A stretch of DNA of 59,183 bases, counting the filler, from Jimgerdemannia flammicorona (taxonomy: Eukaryota), in assembly GCA_003990765.1 (NCBI GenBank). It is 3 parts of 3 records of this genome, joined end to end, with 100 filler letters (N's around TTAATTAATTAA, not from the genome) between each part and the next. Parts side by side here need not be neighbours in the genome. Positions count along the whole stretch, not along the records: positions 19,762 to 39,422 come from RBNJ01001883.1; 2 more parts are not named here. The stretch is one strand, 5' to 3'. The notes under the pieces were generated by a model. The model did not search any database. It was not told the DNA's origin and was given only the letters and a program-made list of their open reading frames with translations. The first letter of the stretch is position 1. Every line of letters starts with the position of its first letter. Of the stretch, positions 1 through 59,183 are shown piece by piece. A program made the translations under genes and the position numbers.

Positions 1-3000
1 CCTCTTCTTGTTACAGGATGTTCGGTATGAGGCAGATGTGGATTTACAGGATTGGACTAAGGAATGGGGGGGTGCAGCAGTTTGGAGGGGGAAAGTGGGT
101 ATTCTTGTTCTGAAAGAGATGGGGGACATTGGGGACATTGGACATTGGGGGTCACGTGTAGTGTGGGGAGTATGGAAAAGGCCTGGATGGGGCTCGCTGA
201 TGGTTGGGTCTTGCTACTGCCTGGCTGAGAGAGGGGAGAGGGTGGATTGGATTTGCAGATTGAAAGAGGCTGGATTATTGGGAGAAGTTGGGTTTGACTG
301 TATGGGGGGGGACTTCAATATGGTTCGTGATAAGGAGTTGGACAGAACTGATGGAGGGAGAGGCATGCAAGGTGAGAGTGGTGGGTTGGTGGACTGGTTG
401 GAGACGGAAAGGTTGTGCTCATTAGTGGACTCAGGGAGACATTTTTGGGCTGATTGGCAGGTGTATACCCACTGGGCAGCAGGACTGGGCTCTAGGATTG
501 ACTGGGTTCTAACAGCAGAGTGTTGGGGAGTGGATGTCTGGACAGTGCTGGGAGTCATATGGTGTCCATGGTCTGATCACTGGGGGTTGCTTGGAGGGGG
601 GAGGTTTGGGGGAAATGAGGATAGGCCCAGACATTGGTGGCTAAATTCTTCCTTGTTGGAGGATAGGACATTGTGGGAGGGTTGGGAAACAGAGGTGGTT
701 GGAGATATCAGCAGGTGGTGGGATCAAGGACTGGCAATTGGGGACTGCTGGAGAAGGCTGAAGGTGAAGGCTCAGGGGTATTGGAGGGAAGCGGGGAAAG
801 GAAAGAGTGCTCAGCAAAGGCAGCAGGTGATGTGGGCCTCACAGCATTTGGCGGCACTCATGGAGAGATGGGTGAGTGTGCTGGAGGATAGGGCCAAGGC
901 TGATTGGCGTATTGCTAGAATCCGGCAGGAGGTGGAGGAGCTCAAAGGGATGCTACAGAGGGAGGAAGAGGAGCAGCTGCAGGGGATGGTGGCCCACTTG
1001 CAATGGCAGGGGCTTGAGGAAGGGGAGAGACCTACCAGATTCTTGTCATAGTTGTTACAAGCATGATGAACGAGGCAGCAGTGGGAGGGAGTTTTGGACG
1101 AGAATGGCAAGCTGGTGGTGGGGACCCTGGCGATTTTGGGCCTATTGCGATCCCAGTGGGGGAACCTTTGGAGTGAGGATGAAGGGGGACTGGATGCTCT
1201 GGACATTGAAAGGCAACTGGGGGATTGGCACCTGGACCCTGCCATGGAACTTGTGGCATTGGGGGACCCAGTGAGCAGCAAGGAGATTTGTGAGGTAGTG
1301 GCTTCTACGAGTAAAGAGACAGCCCCGGGAGAGGATGAACTCCCCTGGGATTTTTGGCAGAAGATGACAGGGGTGCGTGAGGTACTAGAGGAAATGATGG
1401 TTATGTGTAATGAAGTTCTTCGGTCTGGTGCCTGGATTGGGGGACAGTGCTTGGGGCTGGTCTCCTTGCTATATAAGAACAAGGGCAGGAGGGAGGATTG
1501 GAAGAACTGGCGGCCAATCATGCTTCTGGACATGGACTACAAACTGGTGATGAAGATCTTGGTATTGCGGTTGCAAGAGATCGCACAGCAGGTACTTGGT
1601 TTGGAGCAACATGGGTTTGTTGGTGGTCGATTGATTCAAGATGGGACAGTCTGGGTTCATGGAGTGATTGAAGGTGCCCAGGCTGCAGGGGTGGATGGCA
1701 GATTGGTATTTCTGGACCAGGAGAAGGCTTATGATAGAGTGTGGAGAATATGGCTGGAGGGAGTGCTGAAGCGGATTGGTATCCCCTCAGGGTTCCGAGG
1801 TTCATTGATCAGCCTCTTGGAGGACAGTCAGGTGGTATTGGTCATCAATGGCCACCGGGGGGTGACCTTCCCCCTGGGCCATGGGGTGCCACAAGGGGAC
1901 CCCTTGTCACCCATATTGTATGCCCTTTCCCTGGAGCCACTACTGAACAGGATTCGGCATAAGAGTGGAGGTTTGGACATTTTAGGGGTGAACTGGAAGG
2001 TGGGGGCCTTTGCCGATGATATGGTGGTCGGACTGGGTTCCTTGGGGGATGTTGGTGAGTTGCAGAGGATGGTGGAATAGTATGAGTGGGGTTCTGGTGC
2101 TAAACTGAACTGGCACAAATGCGAGACACTGGTGCTGGGTGCTGGAATTATCAGTGGTGATGTTATTGGAATGGTGGTTCTGGCTGGAGAACCAGTGCAC
2201 TACTTGGGGATCTACTTCTCGGTGTTCAGATCTCTTCTTCCCCGGGCATGGTGGGACCATAAACTGCTGGAGTGGGGTGATGTTTTGATGCAATGAGGAG
2301 GCCGGCATATGTCCCTTGCTGGAAGGGTGATGGTGTTGAATGTGTACTGGATGCCGAAGCTGTAGTATGTTGGATATCATTTGGATTTCCCACCGTGGGT
2401 GGTTAAGGGGTTGTTGAAGATGGCGAGGTCATGGATTTGGGGAGGGCGGTGGAGCCAGGTTGGTTGGGAGGTGCTCACACTGCCCTTGGAAAGAGGTGGA
2501 CTGGGCTTAGTGGACTTTACTAAGCAGCTTTTATGTCTGAGGGCCTGGTGGCTAAGGAGAGCGAGTGAGCTTAGAGGTTGGGAGTGGGTGCCACTCATGC
2601 AGAGGTTGTGGAAGGTTCGATACTCCCCACGTGGTGGCTCCGGCGACCTGCTTGCAATGGTGGCCATGGAAGGGAGCCGGAGGATGTAGTTTACAGGCTT
2701 TTGGTGGGGAGCGGTGGATGGTGCTAAGAAAATTGGCCTTCGGTGGTGAGGTGATAAGGCCGAGGAGGTTTGGGGACCACAGATGTGGAGATGGGACAGG
2801 CTTCTATTGGGTGGTGTTCTGGTGGAGGACTTTCAGCTTGGCAAGGGTCTGGAGTGCCTGCGAGACCTAGGTGGAGACCTGTGGCCTGAAGTCTGGCAGA
2901 GGGTTGGAATTGGAGAAGAGTGGAATTGGAATGGGCTCTGGCTTTGGAGCACACGGGTGAGGCAGTGGCTGCCCCCCAAGTTCTGGTTGGTGTGGTGGCA

Positions 3001-3562
3001 GATCCTATGGCGGAATGTGATACTGAACTATCAGTCTGGTCACTTGGTGGACAGTGGGGTATTCGAGTGCGAGGATTGTTTCAATGTTGGTCAGGAGGGA
3101 GGAGTGGTACAAACACCTGAACATTGGCTTGGTGAGTGTGAGGTTATGGGGGAGTTCTGGAGATATATAATGGACAGGTTAGAATTGGGGGCTGGGGGAG
3201 GAGAGGGAGGGGGGAGATGGGGAGAGCTTCGCCGGTGATTAGTGGGTGGGGTCGGGGACGAATGGCTGACCCTTGGTTGTACCTTGGCTATGTGGGTTGG
3301 GTTGGCAGGGCATTGGGTGCATGTATTTGAGGATGGGTATCAGGTTGGGGTTGGTGAAAAGGTGGCACAGTGAGAATGGTTGCTGTTGGACATTTTGAAT
3401 AGCTGGTGGCAGGGGTGGGGTATGGGTGGGGGGTACCGCAGGGGTTTGGTGCAGTATATCTCCCAGAGGAGTGGTGGGAGGGTTCAGATAGTTGGTGATC
3501 AGGTGGTGCTTGGGCAGGGAGAGGTTGAGGGAGGGGGGTTGGGCCCCCAGGGCATTGGTTGA
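1..3562 (+). pseudogene. LINE ORF2 (APE endonuclease-reverse transcriptase-Cys knuckle), broken by nonsense codons and frameshifts
   Basis: ORF-track pieces 8-1051, 1094-2080, 2381-2689, 2783-3238 and 3380-3562 are colinear parts of one ORF2; many stops are TAG/TGA at Gln/Trp/Arg positions. Confidence 0.92.
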
Positions 3563-3650
3563 GGGGGTGGGTGACATTGTATTGTTAGCACTATAGACTT
3601 CAATAATAAAGGTCAGTCCAAGAGACTATAAAAAAAAAAAAAAAAAAAAA

Positions 3651-3694
<44 letters not shown>
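1..3694 (+). mobile_element. LINE copy 1 (L1/Tx1-like non-LTR retrotransposon), 5' end cut by window start, with 3' UTR and poly(A) tail
   Basis: APE endonuclease motifs (LFLLQDV, GGDFNMV, SRIDWVL, WSDH), RT motifs (APGEDELP, WRPIMLLDMDYK, GVPQGDPLSPILY, FADD), C-terminal CEDC...EHWLGEC knuckle; AATAAA at 3605-3610; poly(A) ~3630-3694 abutting gypsy RNase H sequence. Confidence 0.95.
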
Positions 3695-3696
<2 letters not shown>

Positions 3697-4919
3697 GGAA
3701 AAAGGTTCACTCTGATCACAGACCATGCAGCCCTCAAATGGCTATTCAACTGCAAAGAACCTGCCAGAATCTTAGCCTGCTGGATCCTTATTCTTCAGGA
3801 TTACAAAATCACCATTATTCACAAAGCAGGGAAAGCCCATAACAATATTGATGTACTTTCCCACCAGCCCCAATGAATCAGATGAAGGGTGTCCCGAGGA
3901 ACCACACTCTAAAGGAAGCTTCTCAGACTATCAAAGCACAAGAAGATCTCATTCGAAAAGAATATTAGAAAGCCCACCAAGGACAGACAAGCATAGAAGA
4001 CAGGATTTGAAAACAATATCAACATTGGCCCCACCTCAGAACTCAAGTCCAAGACATCATTCAGAAATGTGACATCTGCCAGAAGTACTAAGGAAAGAAG
4101 AACTATCAAGCCCCTCTGCAACCGATTCCCCCACCCACTTACATCTTTCAAAGATGGGGAGTAGACGTAATTGGACCTCTACCAGTTACACCAAGAAGAA
4201 ACAAATACATCCTTATATTTGTAGAACATCTGACCAAGTGGCCTGAGGCTTTCCCAATGGAAATCACAGATGCCTTAACCATTGTAGGCCTCCTCCATGG
4301 ACTCACACTCAGATATGGACCTCCAGAGGAACTCATCTCTGACCAAGGCACAGAATTCATCAACAACATAATCACAAGTTATGCCTGAATTCATAAGATC
4401 CACCTCAAAAAGACCACATCATACCACCCTCAGACCAATGGCATGACAGAAAGAATGAACCAGACCATCAAGAAAGGACTTGCCCAAGTCAACCCTACTA
4501 ATTGGGACCTCTGCTTACCTGAGATCCTATGGGAAATTTGGAATACCCCTGCCACATCCACCAAACAAAAGCCATTCGAAATGATGTTTGCCAAGAAAAC
4601 CAGAACTGCTGATCATAAGAATCTCGGAGACCTCCTCAAGAAGGCAGAACAGTTATGAAATCAAGCCCAAGGACAGATTATCAAAGCCCAGGAAAGACAA
4701 AAGAAGTACTATAACCAAAAACAGAAGGATCAGGAGATCAAGATTAGAGATCAAGTCCTAGTTTAGAGAAGTATAATTGAGACAAACTTTGCTGCCAAAC
4801 TGGAACCAAAATGGGAAGGACCTTATCTTATACACAACATCAGAGGAACCAGCATCTATTTAAGAAGCATGGATGGACAAACTCTGAGAACACCAGTACA
4901 CATCAATCGCCTCAAGATA

Positions 4920-5447
4920 TACTTCGCTCACACCATAAATCAGAGAATTGACAACTACCTCCAAACTCTTATTCTCAGTTCCCTCCAAGCCCTACCAGTT
5001 CCCCTGCCTCAGTTCCAGGAACCCAATGGAACCTATCTTCAGAGAATCCGAGTTTATCAAGAAAACCTCACTTTGGCCAAGAGGCTACTCTAGGTCCACC
5101 AGCTGCAGGCATATTATACAATTGGAGAACAATTGCAGAATCTTCCTCTCCTAGACCTAGCCTATGTCTGAAACACCACTGGCCTGAACAGAAGGAACAC
5201 TACTGCTGCAGACAGACTATATACCATATATAAACAAAATTCTTCTGCCTTAATCCAGGCCCAGTTTTCCCTAAATGACCTCCAAAGGATGACACTATCC
5301 ACCTACCTCAGCATTATTCACCAAGTAGAGACCCTATTTCCTGAGGAAGAAGAAGAGCCCCTGAAATGGAGTGACTACAGCTCAGATGATGATGATGGAA
5401 CAGGTATAGATGCAGAAGCCACTTATGCCTATTGGGATGATGACTAA
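4920..5447 (+). pseudogene. Family D post-integrase extension: uncharacterised helical domain with acidic tail
   Basis: In frame with integrase C-terminus: ...HQLQAYYTIGEQLQ...TTAADRLYTIYKQN...SLNDLQRM...EEEEEPLKWSDYSSDDDD...WDDD*; no chromodomain motif. Confidence 0.65.
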
Positions 5448-5486
5448 AGAATAGTCTAGGACAGACTACCCTTCAGTAGGGGCTGA

Positions 5487-6759
5487 TGTAATAGACCAAA
5501 ATGTACCACCTGAATTATAACTTAGCCAGATGATATGAACAATTAGTATACTTACTCAGCATGATGTGACTTACAGTGTATCATAGTTACTCATGCCCGC
5601 CACACTTATAATTAGCCAAGACACCAGATCAGGATTGTTTACCTGTATCCTGAGGACACACTCATGTCCTGCAGACACACTCATGTCCTGTGGACACATC
5701 TGTACCCAGAGGACATACCCAAACATTACCAAAGATAGCAAATCTATAGTTAGCCACATAGTAACCAGATAGCAACCAACTTGTATAAATTACCCCAGAG
5801 GTGAGAGTAAATAAAACCTCAGTCTGAATTGAAGTGCAAACCAAAGAAGCCTCTAAAGATTGAGCAATTGGTCCCCTTATTCCCACTCTAGTCCACTTTC
5901 CGATACAAAGAAGAGTTTGTTACATTTTTGGTTCACTTGCCAGATAAGCCTGAAGAATCCCAGTTTCCCACCAAGTTCAAGAAAGAACTTTGCCGTATTC
6001 CCAGAGAAAGCCGCCTTGCCCAAGCCAGTTTCTGATGCAACTTCGTAGTGATCCATTTGCACAAACAAAGCCAGTCTTTGACACAACTTTGCCAAGAGAC
6101 CCTTTCTAGGCTGCCATCCCATTTCCCAGTTAAAGCCCACCATTTTTGAGTTATCCACCATATTCCCAGTTGAAGCCAAGTCCGTGCCATCTGAGTTAAT
6201 TCCTAGTTAAGCCACCATTTCCAAGAAGTCTGCCAATCCAGAAAGAATCTACGCCATCATATTTCCAGAAAAGCCACTGAATTAGGAAGAAACCCGAGTT
6301 ATTGTTCCCAGAAGAGCCATCTGAGTTATCCATTATTCCCAGTGAGCCTGTTACCGAAGAAACCATGCCAAATATTCCCAGTGAGCCAAATCAAGTTATC
6401 CACCAAATCCGCATAAGGGGAACTGCTAGATTGCCCGACCATCATGCACAAGAAGATTGTCGCGCTACACAAGATTGTCATGCAGAAATCACCACCACCC
6501 AAGAAGGAGAACCACTAGATTGCCAGACTGTCATGCATAAGGAGATCATCGTGCTATACAGAAATTGTGCCATTCCTAGTTGACCCAAGAAGGAAAAGAC
6601 ATACAAATCACTGCTACACCCAGAGAACTATCCCAATAAGGAAATTGCTCGCAGATATCCAGCTTTGACTATTATACTGCTAAACACCAAAGACCTCAGG
6701 AATCTTAGAATATTTTGTTGCTTTTTGACAAAGTAACTGGGGGCTCAAGCCAAACTACA
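5487..6759 (+). repeat. Family D 3' LTR (~1.27 kb) with ~19-bp tandem repeats at ~5654-5720
   Basis: TGTA...TACA termini, preceded by purine tract; TATAAA ~5783 and AATAAA ~5809; only one copy present, so the right boundary is inferred. Confidence 0.6.
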
Positions 6760-6945
6760 TCAACCTCCAATCTTATAATTTGTCTCTATTGAGCTGGTAC
6801 GTTATACTAGAGATATTATAGCTAAGTTAATTTATAGCTTAATAGCTAAATCCTGATAAGTAGCTTCTCAAATAAAGTAAGATCTTTTTAAGAGATAGTA
6901 ATAGTTAGTATTGATACATATCTACTCTTATATCTTTTGATAAAT

Positions 6946-9026
6946 TATAAGTATACAACCTCTAAGCTACCAAAATCACATGTTACCCTCTAAACAAGCC
7001 ATCCAAATCACATGTAACCTTTGAATAAATCTAGAAATCACCTGCAAGATCACAAAGCTGAGTTAAACTAAAGTCACAGTATACAAAGCTGAGTCAACTC
7101 AAAGTCACAGAATACAAGATTTATATAAACAGAATCTTACTAATTAAGACCAAATGTATATATACCAAGTACCAAGACATATTAAAATAGAGAACCAAAA
7201 CAAACCAAACAAATAATCCCAACTTCTAAATATATACAAACATGATCACTGAGATCTACAACTATATCTGTGCTGATATTTGGAATACCATTATCAACTG
7301 AGCCACACTCCCTCTGCTCCTCATGAATATCTATAGCTTAGCACTCCTTTACTTCATAGAAGCCCAATGGAATACCCTGAATATGTTTAGTGAAGCTCAC
7401 TAAATTAGACAAATCTCAAGCTACTACCAGATTGGCTACCTCTTAGAAGACATGGTTGAATACCACTATAATACAGACATTACCTAGATGTCTCAATACC
7501 AGAAACTTATTGCCTGCAAATATTGAGAACTCTTCTATAAGTATACATAGCACTGTTATTCTCTATCTCTAAGTTACTACTACCAAAATAGTTGCTACTC
7601 TGTCTTATGGTCAAATAGATGATATAGTACAAAAACTCAACTATAAGTATCTTAAGTATATTCAGATCACAAACAGAACCTTTTTATATCTCAATAACTA
7701 TATCCTGCAGATACCCCAAGTCAGATATGCCATGAAGGATATCTATGATATAATCTGATTTGATGAAGACAAAGCAGAAGATGATGATCTCTCTGATGCC
7801 AAAATGACCTCCAGCCAAGGATCTCTGCCAACCCTGATCATACTGCCAACCTTACCAATGAACTTACAATAGTTCATAACTATCTATGAGACTTATTGGG
7901 ACAATAATCACTGGTATAAGTACCAATCTACATTTACCTCTGATTACTTCAACTACAATGAAGAGACTGGAGAATATAATCTGTATCTCCAAACAACTCT
8001 TAAGATTGAACCAATAACTCCACCACCTGAGTATAAGTGATATGAACTATAGCCACTAGCTTACTATAATCCAGTAACTTATCGTACCATAACTTATAGA
8101 AGGTATGCAGATAGCAAATTCAATAAAAGTGAAGACAATGTACCCCTCCTTTATCCACCAATACCTTACCCAGTATATGAGACAGATGATGCTATTCTAT
8201 GAGATAGTGATGAAGTCCTAATATATTATTATCTCAGCAAACAAGGAGAATTAATCTGTAAACAACTCTTCCTAGATGACTACTTCATCAGAGATAATAT
8301 TATTGATAGTAATATTATCAAAGACTACCTAGATAGTATCTAAATCTATAAATAACTTAGTAGTCATAGTATAGTTAGATTAGTCTTATATAACATGACT
8401 GTGAACTGACTCAGCAGTCAGACAATCCCTTGATATGTCAGATCATACTTGTACTATATGACTGTATTCTGACTCAGTAAGGTACTAAGTACTATACCTA
8501 TATTCAGCATAGTCCAGATAGCCCCTCACTAGTATAAATACCCCCTCTATCAGACCTCAGAATCTCAGACTTAAAGACTCAAACACATAAGAATATTTCT
8601 GAACACTTCTCTACAACATTCCTTCACACAAGTACTCCTAGTATAGCAATATCATGAATAGTGAATAAATCTATTTAATAACCCACAAACTACTCTTAAG
8701 TAAATCTACTCCCCATTAGGTCCTACTTCTAACTCTATCATGAAATTCCTAATTGAGTATTGTCTGCAGCAATATACCAATTCAACTAAACTAGTCTTAG
8801 TTTTTTGAACTTTCTGAAATACAGAAAATCCTGAATATCCAGAACTAGTCCAAATAAGAACTTTGGTTGAGACATCAACCTAATCTTGAAGTCAATAAGT
8901 ATAGAGGATATACTCTATATGAAATTGATCTTGATCTTAAGAAAATAGTCTTCCAGAATATCCAGAACTTCCAGAAAACCCTTTCAGAACTATGTAATAG
9001 TTATCCTAACAAGTAACTCTCTTACA
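6946..9026 (+). repeat. Family A 5' LTR (2081 bp)
   Basis: Homologous throughout to 15542-17573, 18068-19661(-) and 37880-39422; TATAAA 8533-8538, AATAAA 8664-8669. Confidence 0.95.
7242..8343 (+). pseudogene. LTR(U3)-embedded accessory ORF, degenerate copy in family A 5' LTR
   Basis: ATG 7242 to TAA 8341-8343, colinear with the near-intact copy 38200-39297; many C>T/G>A stops. Confidence 0.8.
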
Positions 9027-9029
9027 ACT

Positions 9030-9041
9030 TAGTAGCAGTAG
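9030..9041 (+). promoter_or_regulatory. Putative primer-binding site (mutated TGGTAGCAG..., initiator tRNA-Met-like)
   Basis: TAGTAGCAGTAG 3 nt after the LTR end; reversing G>A gives TGGTAGC, complementary to the 3' end of eukaryotic tRNAiMet; tRNA identity is inference. Confidence 0.55.
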
Positions 9042-9089
9042 TTTACAATCCAATTCGACTTCAAGATACTTCCTCACCCTGCTATAAAC

Positions 9090-11050
9090 CTCTCTGAGAA
9101 TTTCTACAAGTTGGTATAAAGTCCAACCTCTGAACTGAAATTTATTCTGAACCATCTGACAATCTGGAGAGAATTAAATCTGATGTATAAGGACAATTTG
9201 ACCTCCACACCTATAACAAGTAGGACAAACTTCATTCAAAGAAAGAAGTACTCTAGTTAAATCAGCAGATAGGTGAAATCCTATACACCAAACTCCTTAT
9301 ACTACACTCAGCAAGTTAAGATAAAGAAGGTCTTATAGAAGCCTTCTTCATCCTTCTCAATAAGAGTTTTGTTAGCTCTACAAATCCGAGCAACTTAGAA
9401 CAACCAGCAGTAGTCTTTCTAGCCTTAGTTCCTCATAAAGTCCAAGCCTCTATAACCAAGTGGCTCAACTCTACCAACTTTCACCATACCAGGACCAAGA
9501 CTGCATTATACTACTGATTCCAGAACAGTAAGGCCTACCATATTCTTAAGGAAGAAGCAAGAGAAACCCTTTATCAATAATCTGACCCTGAATCAAAAGC
9601 AGGCCTTACTATAGCTTTACCAGAACCTGAAACTAATACCAAACCAGAACTTGACTTTGAATTAAGTCTATCTGAAATCAGATATATAACTGACTCTGTC
9701 TACTTTAATACTAAGTAAACCCAACTACATGGAGACCAAGCCAAAGAGAAGGAGGAGTATCTTAGTGAATTTGATCTCAGATATACCACCAAAGGAGATG
9801 CACCTCTATCAGGACAGAATATACCTATACAGCAACAAACAGCCATTTATTGAGCCCTCACTCCAGACCTACAACTATTACTCCAGCAACTTACACAGAC
9901 TCAAAGAACACCCTCACATTCTGCACCAGTACCTCAAGTAGTACTAGTAACACTACTACCAGCAGTCTAACTGCCTCCAGTAAACAATATGGCAAACCAA
10001 TAGATTCTAGACCTTATAGCCCAGGTAGCTATAATAGCAGCAACCATTACTATCTTAGCTTAACAGACCCAATCTACCAGAAATCTAAGTCTACCTATCT
10101 TCAATGGTACTATACAAGAAGTTCAAAACTTCATTAGTATAGTTGACATCAACTTTGAAGCCAATTAATGGACTAATGAGCAAGTCACTGACTGCCTTCT
10201 GATAAACAATCAAGACCACACTCTGGAACAACTCTTTGCTACTACTACAGCCTATGTCTATTGAGTTATTACATTCTTCCAAGGATCTGCTGAAGAATGG
10301 TGATGAATCCTTTCTGAAAAACCCCTTACATAGGATACCTGACCTGCAGTAGTTGCCCAAAATACAGCAAACAATGCCCCAAGATATAGAGCCCATCCTG
10401 CAGCCTCTGGACTGAAACAATTCATAATTGCTCAATACTGCAGTGAAACCATGATTACTGAATCTTGAGTAAAACTCTACAATCTCAAATTTGATATACA
10501 TAACAAAGAAGAATTTGAAATCTTCTATACAAAACTTGAGTTACTTCTGAATACTGTTGGCCTAGGATACATTACCAATGATAAAGCATGAAATGGTATA
10601 AGAGCAGACTATTTATTTGATATACTACCCAAATGGCTTATAAGGAAAATCCAAGAACAAGGCTGTCCAGTTGGTTGTGATCACCAATAATAGTACCTAG
10701 CAAGAATCAAGACTATTGTCAAGTAAATTCTGATAGCTGGACCAATCCTGCCCTAAAGACAATTCAACAATAAGGAAAAGACTTAAACTAAAAAAGAAGA
10801 ATCCAAGTATAAAGCATCTCGAGCTCTCTCTACATCCACCTCATAGACACTCAGAAATCATGAATCCACCCAGCTGAGTACCTTTAAGAAACTCACTGAA
10901 GGAGAAAGAAATAAACTTCAAAGAAGTGGAGTATGCTTCTATTATCGAAAGACAGGACATATGACCAGTGTCTGCCCTAATTGAAACTCTTGAACAGCAA
11001 TATAAGCAACTGTTACTACCCTATACTACCTCAACAATCTGACCACCAAG
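9090..11050 (+). pseudogene. gag: Family A gag, degenerate, with C-terminal zinc knuckle
   Basis: GVCFY(Y<C)RKTGHMTSVCPN at ~10928-10981 fits Cx2Cx4Hx4C; lies between PBS and pol; start boundary approximate. Confidence 0.7.
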
Positions 11051-11053
11051 ACA

Positions 11054-11461
11054 TTGAACTTTATCAAGTTAAGGCAAACTACCAAGACTCCAACTAAAGG
11101 AAGTCAAAAGGCAGCTAGATATGATCTGTATGTAGCTGAAGAAGCTACAGTTTCCAACTGAGAAGTCAAGCAAGTCTACACAGGAATCAGCATCCAAATC
11201 TCTGAAGGATATGTTGGAAGAATATACTGTTGCAGCAGTCTAGCATTGAAAGGACTCTCAGTAGAAGGAGGAGTCATTGATGAAGATTATATAGGTAAAA
11301 TTATTGTCCTCATCCAAAACTACAGTTGGATACTCTTCAAGATCCCCATTGGTTTCTATATTACCCAGATCCTATTTGAAAAAATCAAGTCAACCCTGAC
11401 AGTCAAGGAAGTCCCTAAACTACTACCCACTATCTGAGGATCCAAAGAATTTGGCTCATCA
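11054..11461 (+). pseudogene. dut: Trimeric dUTPase domain between gag and protease (family A)
   Basis: All five motifs recognisable: AA(R<G)YDL, SSLA, GVIDEDY(I)G, ITQI, *GSKEFGSS. Confidence 0.9.
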
Positions 11462-11679
11462 AACAAGGCCCCAGCCCAACCTATTATAAATAAAGAAGAA
11501 CAATTCTACAAGAAAATTAAAGATAAATATGTATCCAGTAGCTAATACCCCCATGGTATTGGAATGTACTCTTCCTGAATAATCAATGATTGTTTCTCTT
11601 GTGTCAATGAACTGGCTCAAAGAAGAACTAATAGAAGGAAAGCTCCTACAATCAAAATTACTACCATTAGATCAGACAA

Positions 11680-14600
11680 ACTGCTTACACTTCAAGCTTT
11701 TATCAACTGAGTACCTATCAAGATTATGATAAACAGTGGTATCTCAGGCAACTTCATCAATAAAGAAACAGCCAACAGACTCAAGGTCCTGACATTTCTG
11801 GTATAATAAACTCAAGCAGTTGCTACAGCTGATAGAATCTCTCATATCATTAGCAAGGAAGTCTGCAATCTGCCCTTCTAAATTGGCAACTACTAAGTAT
11901 ATGTTATCCTCCAGATTATACCATTTCCTGATAATGAAATCATCCTTAGAACCCCATGGTTGAAATAAGAGAACCCTATGATCAATTGGGTAAATCATTC
12001 TCTGACCATTAAGAAAGGATGCCACAACTTCAAACTGCAAGGTGAAAAGAACCCACTCAGTTTCAGTGACTCTGGATTAAAGATCACCCATATCAACAAG
12101 CTATAGCTCAAGAAATTGGCCAAGAAATGTCCTCTCCATCCACCCATCTAAAGAAGAACCCAAGAACTCTGAAGAAGACTTTTTCAAAGTTGACAGTCAT
12201 GTTAGACCCCTACTCTAGAAATTCTGAGACATATTTCTGAAGAAACTCCCAAAAGACCTATCTTCTAAATGAGTAATAGACCATACTATCAAGACTATTC
12301 CAGATGCCAAGCCAGCCTTTAAGTCAATCTACTATATATCTCTGAGAGAAATCAATACACTCAAGAAAGAAATTGATAAACTCCTAGAATAAGGATTCAT
12401 CAGACCCAGTGTATCACCCTATAGTATACCAGTCCTCTTTGTTGTAAAGAAAGGAGAAGACCTATGAATGTATATTGATTACTGTAACCTTAATGAACAG
12501 ACCATCAAAAACTATTGCCTACTACCTAGAATTGATGAAATATTTGATAGGCTTACTAACCCACAATTTATAAGCTCTTTTGATCTATGAAATGATTACT
12601 GGCAAATTACCATAAAGGAAGAAGATATCTACAAGACAGTCTTCTGAACCTGCTATAGACATTTTGAGTTTCTGGTTATGCCCTTTGGCTTAACTAATGC
12701 TCCTGCAATCTTCCAGACACTGATGAATACTATTCTGTATCTATATCTAGACAAATTTGTTGTTGTCTATATTGATGACATCCTAGTCTTCAGCAAAACC
12801 CTGAAGGAATATCTTGAACATCTTGAACTAGTACTATTGAAACTCTGAGAAAACCAACTCTTTGCAAAACTTAGTAAATGTAAATTTCTTCTAAAAGAAA
12901 TTCAATTTCTTGGACACATTATCATATCAAATAGAATCAAAGTGGACCTCAGCAAAATCTCCACAATCAAGGATTGGCCCAGATCTAAGAAGCTAAAAGA
13001 TCTCTAGTTATTTCTAGGATTAGCAAATTATTACAGATGATTTATTACCAACTTTGCCAAGATTACTACTACTCTTATCTAAATGACCAAACATAGTAAG
13101 AAAGAAGAATAGCCTTGGACCATGAAATAAGAAAAAGACTTTAACAATATTAAAATTGAGGACTCAAATAAGATGCAGTCTTTCAAGCACTGAAAGATAT
13201 CTTAATAACCACTCTAGTACTTCAAGCAGCAAACTCTGCCCTACTATATAAAGTTACTACTAATATCTCTGACCTAGCCCTTAGAGCAGTACTCATGTAA
13301 GAAGGACACTCTGTGGCCTATTACTCTCAAAAGTTCAATGATACTGAAATCAACTATGTAACTCATGAAAAGGAAATGTTAGCCATTATGGATACTCTGA
13401 TCAAATAGTGACCATACCTAGAAGAAGTATACTTCACTATATTGATTGACCATAAGTCATTAGTCAACATCAAGACCCAGGCTACTCTTTCCCAAAAGTA
13501 AGTCAGATAGATGAAAGTTCTTACCAACTTTGACTATAAAATCCAATATTACTCTAGCAAAGAAAATATTATTGCTAATGTAATCTCCAGACCACCAATT
13601 AAAGAAGTTATCCAAACCCTCACCTTAGTTACAAACTCTATCATAGAACAAATTATCACAGTATGTGCTGATGATAAGGAAGCTCAAGTATTTTGAGAAA
13701 TTCTAAGCAGTGACAATACTAATAAGTATACTCAGTACCATCAATATCAATTGAAGGATAATATGATCTACTACAAGAACAGATTGTATATTCCAAATAA
13801 CTGAGACCTCTATAGGACTATCTTATTTAAATATCATGATGTCTCTATAGCTAGATATTTAGGATTTGACAAATGCTATAAAGTTATCTCTCAAAACTTC
13901 TATTGACCCTATATGGTAGATCAGCTAAAGACCTACATTACTTCCTGTAATGCCTGTCAATAGAACAAGTCCTCAACACTAGCAAAACCTGGCCTACTCC
14001 ACTCCATCCTAGTATTATTCACTAATTGGGAATAAATCTCTATGTACTTCATTATATAACTACCCCAGACCAAGAATGGAAAAGATGCAATTATTGTCTT
14101 TGTGGACTATCTCAGTAAACAAACCTACTTTCTGCCAACTACTACTACTACAACAGCACCAGACATAGCCACTCTCTTATTTGACAACATCTTCTGCTAT
14201 TATGGTCTTCTTAAGATCATTATTAGTAACTGAGACCTGAAATTCACCAGCTATTTTTGGAGAGTCCTCCATATACACCTTGGAATAAAACTTATACTAT
14301 CTATAGCCTTTCATCCTGAAACTGATGGCCAAACTGAAAGAATGAACCAAACTCTAGAACAAATACTAAGGAACTATATTTCCTATAGATAGGATAATTG
14401 GTATGAATACCTCACTGCAGTCGAGTTTGCCTACAATAACAGTAAGCAAGCCTCTTTTGGAATGACTCTATTCTTTGCCAATATAGGACAAAACCCAAAC
14501 ACCCCTCTGACACTCATCTAAACTACTGATGAACTCTCTACAGTTGAAGCTATGGAAGAATTCCTACTCCAAATGCACAACCTAAGCCAGATTGCAATTG

Positions 14601-15108
14601 AGAATTTATTGCAAACTCAAGAACAACAGTCACAGTATATTAACCAGTACTGCCAAGAGGAAACTTTTGACATTGGAGAAAAAGTTCTACTGGACATCCA
14701 AGGATACTGAGTTGATAACCTCAAGCACAGACTATCTACAAAGCTAAATAGTAAATTTATTGAACCATTCAAAGTCATTGCACAAGTCTCTCCTACTTCC
14801 TATAAATTGGTACTACCAGATACTATTAGGATTCACCCAGTCTTCAATGTCTAATATCTCAAATGATATAATGAAAATGATGATGAGCTATTCTCAAACC
14901 AAACTACAGAACTACCTGCATCTGTTATTATTAATGATCAAGAAGAATATGAATTTGAACAAATCTTCAACAAATGTGACCACAAGAACCAACCAGAGTA
15001 TCTTGTCAAATAGAAAGGTTATCTGATCCATGATATAACCTGAGAACTCAAGACCAATCTCCAGAATGCCACCAACTTAGTTCAGGAATATGATTTCTTG
15101 AATAACTA
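11680..15108 (+). pseudogene. pol: Family A pol: aspartic protease, RT, RNase H, integrase, chromodomain
   Basis: IMI(N<D)SG (PR); [25 protein letters not shown] (RT); [12 protein letters not shown] (IN); EEYEFEQI...YLVK*KGY...T*E (chromodomain, ~14940-15090). Confidence 0.92.
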
Positions 15109-15522
15109 AAACTGAACACTCCTGCACCTATCAGTACACACTATATATTACCTCTTCTAAAATATTATAATTATTATGAATAAAATCAAGAACTCAGCAA
15201 GTCAAGATAAAAAAATACTGACCCTTTGGAAAAATAGCAAAACTGAAAGCAAGCTTATTCTCTCTATACCACTGGTGAGAAATGAGATATAGATATTTAA
15301 GAAGATTCCTTAGAGGAAATTCTCCAGCAGTGAATGATATCAGAATCACTTCTAGTATACAGTATTGAACATATGATCCTTTAACATATGAATCTAATGC
15401 ATTAGACAACTGTACTATGAGCATGCTACTTTCTGTAAAAAATAGACCTTATTAGACTTTTGACCATCCAAACAGTATAATAATACTAGAACAAAATTAG
15501 AAGACCCTGATGAGGATGTTAA

Positions 15523-15541
15523 AAGTTAAGAAGGGGAGAGT
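15523..15541 (+). promoter_or_regulatory. Polypurine tract of family A
   Basis: AAGTTAAGAAGGGGAGAGT immediately before the 3' LTR. Confidence 0.85.
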
Positions 15542-17573
15542 TATAAGTGTATAACCTCCAAGCCACCAAAATTATATATAACCTCTGAACAAATCTGGAA
15601 ATTATCTGCAAGATCACAAAGCTGAGTTAAACTAAAGTTACAGCACATAAAGCTGAGTCAACTCAAAGTCATAGAATATAAGATTTATATAAATAGAATC
15701 TTATCAATTAAGACCAAATATATATATACCAAGTGCTGAGATGCATCAAAATAGAGAACTAAAACAAACCAAACAAACAACTCTAACTTCTAAATATATA
15801 CAAACATGACCACTGAGATCTATAACCACATCCACACTGATATTTGAAATACTATTGTCAACTGAGCTACACTCCCTCTACCCCTCATGAATATCCATAG
15901 CTTAGTACCCCTCTACTTCATGGAAGTCTGATAGAATGCTCTGAATATGCTTAGCAAAGCCCACTGAATTAGACAAATCTCAAGCTACTACCAGATCAGC
16001 TACCTCTTAGAAGACATAGTTGAATACTACCACAATACAGATATTATCCAGATATCTCAACACCAGAAACTTATTATCTGCAAATATCAAGAACTCTTCT
16101 ATGAGTATAGCACTATTATTCCCCACCTCCAAGTTACTACTATCAAAATGGTTACTATCCTATCCTATGGCCAAATAGATGACATGATATAAGAACTCAA
16201 CCATAAGTATCTTGAGTATATTCAGACTATAGACAGAATCTTTCTACACCTCAATGACTATATTCTGCAGATATCCCAAGTTAGATATACCATGAAGAAT
16301 ATCTATGATATAATCTGATTTAATAAAGATAAAGCAGAAGACAATGATCCCTCTGATGCTGACATAACCTCTAGCCAAGGATTCCTGCTAACTCTGATCA
16401 CACTGTCAATCTTGCCGATAAACTTACAACAGTTCATAACTACCTACAAGACTTATTGGAACAATGACCACTAGTATGAGTACCAATCTACATTCACTCC
16501 TAATTACTTCAACTATAATGAAGAGATGAGAGAACACAACCTGTACCTCTAGACAACTCTCAAGATCAAACCAACAACTCCACCACCCAAGTATGAGTAA
16601 TATGAACCACAGCTACCAGCTTACTATAATCCAGTAACTCATAGTACCATAACTTATAGAAGATATGCAAATAGTGAATCTGATGAAAGTGAAGACAATA
16701 TACCTCTCCTTTACCTACCAACATCTTACTCAGCATATGAGATAGATAATACTATTCTATAGAATGGTGATGAAGTCTCAATGTATTATTACAAAGAGAA
16801 TTAATCTGTGAACAACTCTTCCTAGATAACTACTTCATCAGAGATGATGTCATCAATAGTAATGTCATCAAAGACTATCCAGACAGTATCTAAATCTATA
16901 AATAACTTAGCAGTCATAGTATAGTTAGTTTAGCCTTATATGATATGACTGTGAACTAACTCAGCAGTCAGATGATCCCTTGACATATCAGATCATACTT
17001 GTACTATATAACTGCATTCTAACTCAGTAAGGCACTAAGTACTATATCTATATTTAACATAGTCTAGATAGCCCCTCACTAGTATAAATACCCCCTCTAT
17101 CAGATCTCAGAATCTCAGACTTAAAGACTTGAACATATAAGAACATTTCTGAATACTTCTTCATAACATCCCTTCACATAAGTACCTTAGTATAGTAATA
17201 TGAATAGCAAATAAATCTATTTAATAACTTACAAACTACTCTTAAGTAAATCTACTTCTCATTAGGTCCCACTTCTAACCCTATCATGAAAATTCCTAAT
17301 TAGGTATTGTCTGCAGTGATATGCCAATTTAACTAAGCTGGTCTTAGTTTTTTGAACTTCTTGAAATATGGAAAATCCTGAACATCTAGAACTAGTCCAA
17401 ATAAGGACTTTGATTGAGACATCAATCTGATCTTGAAGTCAATAAGTATAAAGAATGTACTCCATACAAAATTGATCTTGACCTTAAGAAAATGGTCTTC
17501 TAGAATATCCAGAACTTTCAAAAAACTCTTCCAGAACTATGTAATGGTTATCCTAACAAGTAACCCTCTTACA
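15542..17573 (+). repeat. Family A 3' LTR (2032 bp), containing degenerate accessory ORF 15806-16893
   Basis: Direct repeat of 6946-9026; followed by TSD TAAAT. Confidence 0.95.
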
Positions 17574-17839
17574 TAAATAGAATAATTAATATATAGATCT
17601 ATCTTAGCTTTTCTCAACTATAATATCTTTATTCTTACTAATTTCAAATTCTATATTGAAAATCTTTATGGTAAATCTATAAATAATATATATGAATTAA
17701 ATATTTTTAAAAGTATTTAGAATTCTAAAATATAAAAATAATTAGAAAATATAAATCTACTCAAAACTAAATTAAGAGATCTATTAAAGAAGTCAGAGTT
17801 CTTTACCTATAGTTTAACAGAAAATAGAATTATACTTAT

Positions 17840-18067
17840 CATCTCTTTCTCTAGTAATATTCAGATTACACAAACTTTAAGCAACTCTCAAGACATCATT
17901 TTTGGAGAAAAGGTACTAACAATATAGTAACTATTGAGTATTCTGAAGTGTATGCTAGGTAGGGTGGCTCTAGTATATTTGACTGACAGCATATAGAGTA
18001 GAGCTATGGCTTGGGGGGAAGCATGAGGAGCTTGCTGGTAGGAGGATATAGAAGGAGAGGGGGTAGC
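17840..18067 (+). mobile_element. Degenerate LINE 5' UTR and ORF1 start, interrupted by a family A LTR
   Basis: ctttctctagtaatattcagattacacaa matches LINE 5' ends at ~32837, ~53401 and 24020(-); downstream G-rich sequence matches ORF1 start at ~33000. Confidence 0.75.
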
Positions 18068-19661
18068 TGTAAGAGGGTTACTTTTTAGGGTAATCGTTAC
18101 ATAGTTCTGGAAGGGTTTTCTGGATAGTCTGGATGTTCTGGAAGACCGTTTTCTTATGGTCAAGATCAATTTCGTATGGAGTACGTCCTCTATACTTATT
18201 GATTTCAAGATCAGGTTGACGTCTCAACCAAAGTCCTTTTTCGGACTAGTTCTGGATGTTCAGGATTTTCTGTATTTCAGGAAGTTCAAAAAACTAAGAC
18301 CAGCTTAGTTGAATCGGCGTATCACTGCAGACAATACCCAATTAGGAAGTTTCGTGATGGGATTAGGAGTAGGACCTAACAGAGAGCGGATTTACTTAAG
18401 AGTGGTTTGTGGGTTATGGAATAGGTTTATTTGCTATTCATGATATTGCTATACTAGGAGTATTTGTGTGAAGGGATATTGTGGGGGAAGTATTCAGGAA
18501 TGTTCTTGTGTGTTCAAGTCTGAGATTCTGAGGTCTGGGGGAGGGGGTATTTATACTAGTGAGGGGCTATCTGGACTATGCTGAATATGGATGTAGCACT
18601 AAGTGCCTTGCTGAGTCAGAATGCAGTCACGTAGTACAAGTGTGATCTGGCATGTCAAGAGATCGTCTGACTGCTGAGTCAGTTTACAGTCACGTCGTAC
18701 AAGACTAATCTATCTATACTATGGCTGCTAGACTATTTATAGGTTTAGGCACTATCTGGGTAGTCTTCAATGACATCACCATCGATTGCATCATCTCTGA
18801 TGAAGTAGTCGTCTAGGAAGAGTGGTTCGCGGATTACTTCTCCTTGTTGGCTGAGGTAGTAATACATTGGGACTTCATCTCCGTCTCACAGGATAGCATC
18901 ATCTGTTTCATATGCTGGATAAGGTGTTGGTGGGCGAAGGATGGGTGTACTGTCTTCGCTTTCATTGGATTCGCTATCTGCGTACCTTCTATAGGTTACA
19001 GCACTATGAGTCGCAGGATTGTAGTAAGCTGGTGGCTGTGATTCAAGTCGCTCATACTCAGGTGGTGGAGTGGTTGGTTCAATCTCGAGAGTTGTCTGAA
19101 GGTACAGGTTGTGTTCTCTGGTCTCTTCATTGTAGTTGAAGTAATCGGGGGTAAACGCGGATTGGTATTCGTGCCAGTGGTCATTGTCCCAATAAGTCTC
19201 GTATGTGGTTATGAACTGTTGTAAGTTCATCGGCAAGATTGGTGGAGTGATCAGGGTTGGCAGAGATCCTTGGCTAGAGGTCATGTCGGCGTCAGAGGGA
19301 TCATTGTCTTCATCTTCATCGAAGTGGATTATATCGTAGACATCCTTCATGGCGTATCCGACTTGAGGCATTTGCAGAATGTGGTCATCAGAGTACGGGA
19401 AGGTTCTGTCTGTAGTTTCGACATACTCGAGGTACTTGTGGTTGATTTCTTGTATCATGTCATCGATTTGGCCATAGGACAGGGTAGCAACCATTTCACT
19501 AGTAGTAACTCGGAGGCGGGGAATAAAGGTGTTGTACTCATAGAAGAGTTCTCGATGTTTGCGGGCAATGAGCTTCTGGTGTTGAGACATCTGGGTAATG
19601 TCTGTATCATGGTGGTGTTCGACCATGTCTTCCAGGAGGCGGCCAATCTGGTAGTAGCTTG
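18068..19661 (-). repeat. Young family A LTR on minus strand, cut by contig end
   Basis: Reverse complement of LTR 3' end begins at 18068 (TGTAAG on +); CpGs retained. Confidence 0.93.
18745..19661 (-). pseudogene. LTR-embedded accessory ORF, near-intact, 5' truncated by gap
   Basis: ORF-track 18886-19626 (246 aa) continues past a single TGG>TGA stop to ...DYPDSA* at 18745. Confidence 0.85.
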
Positions 19662-19761
19662 NNNNNNNNNNNNNNNNNNNNNNNNNNNNNNNNNNNNNNN
19701 NNNNNTTAATTAATTAANNNNNNNNNNNNNNNNNNNNNNNNNNNNNNNNNNNNNNNNNNNN
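19662..19761. other. Artificial contig linker (N44-TTAATTAATTAA-N44)
   Basis: 100-nt N run with a six-frame stop spacer. Confidence 0.97.
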
Positions 19762-21990
19762 CAAGCACCATAGTTTCACATTTGTACCAGTTGAGTCACG
19801 CACCCGAGCCCCTCTCATACCACTCCACAGTCCTACGCAGTTCCTCCACATCAGCAAACGAACCTAGACCAACCACCATGTCATCCGCGAAGGCTCCAAC
19901 CTTCCAGTTAATCTCCAAAATGTCCAAACCCCCTATACGGCGCCGGATCCTGTCCAGAAGGGGCTCCAAGGATAGGGCATATAGAATAGGTGACAAAGGA
20001 TCCCCTTGTGGCACTCCGCAACCTAGCGGGAACTCCAGTCCCCTGTGCCCATTCACCACCAAAGCTGCTTGACTGTTCTCCAATAGGCTGATTAATGACC
20101 TCCGAAACTCCATCGGGATGCCTATATGCCTCAATATACCTTCTAGCCAGACCCTCCTTACTCTGTCATATGCCTTCTCCTGGTCCAAAAACACCAACCG
20201 GCCATCAACCCCAGCCGCCTGAGCTCCTTCAATCACCCCATAGATCTATGCAGTTCCATCTCGGATCAACCGACCCCCAACAAATCCTCTCTGCTCTACT
20301 CCCAGAACATGCTGAGCGATATCCTGTAGTCTATTCACCAAGATCTTCGTCACCAACTTGCGGTCCATGTCCAGGAGTATGATCGGTCGCCAATTCTTCC
20401 AATCCTCCCTCCTCCCCTTATCCTTAAAGAGCAGGGAGACCAGTCCTAGGCGCTGACCCCCAATCCAGACACCAGATTGAATAACTTCATCACACATTGC
20501 AGTCATCTCCTCCAATACCCCTTCCACCTTGACCATCCTCTTCCAAAAGTCCCAGGGAAGTCCATCCTCTCCCGGAGCAGTCCCTCTACTTGTCACGGCC
20601 AGAACTTTACACACCTCCTCTCCTCGTACTGGTTCTCCTAGTGTCCCCAGTCCTAGGGCCGGGTCCGGATGCCAGTCCTCCAACTGCCTTTCAATGTTCA
20701 GTGCATCCTCCCCTCCATCCTCCTCGCTCCACAAACACCCCCAGCGATTACGTAACAATCCCAGTATTTCTGGCATACCCCCCACCATTTCCCCATCCTC
20801 ATCCAAGACACTATCCCACTGCTGCCTGGTCCTCCATGCTTGGAGCAGCCTGGAGAGAAACTTAGTAGGATGCTCCCCATCCTCCAGTCCCTGCCACCTC
20901 AGTCTCGCTATCATTCCCTCTATCCGATTCTCTTCCTCCCTCCATAGCACCTCCTTCAGCTCCTCTACTTCCTTCCTTATCTGCTGAATTCACCACTCCA
21001 CTACTCCTTCACCTTCTATCCACCCTGCCCATTTCTCCAAAAGCGTCCCCAATCTATGTGAAGCCCATTGTACCCGCCTCCACCTTTGTGCACTCTTCCC
21101 TTTCCCTGCTTCCCCCCAGAACTGCTGAGCACTTGACTTCAGTCTCCTCCATCGATCTCTAATGATCAATCCCTGCTCCCGCCATCTAATAATCTTCTCG
21201 GTAGCCTCCACCTCCCAATCAGTCCATAGAGAACCATCCTCCAATAGAGACGAGTTGAGCCGCCAATGCTCTGGCCCATCCCCACTTCCCCCAAATCTCC
21301 CACACCCTATCAGCCCCCAGTGATTGGACCACAGGCACCAAACCACCTCCAGCATTGCCCAGACATCCACTCCCCAGCACTCTGCCGTTAACACCCAGTC
21401 GATCCTGGATCCAAGTCCTGCCACCCAATGAGTATAGATTCGGCGAACTGACGCCCTGAGTCCACCAATGAACTCAACCTCTCCACCTCCATCCAATCCT
21501 CCAGCCCTCTACTTCTACCTCGCAGTCCTCTCCCCCCATCAGTCCTATCCACCACATTATCATGCACCATATTGAAGTCACCCTCCAGACAGTCAATCCC
21601 AGCTTCCCCCAAGACCCCTGCCTCGCACAAGTCCTTGATCCAGCCTATGCACTCCCCTCTCTCAGCTGGGCAATAGTATGACCCAACAGTCAAAGCATTC
21701 CAACCAGGCCTCCTCCACACTCCCCATACCAGCCTACTCCCCCAATGTCCATCTTCCCCAATGTCCCCCATCCCTTTTCTAACCAGGATGCCCACCTGCC
21801 CTGTCCATATAGCCGCCCCACCCCATTCCCGAGTCCAGTCCAGTAGGTCCACATCTGGCTCATACCACACATCCTGCAATAGGAAGAGATCTGCCTCCAG
21901 ACCCTTCAACTAGCTAAAAATGTTTCTACACCATTTTGCCCCCCTTAGCCCATTGACGTTCAAAGAAAAGATTCTAGTTGTACTGTTCAT
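19762..21990 (-). pseudogene. LINE ORF2 (APE-RT), disrupted
   Basis: Starts MNSTTRIFSLNVNGL at 21990; ORF-track pieces 21388-21909, 20990-21496, 20246-20950, 19796-20236. Confidence 0.92.
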
Positions 21991-22020
21991 ATTGAATAAT
22001 GTTGGTAGGGATATCACAAT

Positions 22021-23940
22021 CTAGAACTCCATGCTCCTCCTGTCCCCCTCCAGATCCAGGCATCGCTCAGCCTCCAACTCGGCCCCCATTACCTCCTGCA
22101 CATCCAGTGCCTCCAAGATCTCCTGGCACTCTGTGCCATCAACTACTTCGAATTCAGTCCAATACTCCCTGCACACTACTCCCCACTTCTCCAACCCTTT
22201 CTTCGAGTTCCACAGATAAGCTGCTCGATCATTCGCAATCACTCGAAGTTCCTCCTCTCGCTGATCATCGACTTGATACTCCACTGACTCCAGGAGCACC
22301 ACCAGAATTTCATTCCGGACCTTCATTGGCACCTCCTCACCACGCAGAATTTCCTCCCAGTGCCTATCACTCATAACCCGGAAGTCCTCGCCTCCCAGCT
22401 CCTCAGCTGCCACCCCTTCCAGAGTCTTCCACAGCTACTTCTCCTCCTCCACCACTGCCTCGGCACCCTGGGCACTCCCTTCCCCCTCAACCACCGGGTC
22501 CACCAATGCAATCCTCCTTCCCGACTCATCCCACTCCTCCTCCAGGACATCAAGAAGCTCCTCCTCACCTCCGACTCCTCCCGGGACCCCGTACTGTGGC
22601 TGTACTTCTATGCTTATCTCAGCGTCCTCCACTACGCCGCCCTGCCCTCCTTCCCCCCGGACCTCTTGGGCCACCCTTTGATCCACTCTGGGCTCCCCAG
22701 CCCAGTCACTTTCCCTCGATCCTACTCCACTTCCTCCCTCTCCACCTTCCACCATGCCACCTCCCAATTTCTCCAGCAGCTCCTTCTGAATACGCCTCCC
22801 CTGCATCTTCTCCCAAGTTCCTCGATCCATCCTGATCTTCTTCCCTTCTACAATTTCCACCACCGTCTTGGCCTCATACTCCTTCCAAGCCAATCGTCTC
22901 CTCTCGACAGCACCCGTCAGATCCTCAAGAGCCTCCAGCAAATCCTCCTCTTCCTCCAGCGTCCCTTTCACCCGAGAGACCCTACACTCAACTGGTCCCC
23001 ACTTCAGCGTCGCCGGCCAGTCCCTCACCTTCCCCGTGTTCTCCCGACCAAACAAGCGTACTCTTACATCAACGTCTCCAGTCCTAAGTTCCATACCCTC
23101 CCAGACTTTGAACCCGATATCGATCACATCCCCATACTCCTTGACCACCTCTACAATCAGCTCCCTAGCCCTCTCCCATGACACCATAGGAAGATCCAGC
23201 ACCGTCAACTACACCACTCTCGGGTCCCAGCACATGCACCTCGCCATAGGAACTACCACTCCATCCACCACTACCCCTTTCTCCATAGCCTCCAGCATCG
23301 ACACCTCTTCTTCAAACTCAACCTCAATCCCTTCCTTCCCCTTCATGAACTTGACCGTAGCTGCCCCCTTCACCTCCTGCGCCACCATCCCCAGAATCAT
23401 CCTCGCAGTCACTGCCAAGCCTCGGAAACACAATGTGACTGCGAATTCTGACCTCAACTTTTTGAGTAATGGTGCCGACACCATGCCTGTCACTCCATCA
23501 GCCAGGTCCCCGGGCCTTGTGCCCGCCTTCTGTCCTGATCCGCCAACCACCATCACATCTGGATTTTTTTCCAGATTCCCCGTCACAGCCCCATCAGCAG
23601 TCACATCTCCGACCCCTACTCCCCCTCCCCCCATACCGACTGAGGCTCCCATGGGGGATCCTCCCTGCCCTCCTCCTGAACCCGGCAACACCTTCCCCAG
23701 TCCCAACCAACCATCCAGCCCCATGGCCATCTTCCCCATTCTGACCTTGTCGGCAAAGGTTGCCCTCCCCCCACCTCTCTGCCTCAGTCCACCTCTCCCT
23801 CCACCTCCAGCGCCACCGCCCACTACAGACGGCCCTGGCATCCCCAAACCATCTCCTCGTTTCCTCCCAACCTGCTGCCAGTCGAAGGCATGGCTGCCCC
23901 CCTGGCCGACCTGCCCACCAGTTTGCTCATTGCTTGCCAT
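22021..23940 (-). pseudogene. LINE ORF1 (~639 aa; Gly/Arg-rich N-terminus, predicted alpha/beta core, acidic C-terminus)
   Basis: Pieces 23209-23940, 22435-23208 and 22021-22413 share one frame, split by two TAG codons; homologous to 32916-34939 and 53480-55501. Confidence 0.88.
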
Positions 23941-24021
23941 GTTGACAGTAGCTTTTCACCAAAAACTTCACAGAAAGTGTTGTCCAAATCTTGTGTCACC
24001 TGAATGTTACCGGTGAAAGGT

Positions 24022-26090
24022 GACTGAGATAGTTGCTCTCTCAAACTTAATGAAAATATCTTGGATCTATCTCAGAGGTATGGCCCTTGTACCATCTGCT
24101 GTGATAAACACCAGCTTGGTTATTTCTTCAATCTCTCAACTTAGGCAGTCTGCTGCTTTCTTGCTGAGGAGACATCCTCCTGCTCCTGTATCAATGATGG
24201 TCTTGAAGATTCTATCTTCAATCTGATAGGTTGTATAGACAGAGATCTTGCAATTGTCTTTGCTCTTTTCCCTTGAGTTTTCTTGAACATTACTGGCCTC
24301 AGTTATCTTCCAACCTTACTCCTTAGTTGTCTCAGTAAGTTTATATCTTATTTGTTATCTAAATGTGGGTATTTCTGCTAGCTGGCCAAAGGTTGTATTG
24401 AGCTTTTGTTGGCTGAGGTCCTTGAAGATGTCATACTTGAAGATGTTGATTTTGTAAAGCTTCTTCTCCTTTTCTTCTTTACTGGCTAGAATGGTTTCTC
24501 AAATAATATCTTGGATAGTCTGTTTTAGCTCTATATCTTGATCTATTTCTTCACCTTGACTTTCTGTAGCAGTCTTTATCTGCTTTTCCATAGAATTCTT
24601 TTTGGGTCTCTCTGATGGTCTCTTATAGAGTTGCTTGTAGATATCTTTCTTGATAGTCTTGATAGAGTAGGCTTTCTATTTCTCTTCATATAAGTAGTAG
24701 TCTTCTTCTCCATAAGTGTAGCAGGTACCTCTCTTCTTGTCTGAGATGGTAGCAAATTTCTGAACTGGGGGTAGTCTCTTCCTTTAATTTTCTTTACTAT
24801 ATCTTCTAGGTGGGCTATTATTTTGGTAAACTTCTTAGCAAGTTTCTCCATAGGGTCACTATTCTTCTACTGCTCAGTAGCTCTTAACTAAGGTGTGTTT
24901 CAATTGATTACTATAGTAGAGATCACACTGGTTATCTTAAGTGCTTTGATTTTAACTCCAGTGACTCTGTCTATTGTATAGTCTTGTGGGTGTCTGGCTA
25001 TTTAGTATTGCTGGACATAGGTAACCTTTTGTAGTAGATCTAAAACTATTGGTGAGGAGTGGATGGCTAGGACTATTTCTGGGTGAACTCCTTTCATGAA
25101 GGTTATCTTGGCTACTTAATCTCAGATGATATTAGTATAATCTGTAAAGATTATCTGATATCAGATTTTAGTATAGAATATATTTAGATCCTCACTCATT
25201 TCTTAGTAGATTATATATATTAAGTTGATTCTTCAGGGCTTGCTTGATCTCATCTATATAGTAAGTGGCTTGAAGCCAGGTCTTCTGTACTGCTAGTACT
25301 GTATTGTTATTATTTCCTATATGGGTTGCAGTTGTAAATATTACTCTTATTGGTCCTCAGAGACTGAAGGACATGAGAGCTACTTGCTGTATTGCTGTCA
25401 AGATTCTTACAGCAGTATACTACTCAAAATCATCAATGAAGATAATGATCAATTCATCTGAAGTATATCTGTAGAATACTAGTGGTCTCATATCCATCTT
25501 ATCTAGATGTCTTAATTCAATTTGTATAGTTGTTCAGATAGTAGTAATTGTTTGTTATTTAGTTTAAAAATGAGGAATTTGTCTTGAATCACCAACTAAT
25601 AGATACCAAGTTATAATATAGTAAATGCATAACTATAGAAGTATATTGGATTTCAGTATCTTAGAAACTTGATCTTCTTTGACTCTGCAGAGTCCTCAGA
25701 ATACAGGAGTAAGTAAGTTCAAAGTATATGTATCTATCTATAGGCTTACTAATTCTTTTACTTTCTCTTTACTTTGAACTATTTCAATCTGAGGTTTATT
25801 TACTCTAGATACTGGGATATTTATATAAGTTTGCTGGCTATAAGGTAGCTAAGTTATAACTATATTTTCTGTGAGTCATTTTCTACAAGTATAGATCCTC
25901 TATATCTGTAAAATATCTATAATCATAAAGATTCTACATCTGTAGAATTTCTATATTTGTAAAGTTTCTATATTTATAAAAATATAACTACTATTTATAA
26001 GACTATACTATATTTGAGAATCCGATTCAGGTACTGTAATCAAATGTCTATTCTTCTAATTTATATTACTAATTTGGATTAACTATCACA
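24022..26090 (-). mobile_element. Gypsy family B copy 1: 5' LTR (25612-26090), PBS, gag, protease; interrupted by LINE copy 2
   Basis: Homologous to 48360-50547; TGGT PBS at 25608 after a 3-nt ACT spacer; IIDTGAGG protease motif at ~24175-24200. Confidence 0.88.
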
Positions 26091-26290
26091 AAATATTAAT
26101 TTTAAACTATTTATAGAAAATACTATTCTATATAATATAAAAAATAAATAAATAAACAAATAATAAAGATTTAAGAATTTATTAGTTTACAGTTTATAAA
26201 TCTTAACCTTTAAGTTATATATTTAAAAATTAAAAAATATTTTTAAAAATAATTAGCTATAATACTACTCTCTTATTTCTTAATTAGTAT

Positions 26291-29200
26291 TGTAATATAG
26301 TGAATACCTAATCTTAAAAGTATAGCAGATTTTTGTATCTTAAACCTTAATCTTATTCTAACTCTCACAGAGTTCTCAGAGTATAGAGGTATAAGTTCAA
26401 AATACATATATCTACCTATAGACTTATTAGTTCTCTTATTTTCTCTTTACTTTAAACTATTTTAATCTGAGATTTATTTACTCTAAATACTGGAGATACA
26501 TATTTATATAAGTTTGCTAGCTATAAGATGACTAAGTTATATATAACTATGTTTTCCATAAGTCATTTTTTATAAGTATAGATCCTTAATATCTGTAAAA
26601 TTTTAATAATTATTAAAATTCAACATCTGTTAAATCTTGATATTTATGAAATAACTACTATTTATATAGCTATACTATATTTGGGGATTGGGTTTAGATA
26701 TTGTAATCAAATCTTTATTCTCTTGATTTATATTTCTAATTCAGATCAATTATCATAATTTCCTTCTAAATAAGTATTTTATCTCTGAAGTTCTCTATTC
26801 ACTCAAACTCTCAAACTTCTATAAGTTGTATCTCCTTGTACTATGTGATTTGTATTATTATATTCTCTCAATAGTATCTTTTGATATATCTAAAGTCTCC
26901 TAAGACTACTTCTCAGAAATGAGCTAGGATTGACTCATTATCTTTAAATAACCTATATATTCTTTTAGTAATAGTAATATAGATATAAGAGAGCTAATAC
27001 TATCTAATCTAGTTTTCTTTTCTCATTTCTTACTATGAATTCAATAACTATTCCAACTTGAAATATTTTTGAAACTCAGTCTAGTTCTAATAGATCTTGA
27101 AGTATGAGATTTATGATAAGTATATTTATACTATACATTGGATACTATTGAAGAATTTCTCTATTGTAAGTAGCTCAGTAGTATACCATTATCTTTCTAT
27201 AGCTCATTGGATAGTACAGATAATCTTGAGAGCTATGGTAGTACTTTATTAAAAAGCCATAATACTTCTTTAGTTAGTTTTAGTAAAGATGATTATATCT
27301 GAGAGTTTTTATAGCCAAAAGGTAGTTTCTTTTATGTCTTATACAGATAAGATCCTTTCTACTTAGATTTCAATTTTTATAATCATGAGACTTCTATTAT
27401 ATTCCAATATACCAGAACTTTATCTTTTATCTTAATAATTTCTAAAGATTTATAAATCTTTTCTATATTATTCTACTGTAGAACTTGTATCCTAATTATA
27501 TAATTTCCAGTCTTTTTTCTGATTTGGTATAGTCTCTGTATCTCTATATTTATATATTTCTATATAATATCTTTATTAGATAATAAAGTTTCTTGAGAAC
27601 TTTTTTCTCCAAAGAGCATTTCTTATAGAGCAAAATAAGTACTTTGTAATTGAATATTCTGAAGAGCAGATAATGCTGTTAACAGATAGTGGTCTCAATT
27701 TTCATAGTTATTATAGATCTTAATAATAATATTCTTGAGAGTCTTGTTTGTCTTTTTTAATTATCTATTTTCTTAAGAGTAATAGACTATACTCCAAATA
27801 TATTGAATCTTGTACTTCTTGCAGAGAACCTCAAAGAACTAGTTCACAAATTCTGCTCCTCTGTCTGTAGTTACTTGTATTGAGGTCTTAAATTGACAGA
27901 TGATTTCTTTGTAAAAGAAATTGATAATTGACTATATATTTACTTTCTTGAGGAGTTCTGCTTCTACCTATTTTGTAAAAAGATCTATAATGATAATGAT
28001 ATATCAGTTATCAGTTAAAGTCAAGGGTAGAGGGCCAATTATATTTATTGTAATATATATAACTAGTTCTATATATACTAATCCTGTAGTCTGATTTCAT
28101 TTTTTTTTTTTTTAATAAACTCAGAGTTCTGTAAATTTTATTAGAAGAGAACCTAGACTATATAGGCCAAAACTCTCCCTCACCACCTACTGGACATTAT
28201 TCTTCTATTAACTTAGACTACTGAATTGTTCTACAGTCTTACTATTCCTACTATATACATATATCAGATATGCCAACTCCCACTATATAGACTAGACTTG
28301 TCTATTCACCAGAGCTGAATTATCATAACTATATATGAGAGCACACCTATACATCAGATCTAGTAATACTAGGACTGAATAAAGAATAGTCTTCTGAAAT
28401 CTAAACAAAGATCTAAGACAAAGAAAAACCCTCCAACTAGCCAATAGAAGACAGAATAGATTCAGAGTAGATAAGTAAAGAACTTATATAGAATCTCCTC
28501 AAAAGGACTGATATATGGGCTAAGACTTAAAAAAGCCCCACTCTTACTCTCTGAGCCTATAGACATCTGTATCAGCTCCCAGTTCTAGTCAGGTACTACT
28601 AAATGAGAGAGATCCCACTCTCCAAGCCTGTGGGTCTTAATTGTGTTACCACATCAGCTCTTAGTTCTAGTTGAATATAGCCAGGATACTGGCCTCTGTA
28701 TCACCCCACTCTCTGCTAGTCAATCAAAAGGCCCCACCAAGATAATGCCTGCCCTAACCCCAATGACTGTCCCCAGCCTAGTACCCTACTAGTCTATCAT
28801 TATCACTCTTCTGTCTATCTGTAACAGCCATCTCCCCTTCCATTCCAATACTATCTGAAAAACAGTTACCTATATCAGAACTACACTCACTAAGAAGCTC
28901 GCCAAAGCTCAGAGAGCCCCACCACAGATACTGAGGACCTGCAGGTAATCTATACTAGTACTTAATGCCCAAGATCAGCTAACTCCATACATATCCCATA
29001 ATATACCAGATGATATCTTGTAGATGATAGTAAAAAAAAAAAAGTACTATACTAAAATAAATATACTTCAGATATAGCTAAAGGAATTAGAAACTGTAAA
29101 AAAGTGAAAAAGACACTAATCTAATACTAATAAAGAGATAACTCAACACTATTACCTCTCTCTCACTATGCTCTTGCAGGTACAGCAAACTAACTCAAGA

Positions 29201-29639
29201 TAGTGAGAATAATAATAAAGGAAAGGGGACTCAGAAGATTACCTATCAAACCTTGTAACTAATAAGGTAGTAGAGAAAGAAGTATGGGGGTCTGATTTAA
29301 CTAATCTTATTTCTGTTTCTGATATTTGTTATAGATCTTGATAAATCATCTGATATCTTTCTCTATTTCTGACTATTATATTGTTCTTCTCACTTTATTA
29401 TATATATCTATTTCTTCTAGATAGCTAAGTTTATATACTAATTTTATTACTTACTCTTTTTTGTATTTAGTGTTATATAGTAGTCATGAGTCCTTCAAAT
29501 ATATCAGATTCTCTTCAAGGTATATCTCTTAGACTAACTCAAGTTTGTTATAAGCAAGTTCTTATTGGAGTGCCTTCCTAAGGTCTTATAGTCCTCAAAC
29601 TTCTTATCTTTAAACTGTCTTGTTATCTCTTAGATTGCT
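26291..29639 (-). mobile_element. Gypsy family B copy 2: integrase, post-integrase ORF, 3' LTR (26291-26757); interrupted at 28100-29289 and by family C at 29640
   Basis: LTR matches 44093-44594; internal part matches 44600-45800; IIGPLPLT and TDRGAEFVN integrase motifs. Confidence 0.85.
28100..29289 (-). mobile_element. Short (~1.19 kb) poly(A)-tailed non-autonomous retroposon, probably an internally deleted LINE
   Basis: T-run 28100-28113; GTCTGATTT duplicated at 28089-28097 and 29290-29298; host integrase sequence resumes after it; 5' end CCCCATACTTCTTTCTCT...TTACA resembles LINE 5' ends; G-rich body on minus strand. Confidence 0.65.
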
Positions 29640-29922
29640 TATAAGGAATTATATATAAGTGAACCAGAACTGACTTTATTTCAGAGGAAATAAGAAAGGT
29701 ATATACAAAATATAATTCAATGGTTGCTAAGATATAAAGCTAAATATAAATTCCAATAATCAAATAAAATGCTGGAACACAGAAAACTGCCAAGTTCCAG
29801 TGCCAGTACAGATGGTTGCACAGGTTCAGGATACTGATATGTATAATTTTAGTAATACAAGAAAAGGATGCTGAAATAATTCTGAGTCACATAAGGTCAG
29901 AATGCTGGTGGAGGAACAGCTG

Positions 29923-31357
29923 TTATACAGGAAAAGAATGCTGGCATAATTCAGTATAACCAAGCAGAAAGTTCAGGACCATAGGGGCTTCATCTTCATC
30001 AGAGGTCAGGATGTCTTTGAAGGAGATGAGATCTATGAATGTTTCATCTGTCTCTTCATCATCACATAGGTCATGTGTTTCATGTATGTCATGTATGTTG
30101 TGCAGGATGATGTCATCACTAGTGCTCCGAACGAGTCAATCCGGATGGGATTCGGATGGATTCGAATCAACCATTGTTTTGATTTCCAAATTAGACAAGT
30201 AAATGTTTGCATCAATAACTCGATGAATAATCATCCAAATTTGATGATCTTAGAGTCATTTGAAAGCCCTTAATAAGGCCTTTCTAATGATACCAAGAAC
30301 ATTAAAATCGGATCATGTGTTGCTGAGTTATGAAGGAAACCGTGTGAATCACCAATTTTGGAAATTTCATCAAATAGAACGTTTTCCTTAATATCTCGAC
30401 AACACGTAATCCGATTTTAATGTTCTTGGTATCATTAGAAAGGCCTTATTATGGGCCTTCAAATGACACTAAGATCATCAAATTTGGATGATTATTCATC
30501 GAGTTATTGATGTAAACATTTAATTGTCTAATTTGGAAATCAAAACAATGGTTGATTCGAATCCATCCAGATGGGATTCGAATCCCATCCAAGTTGATCC
30601 AGATGGGATTCAATCCAAATCAATCCAAATCCAATCTGGATTAAATTGACTTGTTAGGAGTACTAGTCATCACCAATGATATCATCATGTTCAGCAGTGG
30701 CAGGAACAAGGAGGTCTGGAGCTCTCCAGTCTATGAGGTTCTCTTCTATGAAACAGGAGATAAATGTGGGGTCTTGGGGAGGTCTGACCTAGATGCTGGG
30801 GCCTTGGAATACTGAGATCAATCTTTGCAGGAATTGATCTGGGTTGTCTTGGAGGATAGGATGCTAGAAGTCTTCTACTTCATCACTATTGAGGGTGATA
30901 GTGGATTGGGCTTCTGTAGTCACTCTGGCTTCTAGTATATTGATATGGCAGGCTGATAGATCTCTGAAGTCTGAGACTCTAACATACTCTAAGTTGGGGA
31001 TCAACTATAGTACATACCTGAAGATCTGATGAATCTTCTTAGCTATCCTTGTTTCACATATATCTATGGAAGTGGTATCTTATAACTCTTGAGGGCTGGC
31101 CTGTGGGAACTCCCAGCAAAGAAGGTTTCTTATTTTTACTCCTGCTACATTTGGAGATATTTGGTAGCAATGGTGATCCTTGTTTCTATTTCATAGCAGT
31201 AGAGAATAAAGTGATAAGGATCCATAGTACCTAGGTTGAGGCTAGGAGTCCTTCTTGTATAGATCCTTATGACTCTTCTGATGTCTTGGAACATTCTTTC
31301 TTCAACTGAGATACCTTGGTGGTTCCTTGACCTTGAGGTTTGGTGAGCAGTAGGCAT
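29923..31357 (-). pseudogene. Family C LTR-embedded accessory ORF, split by a MITE
   Basis: MPTAHQ...YCYEIETRI...RIAKKIHQIF...IPNLEYVRVSDFRDL...QDNPDQFLQRLISVF...DDEETDETF; frame is restored across the MITE when it and one TSD are removed; diverged homolog at ~52760-53390. Confidence 0.7.
30120..30665. mobile_element. hAT-type MITE/foldback element (546 bp)
   Basis: Termini TAGTGCTCC...GGAGTACTA; perfect 8-bp TSD GTCATCAC (30112-30119, 30666-30673); ~200-bp near-perfect inverted arms; subterminal GGAT/ATCC repeats; no transposase. Confidence 0.9.
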
Positions 31358-32825
31358 TTTATTTATAGTAAGTCTTTGAGCTATTTTGGGATTGGTGGGT
31401 CTTGTTGAGTTACTGCTACTGTGGTTTCTTGATTCTTCTTTTATATTCCTCAAGATGTCTGTTCTGTAATTATAATGACTCACAGTTGGTCATTATTACT
31501 CATTTCATAGTCTGAGTGAGTCATACTATATGATCTTCTTATACTCCAATCTGGTGGCTTATAAGGAAAGGCTGTCTCCTGTGCTGATATCATCATTCTG
31601 AGATCACTATTATATCTTCCTTCTGAATAAGAATCTTCTTGAACATCCTTATTCATTAGTCCAGTCCTGAAAAATTTGCTGATCTCATAACCTCTGACAA
31701 GGGGTCAAAAAGTAGTATTTATGGGCTAGTATCTTCTCTATATATTTTGGCATAATGGTGAAGGGTCGCTCTCTTCATATAGAGTAAAGGCCTGATTCTG
31801 ATCTTAATCAATCAGTTGATGGTTTGAACTTCTCTGGCTTCAAAAGTCTCATGAATGAATAGTTGCTGATACTATATCTCTTAGAGAATAGTCCAGTCAG
31901 ATAGCCTGCTGGTTACAGGATATATTGTTACAATTTGCAGACTAGAATCTTGTAGACAGTTATTACATTTTGCTTCTCTTATATAAGTTCATAGTACTTC
32001 TTGAGTCTATTCCTATATACTGTGGTAGGTAGTATGGTCTCTGAGATTTTTCTAAGCCAGAAGGTAGTTTTCTTGATATCTTGCACATAGAAGGGTCTTT
32101 CCCATTTGGGCTCCAGTTTTTACAACCATGAGACTTCTACTATATTTTGATACAGTAGAACCTTTTCTCCAATTTGAATGGGTTCTAGGATCTTATAATT
32201 CTTTTTTGCATTTTTTCTCATCAGTACTTGTGACTTGATAATATAATCTTCAGCCTTCTTTCTGATTTGGTGTAGTCTCTAGATTTCTGAGTCAATCTAT
32301 CTCAGATTTGTAGCTGAGGTTCCATCAGAATCTTCTTCTCCAAAGAGCAGTTCTATTGGGAAAGTGTATGCTCTGTGACTATATATCTCATAAGACAGAG
32401 GAGGTAGTTGGGAGGTAGTTATTCTAATTCTCATATGTGCCTGAGATCTTCACCAGGATGTTCTTAAGAGTCTTGTTGATTCTCTCTGTCTGTCTATTTC
32501 CTTGAGGGTGATACATGGTGGTCTTGATGTACTGAATCTTGTATTTCTAATATATTATCTCATAAAATCCATTGACAAATGCTGTGCTATAGTCTGTGGT
32601 GATTTGTCTTGGTGTCTTGTAGTAGCAGATAATTTCTTGGTATAGGAAGTTAGCTATAGAGAGAGCATTGGCTTCTTGTAATACTCCTGTTTCTATCCAT
32701 TTGGTAATGAGGTCTATAATAACTATAATATAGCAGTTTCCTGATAGTATTACTGATAGTGGTCCAATAATATTCATTGCAATATAGTGGAAGGAGATTG
32801 GCTCAATTCTTGATGATCTACAAAT

Positions 32826-35800
32826 ACTCCCCCCATCTTTCTCTGGTACCATTCAGGTTACACAACCTTCGGAAGGCACTTATAACATCATTTTTAGAGA
32901 AAAGAGACTAACAACATGGCAACCAACAGGTAATCTGAGGTATGTACTTGGCAGAGTGGCCCAAGCACTTTCAAATAGCAGCAGGTGGGGAGGGGCCCAG
33001 GCCTGGGGGGGGGCATGAGGGAGCTGCTGGCAGGAGGATACGGAAGAGGTGGAGGTATTGGTGGCAGACAAGGGTCTGGGAGAGCAAGCTTTGCAGAGAT
33101 GGTGAAGGGGAGGCAGCAGGTGTCAGGGCTGGAGGGCTGGCTGAGGAGGGGCAAGGAGACTGAGAAGGTGGTGGTGCATGGTGGAGCAGCCCTTGAAAAG
33201 GAGGGCAGTGGAGCTGGGGGAGTAGTGGCTAGAGAGAGTGTGACTGCTGATGGCAACAGGACTGCTAATCTGGAAAAAAATCCAGATGTGATGGCTGTTA
33301 GTGAGGCTGAGCAGATGAGGCTTGAAAGACAAGGAGATTTGGCAGATGGCGTGATGGGCCTGGTGGTGGCCCTGTTACTCAAAAAATCAATCTCGGCATT
33401 TGTAGTTACACTGTGCTTCCAGGGCTTAGTAGTGACAGTGAAAATAGTGCTGGGGCTTATTGCTAAGCAGGTGGCAGGAGCGGTATCAGTGAAGTTTTTA
33501 AAGAGACTGGAGAGTGTAGAGGTGGGCTTTGAGGAGGCAGAGCCACTGGAGGAGGCATTGAAGGTTAGATTGGTGGTTGGCAAGGTGTGTGTTCTGATAG
33601 CAAGGTGTCTGAAATGGGATCCAAGGGTGATCCAACTGCTGGTGAAAGGAGTGCCCATGGTGATGGCGATAGAGATGAGAAAGAGAGTTGAGGATGTCAT
33701 GGCAGAGTATGGCGAGGTGGTGAATATCAGATTCAGGGTCTGGGAAGGGACCTCGCTCAGAACTGAGGATGTAGATGTGAGGATTCAGCTGGCTGGGAAA
33801 GATGCTACTGGGAAGGCAAGGGACTGGCCTTCAGTGATAGTCTGGAGAGCGATCTTGTGTAAGGTGATAAGGATAAAAGGAAGTAAAGAGGAGGAAGAGA
33901 ATTTATTAGAAGCACTGGAAGAATTGGATGGTACCATGGAGCAGCATGCAAAGGCTTGGAAGGCTTCATAGAGTTGATGCACCTGGAGGTGGTGGATGGA
34001 AAGAGGATTTGAGTGGACAAGATGCAGTGGAAAAGGGCTCAGAGGTATAAGAGATAGAAGGATCTGCTGGCTAAACTGAGGAACAGACCACAGGAGGATG
34101 TGAGTAATATGATGGGTGCAGAAGGGACCAAAGTAAGTGACTGGGCTAGTGAGAGGAGTGGGAATGCTAGGGAGGAGACAGGGAAGGCAAAGGAGGTGAA
34201 GATTATTAACCCATATGCTGATGGCACCTTGGAGGTTTGGGAGGAGGTCTGGAAGGATTCCCCCACTCCTTCTCCTCTTATCAGGTGAGGCCTAGCTTCC
34301 AGAAACAAGATGGTGGAGGACATGACAATACTGGAGACCCATCAGGTGAAATTCAGCATTCCAGAGGTGATGGGTAGGAGACATGTGGTGGCTGCTGGGG
34401 AGGAGGAACTAGTGGATGTCCCAGAGGTATGGGATGAGACTGTGAGTGCTAGAGCTGACACTATAATACTGGATGGAGAGAGGCCAGCAACCCCTGGAGG
34501 GAAGGAGGTGGGGAACCTACTTTGGATGTGCAGGATGATGAATAACCTGGTAGCAGAAGAGTTAGGAGAGGTGGACTTGCGAGTGATGGGTGATGAGCAC
34601 TGGGCATGGATTTTGTAAGGGGATGGAGTGATGATGGCACTGAAGATGGAAATTCTCATAGTGTATCTGGAGGAGGAAGGATATGAGGTGGACAAGGAGC
34701 GGGAGATAGAGATGGTAGTTGTTGCTGGGGAGAGGGCTGAGTACTGTTGGAACAAGCATCATAGATTGCAGCTTTGGCAGGAGGCTTACATTGAGTACTG
34801 GGAGGAGTTTGAGAAGAAGGCAGATGGGGAGATGAATGAGCTATTGGCTGGATTGGAGGCTCAGAGGGCTGAAGAGGAGGAGGTGATGGCAGAACATAAT
34901 CTAGACATAGCACAGGAGGAGATAAGCATGGAGCAGTAGAGATTGACTGATAAAAAATCATATTTCATTATGAACAGTACAACCAACATTTTTTCTATGA
35001 ATGTGAATGGGCTACGGGGTGCTGTTAGACATAGGAATATTTTTATTTGGCTAAAGGGATTGGAGGCCGATCTCTTCCTCTTACAGGATATTAGGTGCGA
35101 GAATGACTCTGATAGGTTGGAATGGACAAAGGAATGAGGTGGTATGGTAATTTGGAATGGCAAGGTTGGGATTCTGGTTCAGAAAGGCAGAGGGGAGATA
35201 AGAGATATGAGGAGTTGGTGGGAGAGGCTGGTCTGGGGTGAATGGATTCGTGCAGGCTGGGAGCCAGTTATAGTTGGATCCTGTTACTGTTCTGCCATAA
35301 GGGGGGAGCATATAGATTGGGTGAAGGGTCTCCAGGAGAGTGGAATCCTGGCAGAGGCTGGAGTAGATATGCTTGGGGGAGATTTCAATATGGTTCGAGA
35401 TGTACAGAAGGATAGAACTGATGAAGGTTGAGGTGCTAAGAGTCAGAGTGGGGGGCTGGCGATGTGGGAGGAAGTTGAAAGACTAGGAGCACTGGTAAAT
35501 GCTGGTAGAGAGTACTGGGGGGATAGGAGGGTATATATGCATTGGGCTGGAGGCCTGGGGACAAGGATCGACTGGGTTCTGATAGCCAACTGTTGGGGCC
35601 ATGATGTTTGAAAGTTGCTGGAGGTGGAATAGTGTCCATGGTCAGATCACTGGAGCCTTTTGGGACAGGGGTGCTTTGGGGGAAGTAGGGATGGGCCTGG
35701 ACATTGGCGCCTAAATTCCTTCTTGTTAGATGATGGGTCTCAGTGGGAGGAGTAGGCTAAAGACATTCAGCTGAGGGTGGAGAACTGATGGCAGAAAGGT

Positions 35801-37879
35801 GTCTCAATTGGGGTTCAGTAGATGAGGATAAAAGAGATGGCCAGGATGTACTGGAGTGAGGCTGGCAAGGTGGTGAGAAAGCAGTAATAGCAGAGAGTGC
35901 ACTGGGCTTCTACTAAATTGGCTAGGCTTCTGGAGGAGTGGACAAGATTGGCGATGGTGGAGGGAGAAGAGGATTGGAGAGTAATGAGGGCAAAGATGGA
36001 GGTTGGGAAACTATAACAGATGCTGTGGGAAGAGGAAGAGGCAAGGGTGCAAAGCTTGGTAGCATGGCTTCATTGGTAGGGGCTGGAGGAAGGGAAAAAG
36101 TCTTCCAAGTTTCTCATGAGGACTCTTAGGGTGAGAAGGATATAGCAATGATTGGAAGGGGTATTTGACTCAGATGGTGTACTAGTGCATGGTGTACAGG
36201 ATATTTTTGGATCACTGAAGGAGTGATGGAGTGGATTGTGGAGTGAGGAGGAGGGTGGGGTGGATGCTACTGCCATTGACCGAATATTGGAGAATTGGCA
36301 CTCATCATAAGTTATGGGACTAGATGATCTGGTAATACCTGTAAAGGAGGATGAGGTCCACCAGGTTCTTGCCATGACAGCCTCAGGTATAGTACCTGGG
36401 GAGGATGGCCTACCCTGGGACTTCTGGAAGTAAATGGTTGGAGTCTCAGGTGTGATAGGAGAGTTGATGGCATTGTGTGACTCTATATTGCAGACAGGAA
36501 GATGGGTGGGAGAGCAGGATCTTGGGCTGGTGACACTGCTTTATAAGAACAAAGGAAGGTGAGAGGACTGGAAGAACTGGCAGTCAATAATGTTGCTAGA
36601 TATGGACAGAAAGTTAGTGACTAAGAAGGCTACAGAAGATAGCCCAGCAAGTTGTAGGGGTTGAGCAGAGGGGATTTGTGGGTGGTCGGCTTATTAGAGA
36701 TGGCACAGCCTGGGTACATAGAGTTATTGAAGGGGCTAGAGCATGTCAACTGGATGGGCAACTAGTCTTCTTAGACCAGAAGAAGGCTTATGACTGAGTG
36801 CGATGAGTCTGGCTGGTGAAAGTATTGGATAGAATGGGGGTTCCAATCCAATTTCGGTCAGCAATGATCAGCCTACTGGAAGAGAGTAGGGCTGCACTCA
36901 TGTATAATGGGCATAGAGGGGTAGTATTCCCTCTGGGTAGGGGGGTGCCCCAGGGGGACCCACTGTCCCCCATCTTGTATGCACTTTCCCTAGAACCCCT
37001 AATGGATAGAATTAGGCAGAAGATAGTAGGGCTCTCTATCTATAGCATTGGGTGGAAAGTTGGGGCCTTTGCAGATGATATGGTGGTTGGTCTGGGATCG
37101 ATTGCTGATGTGGAGGAGCTCAAGAAGACAGTGGAGTGATATGAGGAGAACTCTGAGATGAAGCTGAATTGGTACAAGTGTGAAACAATAGTGCTAAACA
37201 ATGGCCTTGTAGGAGGAGAAGTTATAGGAACAATTGTCCCCACTGGTGAGGCAGTGCAGTACTTGGGTATCTATTTGTCAGTCTATGGATCAGTTCTGCC
37301 CAGGCTTTGGTGGGAGCAGCGAATTGGAATTTGGGAGGAGGACCTGTGGGGTTGGAGGGGAAGACACTTTTCTCTGGTGGGACGGGTCTTGATTTTGAAT
37401 GTATATTGGCTGCTGAAGCTGTAGTATTTGGCTTATCATCTAGACTTCCCGGCCTGGGTAGTGAAGAGATTAGTGAAGGTGGCCAAAGAATGGATTTGGG
37501 CTGGCAGATAGAGCCAGATTGGTTGGGAGACCTTGTCCCTACTGGTGGCGAGAGGTGGTCTTGGGCTGGTGGACTTTCCCAAATAACTACACTGCTTGAG
37601 GGCATGGTGACTTAAGAGAGTGATGGAGTTGCGAGGAGAGAGTTGGGTTCCCCTGCTGCAGAAGGTCTGAGAGAGGCAATCATCACTGAGAGGCTCCACT
37701 GGTGATCTTCTCTCTTTGGTTGAAATTCAAAACACTGCACAATTGCAATATAGAGGCTTCTGGTGGGAGATAGTGGAGGGGGTACACCACATTGGTATTC
37801 GCTGGCAGGGGAATAAGGGAGAGGAGGCTTGGGACCTGGCAATGTGGAGATGGGATAGCATACTACTAGGCAGCATGCC
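32826..37879 (+). mobile_element. LINE copy 3 (5' UTR, ORF1 32916-34939, ORF2 from 34970), interrupted at 37880 by a family A LTR
   Basis: Conserved 5' motif CTTTCTCTGGTACCATTCAGGTTACACAA; MNSTTNIFSMNVNGL; GVPQGDPLSP; FADD; many nonsense transitions. Confidence 0.95.
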
Positions 37880-37896
37880 TGTAAGCGCACAACCTC

Positions 37897-37991
37897 CAAG
37901 CCACTGAAATTACACGTCACCCTCTGAACAAGCCACTGAAATTACACGTCACCCTCTGAACAAGCCACTGAAATCACACGCGACCTCTGAA
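37897..37991 (+). repeat. Three tandem ~32-bp repeats at LTR start (U3 enhancer-like)
   Basis: CAAGCCACTGAAATTACACGTCACCCTCTGAA at 37897 and 37929, variant at 37961. Confidence 0.9.
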
Positions 37992-38199
37992 CAAATCTGG
38001 AAATCACCTGCTTGATCACGAAGCTGAGTCAAACCAAAGTCACAGTGCACAAAGCTGAGTCAATACGAAGTCACGGAACACAAGATCTACACAAACGGAA
38101 CCTTACCAATCAGGACCAAATGCATATATACTGAGCACCGAGACGCGTCGAATCAGAGAACCAAAACAAACAACAACCACAACTTCCAAACACACAAAT

Positions 38200-39297
38200 A
38201 TGACCACTGAGATCTACAACCGCATCCGCGCTGACATTTGGAATGCCATTGTCAATCGAGCCACACCCCCTCTGCCCCTCATGAATATCCATAGCCTGGC
38301 CCCCCTCTACTTTGTGGAAGCCCGATGGAATGCCCTGAACATGCTTAGCGAGGCCCACCAAATCGGACAAATCTCAAGCTACTACCAGATCAGCCGCCTC
38401 CTGGAAGACATGGTCGAACACCACCACAATACAGACATGACCCAGATGTCTCAACACTAGAAGCTCATCACCCGCAAACATCAAGAACTCTTCTACGAGT
38501 ACAACACCTTTATTCCCCACCTCCGAGTTACTACTAGCGAAATGGTTGCTACCCTGTCCTATAGCCAAATCGATGACATGATATAAGAAATCAACCACAA
38601 GTACCTCGAGTATGTTGAAACCACAGACAGAACCTTCCCGCACCCTGATGACCACATCCTGCAAATGCCTCAAGTCGGATATGCCATGAAGGACATCTAT
38701 GATATAATCCACTTCGATGAAGACGAAGCAGAAGACAATGATCCCTCCGACGCCGACATGACCTCTAGCCAAGGATCTCTGCCAACCCTGATCACTCCGC
38801 CAATCTTGCCAATGAACTTACAACAGTTCATAACTGTATACAAGACTTATTGGGACAATGACCACTGGCACGAATACCAATCTGTGTTCACCCCCGATTA
38901 CTTCAACTACAATGAAGAGACCGGAGAACACAACCTGTACCTCCAGACAACTCTCGAGATTGAACCAACCACTCCACCACCCGAGTACGAGCGACTTGAA
39001 TCACAGCTGCCAGCTTACTACAACCCCGCGACTCATAGTGCTGTAACCTATAGAAGGTACGCAGATAGTGAATCCGATGAAAGCGAAGACAATACACCCA
39101 TCCTTCGCCCACCAACACCTTATCCAGCATACGAGACAGATGATGCTATCCTGTGGGATGGTGACGAAGTCCCAATGTATTACTACCTCAGCCAACAAGG
39201 AGAAGTAATCCGCGAACCATTATTCCTAGACGACTACTTCATCAGAGATGATGCAATCGATGGTGATGTCATCGAGGAATACCCAGACAGTGCCTAA
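38200..39297 (+). pseudogene. LTR(U3)-embedded accessory ORF, 365 codons, near-intact; product unknown
   Basis: ATG 38200 to TAA 39295-39297 in one frame; only two stops (CAG>TAG 38458, CAA>TAA 38584), both Gln in the 18745-19661 copy. Confidence 0.88.
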
Positions 39298-39422
39298 ACC
39301 TATAAATAGTCTAGCAGTCATAGTATAGATAGATTAGCCTTGTACGACGTGACTGTGAACTGACTCAGCAGTCAGACGATCTCTTGACATGTCAGATCAC
39401 ACTTGTACTACGTGACTGCATT

Positions 39423-39522
39423 NNNNNNNNNNNNNNNNNNNNNNNNNNNNNNNNNNNNNNNNNNNNTTAATTAATTAANNNNNNNNNNNNNNNNNNNNNN
39501 NNNNNNNNNNNNNNNNNNNNNN
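39423..39522. other. Artificial contig linker (N44-TTAATTAATTAA-N44)
   Basis: Identical to the linker at 19662-19761. Confidence 0.97.
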
Positions 39523-41150
39523 TTTTTTTTTTTGTCATTGGTTATCTCAACTAAGCAAATGGGACAATAAATTCGGAACGTGGATTCGCCTCACAATTTT
39601 CACTAACATGCGCACTTGCCACTCTCGATCTTCATACACATTCTTGCCTTCCTCATCGACAGACCAAATACGCTCGGCTGACCATCTCCGAAAAACCACA
39701 TGCCGAAAACGTCTCACCGCGTTTGTTCCACAATCCAATTCCTACACAACCCCGAGCTGGTATTGGCCGACCCCGACCAACATCTTCGTACCTGGTGCAC
39801 CAATTTTTTTTCAACAAACGTGCCTGCCATGCAAACGTACCAAATTGACCACGCTGATTAAGGTGTCATTTTTCTATGAAGTGTATATGATGTGGAGATT
39901 GGTCTCGTTGTCAAAGTGGTGCATTCCGAACGCTGGTGTAAGAAAGAAACGGGTACGTAGTGCACGAAACGCAACGTGTAATCCATCGTAGGCTTACTCA
40001 TGCCGCGTATATTATGTGTGTCGAAACAAACAACCCTTCCCTCAAGTGGACTTTTAGGGACGATAGAGATCCCATATAGTAACTTTACAACCATGAGTAC
40101 ATGCATCAAACGTCATGTGGTAGCTGATTGCTAATGCCAATTAAAAGAATACGCCCATCACTGATGAGATTTCAAAACCATGAGGACAATAATTGATTTC
40201 GCCAAAGTAAGGTTACTATTTTCTATCTCCTATGCTCGCTACTTTCCAGAACCTCATGGTCATTCCTTTTTCCCACCGCGCTGCCATCACTTAACGTATC
40301 AGCGCATCAACATGAAATTGCTCCCCTGTTACCGGCTTCGTATGAATCCATAGAATAAATATTTCGTCTCCGTTCACCGGGGTTAAAGTTCGACTTAGCG
40401 CGACGTCACATGTACACATGTAACTGTTCTGAAGTTTGTATGCATGTTGTGTAAAATCGAAAATGGACCGACCAAGTTTCCGGTTGAACATGGTATTGAA
40501 TTGAAAGTATGCGGTTGTGGGAAAGGTACACGCATGAAGGATGGAGCAAGTTCGTGTAAGCCGAGGCTCTGCAATATTTTATTTTATTTTTCCCCTTCCG
40601 ACAGTAAGTACGAAACACGTGTAAAAAACGAGGTTCCAAATGATAGAGACGGGAGAAAGGCATTTTCCCACGCCACAGGAATATGCCCACCCTGTCTCAA
40701 CCATTGCGGTGTAACATTCATTATTCCAATGAGACGTAGCCGATTTTTGCTATTTAGTGCTAAGCGAAGCTTACCAATCAATACCGAGCCACAATTACTT
40801 TTGAATGAGGCTGTGACATTGTCGTCGGGCTGTGGGTGTAGAAGTTCCGATTCGGGCCTGCGTTGTAGACAGTCGCAACGGACTGGCTTGGCCATGTCGG
40901 GGGATTCTTTCTCCAGGATACACTGTAAGTATGCAGGGTGTGTTTACTGGACTCGTCCAGGACCTCCGGGATTTAGATGGCCCGACCGACGCATTCCAAA
41001 ATCGCCCCGTTGTGACATACATCAAAAATTAAAAAAAAAAAATCCCAAAAGTGTCCTTGGTACGCCAGGCGATCATAATATTTGCCGAGCACCAGTGGTC
41101 GATCGTATGTTCAACTATTGGTTCATAATTTCAGGGGTTGATTAGGAAAT

Positions 41151-41407
41151 TAGATCTCCGCAAACAGACCCGATCCGGAGTTTAGACCCAGTCCGTCAAA
41201 CGTTCATATCCCGACGAAATGGCGCCCGAATTTAATGATCATTAGCTCGTTGTATCCGCCTTGCAAGGGGAATATAACAAGTTGCGGGCCAATAAATTTG
41301 GACGTCATTTAATCGAGATACAATGCGTTTGACAGGCCGGGTCTAAACTCGGGTCTGGATAATCTTTTCCTGGGTCCAGTCGGGTCGGATCTGTTTGCGG
41401 AGCTCTA
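41151..41407. mobile_element. hAT-type MITE (257 bp)
   Basis: TIRs TAGATCTCCGCAAACAGACCCGA / TCGGATCTGTTTGCGGAGCTCTA; inner inverted block GAGTTTAGACCC...GTCAAACG; flanks TAGGAAAT/ATGGAAAT (6/8 TSD match). Confidence 0.82.
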
Positions 41408-42253
41408 ATGGAAATAGACTTCATTCCACGTTGATAAAATATCTTGTAAAGCGCAGTGTCTGAGCCTCGTTCATTGGACACGCTCTATATCTGAATTAGG
41501 ATGTGGACCGATTTTGGCCTCTATTCACCATGTGACACCATCGTCCACGCTGTTTTTACTTTAAACCCTTCCGGAGCTGGGCCAAGAACGCTTACCATAA
41601 ATATTTTCTCCCGCGTCGACCACGAGGGAACGCTCGTTTCGGGTATTACATAAATGATGACCTAAATTTACTAAATTTGGCGAGGCCCTGCACTTTATCA
41701 CTCGTTAGCAATATTATATGGTTCAGGTAAACGAGTTTCACCAACAACCGAATAAGAAATATCCGCGTACTCCGCGAAGAGAATTGCCTTTGATTTTTTT
41801 CCTTTTTTTTATTTTTTCATGGGCTAGGGCGACCAAAGAATCTACGAGTTGTATCCGCGCTTCTGCCATCTAGATGTTTACCCATGCCACCCCTCTCCTC
41901 ACTTCACCCTTTCACCCCCTGAGAGCGACGACCACCAATATTCCAACCACGCTGCTTTCCCACCCCTACCCCGACTTCCGGGGTTGACGTGACCAACGCT
42001 ATAAGCAAATGCCGATCCTAAATAAGGTTCTCCAATGCGCTTTCTAAGTGAACCCAGTTCTCCAGACTTTTTGGTCTCGTGGTTTTATTTTATTTTCCTA
42101 TCTTTACACCAAATTTTAATTGTTTGTCGCATACAGTCTACGTCATAGGAGTTCCAACCATATAAACACTTTCCCAGTCTGATTGAAACAACTTAAAATC
42201 AAACTCAAATCCATCCATTGTATATCGTAGCCCAATCTTTCAGCCAATCCGAT

Positions 42254-42613
42254 ATTGGCAACATATTCTCCCGCCGTCGTGTCTCAAAACGTCGGTCCCG
42301 CGCACCTCCTGAAGATGAAGTAACCCGTCTTAGCTCTATGATGGAGGTGTACGGTGTATTCATTATACGCTTCATCCAAATGATCCACGACCGCATCTTG
42401 GTGAAGAATCGTAAACGCTAGGGCAGCTTTGTGGTGTTCGATTTATGGTTCCCGAACTCCGAGCCGGAGAGACTAGTGGCGACCACGGCAAAAGGCCCAG
42501 CGGATAGTAAGAATCGAAAGGAGATGTTGAAGAAACTCAAACCCGTGGAGTGCAGCGCCTGGAATCGCCTTTCACAATTAATAACATTCGCATTTACAGG
42601 ACGGCGAATCTAA
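42254..42613 (+). pseudogene. Small unknown ORF, copy 1 (start codon lost, one in-frame TAG, 3' end replaced)
   Basis: IGNIFSRRRVSKRR...PPEDEV...VYGVFIIRFIQMIHD...PERLVATTAKGPADSKNRKEMLKKLK; inverted homolog at 42958-43366; TATAAA at ~42161. Confidence 0.55.
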
Positions 42614-42729
42614 AACCACACCACGTGACTTATTTTCTGTTGCAATACCAAAATTTAACTAGATACACACTAGGCTAGAACCTTAATCAAGCTACCATTT
42701 GCCCTGTGAGACTGCAACAAACTCTGCTG

Positions 42730-42731
<2 letters not shown>

Positions 42732-42764
<33 letters not shown>

Positions 42765-42766
42765 CA

Positions 42767-42807
<41 letters not shown>
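42732..42807 (-). repeat. Long poly(A) tract on the minus strand (tail-like)
   Basis: Two T runs split by CACC; AATAAA on minus strand at ~42862-42867. Confidence 0.8.
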
Positions 42808-42811
<4 letters not shown>

Positions 42812-42957
42812 CACTTCGATTGAGTTTTGAGTTTATATTTTCATATTTCTTGAAGGAAAGGTTTATTATGCCAGAACTTAAAAATCCTGAAGGGGAGGCT
42901 AACTGGCTTTTTTTTTATTATTATTTCATTTGAGATATCTTTTAAAAAACTCCCATT

Positions 42958-43366
42958 TCAATTTTCTTCCATCATCTCAATCGTCGTTAGTTCCAACTTG
43001 AATCTTTCGAACTCCGCTTCGGTCACGTCAAAGCGCTCATCAACGAGACCCCAAAAAATTGTCCAGTTCAGGCGATTACATTCTCTGGACTCTACGGACT
43101 TGAGTTTCTTCAATATCTCCTTTCGATTCTTACTGTCCGCGGGATCTTTTGCCGTCGCCGCCACCAGCCTCTCCGGCTTCGAGTTCGAGAAACCTGCCCC
43201 GACGTTTTTGTTTCTTCAGCTGGACATTGTCGTGGATTATCTGGATAAAGCGCACAATGAACACACCGTACACCCCCATTATAGGGTGAATGCGGGATAC
43301 TTTATCTTCAGGGGGTTCGCAGAATCAACGTTTTGAGGCACGACGGCGAGAAAATGTGTTGCCCAT
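42958..43366 (-). pseudogene. Small unknown ORF, copy 2 (starts MGNTFSRRRASKR; stop and frameshifts)
   Basis: Homologous to 42254-42613; TATA-like box ~75 nt upstream; 3' UTR with AATAAA and poly(A). Confidence 0.55.
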
Positions 43367-44619
43367 GTTGGATTTGCTGAAAGGACAGGGTTAAGTGTAA
43401 AATGATGGATTCAAGTTGTTTCAGACTAGACTGGAAGGGTTTATATAGTTGGACATTTTTAGTCTGTGAATCCTTGAATGATCCTCTAGATTCAAAACTA
43501 TGAATAGGGTAACCTTTATTTGCGGGGACAACCCCCAATTTTACAAAATATATTAAAATATATTATTCATGCAATTCACTGGACCCCAAGTTCAAGTACA
43601 CAAAATGGTTGAATGGGATCGATTACCTTGAGAAATATTGCGAATGATCTTCGTATTGCTTGATGAACTTCACTGCTGTGCAATCAATTATTATCACAAG
43701 CAACCAGAGATATGTGCTTGTTCCTTGTTTCAAGCACTTGGTGTGTAAAGCACATGGGTATTTGACTACAGAATTTTCACTAGACCAAACACGACTATTA
43801 GGAAAGAAACCCGAATCTAGTGTTGAAGGCATCATAAACAGCTTGCAATCTAAGGCTATTATCCAAGATAGATGAATACAAAATTCACGTCGCTGTTAGG
43901 CCAAGCACACCATTTTCCAATATTTGCCAGACTGTCTGCCCACAATAAATAATGTAAATAAAATCAGATGGTTTATTCGCTTCCATGTATTAGTTATACA
44001 TAACTATGTTCCCTACATAAATATCCACCGTGCTAGACAATTCTAAAGCATTCAAGCAAATGCCAGTAGACATGTCAATATTTTGGATATATTGTAATGT
44101 AGTGGACATGTAACTGTGGAAGTATGTCAGATTTCTGTATCTTGGAAACTTGATCTTCTTTGACTCTGCAGAGTTCTCAGGATGTAGAGGTGGGTGAGTT
44201 CAAAGTGTATCTGCCCACAGGCTTACTAGTTCCTTTACTTTCTCTTTGTTTTGGACTATTTCAATCTGAGGTTTATTCACTCTAGATACTGAGGTATTTA
44301 TACAAGTTTGCTAGCTATAAGATGGCTAAGTTATGACTATGTTTTCTGTGAATCACTTTTTATAAGTGTTTAATCTTTTAACATCTACTAGAACTTTGAT
44401 TATTGCTAAAAGTTTAACATCTGCAAAATCTTCAATATCTGCAAAGAGTTTAACATTTGTGAAAACTTTAACAGTTGTAGAATAATAATGACTACTATTT
44501 ATAAGACTATACTATATCAGAAATTGGATTCAGATACTATGATCAAATATTTAATTCCCCTGATTTAGGTTCCTAATTCAGATCAACCATCACAACTTCT
44601 TCCTGAATAGGTGATTTAT

Positions 44620-45110
44620 TCCTGAAATATTCTATTCAAACTCCCAAGCTTTTATGATTTATATCTTCTTATACTATATAATTTGTATCATTATATACTC
44701 TCAGTGGTATGTATCTCTTGATATATCCAAAGTTTCCTGGGACTACTCTATGAAGATGGGCTGGAGCTGGCTCATTATCTTTGAATATCTTGTTGACTTA
44801 TTTGGTAATTGTGATCTGAGCATAAGAGAGCTGACACTCTCTAATCCAGTCTTCTTTTCCTATATCTTGCCCCAAGTTTAGTAGCTATTCCAACTTGAAG
44901 TATTCTTGAAACTCAGTTCAGTTCTAGTATACTTTAAAGTGTGAGATTTGTGACAAGTGTGTCTGGACTATACTCTATATACTGTCAAAGGATTCTTCTA
45001 TAGTTGGTGGCTCAATAGTGCACCATTGTCTTTCTATGGCTTACTATATAGTATCAATAATCTTGAGGGCTGTGGCAGTACTCTATTGATTGGCCATAAT
45101 ACTTCTTGAG
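44620..45110 (-). pseudogene. Family B post-integrase accessory ORF
   Basis: QEYFKLE*LLN...ITITK*VNKIFKDNEPAPAHLHRV; second copy ~26880-27075 reads KYFKLE...ITKRIYRLFKDNE; boundaries approximate. Confidence 0.6.
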
Positions 45111-45119
45111 TCAGTTTTA

Positions 45120-48100
45120 GTAAATGATTGTATCTGAGAGTTTTCATAGCCAAAAGATAGTTCCTTTTATATCTTGCACCAGATAAGGTTTTCATGACCA
45201 TGAAGCTTCTACCATATTCCAATATACCAGAACTTTGTCTCCTATCTTGATAATCTCTAGGGGCTTGTAAATCTTTTCCATATTATTCCATTATAGTGTC
45301 TGTATCTTGGTTATGTAATTCTTGGCCTTCTTTCTGATTTAGTATAGTCTTCATATCTCTATGTCTATATGTTTCCATACAGTATCTCTATTAGATGATA
45401 GAGTTCCTTTGAGAACTTTCTTCTCTGAACAGCATCTCTCAAGGGATGAAATAAGTACTTTGTGATCAGATATCCTGAAGAGCAGATAATGCTATTGATT
45501 AATAGTAATCCCAATTTTCATAGTTATCACAGTTCTTAGTAATGATATTCTTGAGAGTCTCATTGGTCCTTTCTACTTGTTCATTTCCTTAAGAGTGGTA
45601 TACTGTAGTCTAAATGTACTGGATCTTGTTTCTGTTTCTGACATTTGTCACAGATCTTGATAAATTGTCTGATTTCTTCCTTTATTTCTAACTACTATAT
45701 TGTTCTTCTTGCTTTATCATATGTGTTTGTTCCTCTTAGATAGCCAAGTTCATGTACTGATTTCATTGCTTACTCCTTCTTATATTTGGATATGACTAGT
45801 AGTTTTCCTTTCTTTAATGTTTCTCTATCAGTCTTGAATTATTTCTATGTTCTGTTGATAATTATTTGTGTCCATTCTTTCAGATATTGGGGCATCTTTC
45901 ACTGTCTCAGATAGGTGATGATTCCATAGTAGAGCTCCTTATTCATAATTGATTTGCTGGTTAGAGGTCCTTTGGAGTATCTGTGAGAGGGCATCTATAT
46001 TGACATTGATTCTTCCTAGATAGTACACAATAGTTATATCATAGGCTTGCAATATTATGATCCATCTAACATAGATTCCTTTGGATTGCCTGGTGGTCAG
46101 TAGTCAAGTGAGGGCTAAGTGGTTCATCTGAATAGTGAAGTATCTTTCTACTAGATAGTAGTGAAACTTCTCTATAGCCTAGATGACTGTAAGACATTCT
46201 AACTTATAGGATTTATACTCTTTTTTAGCTTCTCAGGTTCCTTGGCTGAGATATACAATGATATATTCTACCTTGTCTTTCTTCTGGACCAGGACTGCTC
46301 CTAGTCCTTGAGTACTTACATCTGTCTGCAGGATGATTTCTTAAGTCCAATTGGGTCTTCTGAGGATAGGTACCTGGGTCAGTCTGACCTTAAGTTCATC
46401 AAATATTTTATTGTCTGCCAGTCTATTGGAACTTGATATTCTTTTTGTTGTGTTTGTAAATTGGGCCTGTGATATTAGAGAATCCTCTAATAAATCTTTA
46501 GTAGTAGGAGGCAAGTCCTATAAAGGCTTGGGCTTCAGGAACTGTAGTGGGCCTTGGGTATAACTACTGCTTGAATCTTGAGGGAGTCTGTGTGTATTCC
46601 ATCTCAATTGATAACATGGCTAAGATAAAAGATCTTGATTTCTACAAACTTGTACTTTTTGGACTTGATGTAAAGACTATGCTGTCTTAGCTTCTCTATT
46701 ATCTACTAGATGTGCTGTAGATATTCTTCAGCTGTCTTGCTGCAGATAATAACATCATCCACATAAACCATTATCTATCTTCTCATATCATAGTGGAAGA
46801 TTTTGTTCATCATTCACTGAAAGCTTGCAGGGGTATTGCACATTCTGAATAGTATTCACAGATAGATATAAGTTCTATCTGGGGTGATGAAGGCTCACTT
46901 TTCACTTGCTACTTCAGTGAGGCTGATTTGGTAGAATTCTGAGTATAAGTCCAAGATGCTGTAGTATTATGCTTCATCTTCCAAGGTTAAAAGGATGTCA
47001 CTGATGAGGGGTAATAGTTGGTGATCTTTCTTGGTAATCAGGTTGAGCTTCCTGTAATTAGTGCAGAGTCTTGGGGTGAATTCTCCTGGCTTGCTTTCTT
47101 TTTTTAGGGCTAGTACAATTGGTAAAGCCCAGGGGCTGCTGACTTCTTTAATGATACTGACTTCTTCCATCTGTTTGATTTCTTCTCTGAGCCATTCATA
47201 GTAGGCTAGTGATATTGGTCTTGTGTTTTGATAGACTGGTTCTATGTCTTCTATGTCTATATCATAATAGTAGTGTGGGATCTTTCCTTTGATATCCTTG
47301 AAATCCATAGCTAGAACATCCTCAAATTTATAGAGTATCTTCTTAAGTTCCTTCTTGAGTAGGAATTCATTTTCAATAGTATAGCTATACTTGTTCACAG
47401 TTTTCTCCTTTTTGTGATCCAGTTCAGTGATCTTGGTACTGGCAAATACTCCTCTTCCTATGGATCTGAATTCTTTCCTTTCTCTTTCCATTTCCTCCAA
47501 CTTCTTGACTTCTATAATCCTTGGCTGAAGAACTGAGAAGATCAATATCTGTACTAGTTAGTCCTTCTTCTTGATTGGAAATGGAATCATAGGATTGTAG
47601 TTTCTAGCAATAAGTAGTATTTCTCCAATATAATCTAAATCAATAACTTCTCCTTTAATTGTGATTTCACTTCTAGTCAGGCTGCTTCTTGTCTTGAGGA
47701 TTCTGATATAGTCCTTTGGAATGGTTATTTCCAGATTAGTTACAAGTAGGGTGGTTGTCTGGGGCTCTAGTATAGTTTCTTCTACTGTGACAATATCTAT
47801 TCTAGCTGCATTCTCTGACTTATATTCTGGTAAAACTACATCAGAGTGGATCCTCTGAATCTTGACCTTGATTTCTTCTTCATCATCACTGTTCTCTAGG
47901 AGGGCTGGTGGTTCATCATCCTTTTCCTCCTCCTCCTCTTCTCTTGTCTGCTTTTCAAGAGCCTTTTGTCTTCTTTTCTGGTAGATCTTTCTGATGTCAA
48001 TACTATATTGATAACAGTCATTGATGTACTTACTACAGTATATCTTGATTCCATAGAGGCAGACTCCTTGTGGTATATATCCTTTTGCAATCTTCTTGCA

Positions 48101-48600
48101 CTAGTCTCCTTCACTGATCTATCTGACTTTCTTCTTCTTTTTCTCAGTAGTCACCATATAGGCTTCTTCTTGCTCACTTTCTTCTTTCTCTATCTCAGGC
48201 AGCACTCCTTTGTTGACATTAATGAGAATTCATATCTTCTGGTCTCAGTAGATGATCTGCATCTTCTGGGCATTCAGATCAATTATTGCCTTAGCTTTAT
48301 GAAGCCACTGATTGCTGATGAGAATATTGTAATTAGTGGCATTGATCACAATCACATCTACTGAAATAGTTGCTCTCCCAAACTTGATGGAAACATCTCA
48401 GATATTTCTCAGAGATGTGGCTCTTATTCTATCTACTGTGACAAACACTAGCTTGATTGCATCTTCAACCTCCCAATCTAGACAGTCTACTGCTTTCTTA
48501 CTGAGAAGACATCCTTCTGCTCTTGTGTCAATGATGGCCTCAAAGATTCTATCTTCAATCTGACAGATTGTATAGATAGAGGTCTTGCAATTGTCTTTAC
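45120..48600 (-). pseudogene. pol: Family B pol remnant (PR, dUTPase, RT, RNase H, integrase with core deletion near 45630)
   Basis: ORF-track 46967-47545 (RT N-terminal part); CDKCQK zinc finger is joined directly to the YHS*GNEQVER region. Confidence 0.88.
47456..47880 (-). pseudogene. dut: Trimeric dUTPase domain between protease and RT (family B)
   Basis: AA(R<G)IDI, TRSSL, EVIDLDYIG, LVQI, ERERKEFRSIG (G>A-decayed RGxxGFGSTG). Confidence 0.85.
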
Positions 48601-51600
48601 TCTCTTCTCCTGAGTCTTCTTGAATATTGTTGGCCTCAGTTATCTTCCAACCTTACTCCTTGGTTATCTCAGCAAGTCCATATCTCATTTGCTGTCTGAA
48701 TGTGAGTATTTCTGCCAGCTGGCCAAAGGTTGTATTGACCTTTTATTGGCTGAGGTCCTTGAAGATATTATACTTAAAGGTCTTAGTTTTGTAAAGCTTC
48801 TTCTTCTTTTCTCCTTTACTGGCTGAAGTGGTTTCTCAAATGATATCTTGGACAGCCTGTTCCAGCTCCATATCTTGATCTATTTCTTTGTCTTGACTTT
48901 CTGTAGCAGTCTCCATCTGCTTTTTCACAGGGTTCTTCTTGGGTCTCTCTGGTAGTCTCTTATAGAGTTGCTTCGGACATCTTTCCTGATAGTCTCAGCA
49001 GAGTAGACTTCTTATTCCTCTTCATCTGATTCCCCAATCTCCTCAAAGATGATGGTGTTGGCCTATTCCTTATTTCAAGTAGTATTGCTTAGCTGGGCCT
49101 TACACTTGATTTCACTTATACATTCATATGAGTGGTGGTCTTCTTCTCTACAAGTATAGCAGATACCTCTCTTCTTGTCTGAGATAGTGGTAAATTTCTA
49201 AACTGGGTGCCAGTCTCTTCCTTTAATTTCCTTTACCATATCTCCTAGGTGGGCTGTCATTTTAGTGAACTTCTTGGCAAGTTCCTCCATAGGGTTGCTA
49301 TTTCTCTGCTACTCAGTAGCTCTTGGCTGAGGTGGGTTTTGATTGATAACTATAGTAGGGATCATAATGGTTGCCTTAAGTACTTTGATTCTGACTCCAG
49401 TAACTCTTTTCATTGTATAGTCTTGTGGATGTCTGGCTATTCAGTATCAGTAGGCATAGGTAATCTTTTATAGTAGATCCAGAACTATTGGTAATGAGTA
49501 GATGGCTAGGGCTATTTCTGAGTAGACTCTTTTCATAAAGGTTACCTTGGCTATTTGATCTTGGATGGTGTCAGCATAATATATAAGAATTATCTAGTAT
49601 CAGATTCTGGTGTAGAATGTGTTTGGATTCTCACTCATTCCTTAATAGGTTATATTGAGTTAATCCTTCAGAGCTTGCTTGATCTTGTCTGTATAGTAGA
49701 TGACTTGAAGCCAGGCCTTCTGTACTGCTAGCACTGCATTGTCATCATTTCCCACATTGGTTATAGCTGTGAATTCTGCTCTTGCTGGTCCTCAAAGACT
49801 GAAGAACATAAGGGCTACTTGCTGTATTGCTGTCAGAGTTCTTATAGTAGCATACTGCTCAAAATCATCAATAAAGATGATGATCAATTCATCTGAAGTA
49901 TATTTATAAAATACTGGTGGTCTTGTATACATCTTGTCTAGATGTCTTGATTTGATTTGTATGGTTATTCAGGTAGTAGTAGTTGTTTGTTGTTCAGCTT
50001 GAAAGTGAGGAATTTATCTTAAATTACTAGCCAATAGGCAACAAGTTGTAATGTAGCAGACACATAACTATAGAAGTATATTGGATTTCTATATCTTGAA
50101 AACTTAATCTTCTTTGACTCCACAGAGTCCTCAGGATGCAGAGGTGGGTAAGTTTGAAGTATATCTGCTCACAGGCTTACTAGTTCCTTTGCTTTCTCTT
50201 TACTTTGAACTATTTCAATCTGAGGTTTATTCACTCTAGATACTGGGGTATTTATACAAGTTTACTAGCTATAAGGTGGCTAAGTTATGACAGGTTTCCT
50301 GTAAGTTACTTTTCATAAGTGTTAAATCTTTTAACATTTACTAGAACTTTGACAATTGTTAAAAGTTTAACATCTGCAAAATCTTCAATATCTATAAAGA
50401 GTTTAATATTTACAAAAACTTTAACAGTTGTAGAATAACAATGACTGCTATTTGTAAGACTATATTATATCAGGAATTGGGTTCAGGTACTATGATCAAA
50501 TGTCTAATTTCTCTGATTCATGTTTCTAATTTAGATTAACTATTACAATATATATACATTATGAAATTTTTTAGACATCTCATCTGGTACAATCTGTATC
50601 TAGGATATCTGTAGCCATATGATATCCACATCTATGACATCTCACTCTGCATCTACATCAAGAACATCTGTAGCTATCTGATATCTACATCTATAGCATC
50701 TTGTATTAAGGATATCTCACATCTATATTTGTAACATCTAAGCCATCTATATCAGGATTCATTGACTTATGTACTGAACTCTAAGCCTTCTATTAGATTT
50801 CTATAATTATATGAAAACTCTAAATGAAGCTTTGATAGTAAAACAAATATGAACACTGATAAAATATTTCTTATATCTCTCTATCACTATAATGATTTAC
50901 TAAATATTTGTCAAAAGAGTAAATATTTTTTACTACTGTTGTACTATTCTGACTGAGTTATGAGATTCAAAAAATGATATTAGATATATATTATACATAA
51001 TGACATTAATACTAATAATATTAAATTTTTATAATAAGTTATATATAATACTTATCTGAGTATCAGAGTCTCAGTAATTGCTAATTTCATATATCATATA
51101 GTACTTCAGCTCTCTTTGCTCAATAGTAAATAGTAGATAAATTTGTCTAATTTTGAATTCATTAAGCTCATATATATTCTTCTTATGCTTGCTAAGATCC
51201 TTTCAATTATATACTATAATTCAGTCATATTGAGACTTATTATGAAAATTTAGATTATATCAGATAATGTTTTTGATAAATTTTATCTAATATTTAATTA
51301 TAATAGTAGTTAGGATATTATATAGTTAAACTTTAAAAATTGTAATCTGTTTGATAAAAATATAAAATATATTATAAGTAGTATTCTATAATCTGACCTA
51401 ATCTGAGTATACTCAATCTATATATATCTAGCTTTTATATATCTATAAAAATCTGACTATTTTTCTATAATATCTCAATGAAGTAATATCTATTTAAATT
51501 AGATATATTTATTGTAAAAATATTGTAAAATGATATTTAAATTAATAAATATTTGTAAATTATCCAGAGAAGATAAGTTTGCTTAACTAGAGTAATATAT

Positions 51601-52561
51601 TTTATATATCCTTCATCTTGTCTCAAATTATTAAGTATTTTAATAAAAATAAGAATATTCATCAATATCTATAACATCAAATATATCAGATGGTTTAAAT
51701 CTAAGAGTTAATAAAGGTTACTGTATAGAAGTATTAATAGTAGTATTCTTCTGCTCTAATATTCTAAGAAACTCAAATTTACTATTTAATACAGTTTACT
51801 GCTCAATATAAGTAGTCTACTAAACTACTTTAGTAGCTATTATATATATTATATATTTAGAATCTTTTATAATATCAGCAATATACTGATGCTCTGAGTA
51901 CTCATTTATATAATAATAACTTTAAATCTTTTCTATTATGTTAAAAAAGATATTTAGATAATATCTGCTCAATTGATTTTAAATATTAATTCTAAATATT
52001 TTAACTCTCTTCTTCACTTTACTAATCTTAAATAATTTTCTAAAGATATTACTCAACTTTTATAGTTAACTATATCTGAGTATCCTAGCTCTATAAAGGT
52101 ATTTTTATCTTATATATAAGAATTCTTCACTAATAGTATTATTATACTTCATTCTATCCAAACAGATGATATACTTGAGAAAATATATTGTAGCATCTGA
52201 TTTGTATATCTTGTTTTGCTGAAAATATATATAGCTCAATATATATTATATATTGTCTTAAGTTTTCTGGTAGATTTCCTGGGTCTTATATCTGATTTCT
52301 GTAATAGCTTTATCTTACTGACTTGTATCTTGAGTTTCTTGGGTCTTATATCTGATTTTCCATAATAGTCATAATCTGATAACTTGTATCTTAAGTTTCT
52401 TAGTAGTGATAAGAGTAAATTCTTCAGTTCTTAGAGTCTTTTTCCAAAGTTCCTATACTCAACTTTCTTGTCTTTCAGAACTTAAGTTGGTAAAACCAAT
52501 TGACTGATATTTATTTACTACAGATTAGGGGAGAGAGTATTTATATAATTTTTAGGCTATA

Positions 52562-53398
52562 TATAAGACTAGTAACTCACAATTACTAAAAGATACTAAT
52601 TAGTATAGTTTTGGAATTCAGGTGACTAACTAACTGAATATGGCTAATTTTATATTTGTGATAAATTGGGCTAGTTAATATATAGTTACTATTTGTCTAA
52701 CTAACTAACTTACTCAATTTGGCTAATAGAGCTGTTCTCATTCAACTTAAAATTCAGTGTAACTAAGATTATATCATCTTCATCCTTCTTCTCTTCTGGG
52801 GGTCTGATTAAATCATTTTCTGCATTCTCCACAATTGTGCTGAAGTCAGTAAGGGCTCTGGAGTGAGAAAAGGAAGCTGTTGATATTGTCTTTTAGTAAA
52901 ATATGTAGGTTGCTACTATTCTTTAAGTTGTTTTATAGAGTGATATCATTGTTAATAATATTATCAAAGGATATATAGTCATTTTGCTCTTAAGATTTTC
53001 AGTTAATAGTGTTGTTATCTATAAAGTAGAGAATATCTGTAAAATTCTAGAGAAGTAAACTCTCAAGAGAAGGTCTTAAAATAGTGAAATCAAACTATGG
53101 ATAAATTGGTCTGGATTGTCCTCTAGGATAGAGTTCCGAAGATATTGAATCTCATTACTCTTGACTGTGACAGTAGATTGGGCTTCTTCTGTGACTATTT
53201 CTTCAAGATATTCTATATAGTAACTTATCAGTTCTTGAATGTTAGAGACTTTAACATATTTCAGATTGGAAATGGTCCAGGATATATGCCTAAAGATCTG
53301 ATGAACTCATTTGGCCAATTTCTATTTATGTCTATCTATATAAGTAGTATCTACAATTTCTTAAGAGCTAGCTTATGAGAATTCTTGATAGACAAGGA
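52562..53398 (-). mobile_element. Degenerate LTR fragment related to family C, carrying a homolog of the accessory ORF; interrupted by LINE copy 4
   Basis: KLAK*VHQIFRHISWTISNLKYVKVSNIQEL...EAQSTVTV...ILEDNPDQFIHSLISLF aligns with the family C LTR ORF; left boundary (TATAAG at 52562) tentative. Confidence 0.6.
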
Positions 53399-56300
53399 AC
53401 CTTTTCTCTGGTAACATTCAGGTTACACAACCTTTGGCAATACTTTCAACACAGTTTCTGAAGAAAAGCTACTAGTATTATGGCAACTGATAAGTATCCA
53501 AAGGTGCATACTGGGCAGGGTAACCTGAGTACATTTAATTGGCAGTATGTGGGGAGGGGCCCTGGCTTGGGGGGAAGTATGAGGGGCCTGTTAGCAGGTG
53601 GACATGGTAGGGGAGGGGGCAGTGCTGGCAGTCAGAAGACAGAGAGGGCAAGCTTTGTGGACAAGGTGAAGGGAGGCCAGCAGAGAGCAGGGTTGGAGGG
53701 CTAGTTTAGGAGGGGCAAGGAGATGGTGAAGACTACAGGGCAGCAGCCTCAAGAGAGAGCCTCTCTGGGGGGCTAGAGTAGTGGAACTGGTGGAGTAGAG
53801 GCTGAAGGGGTGACTGCTGATGGGAGTATGATAGGGGATCAGGAAAAAAATCTAGATAGGACTTCTGATGGTGGACTGGGTAGTAGGAAAGGCATGAGGC
53901 CTAGTGATCTGGCTAATGGTGTAACAAGACTGGCAGTGGCACCATTACTCAGAAAGTTGATCTCAGAGTTTGTAGTCACTTTGTATTTCAGGGGCTTGGC
54001 AGTGATGGTGAAAATGGTCCTGGGGCTGATTGCCAAGCAGGTGGCTGGAGCAGTGTCTGTGAAGTTCCTAAAGAGACTAAAAGGAGTGGAGGTTGGCTTC
54101 AAGAAGGCTAGACCATTGGAGGAGGCTCTGAGGGTGGGGTTGATGGTTGGTGAGGTGTGTGTTCCAATAGTACATTGCTTGAGGTGGGACCCCAGGGTAG
54201 TGCAGCTGCTGGTAAAAGAGGTGCCCATGGTGACTGCTGAGGAGACTAGGAGGAGGGTTGTGGAAGTTATGGCTGAGTATAGCGAGGTGGTCAATATTGG
54301 GTTCTGGGTCTGGGAGGGGACTCCTTTTAGGACTGGGAATATTGACATTCATATCCAGCTAGCAGGGAAGAAAGCTACTGGGAAGGCTAGGGACTGGCCT
54401 TTAGTGATGGTCTGGGGGGCTTTCTTATACATGGTGATGAGGATAAAGGAGAGTGAGGAGGAGGAAAAGGATCTGCTAGAGGCACTGGAAGAGCTCAGTG
54501 GTGCTGTAGAGAGGAGGGCAAAGACTTGGAAGGTGTATATTGAGTCAACACATTTGGAGGTAGTAGATGGAAAGAGGATTCAGGTCAATAAGAGGTAGTG
54601 GGAATGATCCCAAGGATGCAAGAGGCAGAGAGAGTTGCTGGTAAAACTGGATAGCCAGGTGAAGAAGGATGCTGGTGGCAGTGAAATCGTGGGGGGAGCC
54701 AAGGAGAGCATCTGAGCTGGTGAGGATGGAGAGAATACAGGGAAGGTGCCAGGAGGGGGAGGGGAGGAGAAGGAGAGTGATCCTTATGCAGATGACACTT
54801 TTGAGGTCTGGAAGCCATTCTTAACCCCTATGCTACTTATTAGAAGAGGTCCAGCTTCAAGGGGCAGGGTGGTAGAGGATGTGCCTATAGGGGGAGCCCA
54901 GAGGGTACACTTTGGAGTTCCAGAGGTAGCAAAGGGGGGGCAGGTGGTGGTGGTGGGTGAGGATGAACTGGTGGATGTTCAGGAGGAGGAGTGAGATGAG
55001 GCTGTGAGTGCAGGAGCCAATATCTCGATGCTGGATGGTGGACAGCCAGCAACTCCTGGGGGAAAGGAGGTGGGAAATCTGCTATAGATGTGCAGGATGA
55101 TGAATAACTTTGCAGCAAAGGAATTGGGGAAGGTGGATCTGCGAGTGATGAGTGATGAGCAATGGGCATGTATTCTATATGGTGAGGGTGTGGTGGAGGC
55201 ACTGAAGGCAGAGATTCTTGTAGTTTTCTTAGAGGAGAAAGGGTATAAGGTTGACAAGGAGAGGGAAGCTGGGCTGGCAGTTGCAGCTGGTGAAAGGGCT
55301 GCATTCTGTTGGGCAGAGCAGCATGGATTATAGCTCTGGCAGGAGGCATGCCTAGAATATCATGAGTAATTCAAGGAGAAAGAGGTTGGGGAACTTGCAG
55401 AGCTTCTGATTGGGCTGGAGGCTAAGAGAACTGAAGAGGAGGCAGTAAATGTGGAATATGATCTGGACCTGGCTCAGGAGGAGATGAACATGGAGCAGTA
55501 GAGGATACATTTACTATTATATATTATTCCTTATGAACAGTATAACCAACATTTTCTCTTTGAATGTGAATAGGCTTTGGAGTTCATTGTATTGATAGAA
55601 CATTTTTGCTTGGCTGAAGGGATTGGAGGCTGATCTCTTTTTTTTACAGGATGTCAGGTGCAAGGATGATTTGGACAAACTGGAATGGACAAAGAAATGA
55701 GAAGGGGAAGCAGTTGGGAAGGGCAAGGTTGGGATTCTGGTCAGGAAGAGTAGAGGGGAGATAAGGGATATACAGAACTAGAGAAACAGGCTGATCTGGG
55801 GTGAGTGGACTTGCAATGGGTGGGAACTAGTTACAGTTGGATCCTGCTACTGTCCTGCAGTGAGGGGTGAACAGGTAGAGTGGGTGAAAGGACTATAGGA
55901 GGAAGGAACTCTGGTAGGGGCTATAGTGGACATACTTGGAGGAGACTTTAATATGGTCAGAGATATATTATTGGATAGATCAGATGGAGGGTGAGGGGTG
56001 GAGGATAGGAGTGGAGGTTTGGAGGTATGGGAGGAGGTAGAGAGACTGAGTGCTTTGGTGGATACTGGTAGAGAGCTTTGGGATAACAGAAAGGTGTACA
56101 CTCATTGGGCAAGTGGTCTGGAGATTTGAATAGATTGGATTTTGATGGCAGATTGCTGGGGTCTGGATGTTTGGGGGTCTCTGGAGGCAGTATAGTGTCC
56201 TTGGTCCAATCATTAGAGACTGCTGGGACAGGGACATTTTGGGGGAAGTGGGGATGGACCTGGACATTGGCACCTCAACTCCTCCCTGGTGGATGACAAG

Positions 56301-59183
56301 GTACTATGAGACAGATGAGCTGAGGATATTCAGCAGAAGGTGGAGAGGTGGATAAGGAAAGGGGCCTCAGTTGGCATTCAGTAGATAAGGCTAAAGGAGG
56401 CTGCTAGAGTTTATTGGAGGGAGGCAGGTGTGGAGGCAGGGAGATAGAGGAGGAAGAGGAGGGCATGGGCCTCTGCTAGATAGATGAAGCTGTTGGAAGA
56501 TTGGGCAGGTCTGGTGGCCCTGGAGGGGGTGGAAGATTGGAGATTGCTTTGGGCAAAGAAGGAGGTTGTAGAGCTACAACAGGTATTGTGAGAGGAGAAG
56601 GAAGCATAAGTATGGAGCATGGTAGCACATCTCCATTGGCAGGGGCTGGAGGAAGGAGAGAGGCCCTCTAAGATTCTCACAAGAGCCCTTCAGGTGAGGA
56701 GGGTTCAGCAGAGGTAAGAGGGGGTTCTTGACGCTGAGGGGTCACTGGTGTATGGTGTACAAGGCATTCTCAGGTCTTTGAAGGAGAAGTGGAGTGGCTT
56801 GTGGAGTGAGAAGGAGGGCGGGGCTGATGGCACCTCTATTGGGGTTGCCTTGGAGGATTGGCACCTGATACAGATAGAAGGGCTGGGCAACCTGGTAATG
56901 CTGATGCAGAAAGAGGAGATTTATCAGATTCTTACTGCAACTACTTTGAGTACAGCACCAGGAGAGGACAGCCTGCCTTGGGCATTCTGGAAGAAGATGG
57001 TGGATGTCCCTGGGGTACTGGAAGAACTGAGGGCACTCTGCAATTTGGTACTACAGTCAGGGAGATGGGTAGGGGAGCAGAATTTGGAGCTGGTAGTGCT
57101 ACTATATAAGAACAAAGGAAGGAGAGAGGACTGGAGGAACTGGAGGCCAATCATACTCCTGGATATGGACAGGAAGTTGATTACTAAAGTAGTAGTAGCA
57201 AGACTGCAGAAGGTGGCCCAGCAGGTCTTGGGGGTAGAGCAGTGGGGATTTGTTGGTGGCTGACTCATTTGGGATGACACAGCTTGGATACATAGAGTTA
57301 TTGAAGGGGTGTGGGCCTGTGGATTGGATGGGTGCCTAGTTTTCTTAGATCAGGAGAAGGCTTATGATCATGTTTGGAGAGTCTGGTTGGCAAAAGTACT
57401 GGACAGGATTGGAGACCCTCATCAGTTCCGAGCAGCAATGATCAGCCTACTGGAAGGGAGCAGGGCTGCAATCATATGTAATGGGCATCAAGGAGTAGTT
57501 ATCCCTCTGGGGAGGGGTGTTCCCCAGGGGGACCCACTGTCTCCCATCTTGTATGCTCTCTCTCTGGAGCCCCTTATAGATAGGATTCAGTAGAAGATAG
57601 GAGGGCTTTTGATCTATGGCATTGAATGGAAAGTTGGCACTTTTGCAGATAACATGGTGGTTAGCCTAGGTTTGATTGCCAATGTGGAGGAGCTCAAAGG
57701 GACTGTAGAGTGGTATGAGGAGCACTCGGGGGCCAAACTCAATTGGCATAAGAATAAAATAATGGTATTGAGTAATGGACTAGTAGGGGGGGAGATCATT
57801 GGAACAATTGTCCCTGCTGGTGAGGCAGTGAGGTATTTGGGAATCTATCTGTCAGTATATGGGTCTGTTCTTCCAAAACTCTGATGGGAGCAATGTGTGA
57901 CTATATGGGGGGCTACCACTTGTCTCTGGCAGGGTGAGTCTCCATCTTGAATACTTATTGGCTGCCAAAGTTGTGGTACCTGGTATACCATCTAGACATC
58001 CCAGCCTGAGTGGTGAGGAGACTACTGAAACTGTCCAAGGGGTGGATCTGGGTAGGGAGAAGGAGTCAGATTAGCTGGGAAATTTTATCTCTACCAGTGA
58101 CTAGAGGGGGACTTAGACTGGTAGACTTCCCAAAGAGGGTATACTGCCTGAAAGTATAGTGGCTGAAGAGAGCTGTTGAGCTGGGGGGTGGCAGCTGGGT
58201 TTCTCTACTGCAGAAGGTCTGGGAGATGAGGTCCTCACTGAGGGGTTCTACAGGAGATCTCTTGGCCTTGGTGGGGCTTCAGAACAATGGTCACATATGG
58301 TTTAAGAGCTTCTGGTGAGGAGTCGCTGATGGGGCACACTGCATCAGCATTCATTGGCAGAGAGATGAGGGAAATAGACCTTGGGGCTCAGTGATGTGGA
58401 GATGGGACTAGGTGTTGCTAGGGGGTGCCCCCCTTGGTGACTTTGATATTAATGATGGGGTGGAATACCAGAGAGAGTTGGGGCAGGATCTGTGGCCTGG
58501 CAGATGGTAGTCAGTGGGTATTGGTGAATAGTGGGACTAGAACAGGATCTGGAACTGGAGTACTGAGGTTTGGCAGTGGATGCTACTGAAGTATTGGGTG
58601 GTCTGGTGGTATATGTTGAGAAGGAATATCATGCTCAACTTTCACTCTGGTCACCTGGTAGAAGGGGGATCCTAGACTGTGAGGAGTACTATAATATTGG
58701 ACAGGAAGGGAGTTTTGTACAGATGCCTGAACATTGGTTAGGGGAGTGCAAGGTGCTCAGTGGCTTCTGGATAGCAGTTGGAAAGAGGCTGGATGTTGTG
58801 TGGAGGGGGGATGGTGTGAGGGGTCAGTGGGAGGATCTGCGAGATAGACTGGTGGGAGGGGTCAGTGGGAGGATCTGTGAGATAGACTGATGGGAGGGGT
58901 TGGGAAGGAATGGCTTACTTTAGAGTGGGTTCTAGTAGTATGGGTGGGATTGGTGGGATACAGGATGTATGTGTTTGAGGATGAGAGGTATCTGGGCTTA
59001 GGGGCATATTTAGTGTAATAGGAAGAACTGATGGAGGATATGCTGATGAGTTAGTGGTATGGGTGGGGTCTGCAAGGTGGTCAGCAGTGCCATTTGGTAG
59101 AGAAAATTTGCAGGCAGAGTGGGGAGAGGGTGGGATTCATTGGAGACAGGGTGATTTTCAAGTGTGAAGGAGTGGAGGGGGGG
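53399..59183 (+). mobile_element. LINE copy 4 (5' UTR, ORF1 53480-55501, ORF2 from 55533), degenerate, cut by window end
   Basis: 5' motif CTTTTCTCTGGTAACATTCAGGTTACACAA; WRPIILLDMD, GVPQGDPLSP, PEHWLGEC; 38-bp tandem duplication at ~58820-58898. Confidence 0.95.

Follow-up and report, generated by a model that had tools for sequence, protein, structure and literature searches.

A selected orphan protein gene within the long terminal repeat of a high-copy Ty3/gypsy chromovirus

Long terminal repeats (LTRs) are generally regarded as non-coding regulatory DNA and, to our knowledge, accessory genes inside LTRs are essentially confined to a few complex retroviruses. The sag gene of MMTV is an open reading frame (ORF) in the U3 of the LTR that encodes the superantigen of this vertebrate retrovirus, a type II membrane glycoprotein. 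The nef gene of HIV/SIV and the bel2/bet genes of foamy viruses run from the 3′ end of the genome into the U3 of the 3′ LTR, and their products play regulatory or adaptor roles on host pathways. Extra genes of unknown function are also carried by Ty3/gypsy elements, as exemplified by Ogre ORF1, the env-like gene of Athila and the ‘add. ORF’ of bdelloid and fungal elements. Two published accounts place the extra ORFs of LTR retrotransposons in the internal region, ahead of gag or behind pol (PMC6431247, PMC2864245). The same accounts record a dUTPase as an extra pol domain of fungal chromoviruses (PMC2864245, PMC6431247) and dUTPase-bearing gypsy elements in basidiomycetes and Tuber (PMC2864245). 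In the literature that we searched, which is limited in coverage and includes few subscription journals, the only relevant papers concern MMTV, and none describes an LTR retrotransposon with an ORF in its LTR or U3.

Here we describe a 365-codon ORF that is a real, selected, orphan protein gene within a high-copy chromovirus LTR, an unusual place for a selected protein gene. By position its closest analogue is MMTV sag: in both cases an unusually long LTR harbours an entire accessory ORF (~320-365 codons) 5′ of its TATA box and poly(A) signal, so that the ORF is present in both LTRs. The two differ in other respects. No sequence similarity between them was found, the chromovirus protein is strongly acidic and has neither a hydrophobic segment nor a cysteine, the chromovirus family comes from soil and root metagenomes rather than from a T-cell-bearing vertebrate, and the ORF has a promoter-like module of its own. 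Whereas nef and bel2/bet overlap U3 only partly and are expressed from spliced RNAs, the chromovirus ORF is located wholly inside the LTR, and its product carries no myristoylation signal at its N-terminus (MTTE) and has no similarity to theirs. The genes of Ogre, Athila and the bdelloid and fungal elements resemble it as additions of unknown function to a Ty3/gypsy element, but occupy the internal region instead of the LTR. The protein is not assigned to the Sag, Nef or Bet families, no Pfam, PDB or sequence similarity to them being found. We consider it likely that the ORF is a real accessory protein gene of a dUTPase-bearing Ty3/gypsy chromovirus. Being inside the LTR, it is doubled at both ends of every copy and retained in solo LTRs.

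The window, by which we mean the whole 59,183-base stretch of DNA analysed, consists of three pieces of exactly 19,661 nt each (1-19661, 19762-39422 and 39523-59183), joined by N44-TTAATTAATTAA-N44 linkers at 19662-19761 and 39423-39522. Because the pieces are joined artificially, features touching the joints are cut and neighbourhood across the linkers carries no meaning. Nests of transposable elements make up all three pieces, and one of them contains the complete LTR retrotransposon to which the ORF-bearing LTR belongs (6946-17573, plus strand). Its 5′ LTR (hereinafter designated c1, 6946-9026) and 3′ LTR (c2, 15542-17573) form paired repeats of 2.03-2.08 kb with TG..CA-type ends, are 85% identical and are flanked by a 5-bp target-site duplication, TAAAT, at 6941-6945 on the left and 17574-17578 on the right. 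The sequence TTAGTAGCAG directly after 9026 resembles a primer-binding site, its likeness to the tRNA-iMet site being degraded, and a polypurine tract (PPT), AGAAGGGGAGAG, at 15529-15540 ends one base before the 3′ LTR.

The internal region (9027-15541) is strongly decayed through C>T and G>A changes and was translated through its many stops as X before the Pfam search. It encodes gag with a CCHC knuckle, dUTPase, protease (PR), reverse transcriptase (RT), RNase H (RNH), integrase (INT), an SH3 domain and a putative, sub-threshold chromodomain, in the order gag-dUTPase-PR-RT-RNH-INT-chromo. The Pfam matches run dUTPase (1.2e-23, ~11090-11460), RVP_2, RVT_1 (2.7e-25), RT_RNaseH (1.1e-18), Integrase_H2C2 and SH3_Tf2-1; Chromo follows at the expected place at E=9.6e-4, with 19.5 bits against a cut-off of 25.1 bits in this heavily decayed copy. 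The paired LTRs, target-site duplication, PBS-like site, PPT and pol order PR-RT-RNase H-integrase are those of Metaviridae, and a previous reading of this DNA from its sequence only (hereinafter designated the sequence-only reading) was right to assign the ORF to a 2-kb chromovirus LTR.

Two further copies of this LTR are shortened by the ends of the pieces at 19661 and 39422, so that their truncation is not biological. Copy c3 (18068-19661, minus strand) comprises the 3′ 1594 nt of the LTR and terminates in ...CTCTTACA at 18068. Copy c4 (37880-39422, plus strand) comprises the first 1543 nt of the ~2.09-kb LTR, begins TGTAAGCGC and is without the last ~550 nt, including a second TATA box and an AATAAA that are both present in c1-c3. 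The loose end of another copy, found in a public-run contig, reads PPT followed by TTGTAAGCGCACAACCTC at the LTR start, showing the same PPT-LTR junction.

The ORF is found in all four LTR copies, as the sequence-only reading had stated. It is seen in full in c4 (38200-39297, plus strand), with an A at -3 of the ATG, the closest in-frame upstream stop at 38056 and a terminal TAA at 39295-39297, and is interrupted there by TAG at 38458-38460 (codon 87) and TAA at 38584-38586 (codon 129). In c3 (19659-18745, minus strand) the ORF is visible from codon 60 and open over 257 codons, its sole stop being a TGA at codon 319 (18886-18888). The remnants in c1 (7242-8343, plus strand) and c2 (15806-16893, plus strand) carry 10 in-frame stops and a 4-nt insertion, and 11 in-frame stops and a 10-nt deletion, respectively. 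Every window copy is therefore broken, with stops that, as had been claimed for c3 and c4, do not overlap between these two. Frame-breaking indels, which in young copies would speak against a gene, occur in the old c1 and c2 only. The indel that separates c3 from c4 was correctly read as in frame, but its size is 6 nt (residues EA) and not 3 nt; it is a deletion in c3 relative to c1, c2 and c4. A tblastn search of the rest of the window with the ORF protein returns no match outside the four LTR copies, indicating that the protein has no similarity to gag or pol of its carrier or of the other window elements.

One position of the frame has mutated repeatedly. Codon 319, Trp TGG in c4 (39154-39156), is a stop in c1 (TGA), c2 (TAG) and c3 (TGA; 18886-18888). 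Since c1 and c2 differ, and since the metagenome relative P0003 (see below) keeps Trp, the stops at this codon mark a hotspot of recurrent G>A change and do not reflect shared ancestry.

An A- and C-rich strand has fewer stop codons in some frames, and a chance open frame in such skewed DNA would account for the ORF with no gene at all. The distribution of stops leaves this explanation next to no credit. In c4 the ORF frame has 2 stops and the remaining frames have 14 and 27. In 2000 dinucleotide shuffles the observed frame is never approached: the best of three frames averages 15.5 stops and the lowest count in any shuffle is 6, none being at or below 2. The 257-codon open run of c3 is equalled in 0 of 1000 shuffles.

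Nearly all changes that distinguish the older copies c1 and c2 from c3 and c4 are C>T or G>A, and their rates depend on the 3′ neighbour of the cytosine (CpG 0.73, CpA 0.39, CpC 0.24, CpT 0.11). The observed/expected CpG ratio is 0.01-0.13 in most older repeat stretches and 0.21-0.47 in two of them, compared with 1.08 in the low-repeat stretch 39523-44000. Such a pattern suggests that the host methylates cytosines in repeats or subjects repeats to a RIP/MIP-like process. Together with the soil and root sources of the LTR family and the dUTPase gypsy elements of basidiomycetes and Tuber (PMC2864245), it points to a fungus as the probable host, and a link with the truffle (Tuber) dUTPase elements is conceivable.

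For a test of coding selection, c1 versus c2, the two LTRs of one insertion, served as a neutral control. These LTRs were identical at integration, so their differences arose after insertion and are unselected, whereas c3 and c4 belong to different insertions and therefore also differ by changes that arose in the replicating lineage. Between c3 and c4 the ORF has 57 differences, 35 synonymous and 22 nonsynonymous, distributed 14/6/37 over the three codon positions. In the control, 62 of the 177 ORF differences are synonymous and 115 nonsynonymous, with codon positions 73/39/65, and the synonymous/nonsynonymous split departs from that of c3-c4 with a Fisher p=6e-4. NG86 dN/dS is 0.134 for c3-c4 versus 0.441 for the control, in which a strong transition bias brings the ratio below 1; the normalised omega for c3-c4 is ~0.3, part of the c3-c4 differences being post-insertion decay. 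Over the last 46 codons, c3 and c4 differ by 8 synonymous changes and 1 nonsynonymous change. The selection test covers two window copies and two database proteins; polarising the differences between c3 and c4 by reference to c1 and c2 as outgroups proved confounded by C>T decay of the latter and was set aside. Purifying selection acted on the ORF in the replicating lineage, and the neutral dN/dS that would have told against the sequence-only reading is not what these copies display. Together with the shuffles and the concentration of differences at third codon positions, the contrast between c3-c4 and the control rejects a chance open frame, against which the conserved protein relative described next also argues.

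Searches of 5.8 billion protein clusters, at lengths near, below and above that of the query, and of 1.84 billion representatives yield only two relatives of the ORF protein, P0003 and P0004, both orphan metagenome proteins. P0003 (247 aa, on a 998-nt metagenome contig) is 64% identical over codons 115-364 and open over 247 codons, with two in-frame indels relative to the ORF and the same C-terminus. P0004 (128 aa) is 89% identical, shares the start and is open across the first stop site of c4. In simulations, a neutral copy at the amino-acid divergence of P0003 stays stop-free in 0.4-2.4% of cases (3000 runs per setting), a figure to be set against the fact that gene callers record only open frames and so bias P0003 and P0004 towards openness. 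Scans of metagenome_contigs, viral_contigs and genome_contigs reveal no DNA of ORF relatives.

These relatives also bear on whether the ORF might be a passenger, taken up from a host gene or left over from older coding DNA and no longer of use to the element, its open frame in c3 and c4 reflecting nothing but their youth. LTR retrotransposons can transduce host fragments, all 4 window copies are broken and the ORF has no recognisable function, each of which would suit a passenger. We nevertheless judge a passenger quite unlikely, given the synonymous excess over the within-element neutral control, the intact frame and identical stop position of the 64% relative P0003, and the lack of any host homologue among the 5.8 billion clusters or 1.84 billion representatives. 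Nor is the ORF a fragment of a known host or transposable-element gene as far as Pfam, PDB and protein-cluster searches extend, all of which return no match.

Four public runs, of soil metagenomes and ‘organism A’, supplied contigs that we placed on c4 at a likeness of at least 80%. Run X1 contributes 2855 contigs on a 1.5-kb stretch of c4, indicating that the LTR family is abundant. At 38458, 32 of 32 X1 contigs read C, and at 38584 C makes up most of the depth. As the other copies have C at both sites, the two stops of c4 are private C>T changes. Indels with a share of at least 10% in the public runs occur only at 38156 and 38164, both 5′ of the ATG. Soil and root metagenomes are the sources of the LTR family.

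The ORF spans positions ~321-1418 of the ~2090-nt LTR, between the LTR start and a conserved TATAAAT/AATAAA pair. At the LTR 5′ end, c4 has three tandem 32-nt repeats (37897-37992), of which c1 has two and c2 one. These are followed by two tandem 31-nt repeats (38017-38078), each with GCTGAGTCA...GTCAC around the core TGAGTCA, which by its consensus may be a bZIP (AP-1/Gcn4-type) site. All 8 window matches to GCTGAGTCA fall inside the four LTR copies, with 0.45 expected; the looser TGASTCA is not enriched across the window (20 matches versus 12 expected). A TATA-like box, ATATATAC, at 38124-38131 lies 69 nt 5′ of the ATG, is kept in c1, c2 and c4 and gives way to a CA-rich leader. On the 3′ side of the ORF, a TATAAAT kept in all 4 copies directly follows the stop codon (39301-39307), and two copies of a GTGAC...TGACTCAGC module, at a 63-nt spacing (39336-39418), match the reverse complement of the repeats that precede the ORF. 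In c3, a second TATAAAT (18549-18555, minus strand) sits in a 40-nt block that is almost unchanged in c1-c3, decayed copies included, ahead of the AATAAA poly(A) signal of the R/U5 region (18426-18431, minus strand). From the AATAAA to the terminal ...TTACA of the LTR is ~360 nt.

The second TATAAAT, ~120 nt before AATAAA, is likely the genomic-RNA promoter. As this is the usual spacing of the two signals, genomic RNA would start there and the ORF would belong to U3; the sequence-only reading, too, had put the ORF upstream of both TATA box and poly(A) signal, a position that fits these motifs. Judged from the TATA and AATAAA motifs, the ORF probably lies in a U3 of ~1.64 kb. We infer in addition a separate promoter for the ORF, composed of the TGAGTCA repeats and the TATA-like box. 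The LTR 5′ end, with its tandem repeats, TGAGTCA repeats, TATA-like box, CA-rich leader and good ATG context, is the usual place of retroelement enhancers and promoters, and could instead launch the genomic RNA itself just after the box at 38124; the ORF would then be the first cistron in a very long R/leader, repeated at the 3′ end. Such an arrangement appears unlikely to us. It implies an R of ~1.6 kb and a strong-stop DNA of ~1.9 kb, both far beyond the usual range, and gag would require reinitiation or an IRES; moreover, it leaves aside the second, better conserved TATAAAT at the usual U3/R/U5 spacing. Splicing from genomic RNA is a further conceivable route to ORF expression.

The repeats on the two sides of the ORF also raise the question of its origin. 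Inverted repeats of 34 nt and 31 nt (74% complementary) surround it at 38023-38084 and 39336-39369, likewise in c1, and might be read as the ends of a small mobile element in its own right, which entered an ancestral LTR and has been carried along by it since. The arms, however, are internal tandem duplicates with a TGAGTCA core and fit regulatory repeats better than transposon termini, and neither a target-site duplication nor a transposase-like protein is found with them. In addition, the cassette is never seen apart from the LTR, and public-run depth is alike over the ORF and its flanks. An inserted cassette is accordingly very improbable.

Returning to an accessory gene of the LTR itself, the motif layout would permit the following scheme. 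Each LTR would carry two similar promoter modules, each with paired GCTGAGTCA...GTCAC repeats and a TATA box. From the first module, for which the 38017-38078 repeats are the proposed upstream element, any LTR could produce a monocistronic ORF mRNA of ~1.5 kb that ends at its own AATAAA, the cap being far enough from the LTR poly(A) signal for that signal to be used. The second module, for which the repeats at 39336-39418 are the proposed upstream element and which is situated ~120 nt ahead of AATAAA, would serve the transcription of genomic RNA and thereby leave the ORF in U3. Taken one step further, each LTR, solo LTRs included, may be a self-contained gene with a bZIP-site/TATA promoter, a 365-codon ORF and a poly(A) signal, whose protein acts as a regulator, either a transactivator or a silencing/chromatin antagonist, and whose dosage would rise with each insertion and survive LTR-LTR recombination. 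Such a system would be the equivalent, in a retrotransposon, of the accessory genes in retroviral U3 regions, and its host a soil eukaryote, probably a fungus. We offer this extension tentatively, as an idea more apt to need revision than to hold in full.

The encoded protein has 365 aa (~43 kDa, pI 4.3), no cysteine, 1.4% lysine and 7.9% tyrosine. Residues 171-365 contain 44 D+E versus 7 K+R, along with 20 Pro and 27 aromatic residues. The blocks best conserved in P0003 are DDHILQMPQV, LQQFIT.Y.TYW, FTPDYFNYNE.TGEHNLYLQTT, AYYNPAT, PPTPYPAY and EPLF.D.YFIRDD.ID, and their conservation implies that the acidic half is more than a low-complexity tail. The sequence-only reading had described a helical N-terminal half and an acidic Pro/Tyr-rich tail. 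The composition bears out the tail, while the helices (residues 3-170) are no stronger than a weak prediction for the N-terminal ~170 residues: AlphaFold2 on a 4-row alignment gives pLDDT 31 and pTM 0.18, and the model is unusable for the fold. The PPxY motifs noted earlier are indeed present in c3 and c4 (PPEY, LPAY/PPAY) but are not conserved, as P0003 has no [LP]PxY; this speaks against a PPxY late-domain or WW-domain adaptor.

The ORF protein has no Pfam family at E<=10 and no PDB sequence relative (the best match, at E=0.15, is at chance level), and the open stretch of c3 has no usable match in the Protein Atlas. A sequence motif search detects no DNA-binding domain, NLS, hydrophobic segment or other functional motif. 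Acidic activation-domain transactivators with a Tat/Tax/Bel1-like role fit by composition alone, with no targeting domain recognised. With low confidence, then, composition points to a protein-interaction or regulatory factor, activation-domain-like or chromatin-binding. The anti-silencing factor, transactivator or host adaptor envisaged in the sequence-only reading would each be a candidate role. In the most speculative part of the scheme, the acidic-aromatic C-terminal half would be the interaction module, resembling an activation domain or binding histones or chromatin, and the protein would aid transcription of the element or counter host silencing rather than serve a structural or enzymatic function.

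A selected gene in the LTR of an ordinary retrotransposon with a very high copy number would have several consequences. Protein expression could persist from solo LTRs, which are mostly regarded as dead remnants, and genome annotation in which LTRs are masked would overlook one class of transposable-element proteins. The product would also be a new orphan protein with which to study the effects of retrotransposons on host transcription and methylation-based silencing.

The surroundings of the four LTR copies consist of other mobile elements. A gypsy RNH-INT remnant occupies 3200-6900, and the low-repeat stretches 39523-44003 and 3200-6903, scanned in six frames against Pfam, show this remnant only and no host gene. 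A second dUTPase-bearing gypsy element at ~44092-50548 has LTRs of ~500 bp (44092-44595 and 50046-50548) and a dUTPase upstream of its protease (46967-48100, minus strand, Pfam E=1.3e-15); within the window, tblastn finds no match between this element and the LTR protein. Two different Ty3/gypsy elements of the window thus have a dUTPase before the protease (1.2e-23 and 1.3e-15). A LINE of ~5 kb with an APE endonuclease and RT is present in four diverged copies (1-3144; 19764-24100, minus strand; 32838-37855; 53403-58407), which are 64-72% identical, have a GC content of 50-57% and show an extreme GC skew of ~+0.4 to +0.5 on the coding strand. Copy c3 of the LTR adjoins the 5′ end of one LINE copy, and c4 begins 24 nt past the 3′ end of another. 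In the Protein Atlas, an RT query from the LINE matches generic RVT_1 clusters only. Extended poly(T)/poly(A) tracts and A/T runs coding for poly-lysine (‘KKKKKK...’ or ‘FFFFFF...’ when translated) are located at 42600-42700, in the low-repeat stretch, and at 3620-3700, beside the gypsy remnant, and are probably the tails of LINEs or retroposons.

Follow-up and report, generated by a model that had tools for sequence, protein, structure and literature searches.

An orphan protein-coding gene in the U3 of a chromovirus LTR of Jimgerdemannia flammicorona, and candidate distant relatives behind the integrases of other gypsy lineages

The LTR, about 2.05 kb long, of a dUTPase-carrying gypsy chromovirus (element A) of Jimgerdemannia flammicorona (GCA_003990765.1) wholly contains an ORF of 365 codons plus stop that begins with its own ATG (A-ORF; 38200..39297, plus strand). 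This A-ORF is a true protein-coding gene and not a chance ORF, and it represents a previously undescribed orphan gene in U3. Sequence comparison suggests further that its N-terminal helical part of about 130 residues is probably a distant homologue of an extension found after the integrase in gypsy lineages that lack a chromodomain, namely B, D and, probably, C. An overall explanation that combines the gene in U3, this distant homology and a tethering function of the module is the best one we can offer, and we hold it with slightly better than even confidence.

The window, i.e., the whole stretch of 59,183 nucleotides analysed here, is composed of three 19,661-bp pieces separated by linkers (N44, 12 nt and N44) at 19662-19761 and 39423-39522, and positions 19,762-39,422 come from RBNJ01001883.1. 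A first-pass annotation of this DNA had flagged 38360..38600 (+) and proposed that one uncharacterised domain is shared by four gypsy lineages, either in the LTR or behind the integrase. The flagged stretch corresponds to predicted helices 3-5 of the N-terminal domain of the A-ORF, and is best explained as part of a free-standing sense gene in the U3 of the chromovirus LTR.

Element A and the layout of its LTR

A complete copy of element A occupies 6946..17573 (+); its LTRs (6946-9026 and 15542-17573) are 85% identical and it is flanked by the 5-bp TSD TAAAT. The termini are TGTAAG..CTTACA, a PBS-like sequence, TAGTAGCAG, follows the 5' LTR, and a polypurine tract is present at 15521-15540. 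Between the LTRs we found, all on the plus strand, a dUTPase (11162-11434), the zinc-finger and SH3 domains of the integrase (13700-14899; Integrase_H2C2 E=1.4e-12, SH3_Tf2-1 E=4e-15) and a chromodomain (14948-15094; Chromo PF00385, E=7.1e-6, 26.3 bits against a cut-off of 25.1), and this order, integrase then chromodomain, is that of a chromovirus. The copies of the ORF in this element (starts 7242 and 15806, +) have decayed. Of the other LTR copies, A3 (37880..39422, +) begins with TGTAAG and breaks off at 39422, where the piece ends, and A4 (18065..19661, -), the best preserved one, is truncated at 19661 in the same manner and terminates with ..CTCTTACA at 18065. A3 and A4 are 93.6% identical over 38375-39422. 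The A-ORF of A3 contains two in-frame stops; the part of the ORF present in A4 (19659-18745, -) contains a single one (18888-18886).

Several signals are arranged around the ORF in a conserved manner. Tandem units of about 32 bp (37898..37990, +), whose copy number varies among A1, A2 and A3, lie at the 5' end of the LTR, and a CCAAT (38106-38110, +) and a TATATA (38125-38130, +), situated 70-95 bp 5' of the ATG, are kept in all three of these copies. Downstream of the ORF in A4, on the minus strand, there are two TATAAATA boxes (18741-18734 and 18555-18548) and an AATAAA (18431-18426), and all three motifs are conserved in A1, A2 and A4. The CCAAT/TATATA pair is a putative promoter of the A-ORF itself; the second TATAAATA is a putative promoter for the genomic RNA and the AATAAA its putative poly(A) signal. 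Because TATAAATA and AATAAA are found downstream of the ORF, the A-ORF is placed in U3, and the earlier location of the lineage A sequence within the LTR was right. Since the putative genomic-RNA promoter and poly(A) signal both follow the ORF, the RNA genome would carry the A-ORF once, behind the integrase, the chromodomain and the polypurine tract. The ATG is located about 300 bp into the LTR. Read-through from Pol into the LTR ORF was considered, the frame class being equal in the complete element, and was rejected: 17 stops intervene in A2 and 4 in A3 (within 37882-38199), and stops upstream of the ATG even in the well-preserved A3 exclude this reading.

Evidence for a protein-coding gene

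The differences between LTR copies are distributed as expected of a translated sequence. Between A3 and A4, differences at the first, second and third codon positions of the ORF number 14, 6 and 37 (chi-square p=1.2e-6), with 32 synonymous and 21 non-synonymous codons, and between A2 and A4 they number 52, 30 and 72 (p=1.8e-4); the non-ORF part of the LTR, taken as a control, gives 25, 34 and 31 (p=0.5). When an A profile was searched against 1.84 billion representatives, three matches were obtained, of which two were accepted as relatives. P0001, a metagenomic protein, is 65% identical to the A-ORF over 247 aa and shares its C-terminus, and P0002 shares the N-terminus of the A-ORF and is stop-free. 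The excess of third-position differences together with the conservation in the diverged relative P0001 is the reason for regarding the A-ORF as a gene. The third match, P0003, is a protein of 68-aa repeats. It "matches" 24 unrelated Pfam families as well, although no one stretch of it passes by itself, and it was rejected because its score is an artefact of summing over repeats. A search with the A4 ORF at near lengths gave one match among 99 candidates.

When translated from the ATG at 38200 onwards, 38360-38600 (+) reads ..SSYYQISRLLEDMVEHHHNTDMTQMSQH*KLITRKHQELFYEYNTFIPHL..DDMI*EINHK, the stops being TAG at 38458-38460 and TAA at 38584-38586, and includes the blocks SSYYQIS (38374-38394), KLITRKHQELF (38461-38493) and FIPHL (38509-38523). 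The string formerly assigned to this stretch, SSYYQIGRLL/KLIARKHRELF/FIPRL, is a real sequence with a wrong address: four residues differ here, where the two in-frame stops also lie, and the string is found letter for letter in A4 (minus strand; 19659-19633, 19575-19543 and 19527-19513), as well as in the database protein P0002.

The encoded protein is acidic as a whole (65 D+E among 363 residues). Its N-terminal portion of about 135 aa is predicted by AF2, at low confidence, to be helical, and the N-terminal domain, with a pI of 6.1, is not basic. The remainder is acidic, aromatic-rich and proline-rich; the C-terminal 229 aa contain 51 D+E and 31 Y/W/F and have a pI of 4.05.

Segments behind the integrases of lineages B, C and D

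In lineages B and D, a similar segment comes straight after the integrase in the Pol frame and no chromodomain is present, which bears out the position behind the integrase proposed earlier for these two. The D integrase and its tail (4092..5444, +) share a single reading frame, which is interrupted by 5 stops; the tail itself (4950-5444, +) has QAYYTIGEQL at 5106-5135, TAADRLYTIY at 5202-5231 and an acidic end, the two motifs being where they had been reported. All 30 bins of 4000-7300 are represented in contigs from runs X1 and X2, with differences that are mostly transitions in both directions, and within the D tail these contigs show 2 synonymous changes among 8 listed variants and one 3-base insertion in the acidic run. 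They suggest that copies are numerous. The B1 tail (44597..45004, -) occupies the whole gap from the integrase end to the 3' LTR (44092-44595) of an element at 44092-50548 (-) with a dUTPase at 47561-48100, and the B2 tail (26760..27167, -) is in frame with its own integrase and precedes a 3' LTR at 26290-26758. The B tail stops 7 codons into the LTR. Its motifs, too, were confirmed in place on the minus strand (44888-44908 and 44774-44797; 27051-27071 and 26946-26972). Models of SH3 and integrase C-terminal domains did not detect the decayed ends of D, B2 and C.

The assignment for lineage C required more revision. The putative LTR sequence corresponds to a domain (30735..31136, -) that follows the C integrase (32852-32000) at a distance of about 270 codons and in another frame, and no second C LTR was found within the window. 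Of the motifs given for C, those at 31020-31049 and 30990-31004 (-) are present; YCYEIETRI (31175-31201) is off-frame relative to RIAKKIHQIF, and the C part of the proposed common pattern fails because the two are in different reading frames, the in-frame counterpart of the first motif being LLCWEF (31107-31124). A C-like copy of the domain is located at 53004..53410 (-), with its motifs correctly reported at 53280-53306 and 53262-53276 (-), and its upstream side adjoins the 5' end of a non-LTR element (53403-53410). The two copies have only 30723-31138 / 52996-53410 in common. Long blocks adjoining them (32838-37855 and 53403-58407) encode a non-LTR (LINE-type) reverse transcriptase.

In the proposed frames, the differences between C and C-like are 54, 34 and 65 by codon position (p=0.008), and the periodicity between B1 and B2 has p=0.054, with p=0.84 for the B LTR control. 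A movement of the module between positions, as proposed earlier, stays hypothetical: the integrases of B and C are 52-62% identical and those of C and D about 40%, and vertical descent accounts for B, C and D. Only the contrast of A with the other lineages would require that the module was relocated or that the LTR boundary shifted.

Similarity among the four lineages

In pairwise comparison, the claim of one domain in four lineages keeps its quoted motifs, which exist, and gains no support from scores, which are at noise level. Among 23 inter-lineage pairs aligned by Smith-Waterman, the observed score was reached by at most 1 of 300 shuffles in only 3 pairs and by at least 25 of 300 in 16. 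Pairwise hhalign, a check suggested with the claim, gave P = 0.0094-0.32 and probabilities of 0.2-4.4% for six lineage pairs. A deamination-aware codon score brought no gain over BLOSUM and did not sharpen the similarity. Adding the other lineages to the AF2 input likewise gave no improvement (pLDDT from 55.5 to 53.2, pTM from 0.49 to 0.35), confidence being low throughout. Among outside homologues, none was found with a tail of this kind. The D integrase with its tail gave 158 matches at longer lengths, all to the integrase only; coverage of this query was at most 73% among the 120 matches listed, and the best-covering relative among them ends before the first block. A four-lineage profile found nothing at E<=10 among 7999 longer candidates, and no sequence outside this repeat family that bridges the lineages was found in the homologue searches.

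These results favour a reading in which no domain is shared: the A-ORF would be a lineage-specific orphan in U3, the B, C and D tails would be unrelated, fast-evolving C-terminal extensions of Pol, and the likeness would stem from composition (amphipathic helices followed by acidic stretches), from AT-biased, transition-decayed sequence and from picking by eye. We give this reading an appreciable chance, clearly below even, and profile comparisons are what chiefly speaks against it. A leave-one-out analysis on the segments picked in the first-pass annotation was positive but circular, and we therefore used training sets defined by annotation, namely the first 188 residues of the LTR ORF for A, everything between integrase and LTR for B and the sequence from integrase end to stop for D; the C segments are those of the first-pass choice. 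In six-frame searches, these profiles placed left-out tails at ranks 1-2 of about 300 hits. The full-length A profile ranked the D tail first among 281 non-self hits; A+B ranked C-like 1, D 2 and C 4 of 323; A+D ranked B2 1, C-like 2, B1 3 and C 5 of 300; B+D ranked C-like 1, A3 2 and C 4 of 296; and A+B+D ranked C-like 1 and C 2 of 277. Column-shuffled profiles, which preserve composition, reached the observed score for D in 0/45, B in 2/45, A in 1/60, C in 0/60 and C-like in 0/60 cases, i.e., 43-60 of 45-60 shuffles were beaten. The hhalign best alignments of all six pairs have one common register, MAFFT aligns residue 1 of the A-ORF to the beginnings of the B and D tails, and the start of the module coincides with the integrase end.

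Reversed profiles cut both ways. With them, the ranks fall to 118 for D, 21 and 52 for B and 25-77 for C, which counts against the reading without a shared domain, but C-like is still found at ranks 1-5 and A at 9-13, and the signal is therefore partly one of composition. The cross-lineage bit scores (3-8) are not higher than those of reversed-database top hits (4.8-9.2), which equal or exceed them. Composition or helical periodicity thus contributes in part to the cross-lineage signal, and the similarity is weak: it is at noise level in pairs and modestly above chance at the profile level, with a location and residue order that are non-random. On this evidence, we keep distant homology as the probable reading. 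Further downstream, TYxxYWDxD and YxNYN (in another D frame) appear co-linear by eye only, and the profile missed both.

Possible role of the module

An acidic, aromatic-rich tail follows the helical domain in every lineage. By analogy with the "CR motif" of plant CRM elements, we tentatively suggest that the module might be a tethering or targeting domain, in which the helical part would serve for interaction and, together with the acidic tail, would contact chromatin or a host partner. The module would then occupy the place that a chromodomain or an LTR-encoded CR motif takes in other gypsy elements, and the LTR gene of lineage A would provide it in trans. Lineage A already has a chromodomain, and a second targeting module is less obviously needed there.

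That chromodomain also favours a different view, in which the module is real but would serve, as an accessory protein, in regulation and not in integration, for example by transactivating the LTR promoter or by handling RNA. In B and D, the protease would release it from Pol. Activation domains are acidic and aromatic-rich in composition, which the C-terminal 229 aa of the A-ORF resemble, and complex retroviruses have accessory genes at the 3' end or overlapping U3 (MMTV sag, foamy-virus tas, HTLV pX); the free-standing A-ORF with its promoter-like motifs fits this view. However, no DNA- or RNA-binding family was matched in Pfam or PDB, the N-terminal domain lacks a basic character, and three lineages have the module fused where targeting domains sit, and we regard a regulatory role as rather unlikely.

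With the tethering proposal, the further step that the LTR itself is the gene seems to us rather unlikely: each family A LTR, including solo LTRs, would carry a promoter-ORF-poly(A) unit producing a trans-acting form of the module that other gypsy lineages fuse to integrase. If this is true, a factor for integration tethering or host interaction was uncoupled from Pol and moved into U3, would be encoded twice, once at each end of the element, and could be expressed independently of transposition. If the helical domain is truly shared, it would constitute a new family of integrase-tail modules existing in fused and free forms, and these forms would allow a clean test of action in cis on the integrase versus action in trans.

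Searches for known domains and folds

The description of the sequence as uncharacterised held, as no characterised domain was matched in Pfam, PDB, Foldseek or ESM Atlas. Among 76 stop-free ORFs, Pfam recognised only RVT_1, rve, rve_3, dUTPase and DCD. With eight tail or ORF sequences at E<=10, no Pfam family was common to the lineages and the Chromo profile (PF00385) gave no match; neither env nor any other Pfam family matched the A-ORF. PDB sequence profiles had best E values of 0.14-0.17, to unrelated proteins, and Foldseek on the low-confidence model found no fold match (best E 0.43). ESM Atlas returned unrelated families at 0.93, recognition being below threshold, and no usable match. Locus scans of metagenome contigs and viral contigs found no relative. 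Search sensitivity is low because the sequences are decayed, which leaves some room for a known domain diverged past recognition (a degenerate chromodomain, or a gag-like or env-like domain), but this is very improbable, as the intact P0002, A4 and P0001 sequences match no Pfam family at E<=10 and nothing in the other three resources, and AF2 predicts for the tail domain, at low confidence, helices only, unlike a chromodomain, which has a three-stranded sheet and a helix.

Relation to known systems

Accessory genes of LTR retrotransposons are, to our knowledge, few and mostly unexplained. A selected orphan gene wholly in U3 would be an unusual layout for a retrotransposon and would turn every LTR into a potential coding unit. 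The MMTV sag ORF fills most of the U3 of a long LTR, so that the DNA form has it in both LTRs and the RNA has it at its 3' end; it resembles the A-ORF in this layout, and differs in belonging to a vertebrate retrovirus and in its function, that of a superantigen.

[quoted passage not shown] Compared by description only, the B and D tails resemble it as non-chromodomain sequences at the integrase C-terminus (PMC3059260). They differ in that the B tail ends 7 codons into the LTR and is not an LTR-encoded continuation of Pol, while the ORF in the A LTR is separate from Pol, starts from an ATG of its own and belongs to an element that keeps its chromodomain.

Additional ORFs (aORFs) of LTR retrotransposons are located between pol and the 3' LTR, and those in sense orientation are mostly env-like (PMC7264820). 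The present sequences are like them in adding coding sequence in sense orientation near the 3' end in most family copies, and differ in lying inside the LTR or being fused to Pol, without an env-like family match; in the parts of that paper available to us, no mention of an aORF within an LTR was found (PMC7264820). In bdelloid rotifers, ORF3 types, some with dUTPase, are shared by unrelated retroelement lineages (PMC5408684). One accessory module accompanying different lineages would be a similar case of modular gene sharing, although the rotifer ORF3s are a recognisable GDSL esterase, DEDDy exonuclease or fusion glycoprotein, whereas here nothing is matched and the sharing is only probable (PMC5408684).

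Fungal chromoviruses with a dUTPase at variable positions are also described, some drawn with an "additional ORF with unknown function" (PMC2864245, Figure 3 legend); they and element A are both chromodomain-containing gypsy elements with a dUTPase. As for distribution, the repeats of the window were found in soil and root metagenome runs, no RNA run being among those listed, whereas CRM elements come from plants.

A protein gene inside the LTR of lineage A

The stretch 38360-38600 lies within A3, an LTR copy of the gypsy lineage A (37880-39422, plus strand), where it falls within the N-terminal helical part of an ORF of 365 codons (the A-ORF; ATG at 38200, end at 39297). This LTR harbors a protein gene under selection, and coding tails follow the integrase in the gypsy lineages B and D. 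About 300 bp of LTR precede the A-ORF and about 700 bp follow it, and its A3 copy carries two in-frame stops.

Three lines of evidence establish the A-ORF as a real gene. Between A3 and another LTR copy, A4 (19661-18065, minus strand), which are 93.6% identical, differences at codon positions 1, 2 and 3 number 14, 6 and 37 (p=1.2e-6), and the changed codons comprise 32 synonymous versus 21 non-synonymous cases. Between A2, the 3' LTR of the complete element A, and A4, the corresponding numbers in the A-ORF are 52, 30 and 72 (p=1.8e-4); in the LTR part behind the A-ORF, used as a control, they are 25, 34 and 31 (p=0.5). Only two true relatives were found among 1.84 billion representatives: the database protein P0002 (128 aa) is near-identical, has the same start and contains no stops, and P0001 (247 aa) has 65% identity and a C-terminus ending at the same point. 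A continuation of Pol was ruled out by 4 stops in the A-ORF frame within the 5'-most 320 bp of A3, a well-preserved LTR copy, and by 17 stops between the chromodomain and the A-ORF in the complete element, and the A-ORF is thus free-standing.

The protein had no known match in Pfam, PDB sequences or the ESM Atlas, and none by Foldseek, a result of little weight owing to the poor model used as the query. AF2 gave a low-confidence model (pLDDT 55.5) that places five helices between residues 1 and 128; the other 229 residues form an acidic stretch with many aromatic residues and prolines (51 D+E, 31 Y/W/F, 23 P; pI 4.05). A further database protein, P0003 (436 aa, with 68-aa tandem repeats), matched the 'TLSYGQIDDMIQEINHKY' segment with 33% identity over 36 aa in 6 repeats (E=2.6e-5 for the whole library), and was rejected as a repeat artefact because the same summation gave 'hits' on 24 unrelated Pfam families.

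Structure of element A and its LTR

The complete element A (6946-17573, plus strand) is bounded by LTRs at 6946-9026 (A1) and 15542-17573 (A2), which are 85% identical in the self-comparison. The three copies reaching the 3' end (A1, A2 and A4) have the common terminus ..CTCTTACA and diverge beyond it, the least-decayed copy starts with TGTAAG, and TAAAT is repeated in both flanks of the element. A polypurine run (..AAGAAGGGGAGAG) lies immediately 5' of the 3' LTR, and just after the 5' LTR stands TAGTAGCAG, which we take to resemble a tRNA primer-binding site. Three kinds of recognised domain were found in the interior: dUTPase (11162-11434, plus strand; E=6.9e-16), integrase zinc-finger and SH3, and a chromodomain (PF00385; 14948-15094, plus strand; 26.3 bits versus a cut-off of 25.1).

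CCAAT (38106-38110) and TATATA (38125-38130) stand 70-95 bp upstream of the A-ORF ATG, and both are conserved in each of the three LTR copies that cover the site. Two TATAAATA boxes are located 3' of the A-ORF, with AATAAA about 115 bp past the second, all of these motifs being conserved in A1, A2 and A4. On the simplest reading of these motifs, U3 would begin with the LTR and stop about 30 bp beyond the second TATAAATA, enclosing the A-ORF and its own putative promoter, R would have about 110 nt, and U5 would be the final ~345 nt. Since U3 would contain it, the A-ORF would be present once on the RNA genome, 3' of integrase, chromodomain and polypurine tract. None of the public sequencing runs listed as carrying this sequence was an RNA run.

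Tandem units of about 32 bp occur at the LTR 5' end (37898-37990, plus strand, matching parts of 6946-7100 and 15542-15650); their number varies among copies, with an additional unit in A3 relative to A1 and A2, and the pattern looks enhancer-like. The dUTPase is present in two different gypsy lineages, A with a chromodomain and B (47561-48100, minus strand) without one; dUTPase inside some fungal gypsy elements is already described (PMC2864245).

Tails in lineages B, C and D

In both copies of lineage B, B1 and B2, the tail (45004-44597 and 27167-26760, minus strand) spans precisely the interval from the end of the integrase to the 500-bp 3' LTR, and that of B2 is in frame with its integrase. 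The integrase and tail of lineage D occupy a single frame with 5 stops (4092-5444, plus strand); homology to other integrases extends no further than query residue ~332, and the tail (4950-5444) lacks a chromodomain and terminates in an acidic run. The C domain (31136-30735) lies ~270 codons past the integrase end in a different frame, and a C-like copy (53410-53004) adjoins the 5' end of a non-LTR element; the region common to both is only 30723-31138 / 52996-53410 in a purine/pyrimidine-collapsed comparison. The proposed frames have coding periodicity: codon-position differences are 54, 34 and 65 for C versus C-like (p=0.008) and 40, 22 and 38 for B1 versus B2 (p=0.054; B LTR control, p=0.84).

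Integrase identities by tblastx are 52-62% for B-C and about 40% for C-D, A being more distant. The first-pass annotation had counted four gypsy lineages; A and D stand as distinct, and B and C, on these identities, are a related pair.

Similarity across lineages

One uncharacterised domain, common to these lineages and lying either in the LTR or behind the integrase, had been proposed by eye. Profile-profile comparison by hhalign with small per-lineage alignments did not confirm it, giving probabilities of 0.2-4.4% and, for the six pairs, P = 0.32, 0.032, 0.052, 0.0094, 0.049 and 0.15. When Smith-Waterman scores were compared with those of 300 shuffles, no more than one shuffle reached the observed value in just 3 of the 23 inter-lineage pairs, and at least 25 did so in 16. 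Cross-lineage profile hits (3-8 bits) were matched by the top hits of a reversed database (4.8-9.2 bits), a codon score tolerant of C-to-T and G-to-A decay brought no gain for the cross-lineage signal, and AF2 confidence was lower once B, C and D joined the A alignment. Database searches with the D integrase plus tail and with a four-lineage profile found no outside protein with such a tail.

Where these noise-level hits fall is clearly non-random. A leave-one-out analysis on the segments of the first-pass annotation was positive but circular, and was redone with training sets defined solely by annotation (LTR ORF residues 1-188; the entire B gap; D from integrase end to stop), ranks being computed for the whole window translated in six frames. 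Training on A+B placed C-like at rank 1, D at 2 and C at 4 among 323 non-self hits; A+D placed B2 at 1, C-like at 2, B1 at 3 and C at 5 (300 hits); B+D placed C-like at 1, A3 at 2 and C at 4 (296 hits); and A+B+D placed C-like at 1 (E=0.076) and C at 2 (E=0.31) among 277. The full 365-position A profile alone ranked the D tail first of 281, and the best hhalign alignments were in one common register in 6/6 pairs.

Column-shuffled training alignments, in which composition and conservation are kept and order is lost, served as a control. Shuffled profiles scoring at least as high as observed numbered 0/45 for left-out D, 2/45 for B and 1/60 for A; with training on A+B+D, A+B, A+D and B+D, respectively, they numbered 0/60, 0/45, 0/45 and 1/60 for C, and 0/60, 0/45, 1/45 and 1/60 for C-like. 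With reversed profiles, D dropped to rank 118, B to ranks 21 and 52, and C to ranks 25-77, and C-like and A were still at 1-5 and 9-13, respectively, indicating that composition or helical periodicity accounts for some of the C-like and A signal. MAFFT aligned A-ORF residue 1 with the start of the B and D tails, which places the beginning of the module at the integrase end. On balance we lean towards true distant homology of the A-ORF domain and the B, C and D tails.

Possible function and relation to known systems

We infer that the A-ORF and the tails represent one module, a helical domain followed by an acidic, aromatic-rich disordered tail. In B and D it occupies the site at which chromoviruses have their chromodomain, and by this analogy the module would tether integrase to chromatin or a host partner; in lineage A, where the chromodomain is kept, it would act in trans. 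We regard this mechanism as tentative. Retroviral 3' accessory genes include transactivators and RNA factors, and the main rival, in which the module would be such a regulatory factor, draws on that likeness and appears unlikely.

LTR retrotransposons with an extra ORF at the 3' end are on record (PMC7264820; PMC5408684), so the kind itself is known; an 'additional ORF with unknown function' of fungal chromoviruses appears in a figure legend of PMC2864245, and an antisense brtn of Boty in 10.1101/2021.04.13.439636. No description of an ORF within a retrotransposon LTR was found in the open-access literature searched. As far as checked, neither the sequence family nor the free-standing layout in U3 has been described before. 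Copy decay and the absence of an outside bridge between lineages limit the weight of the finding.

Retroelement map of the window

The three pieces, 19,661 bp each, are separated at 19662-19761 and 39423-39522 by two 44-N runs with 12 bases between them (four N runs in total), these 12 bases being stops in all three frames; features seemingly adjacent across the joints are not genomic neighbours. All three pieces are made up of nested, decayed retroelements, with GC locally as low as 0.24 and with transitions in both directions as the main difference between copies. Self-comparison and Pfam searches of 76 stop-free ORFs mapped, besides the lineage A and D sequences, a lineage B element (44092-50548, minus strand; fragments at 24023-28057), a truncated lineage C integrase (32852-32000, minus strand), and four non-LTR elements with RVT_1 (E down to 1.7e-24) at 1 to ~3990 (plus), 19764 to ~24000 (minus), 32838-37855 (plus) and 53403-58407 (plus).

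The sense strand of the four non-LTR elements is unusually G-rich (GC skew +0.33 to +0.5), and the sense strands of the gypsy elements have the opposite bias, towards A and C. The first non-LTR element terminates in a long poly(A) run within the lineage D RNase H/integrase region. The 5' ~220 bp of a non-LTR element is present three times (17844-18065, 32836-33057 and 53403-53622); at two loci this end adjoins an opposite-strand C-type gypsy fragment at different points, integrase versus tail domain, and the two junctions may represent segmental duplication plus deletion instead of two insertions.

The unannotated region 39523-44090 (plus strand) contains ORFs of 170, 248 and 160 aa (39479-39988, 40399-41142 and 42854-43333), all without a Pfam match, and an inverted repeat (42153-42570 / 43453-43070, 73% identity). 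All 30 bins of 4000-7300 (plus strand) were covered by contigs of two sequencing runs (soil metagenome; 'organism A') in many short diverged pieces, indicating that the D-type element and the A LTR start are multi-copy where present.
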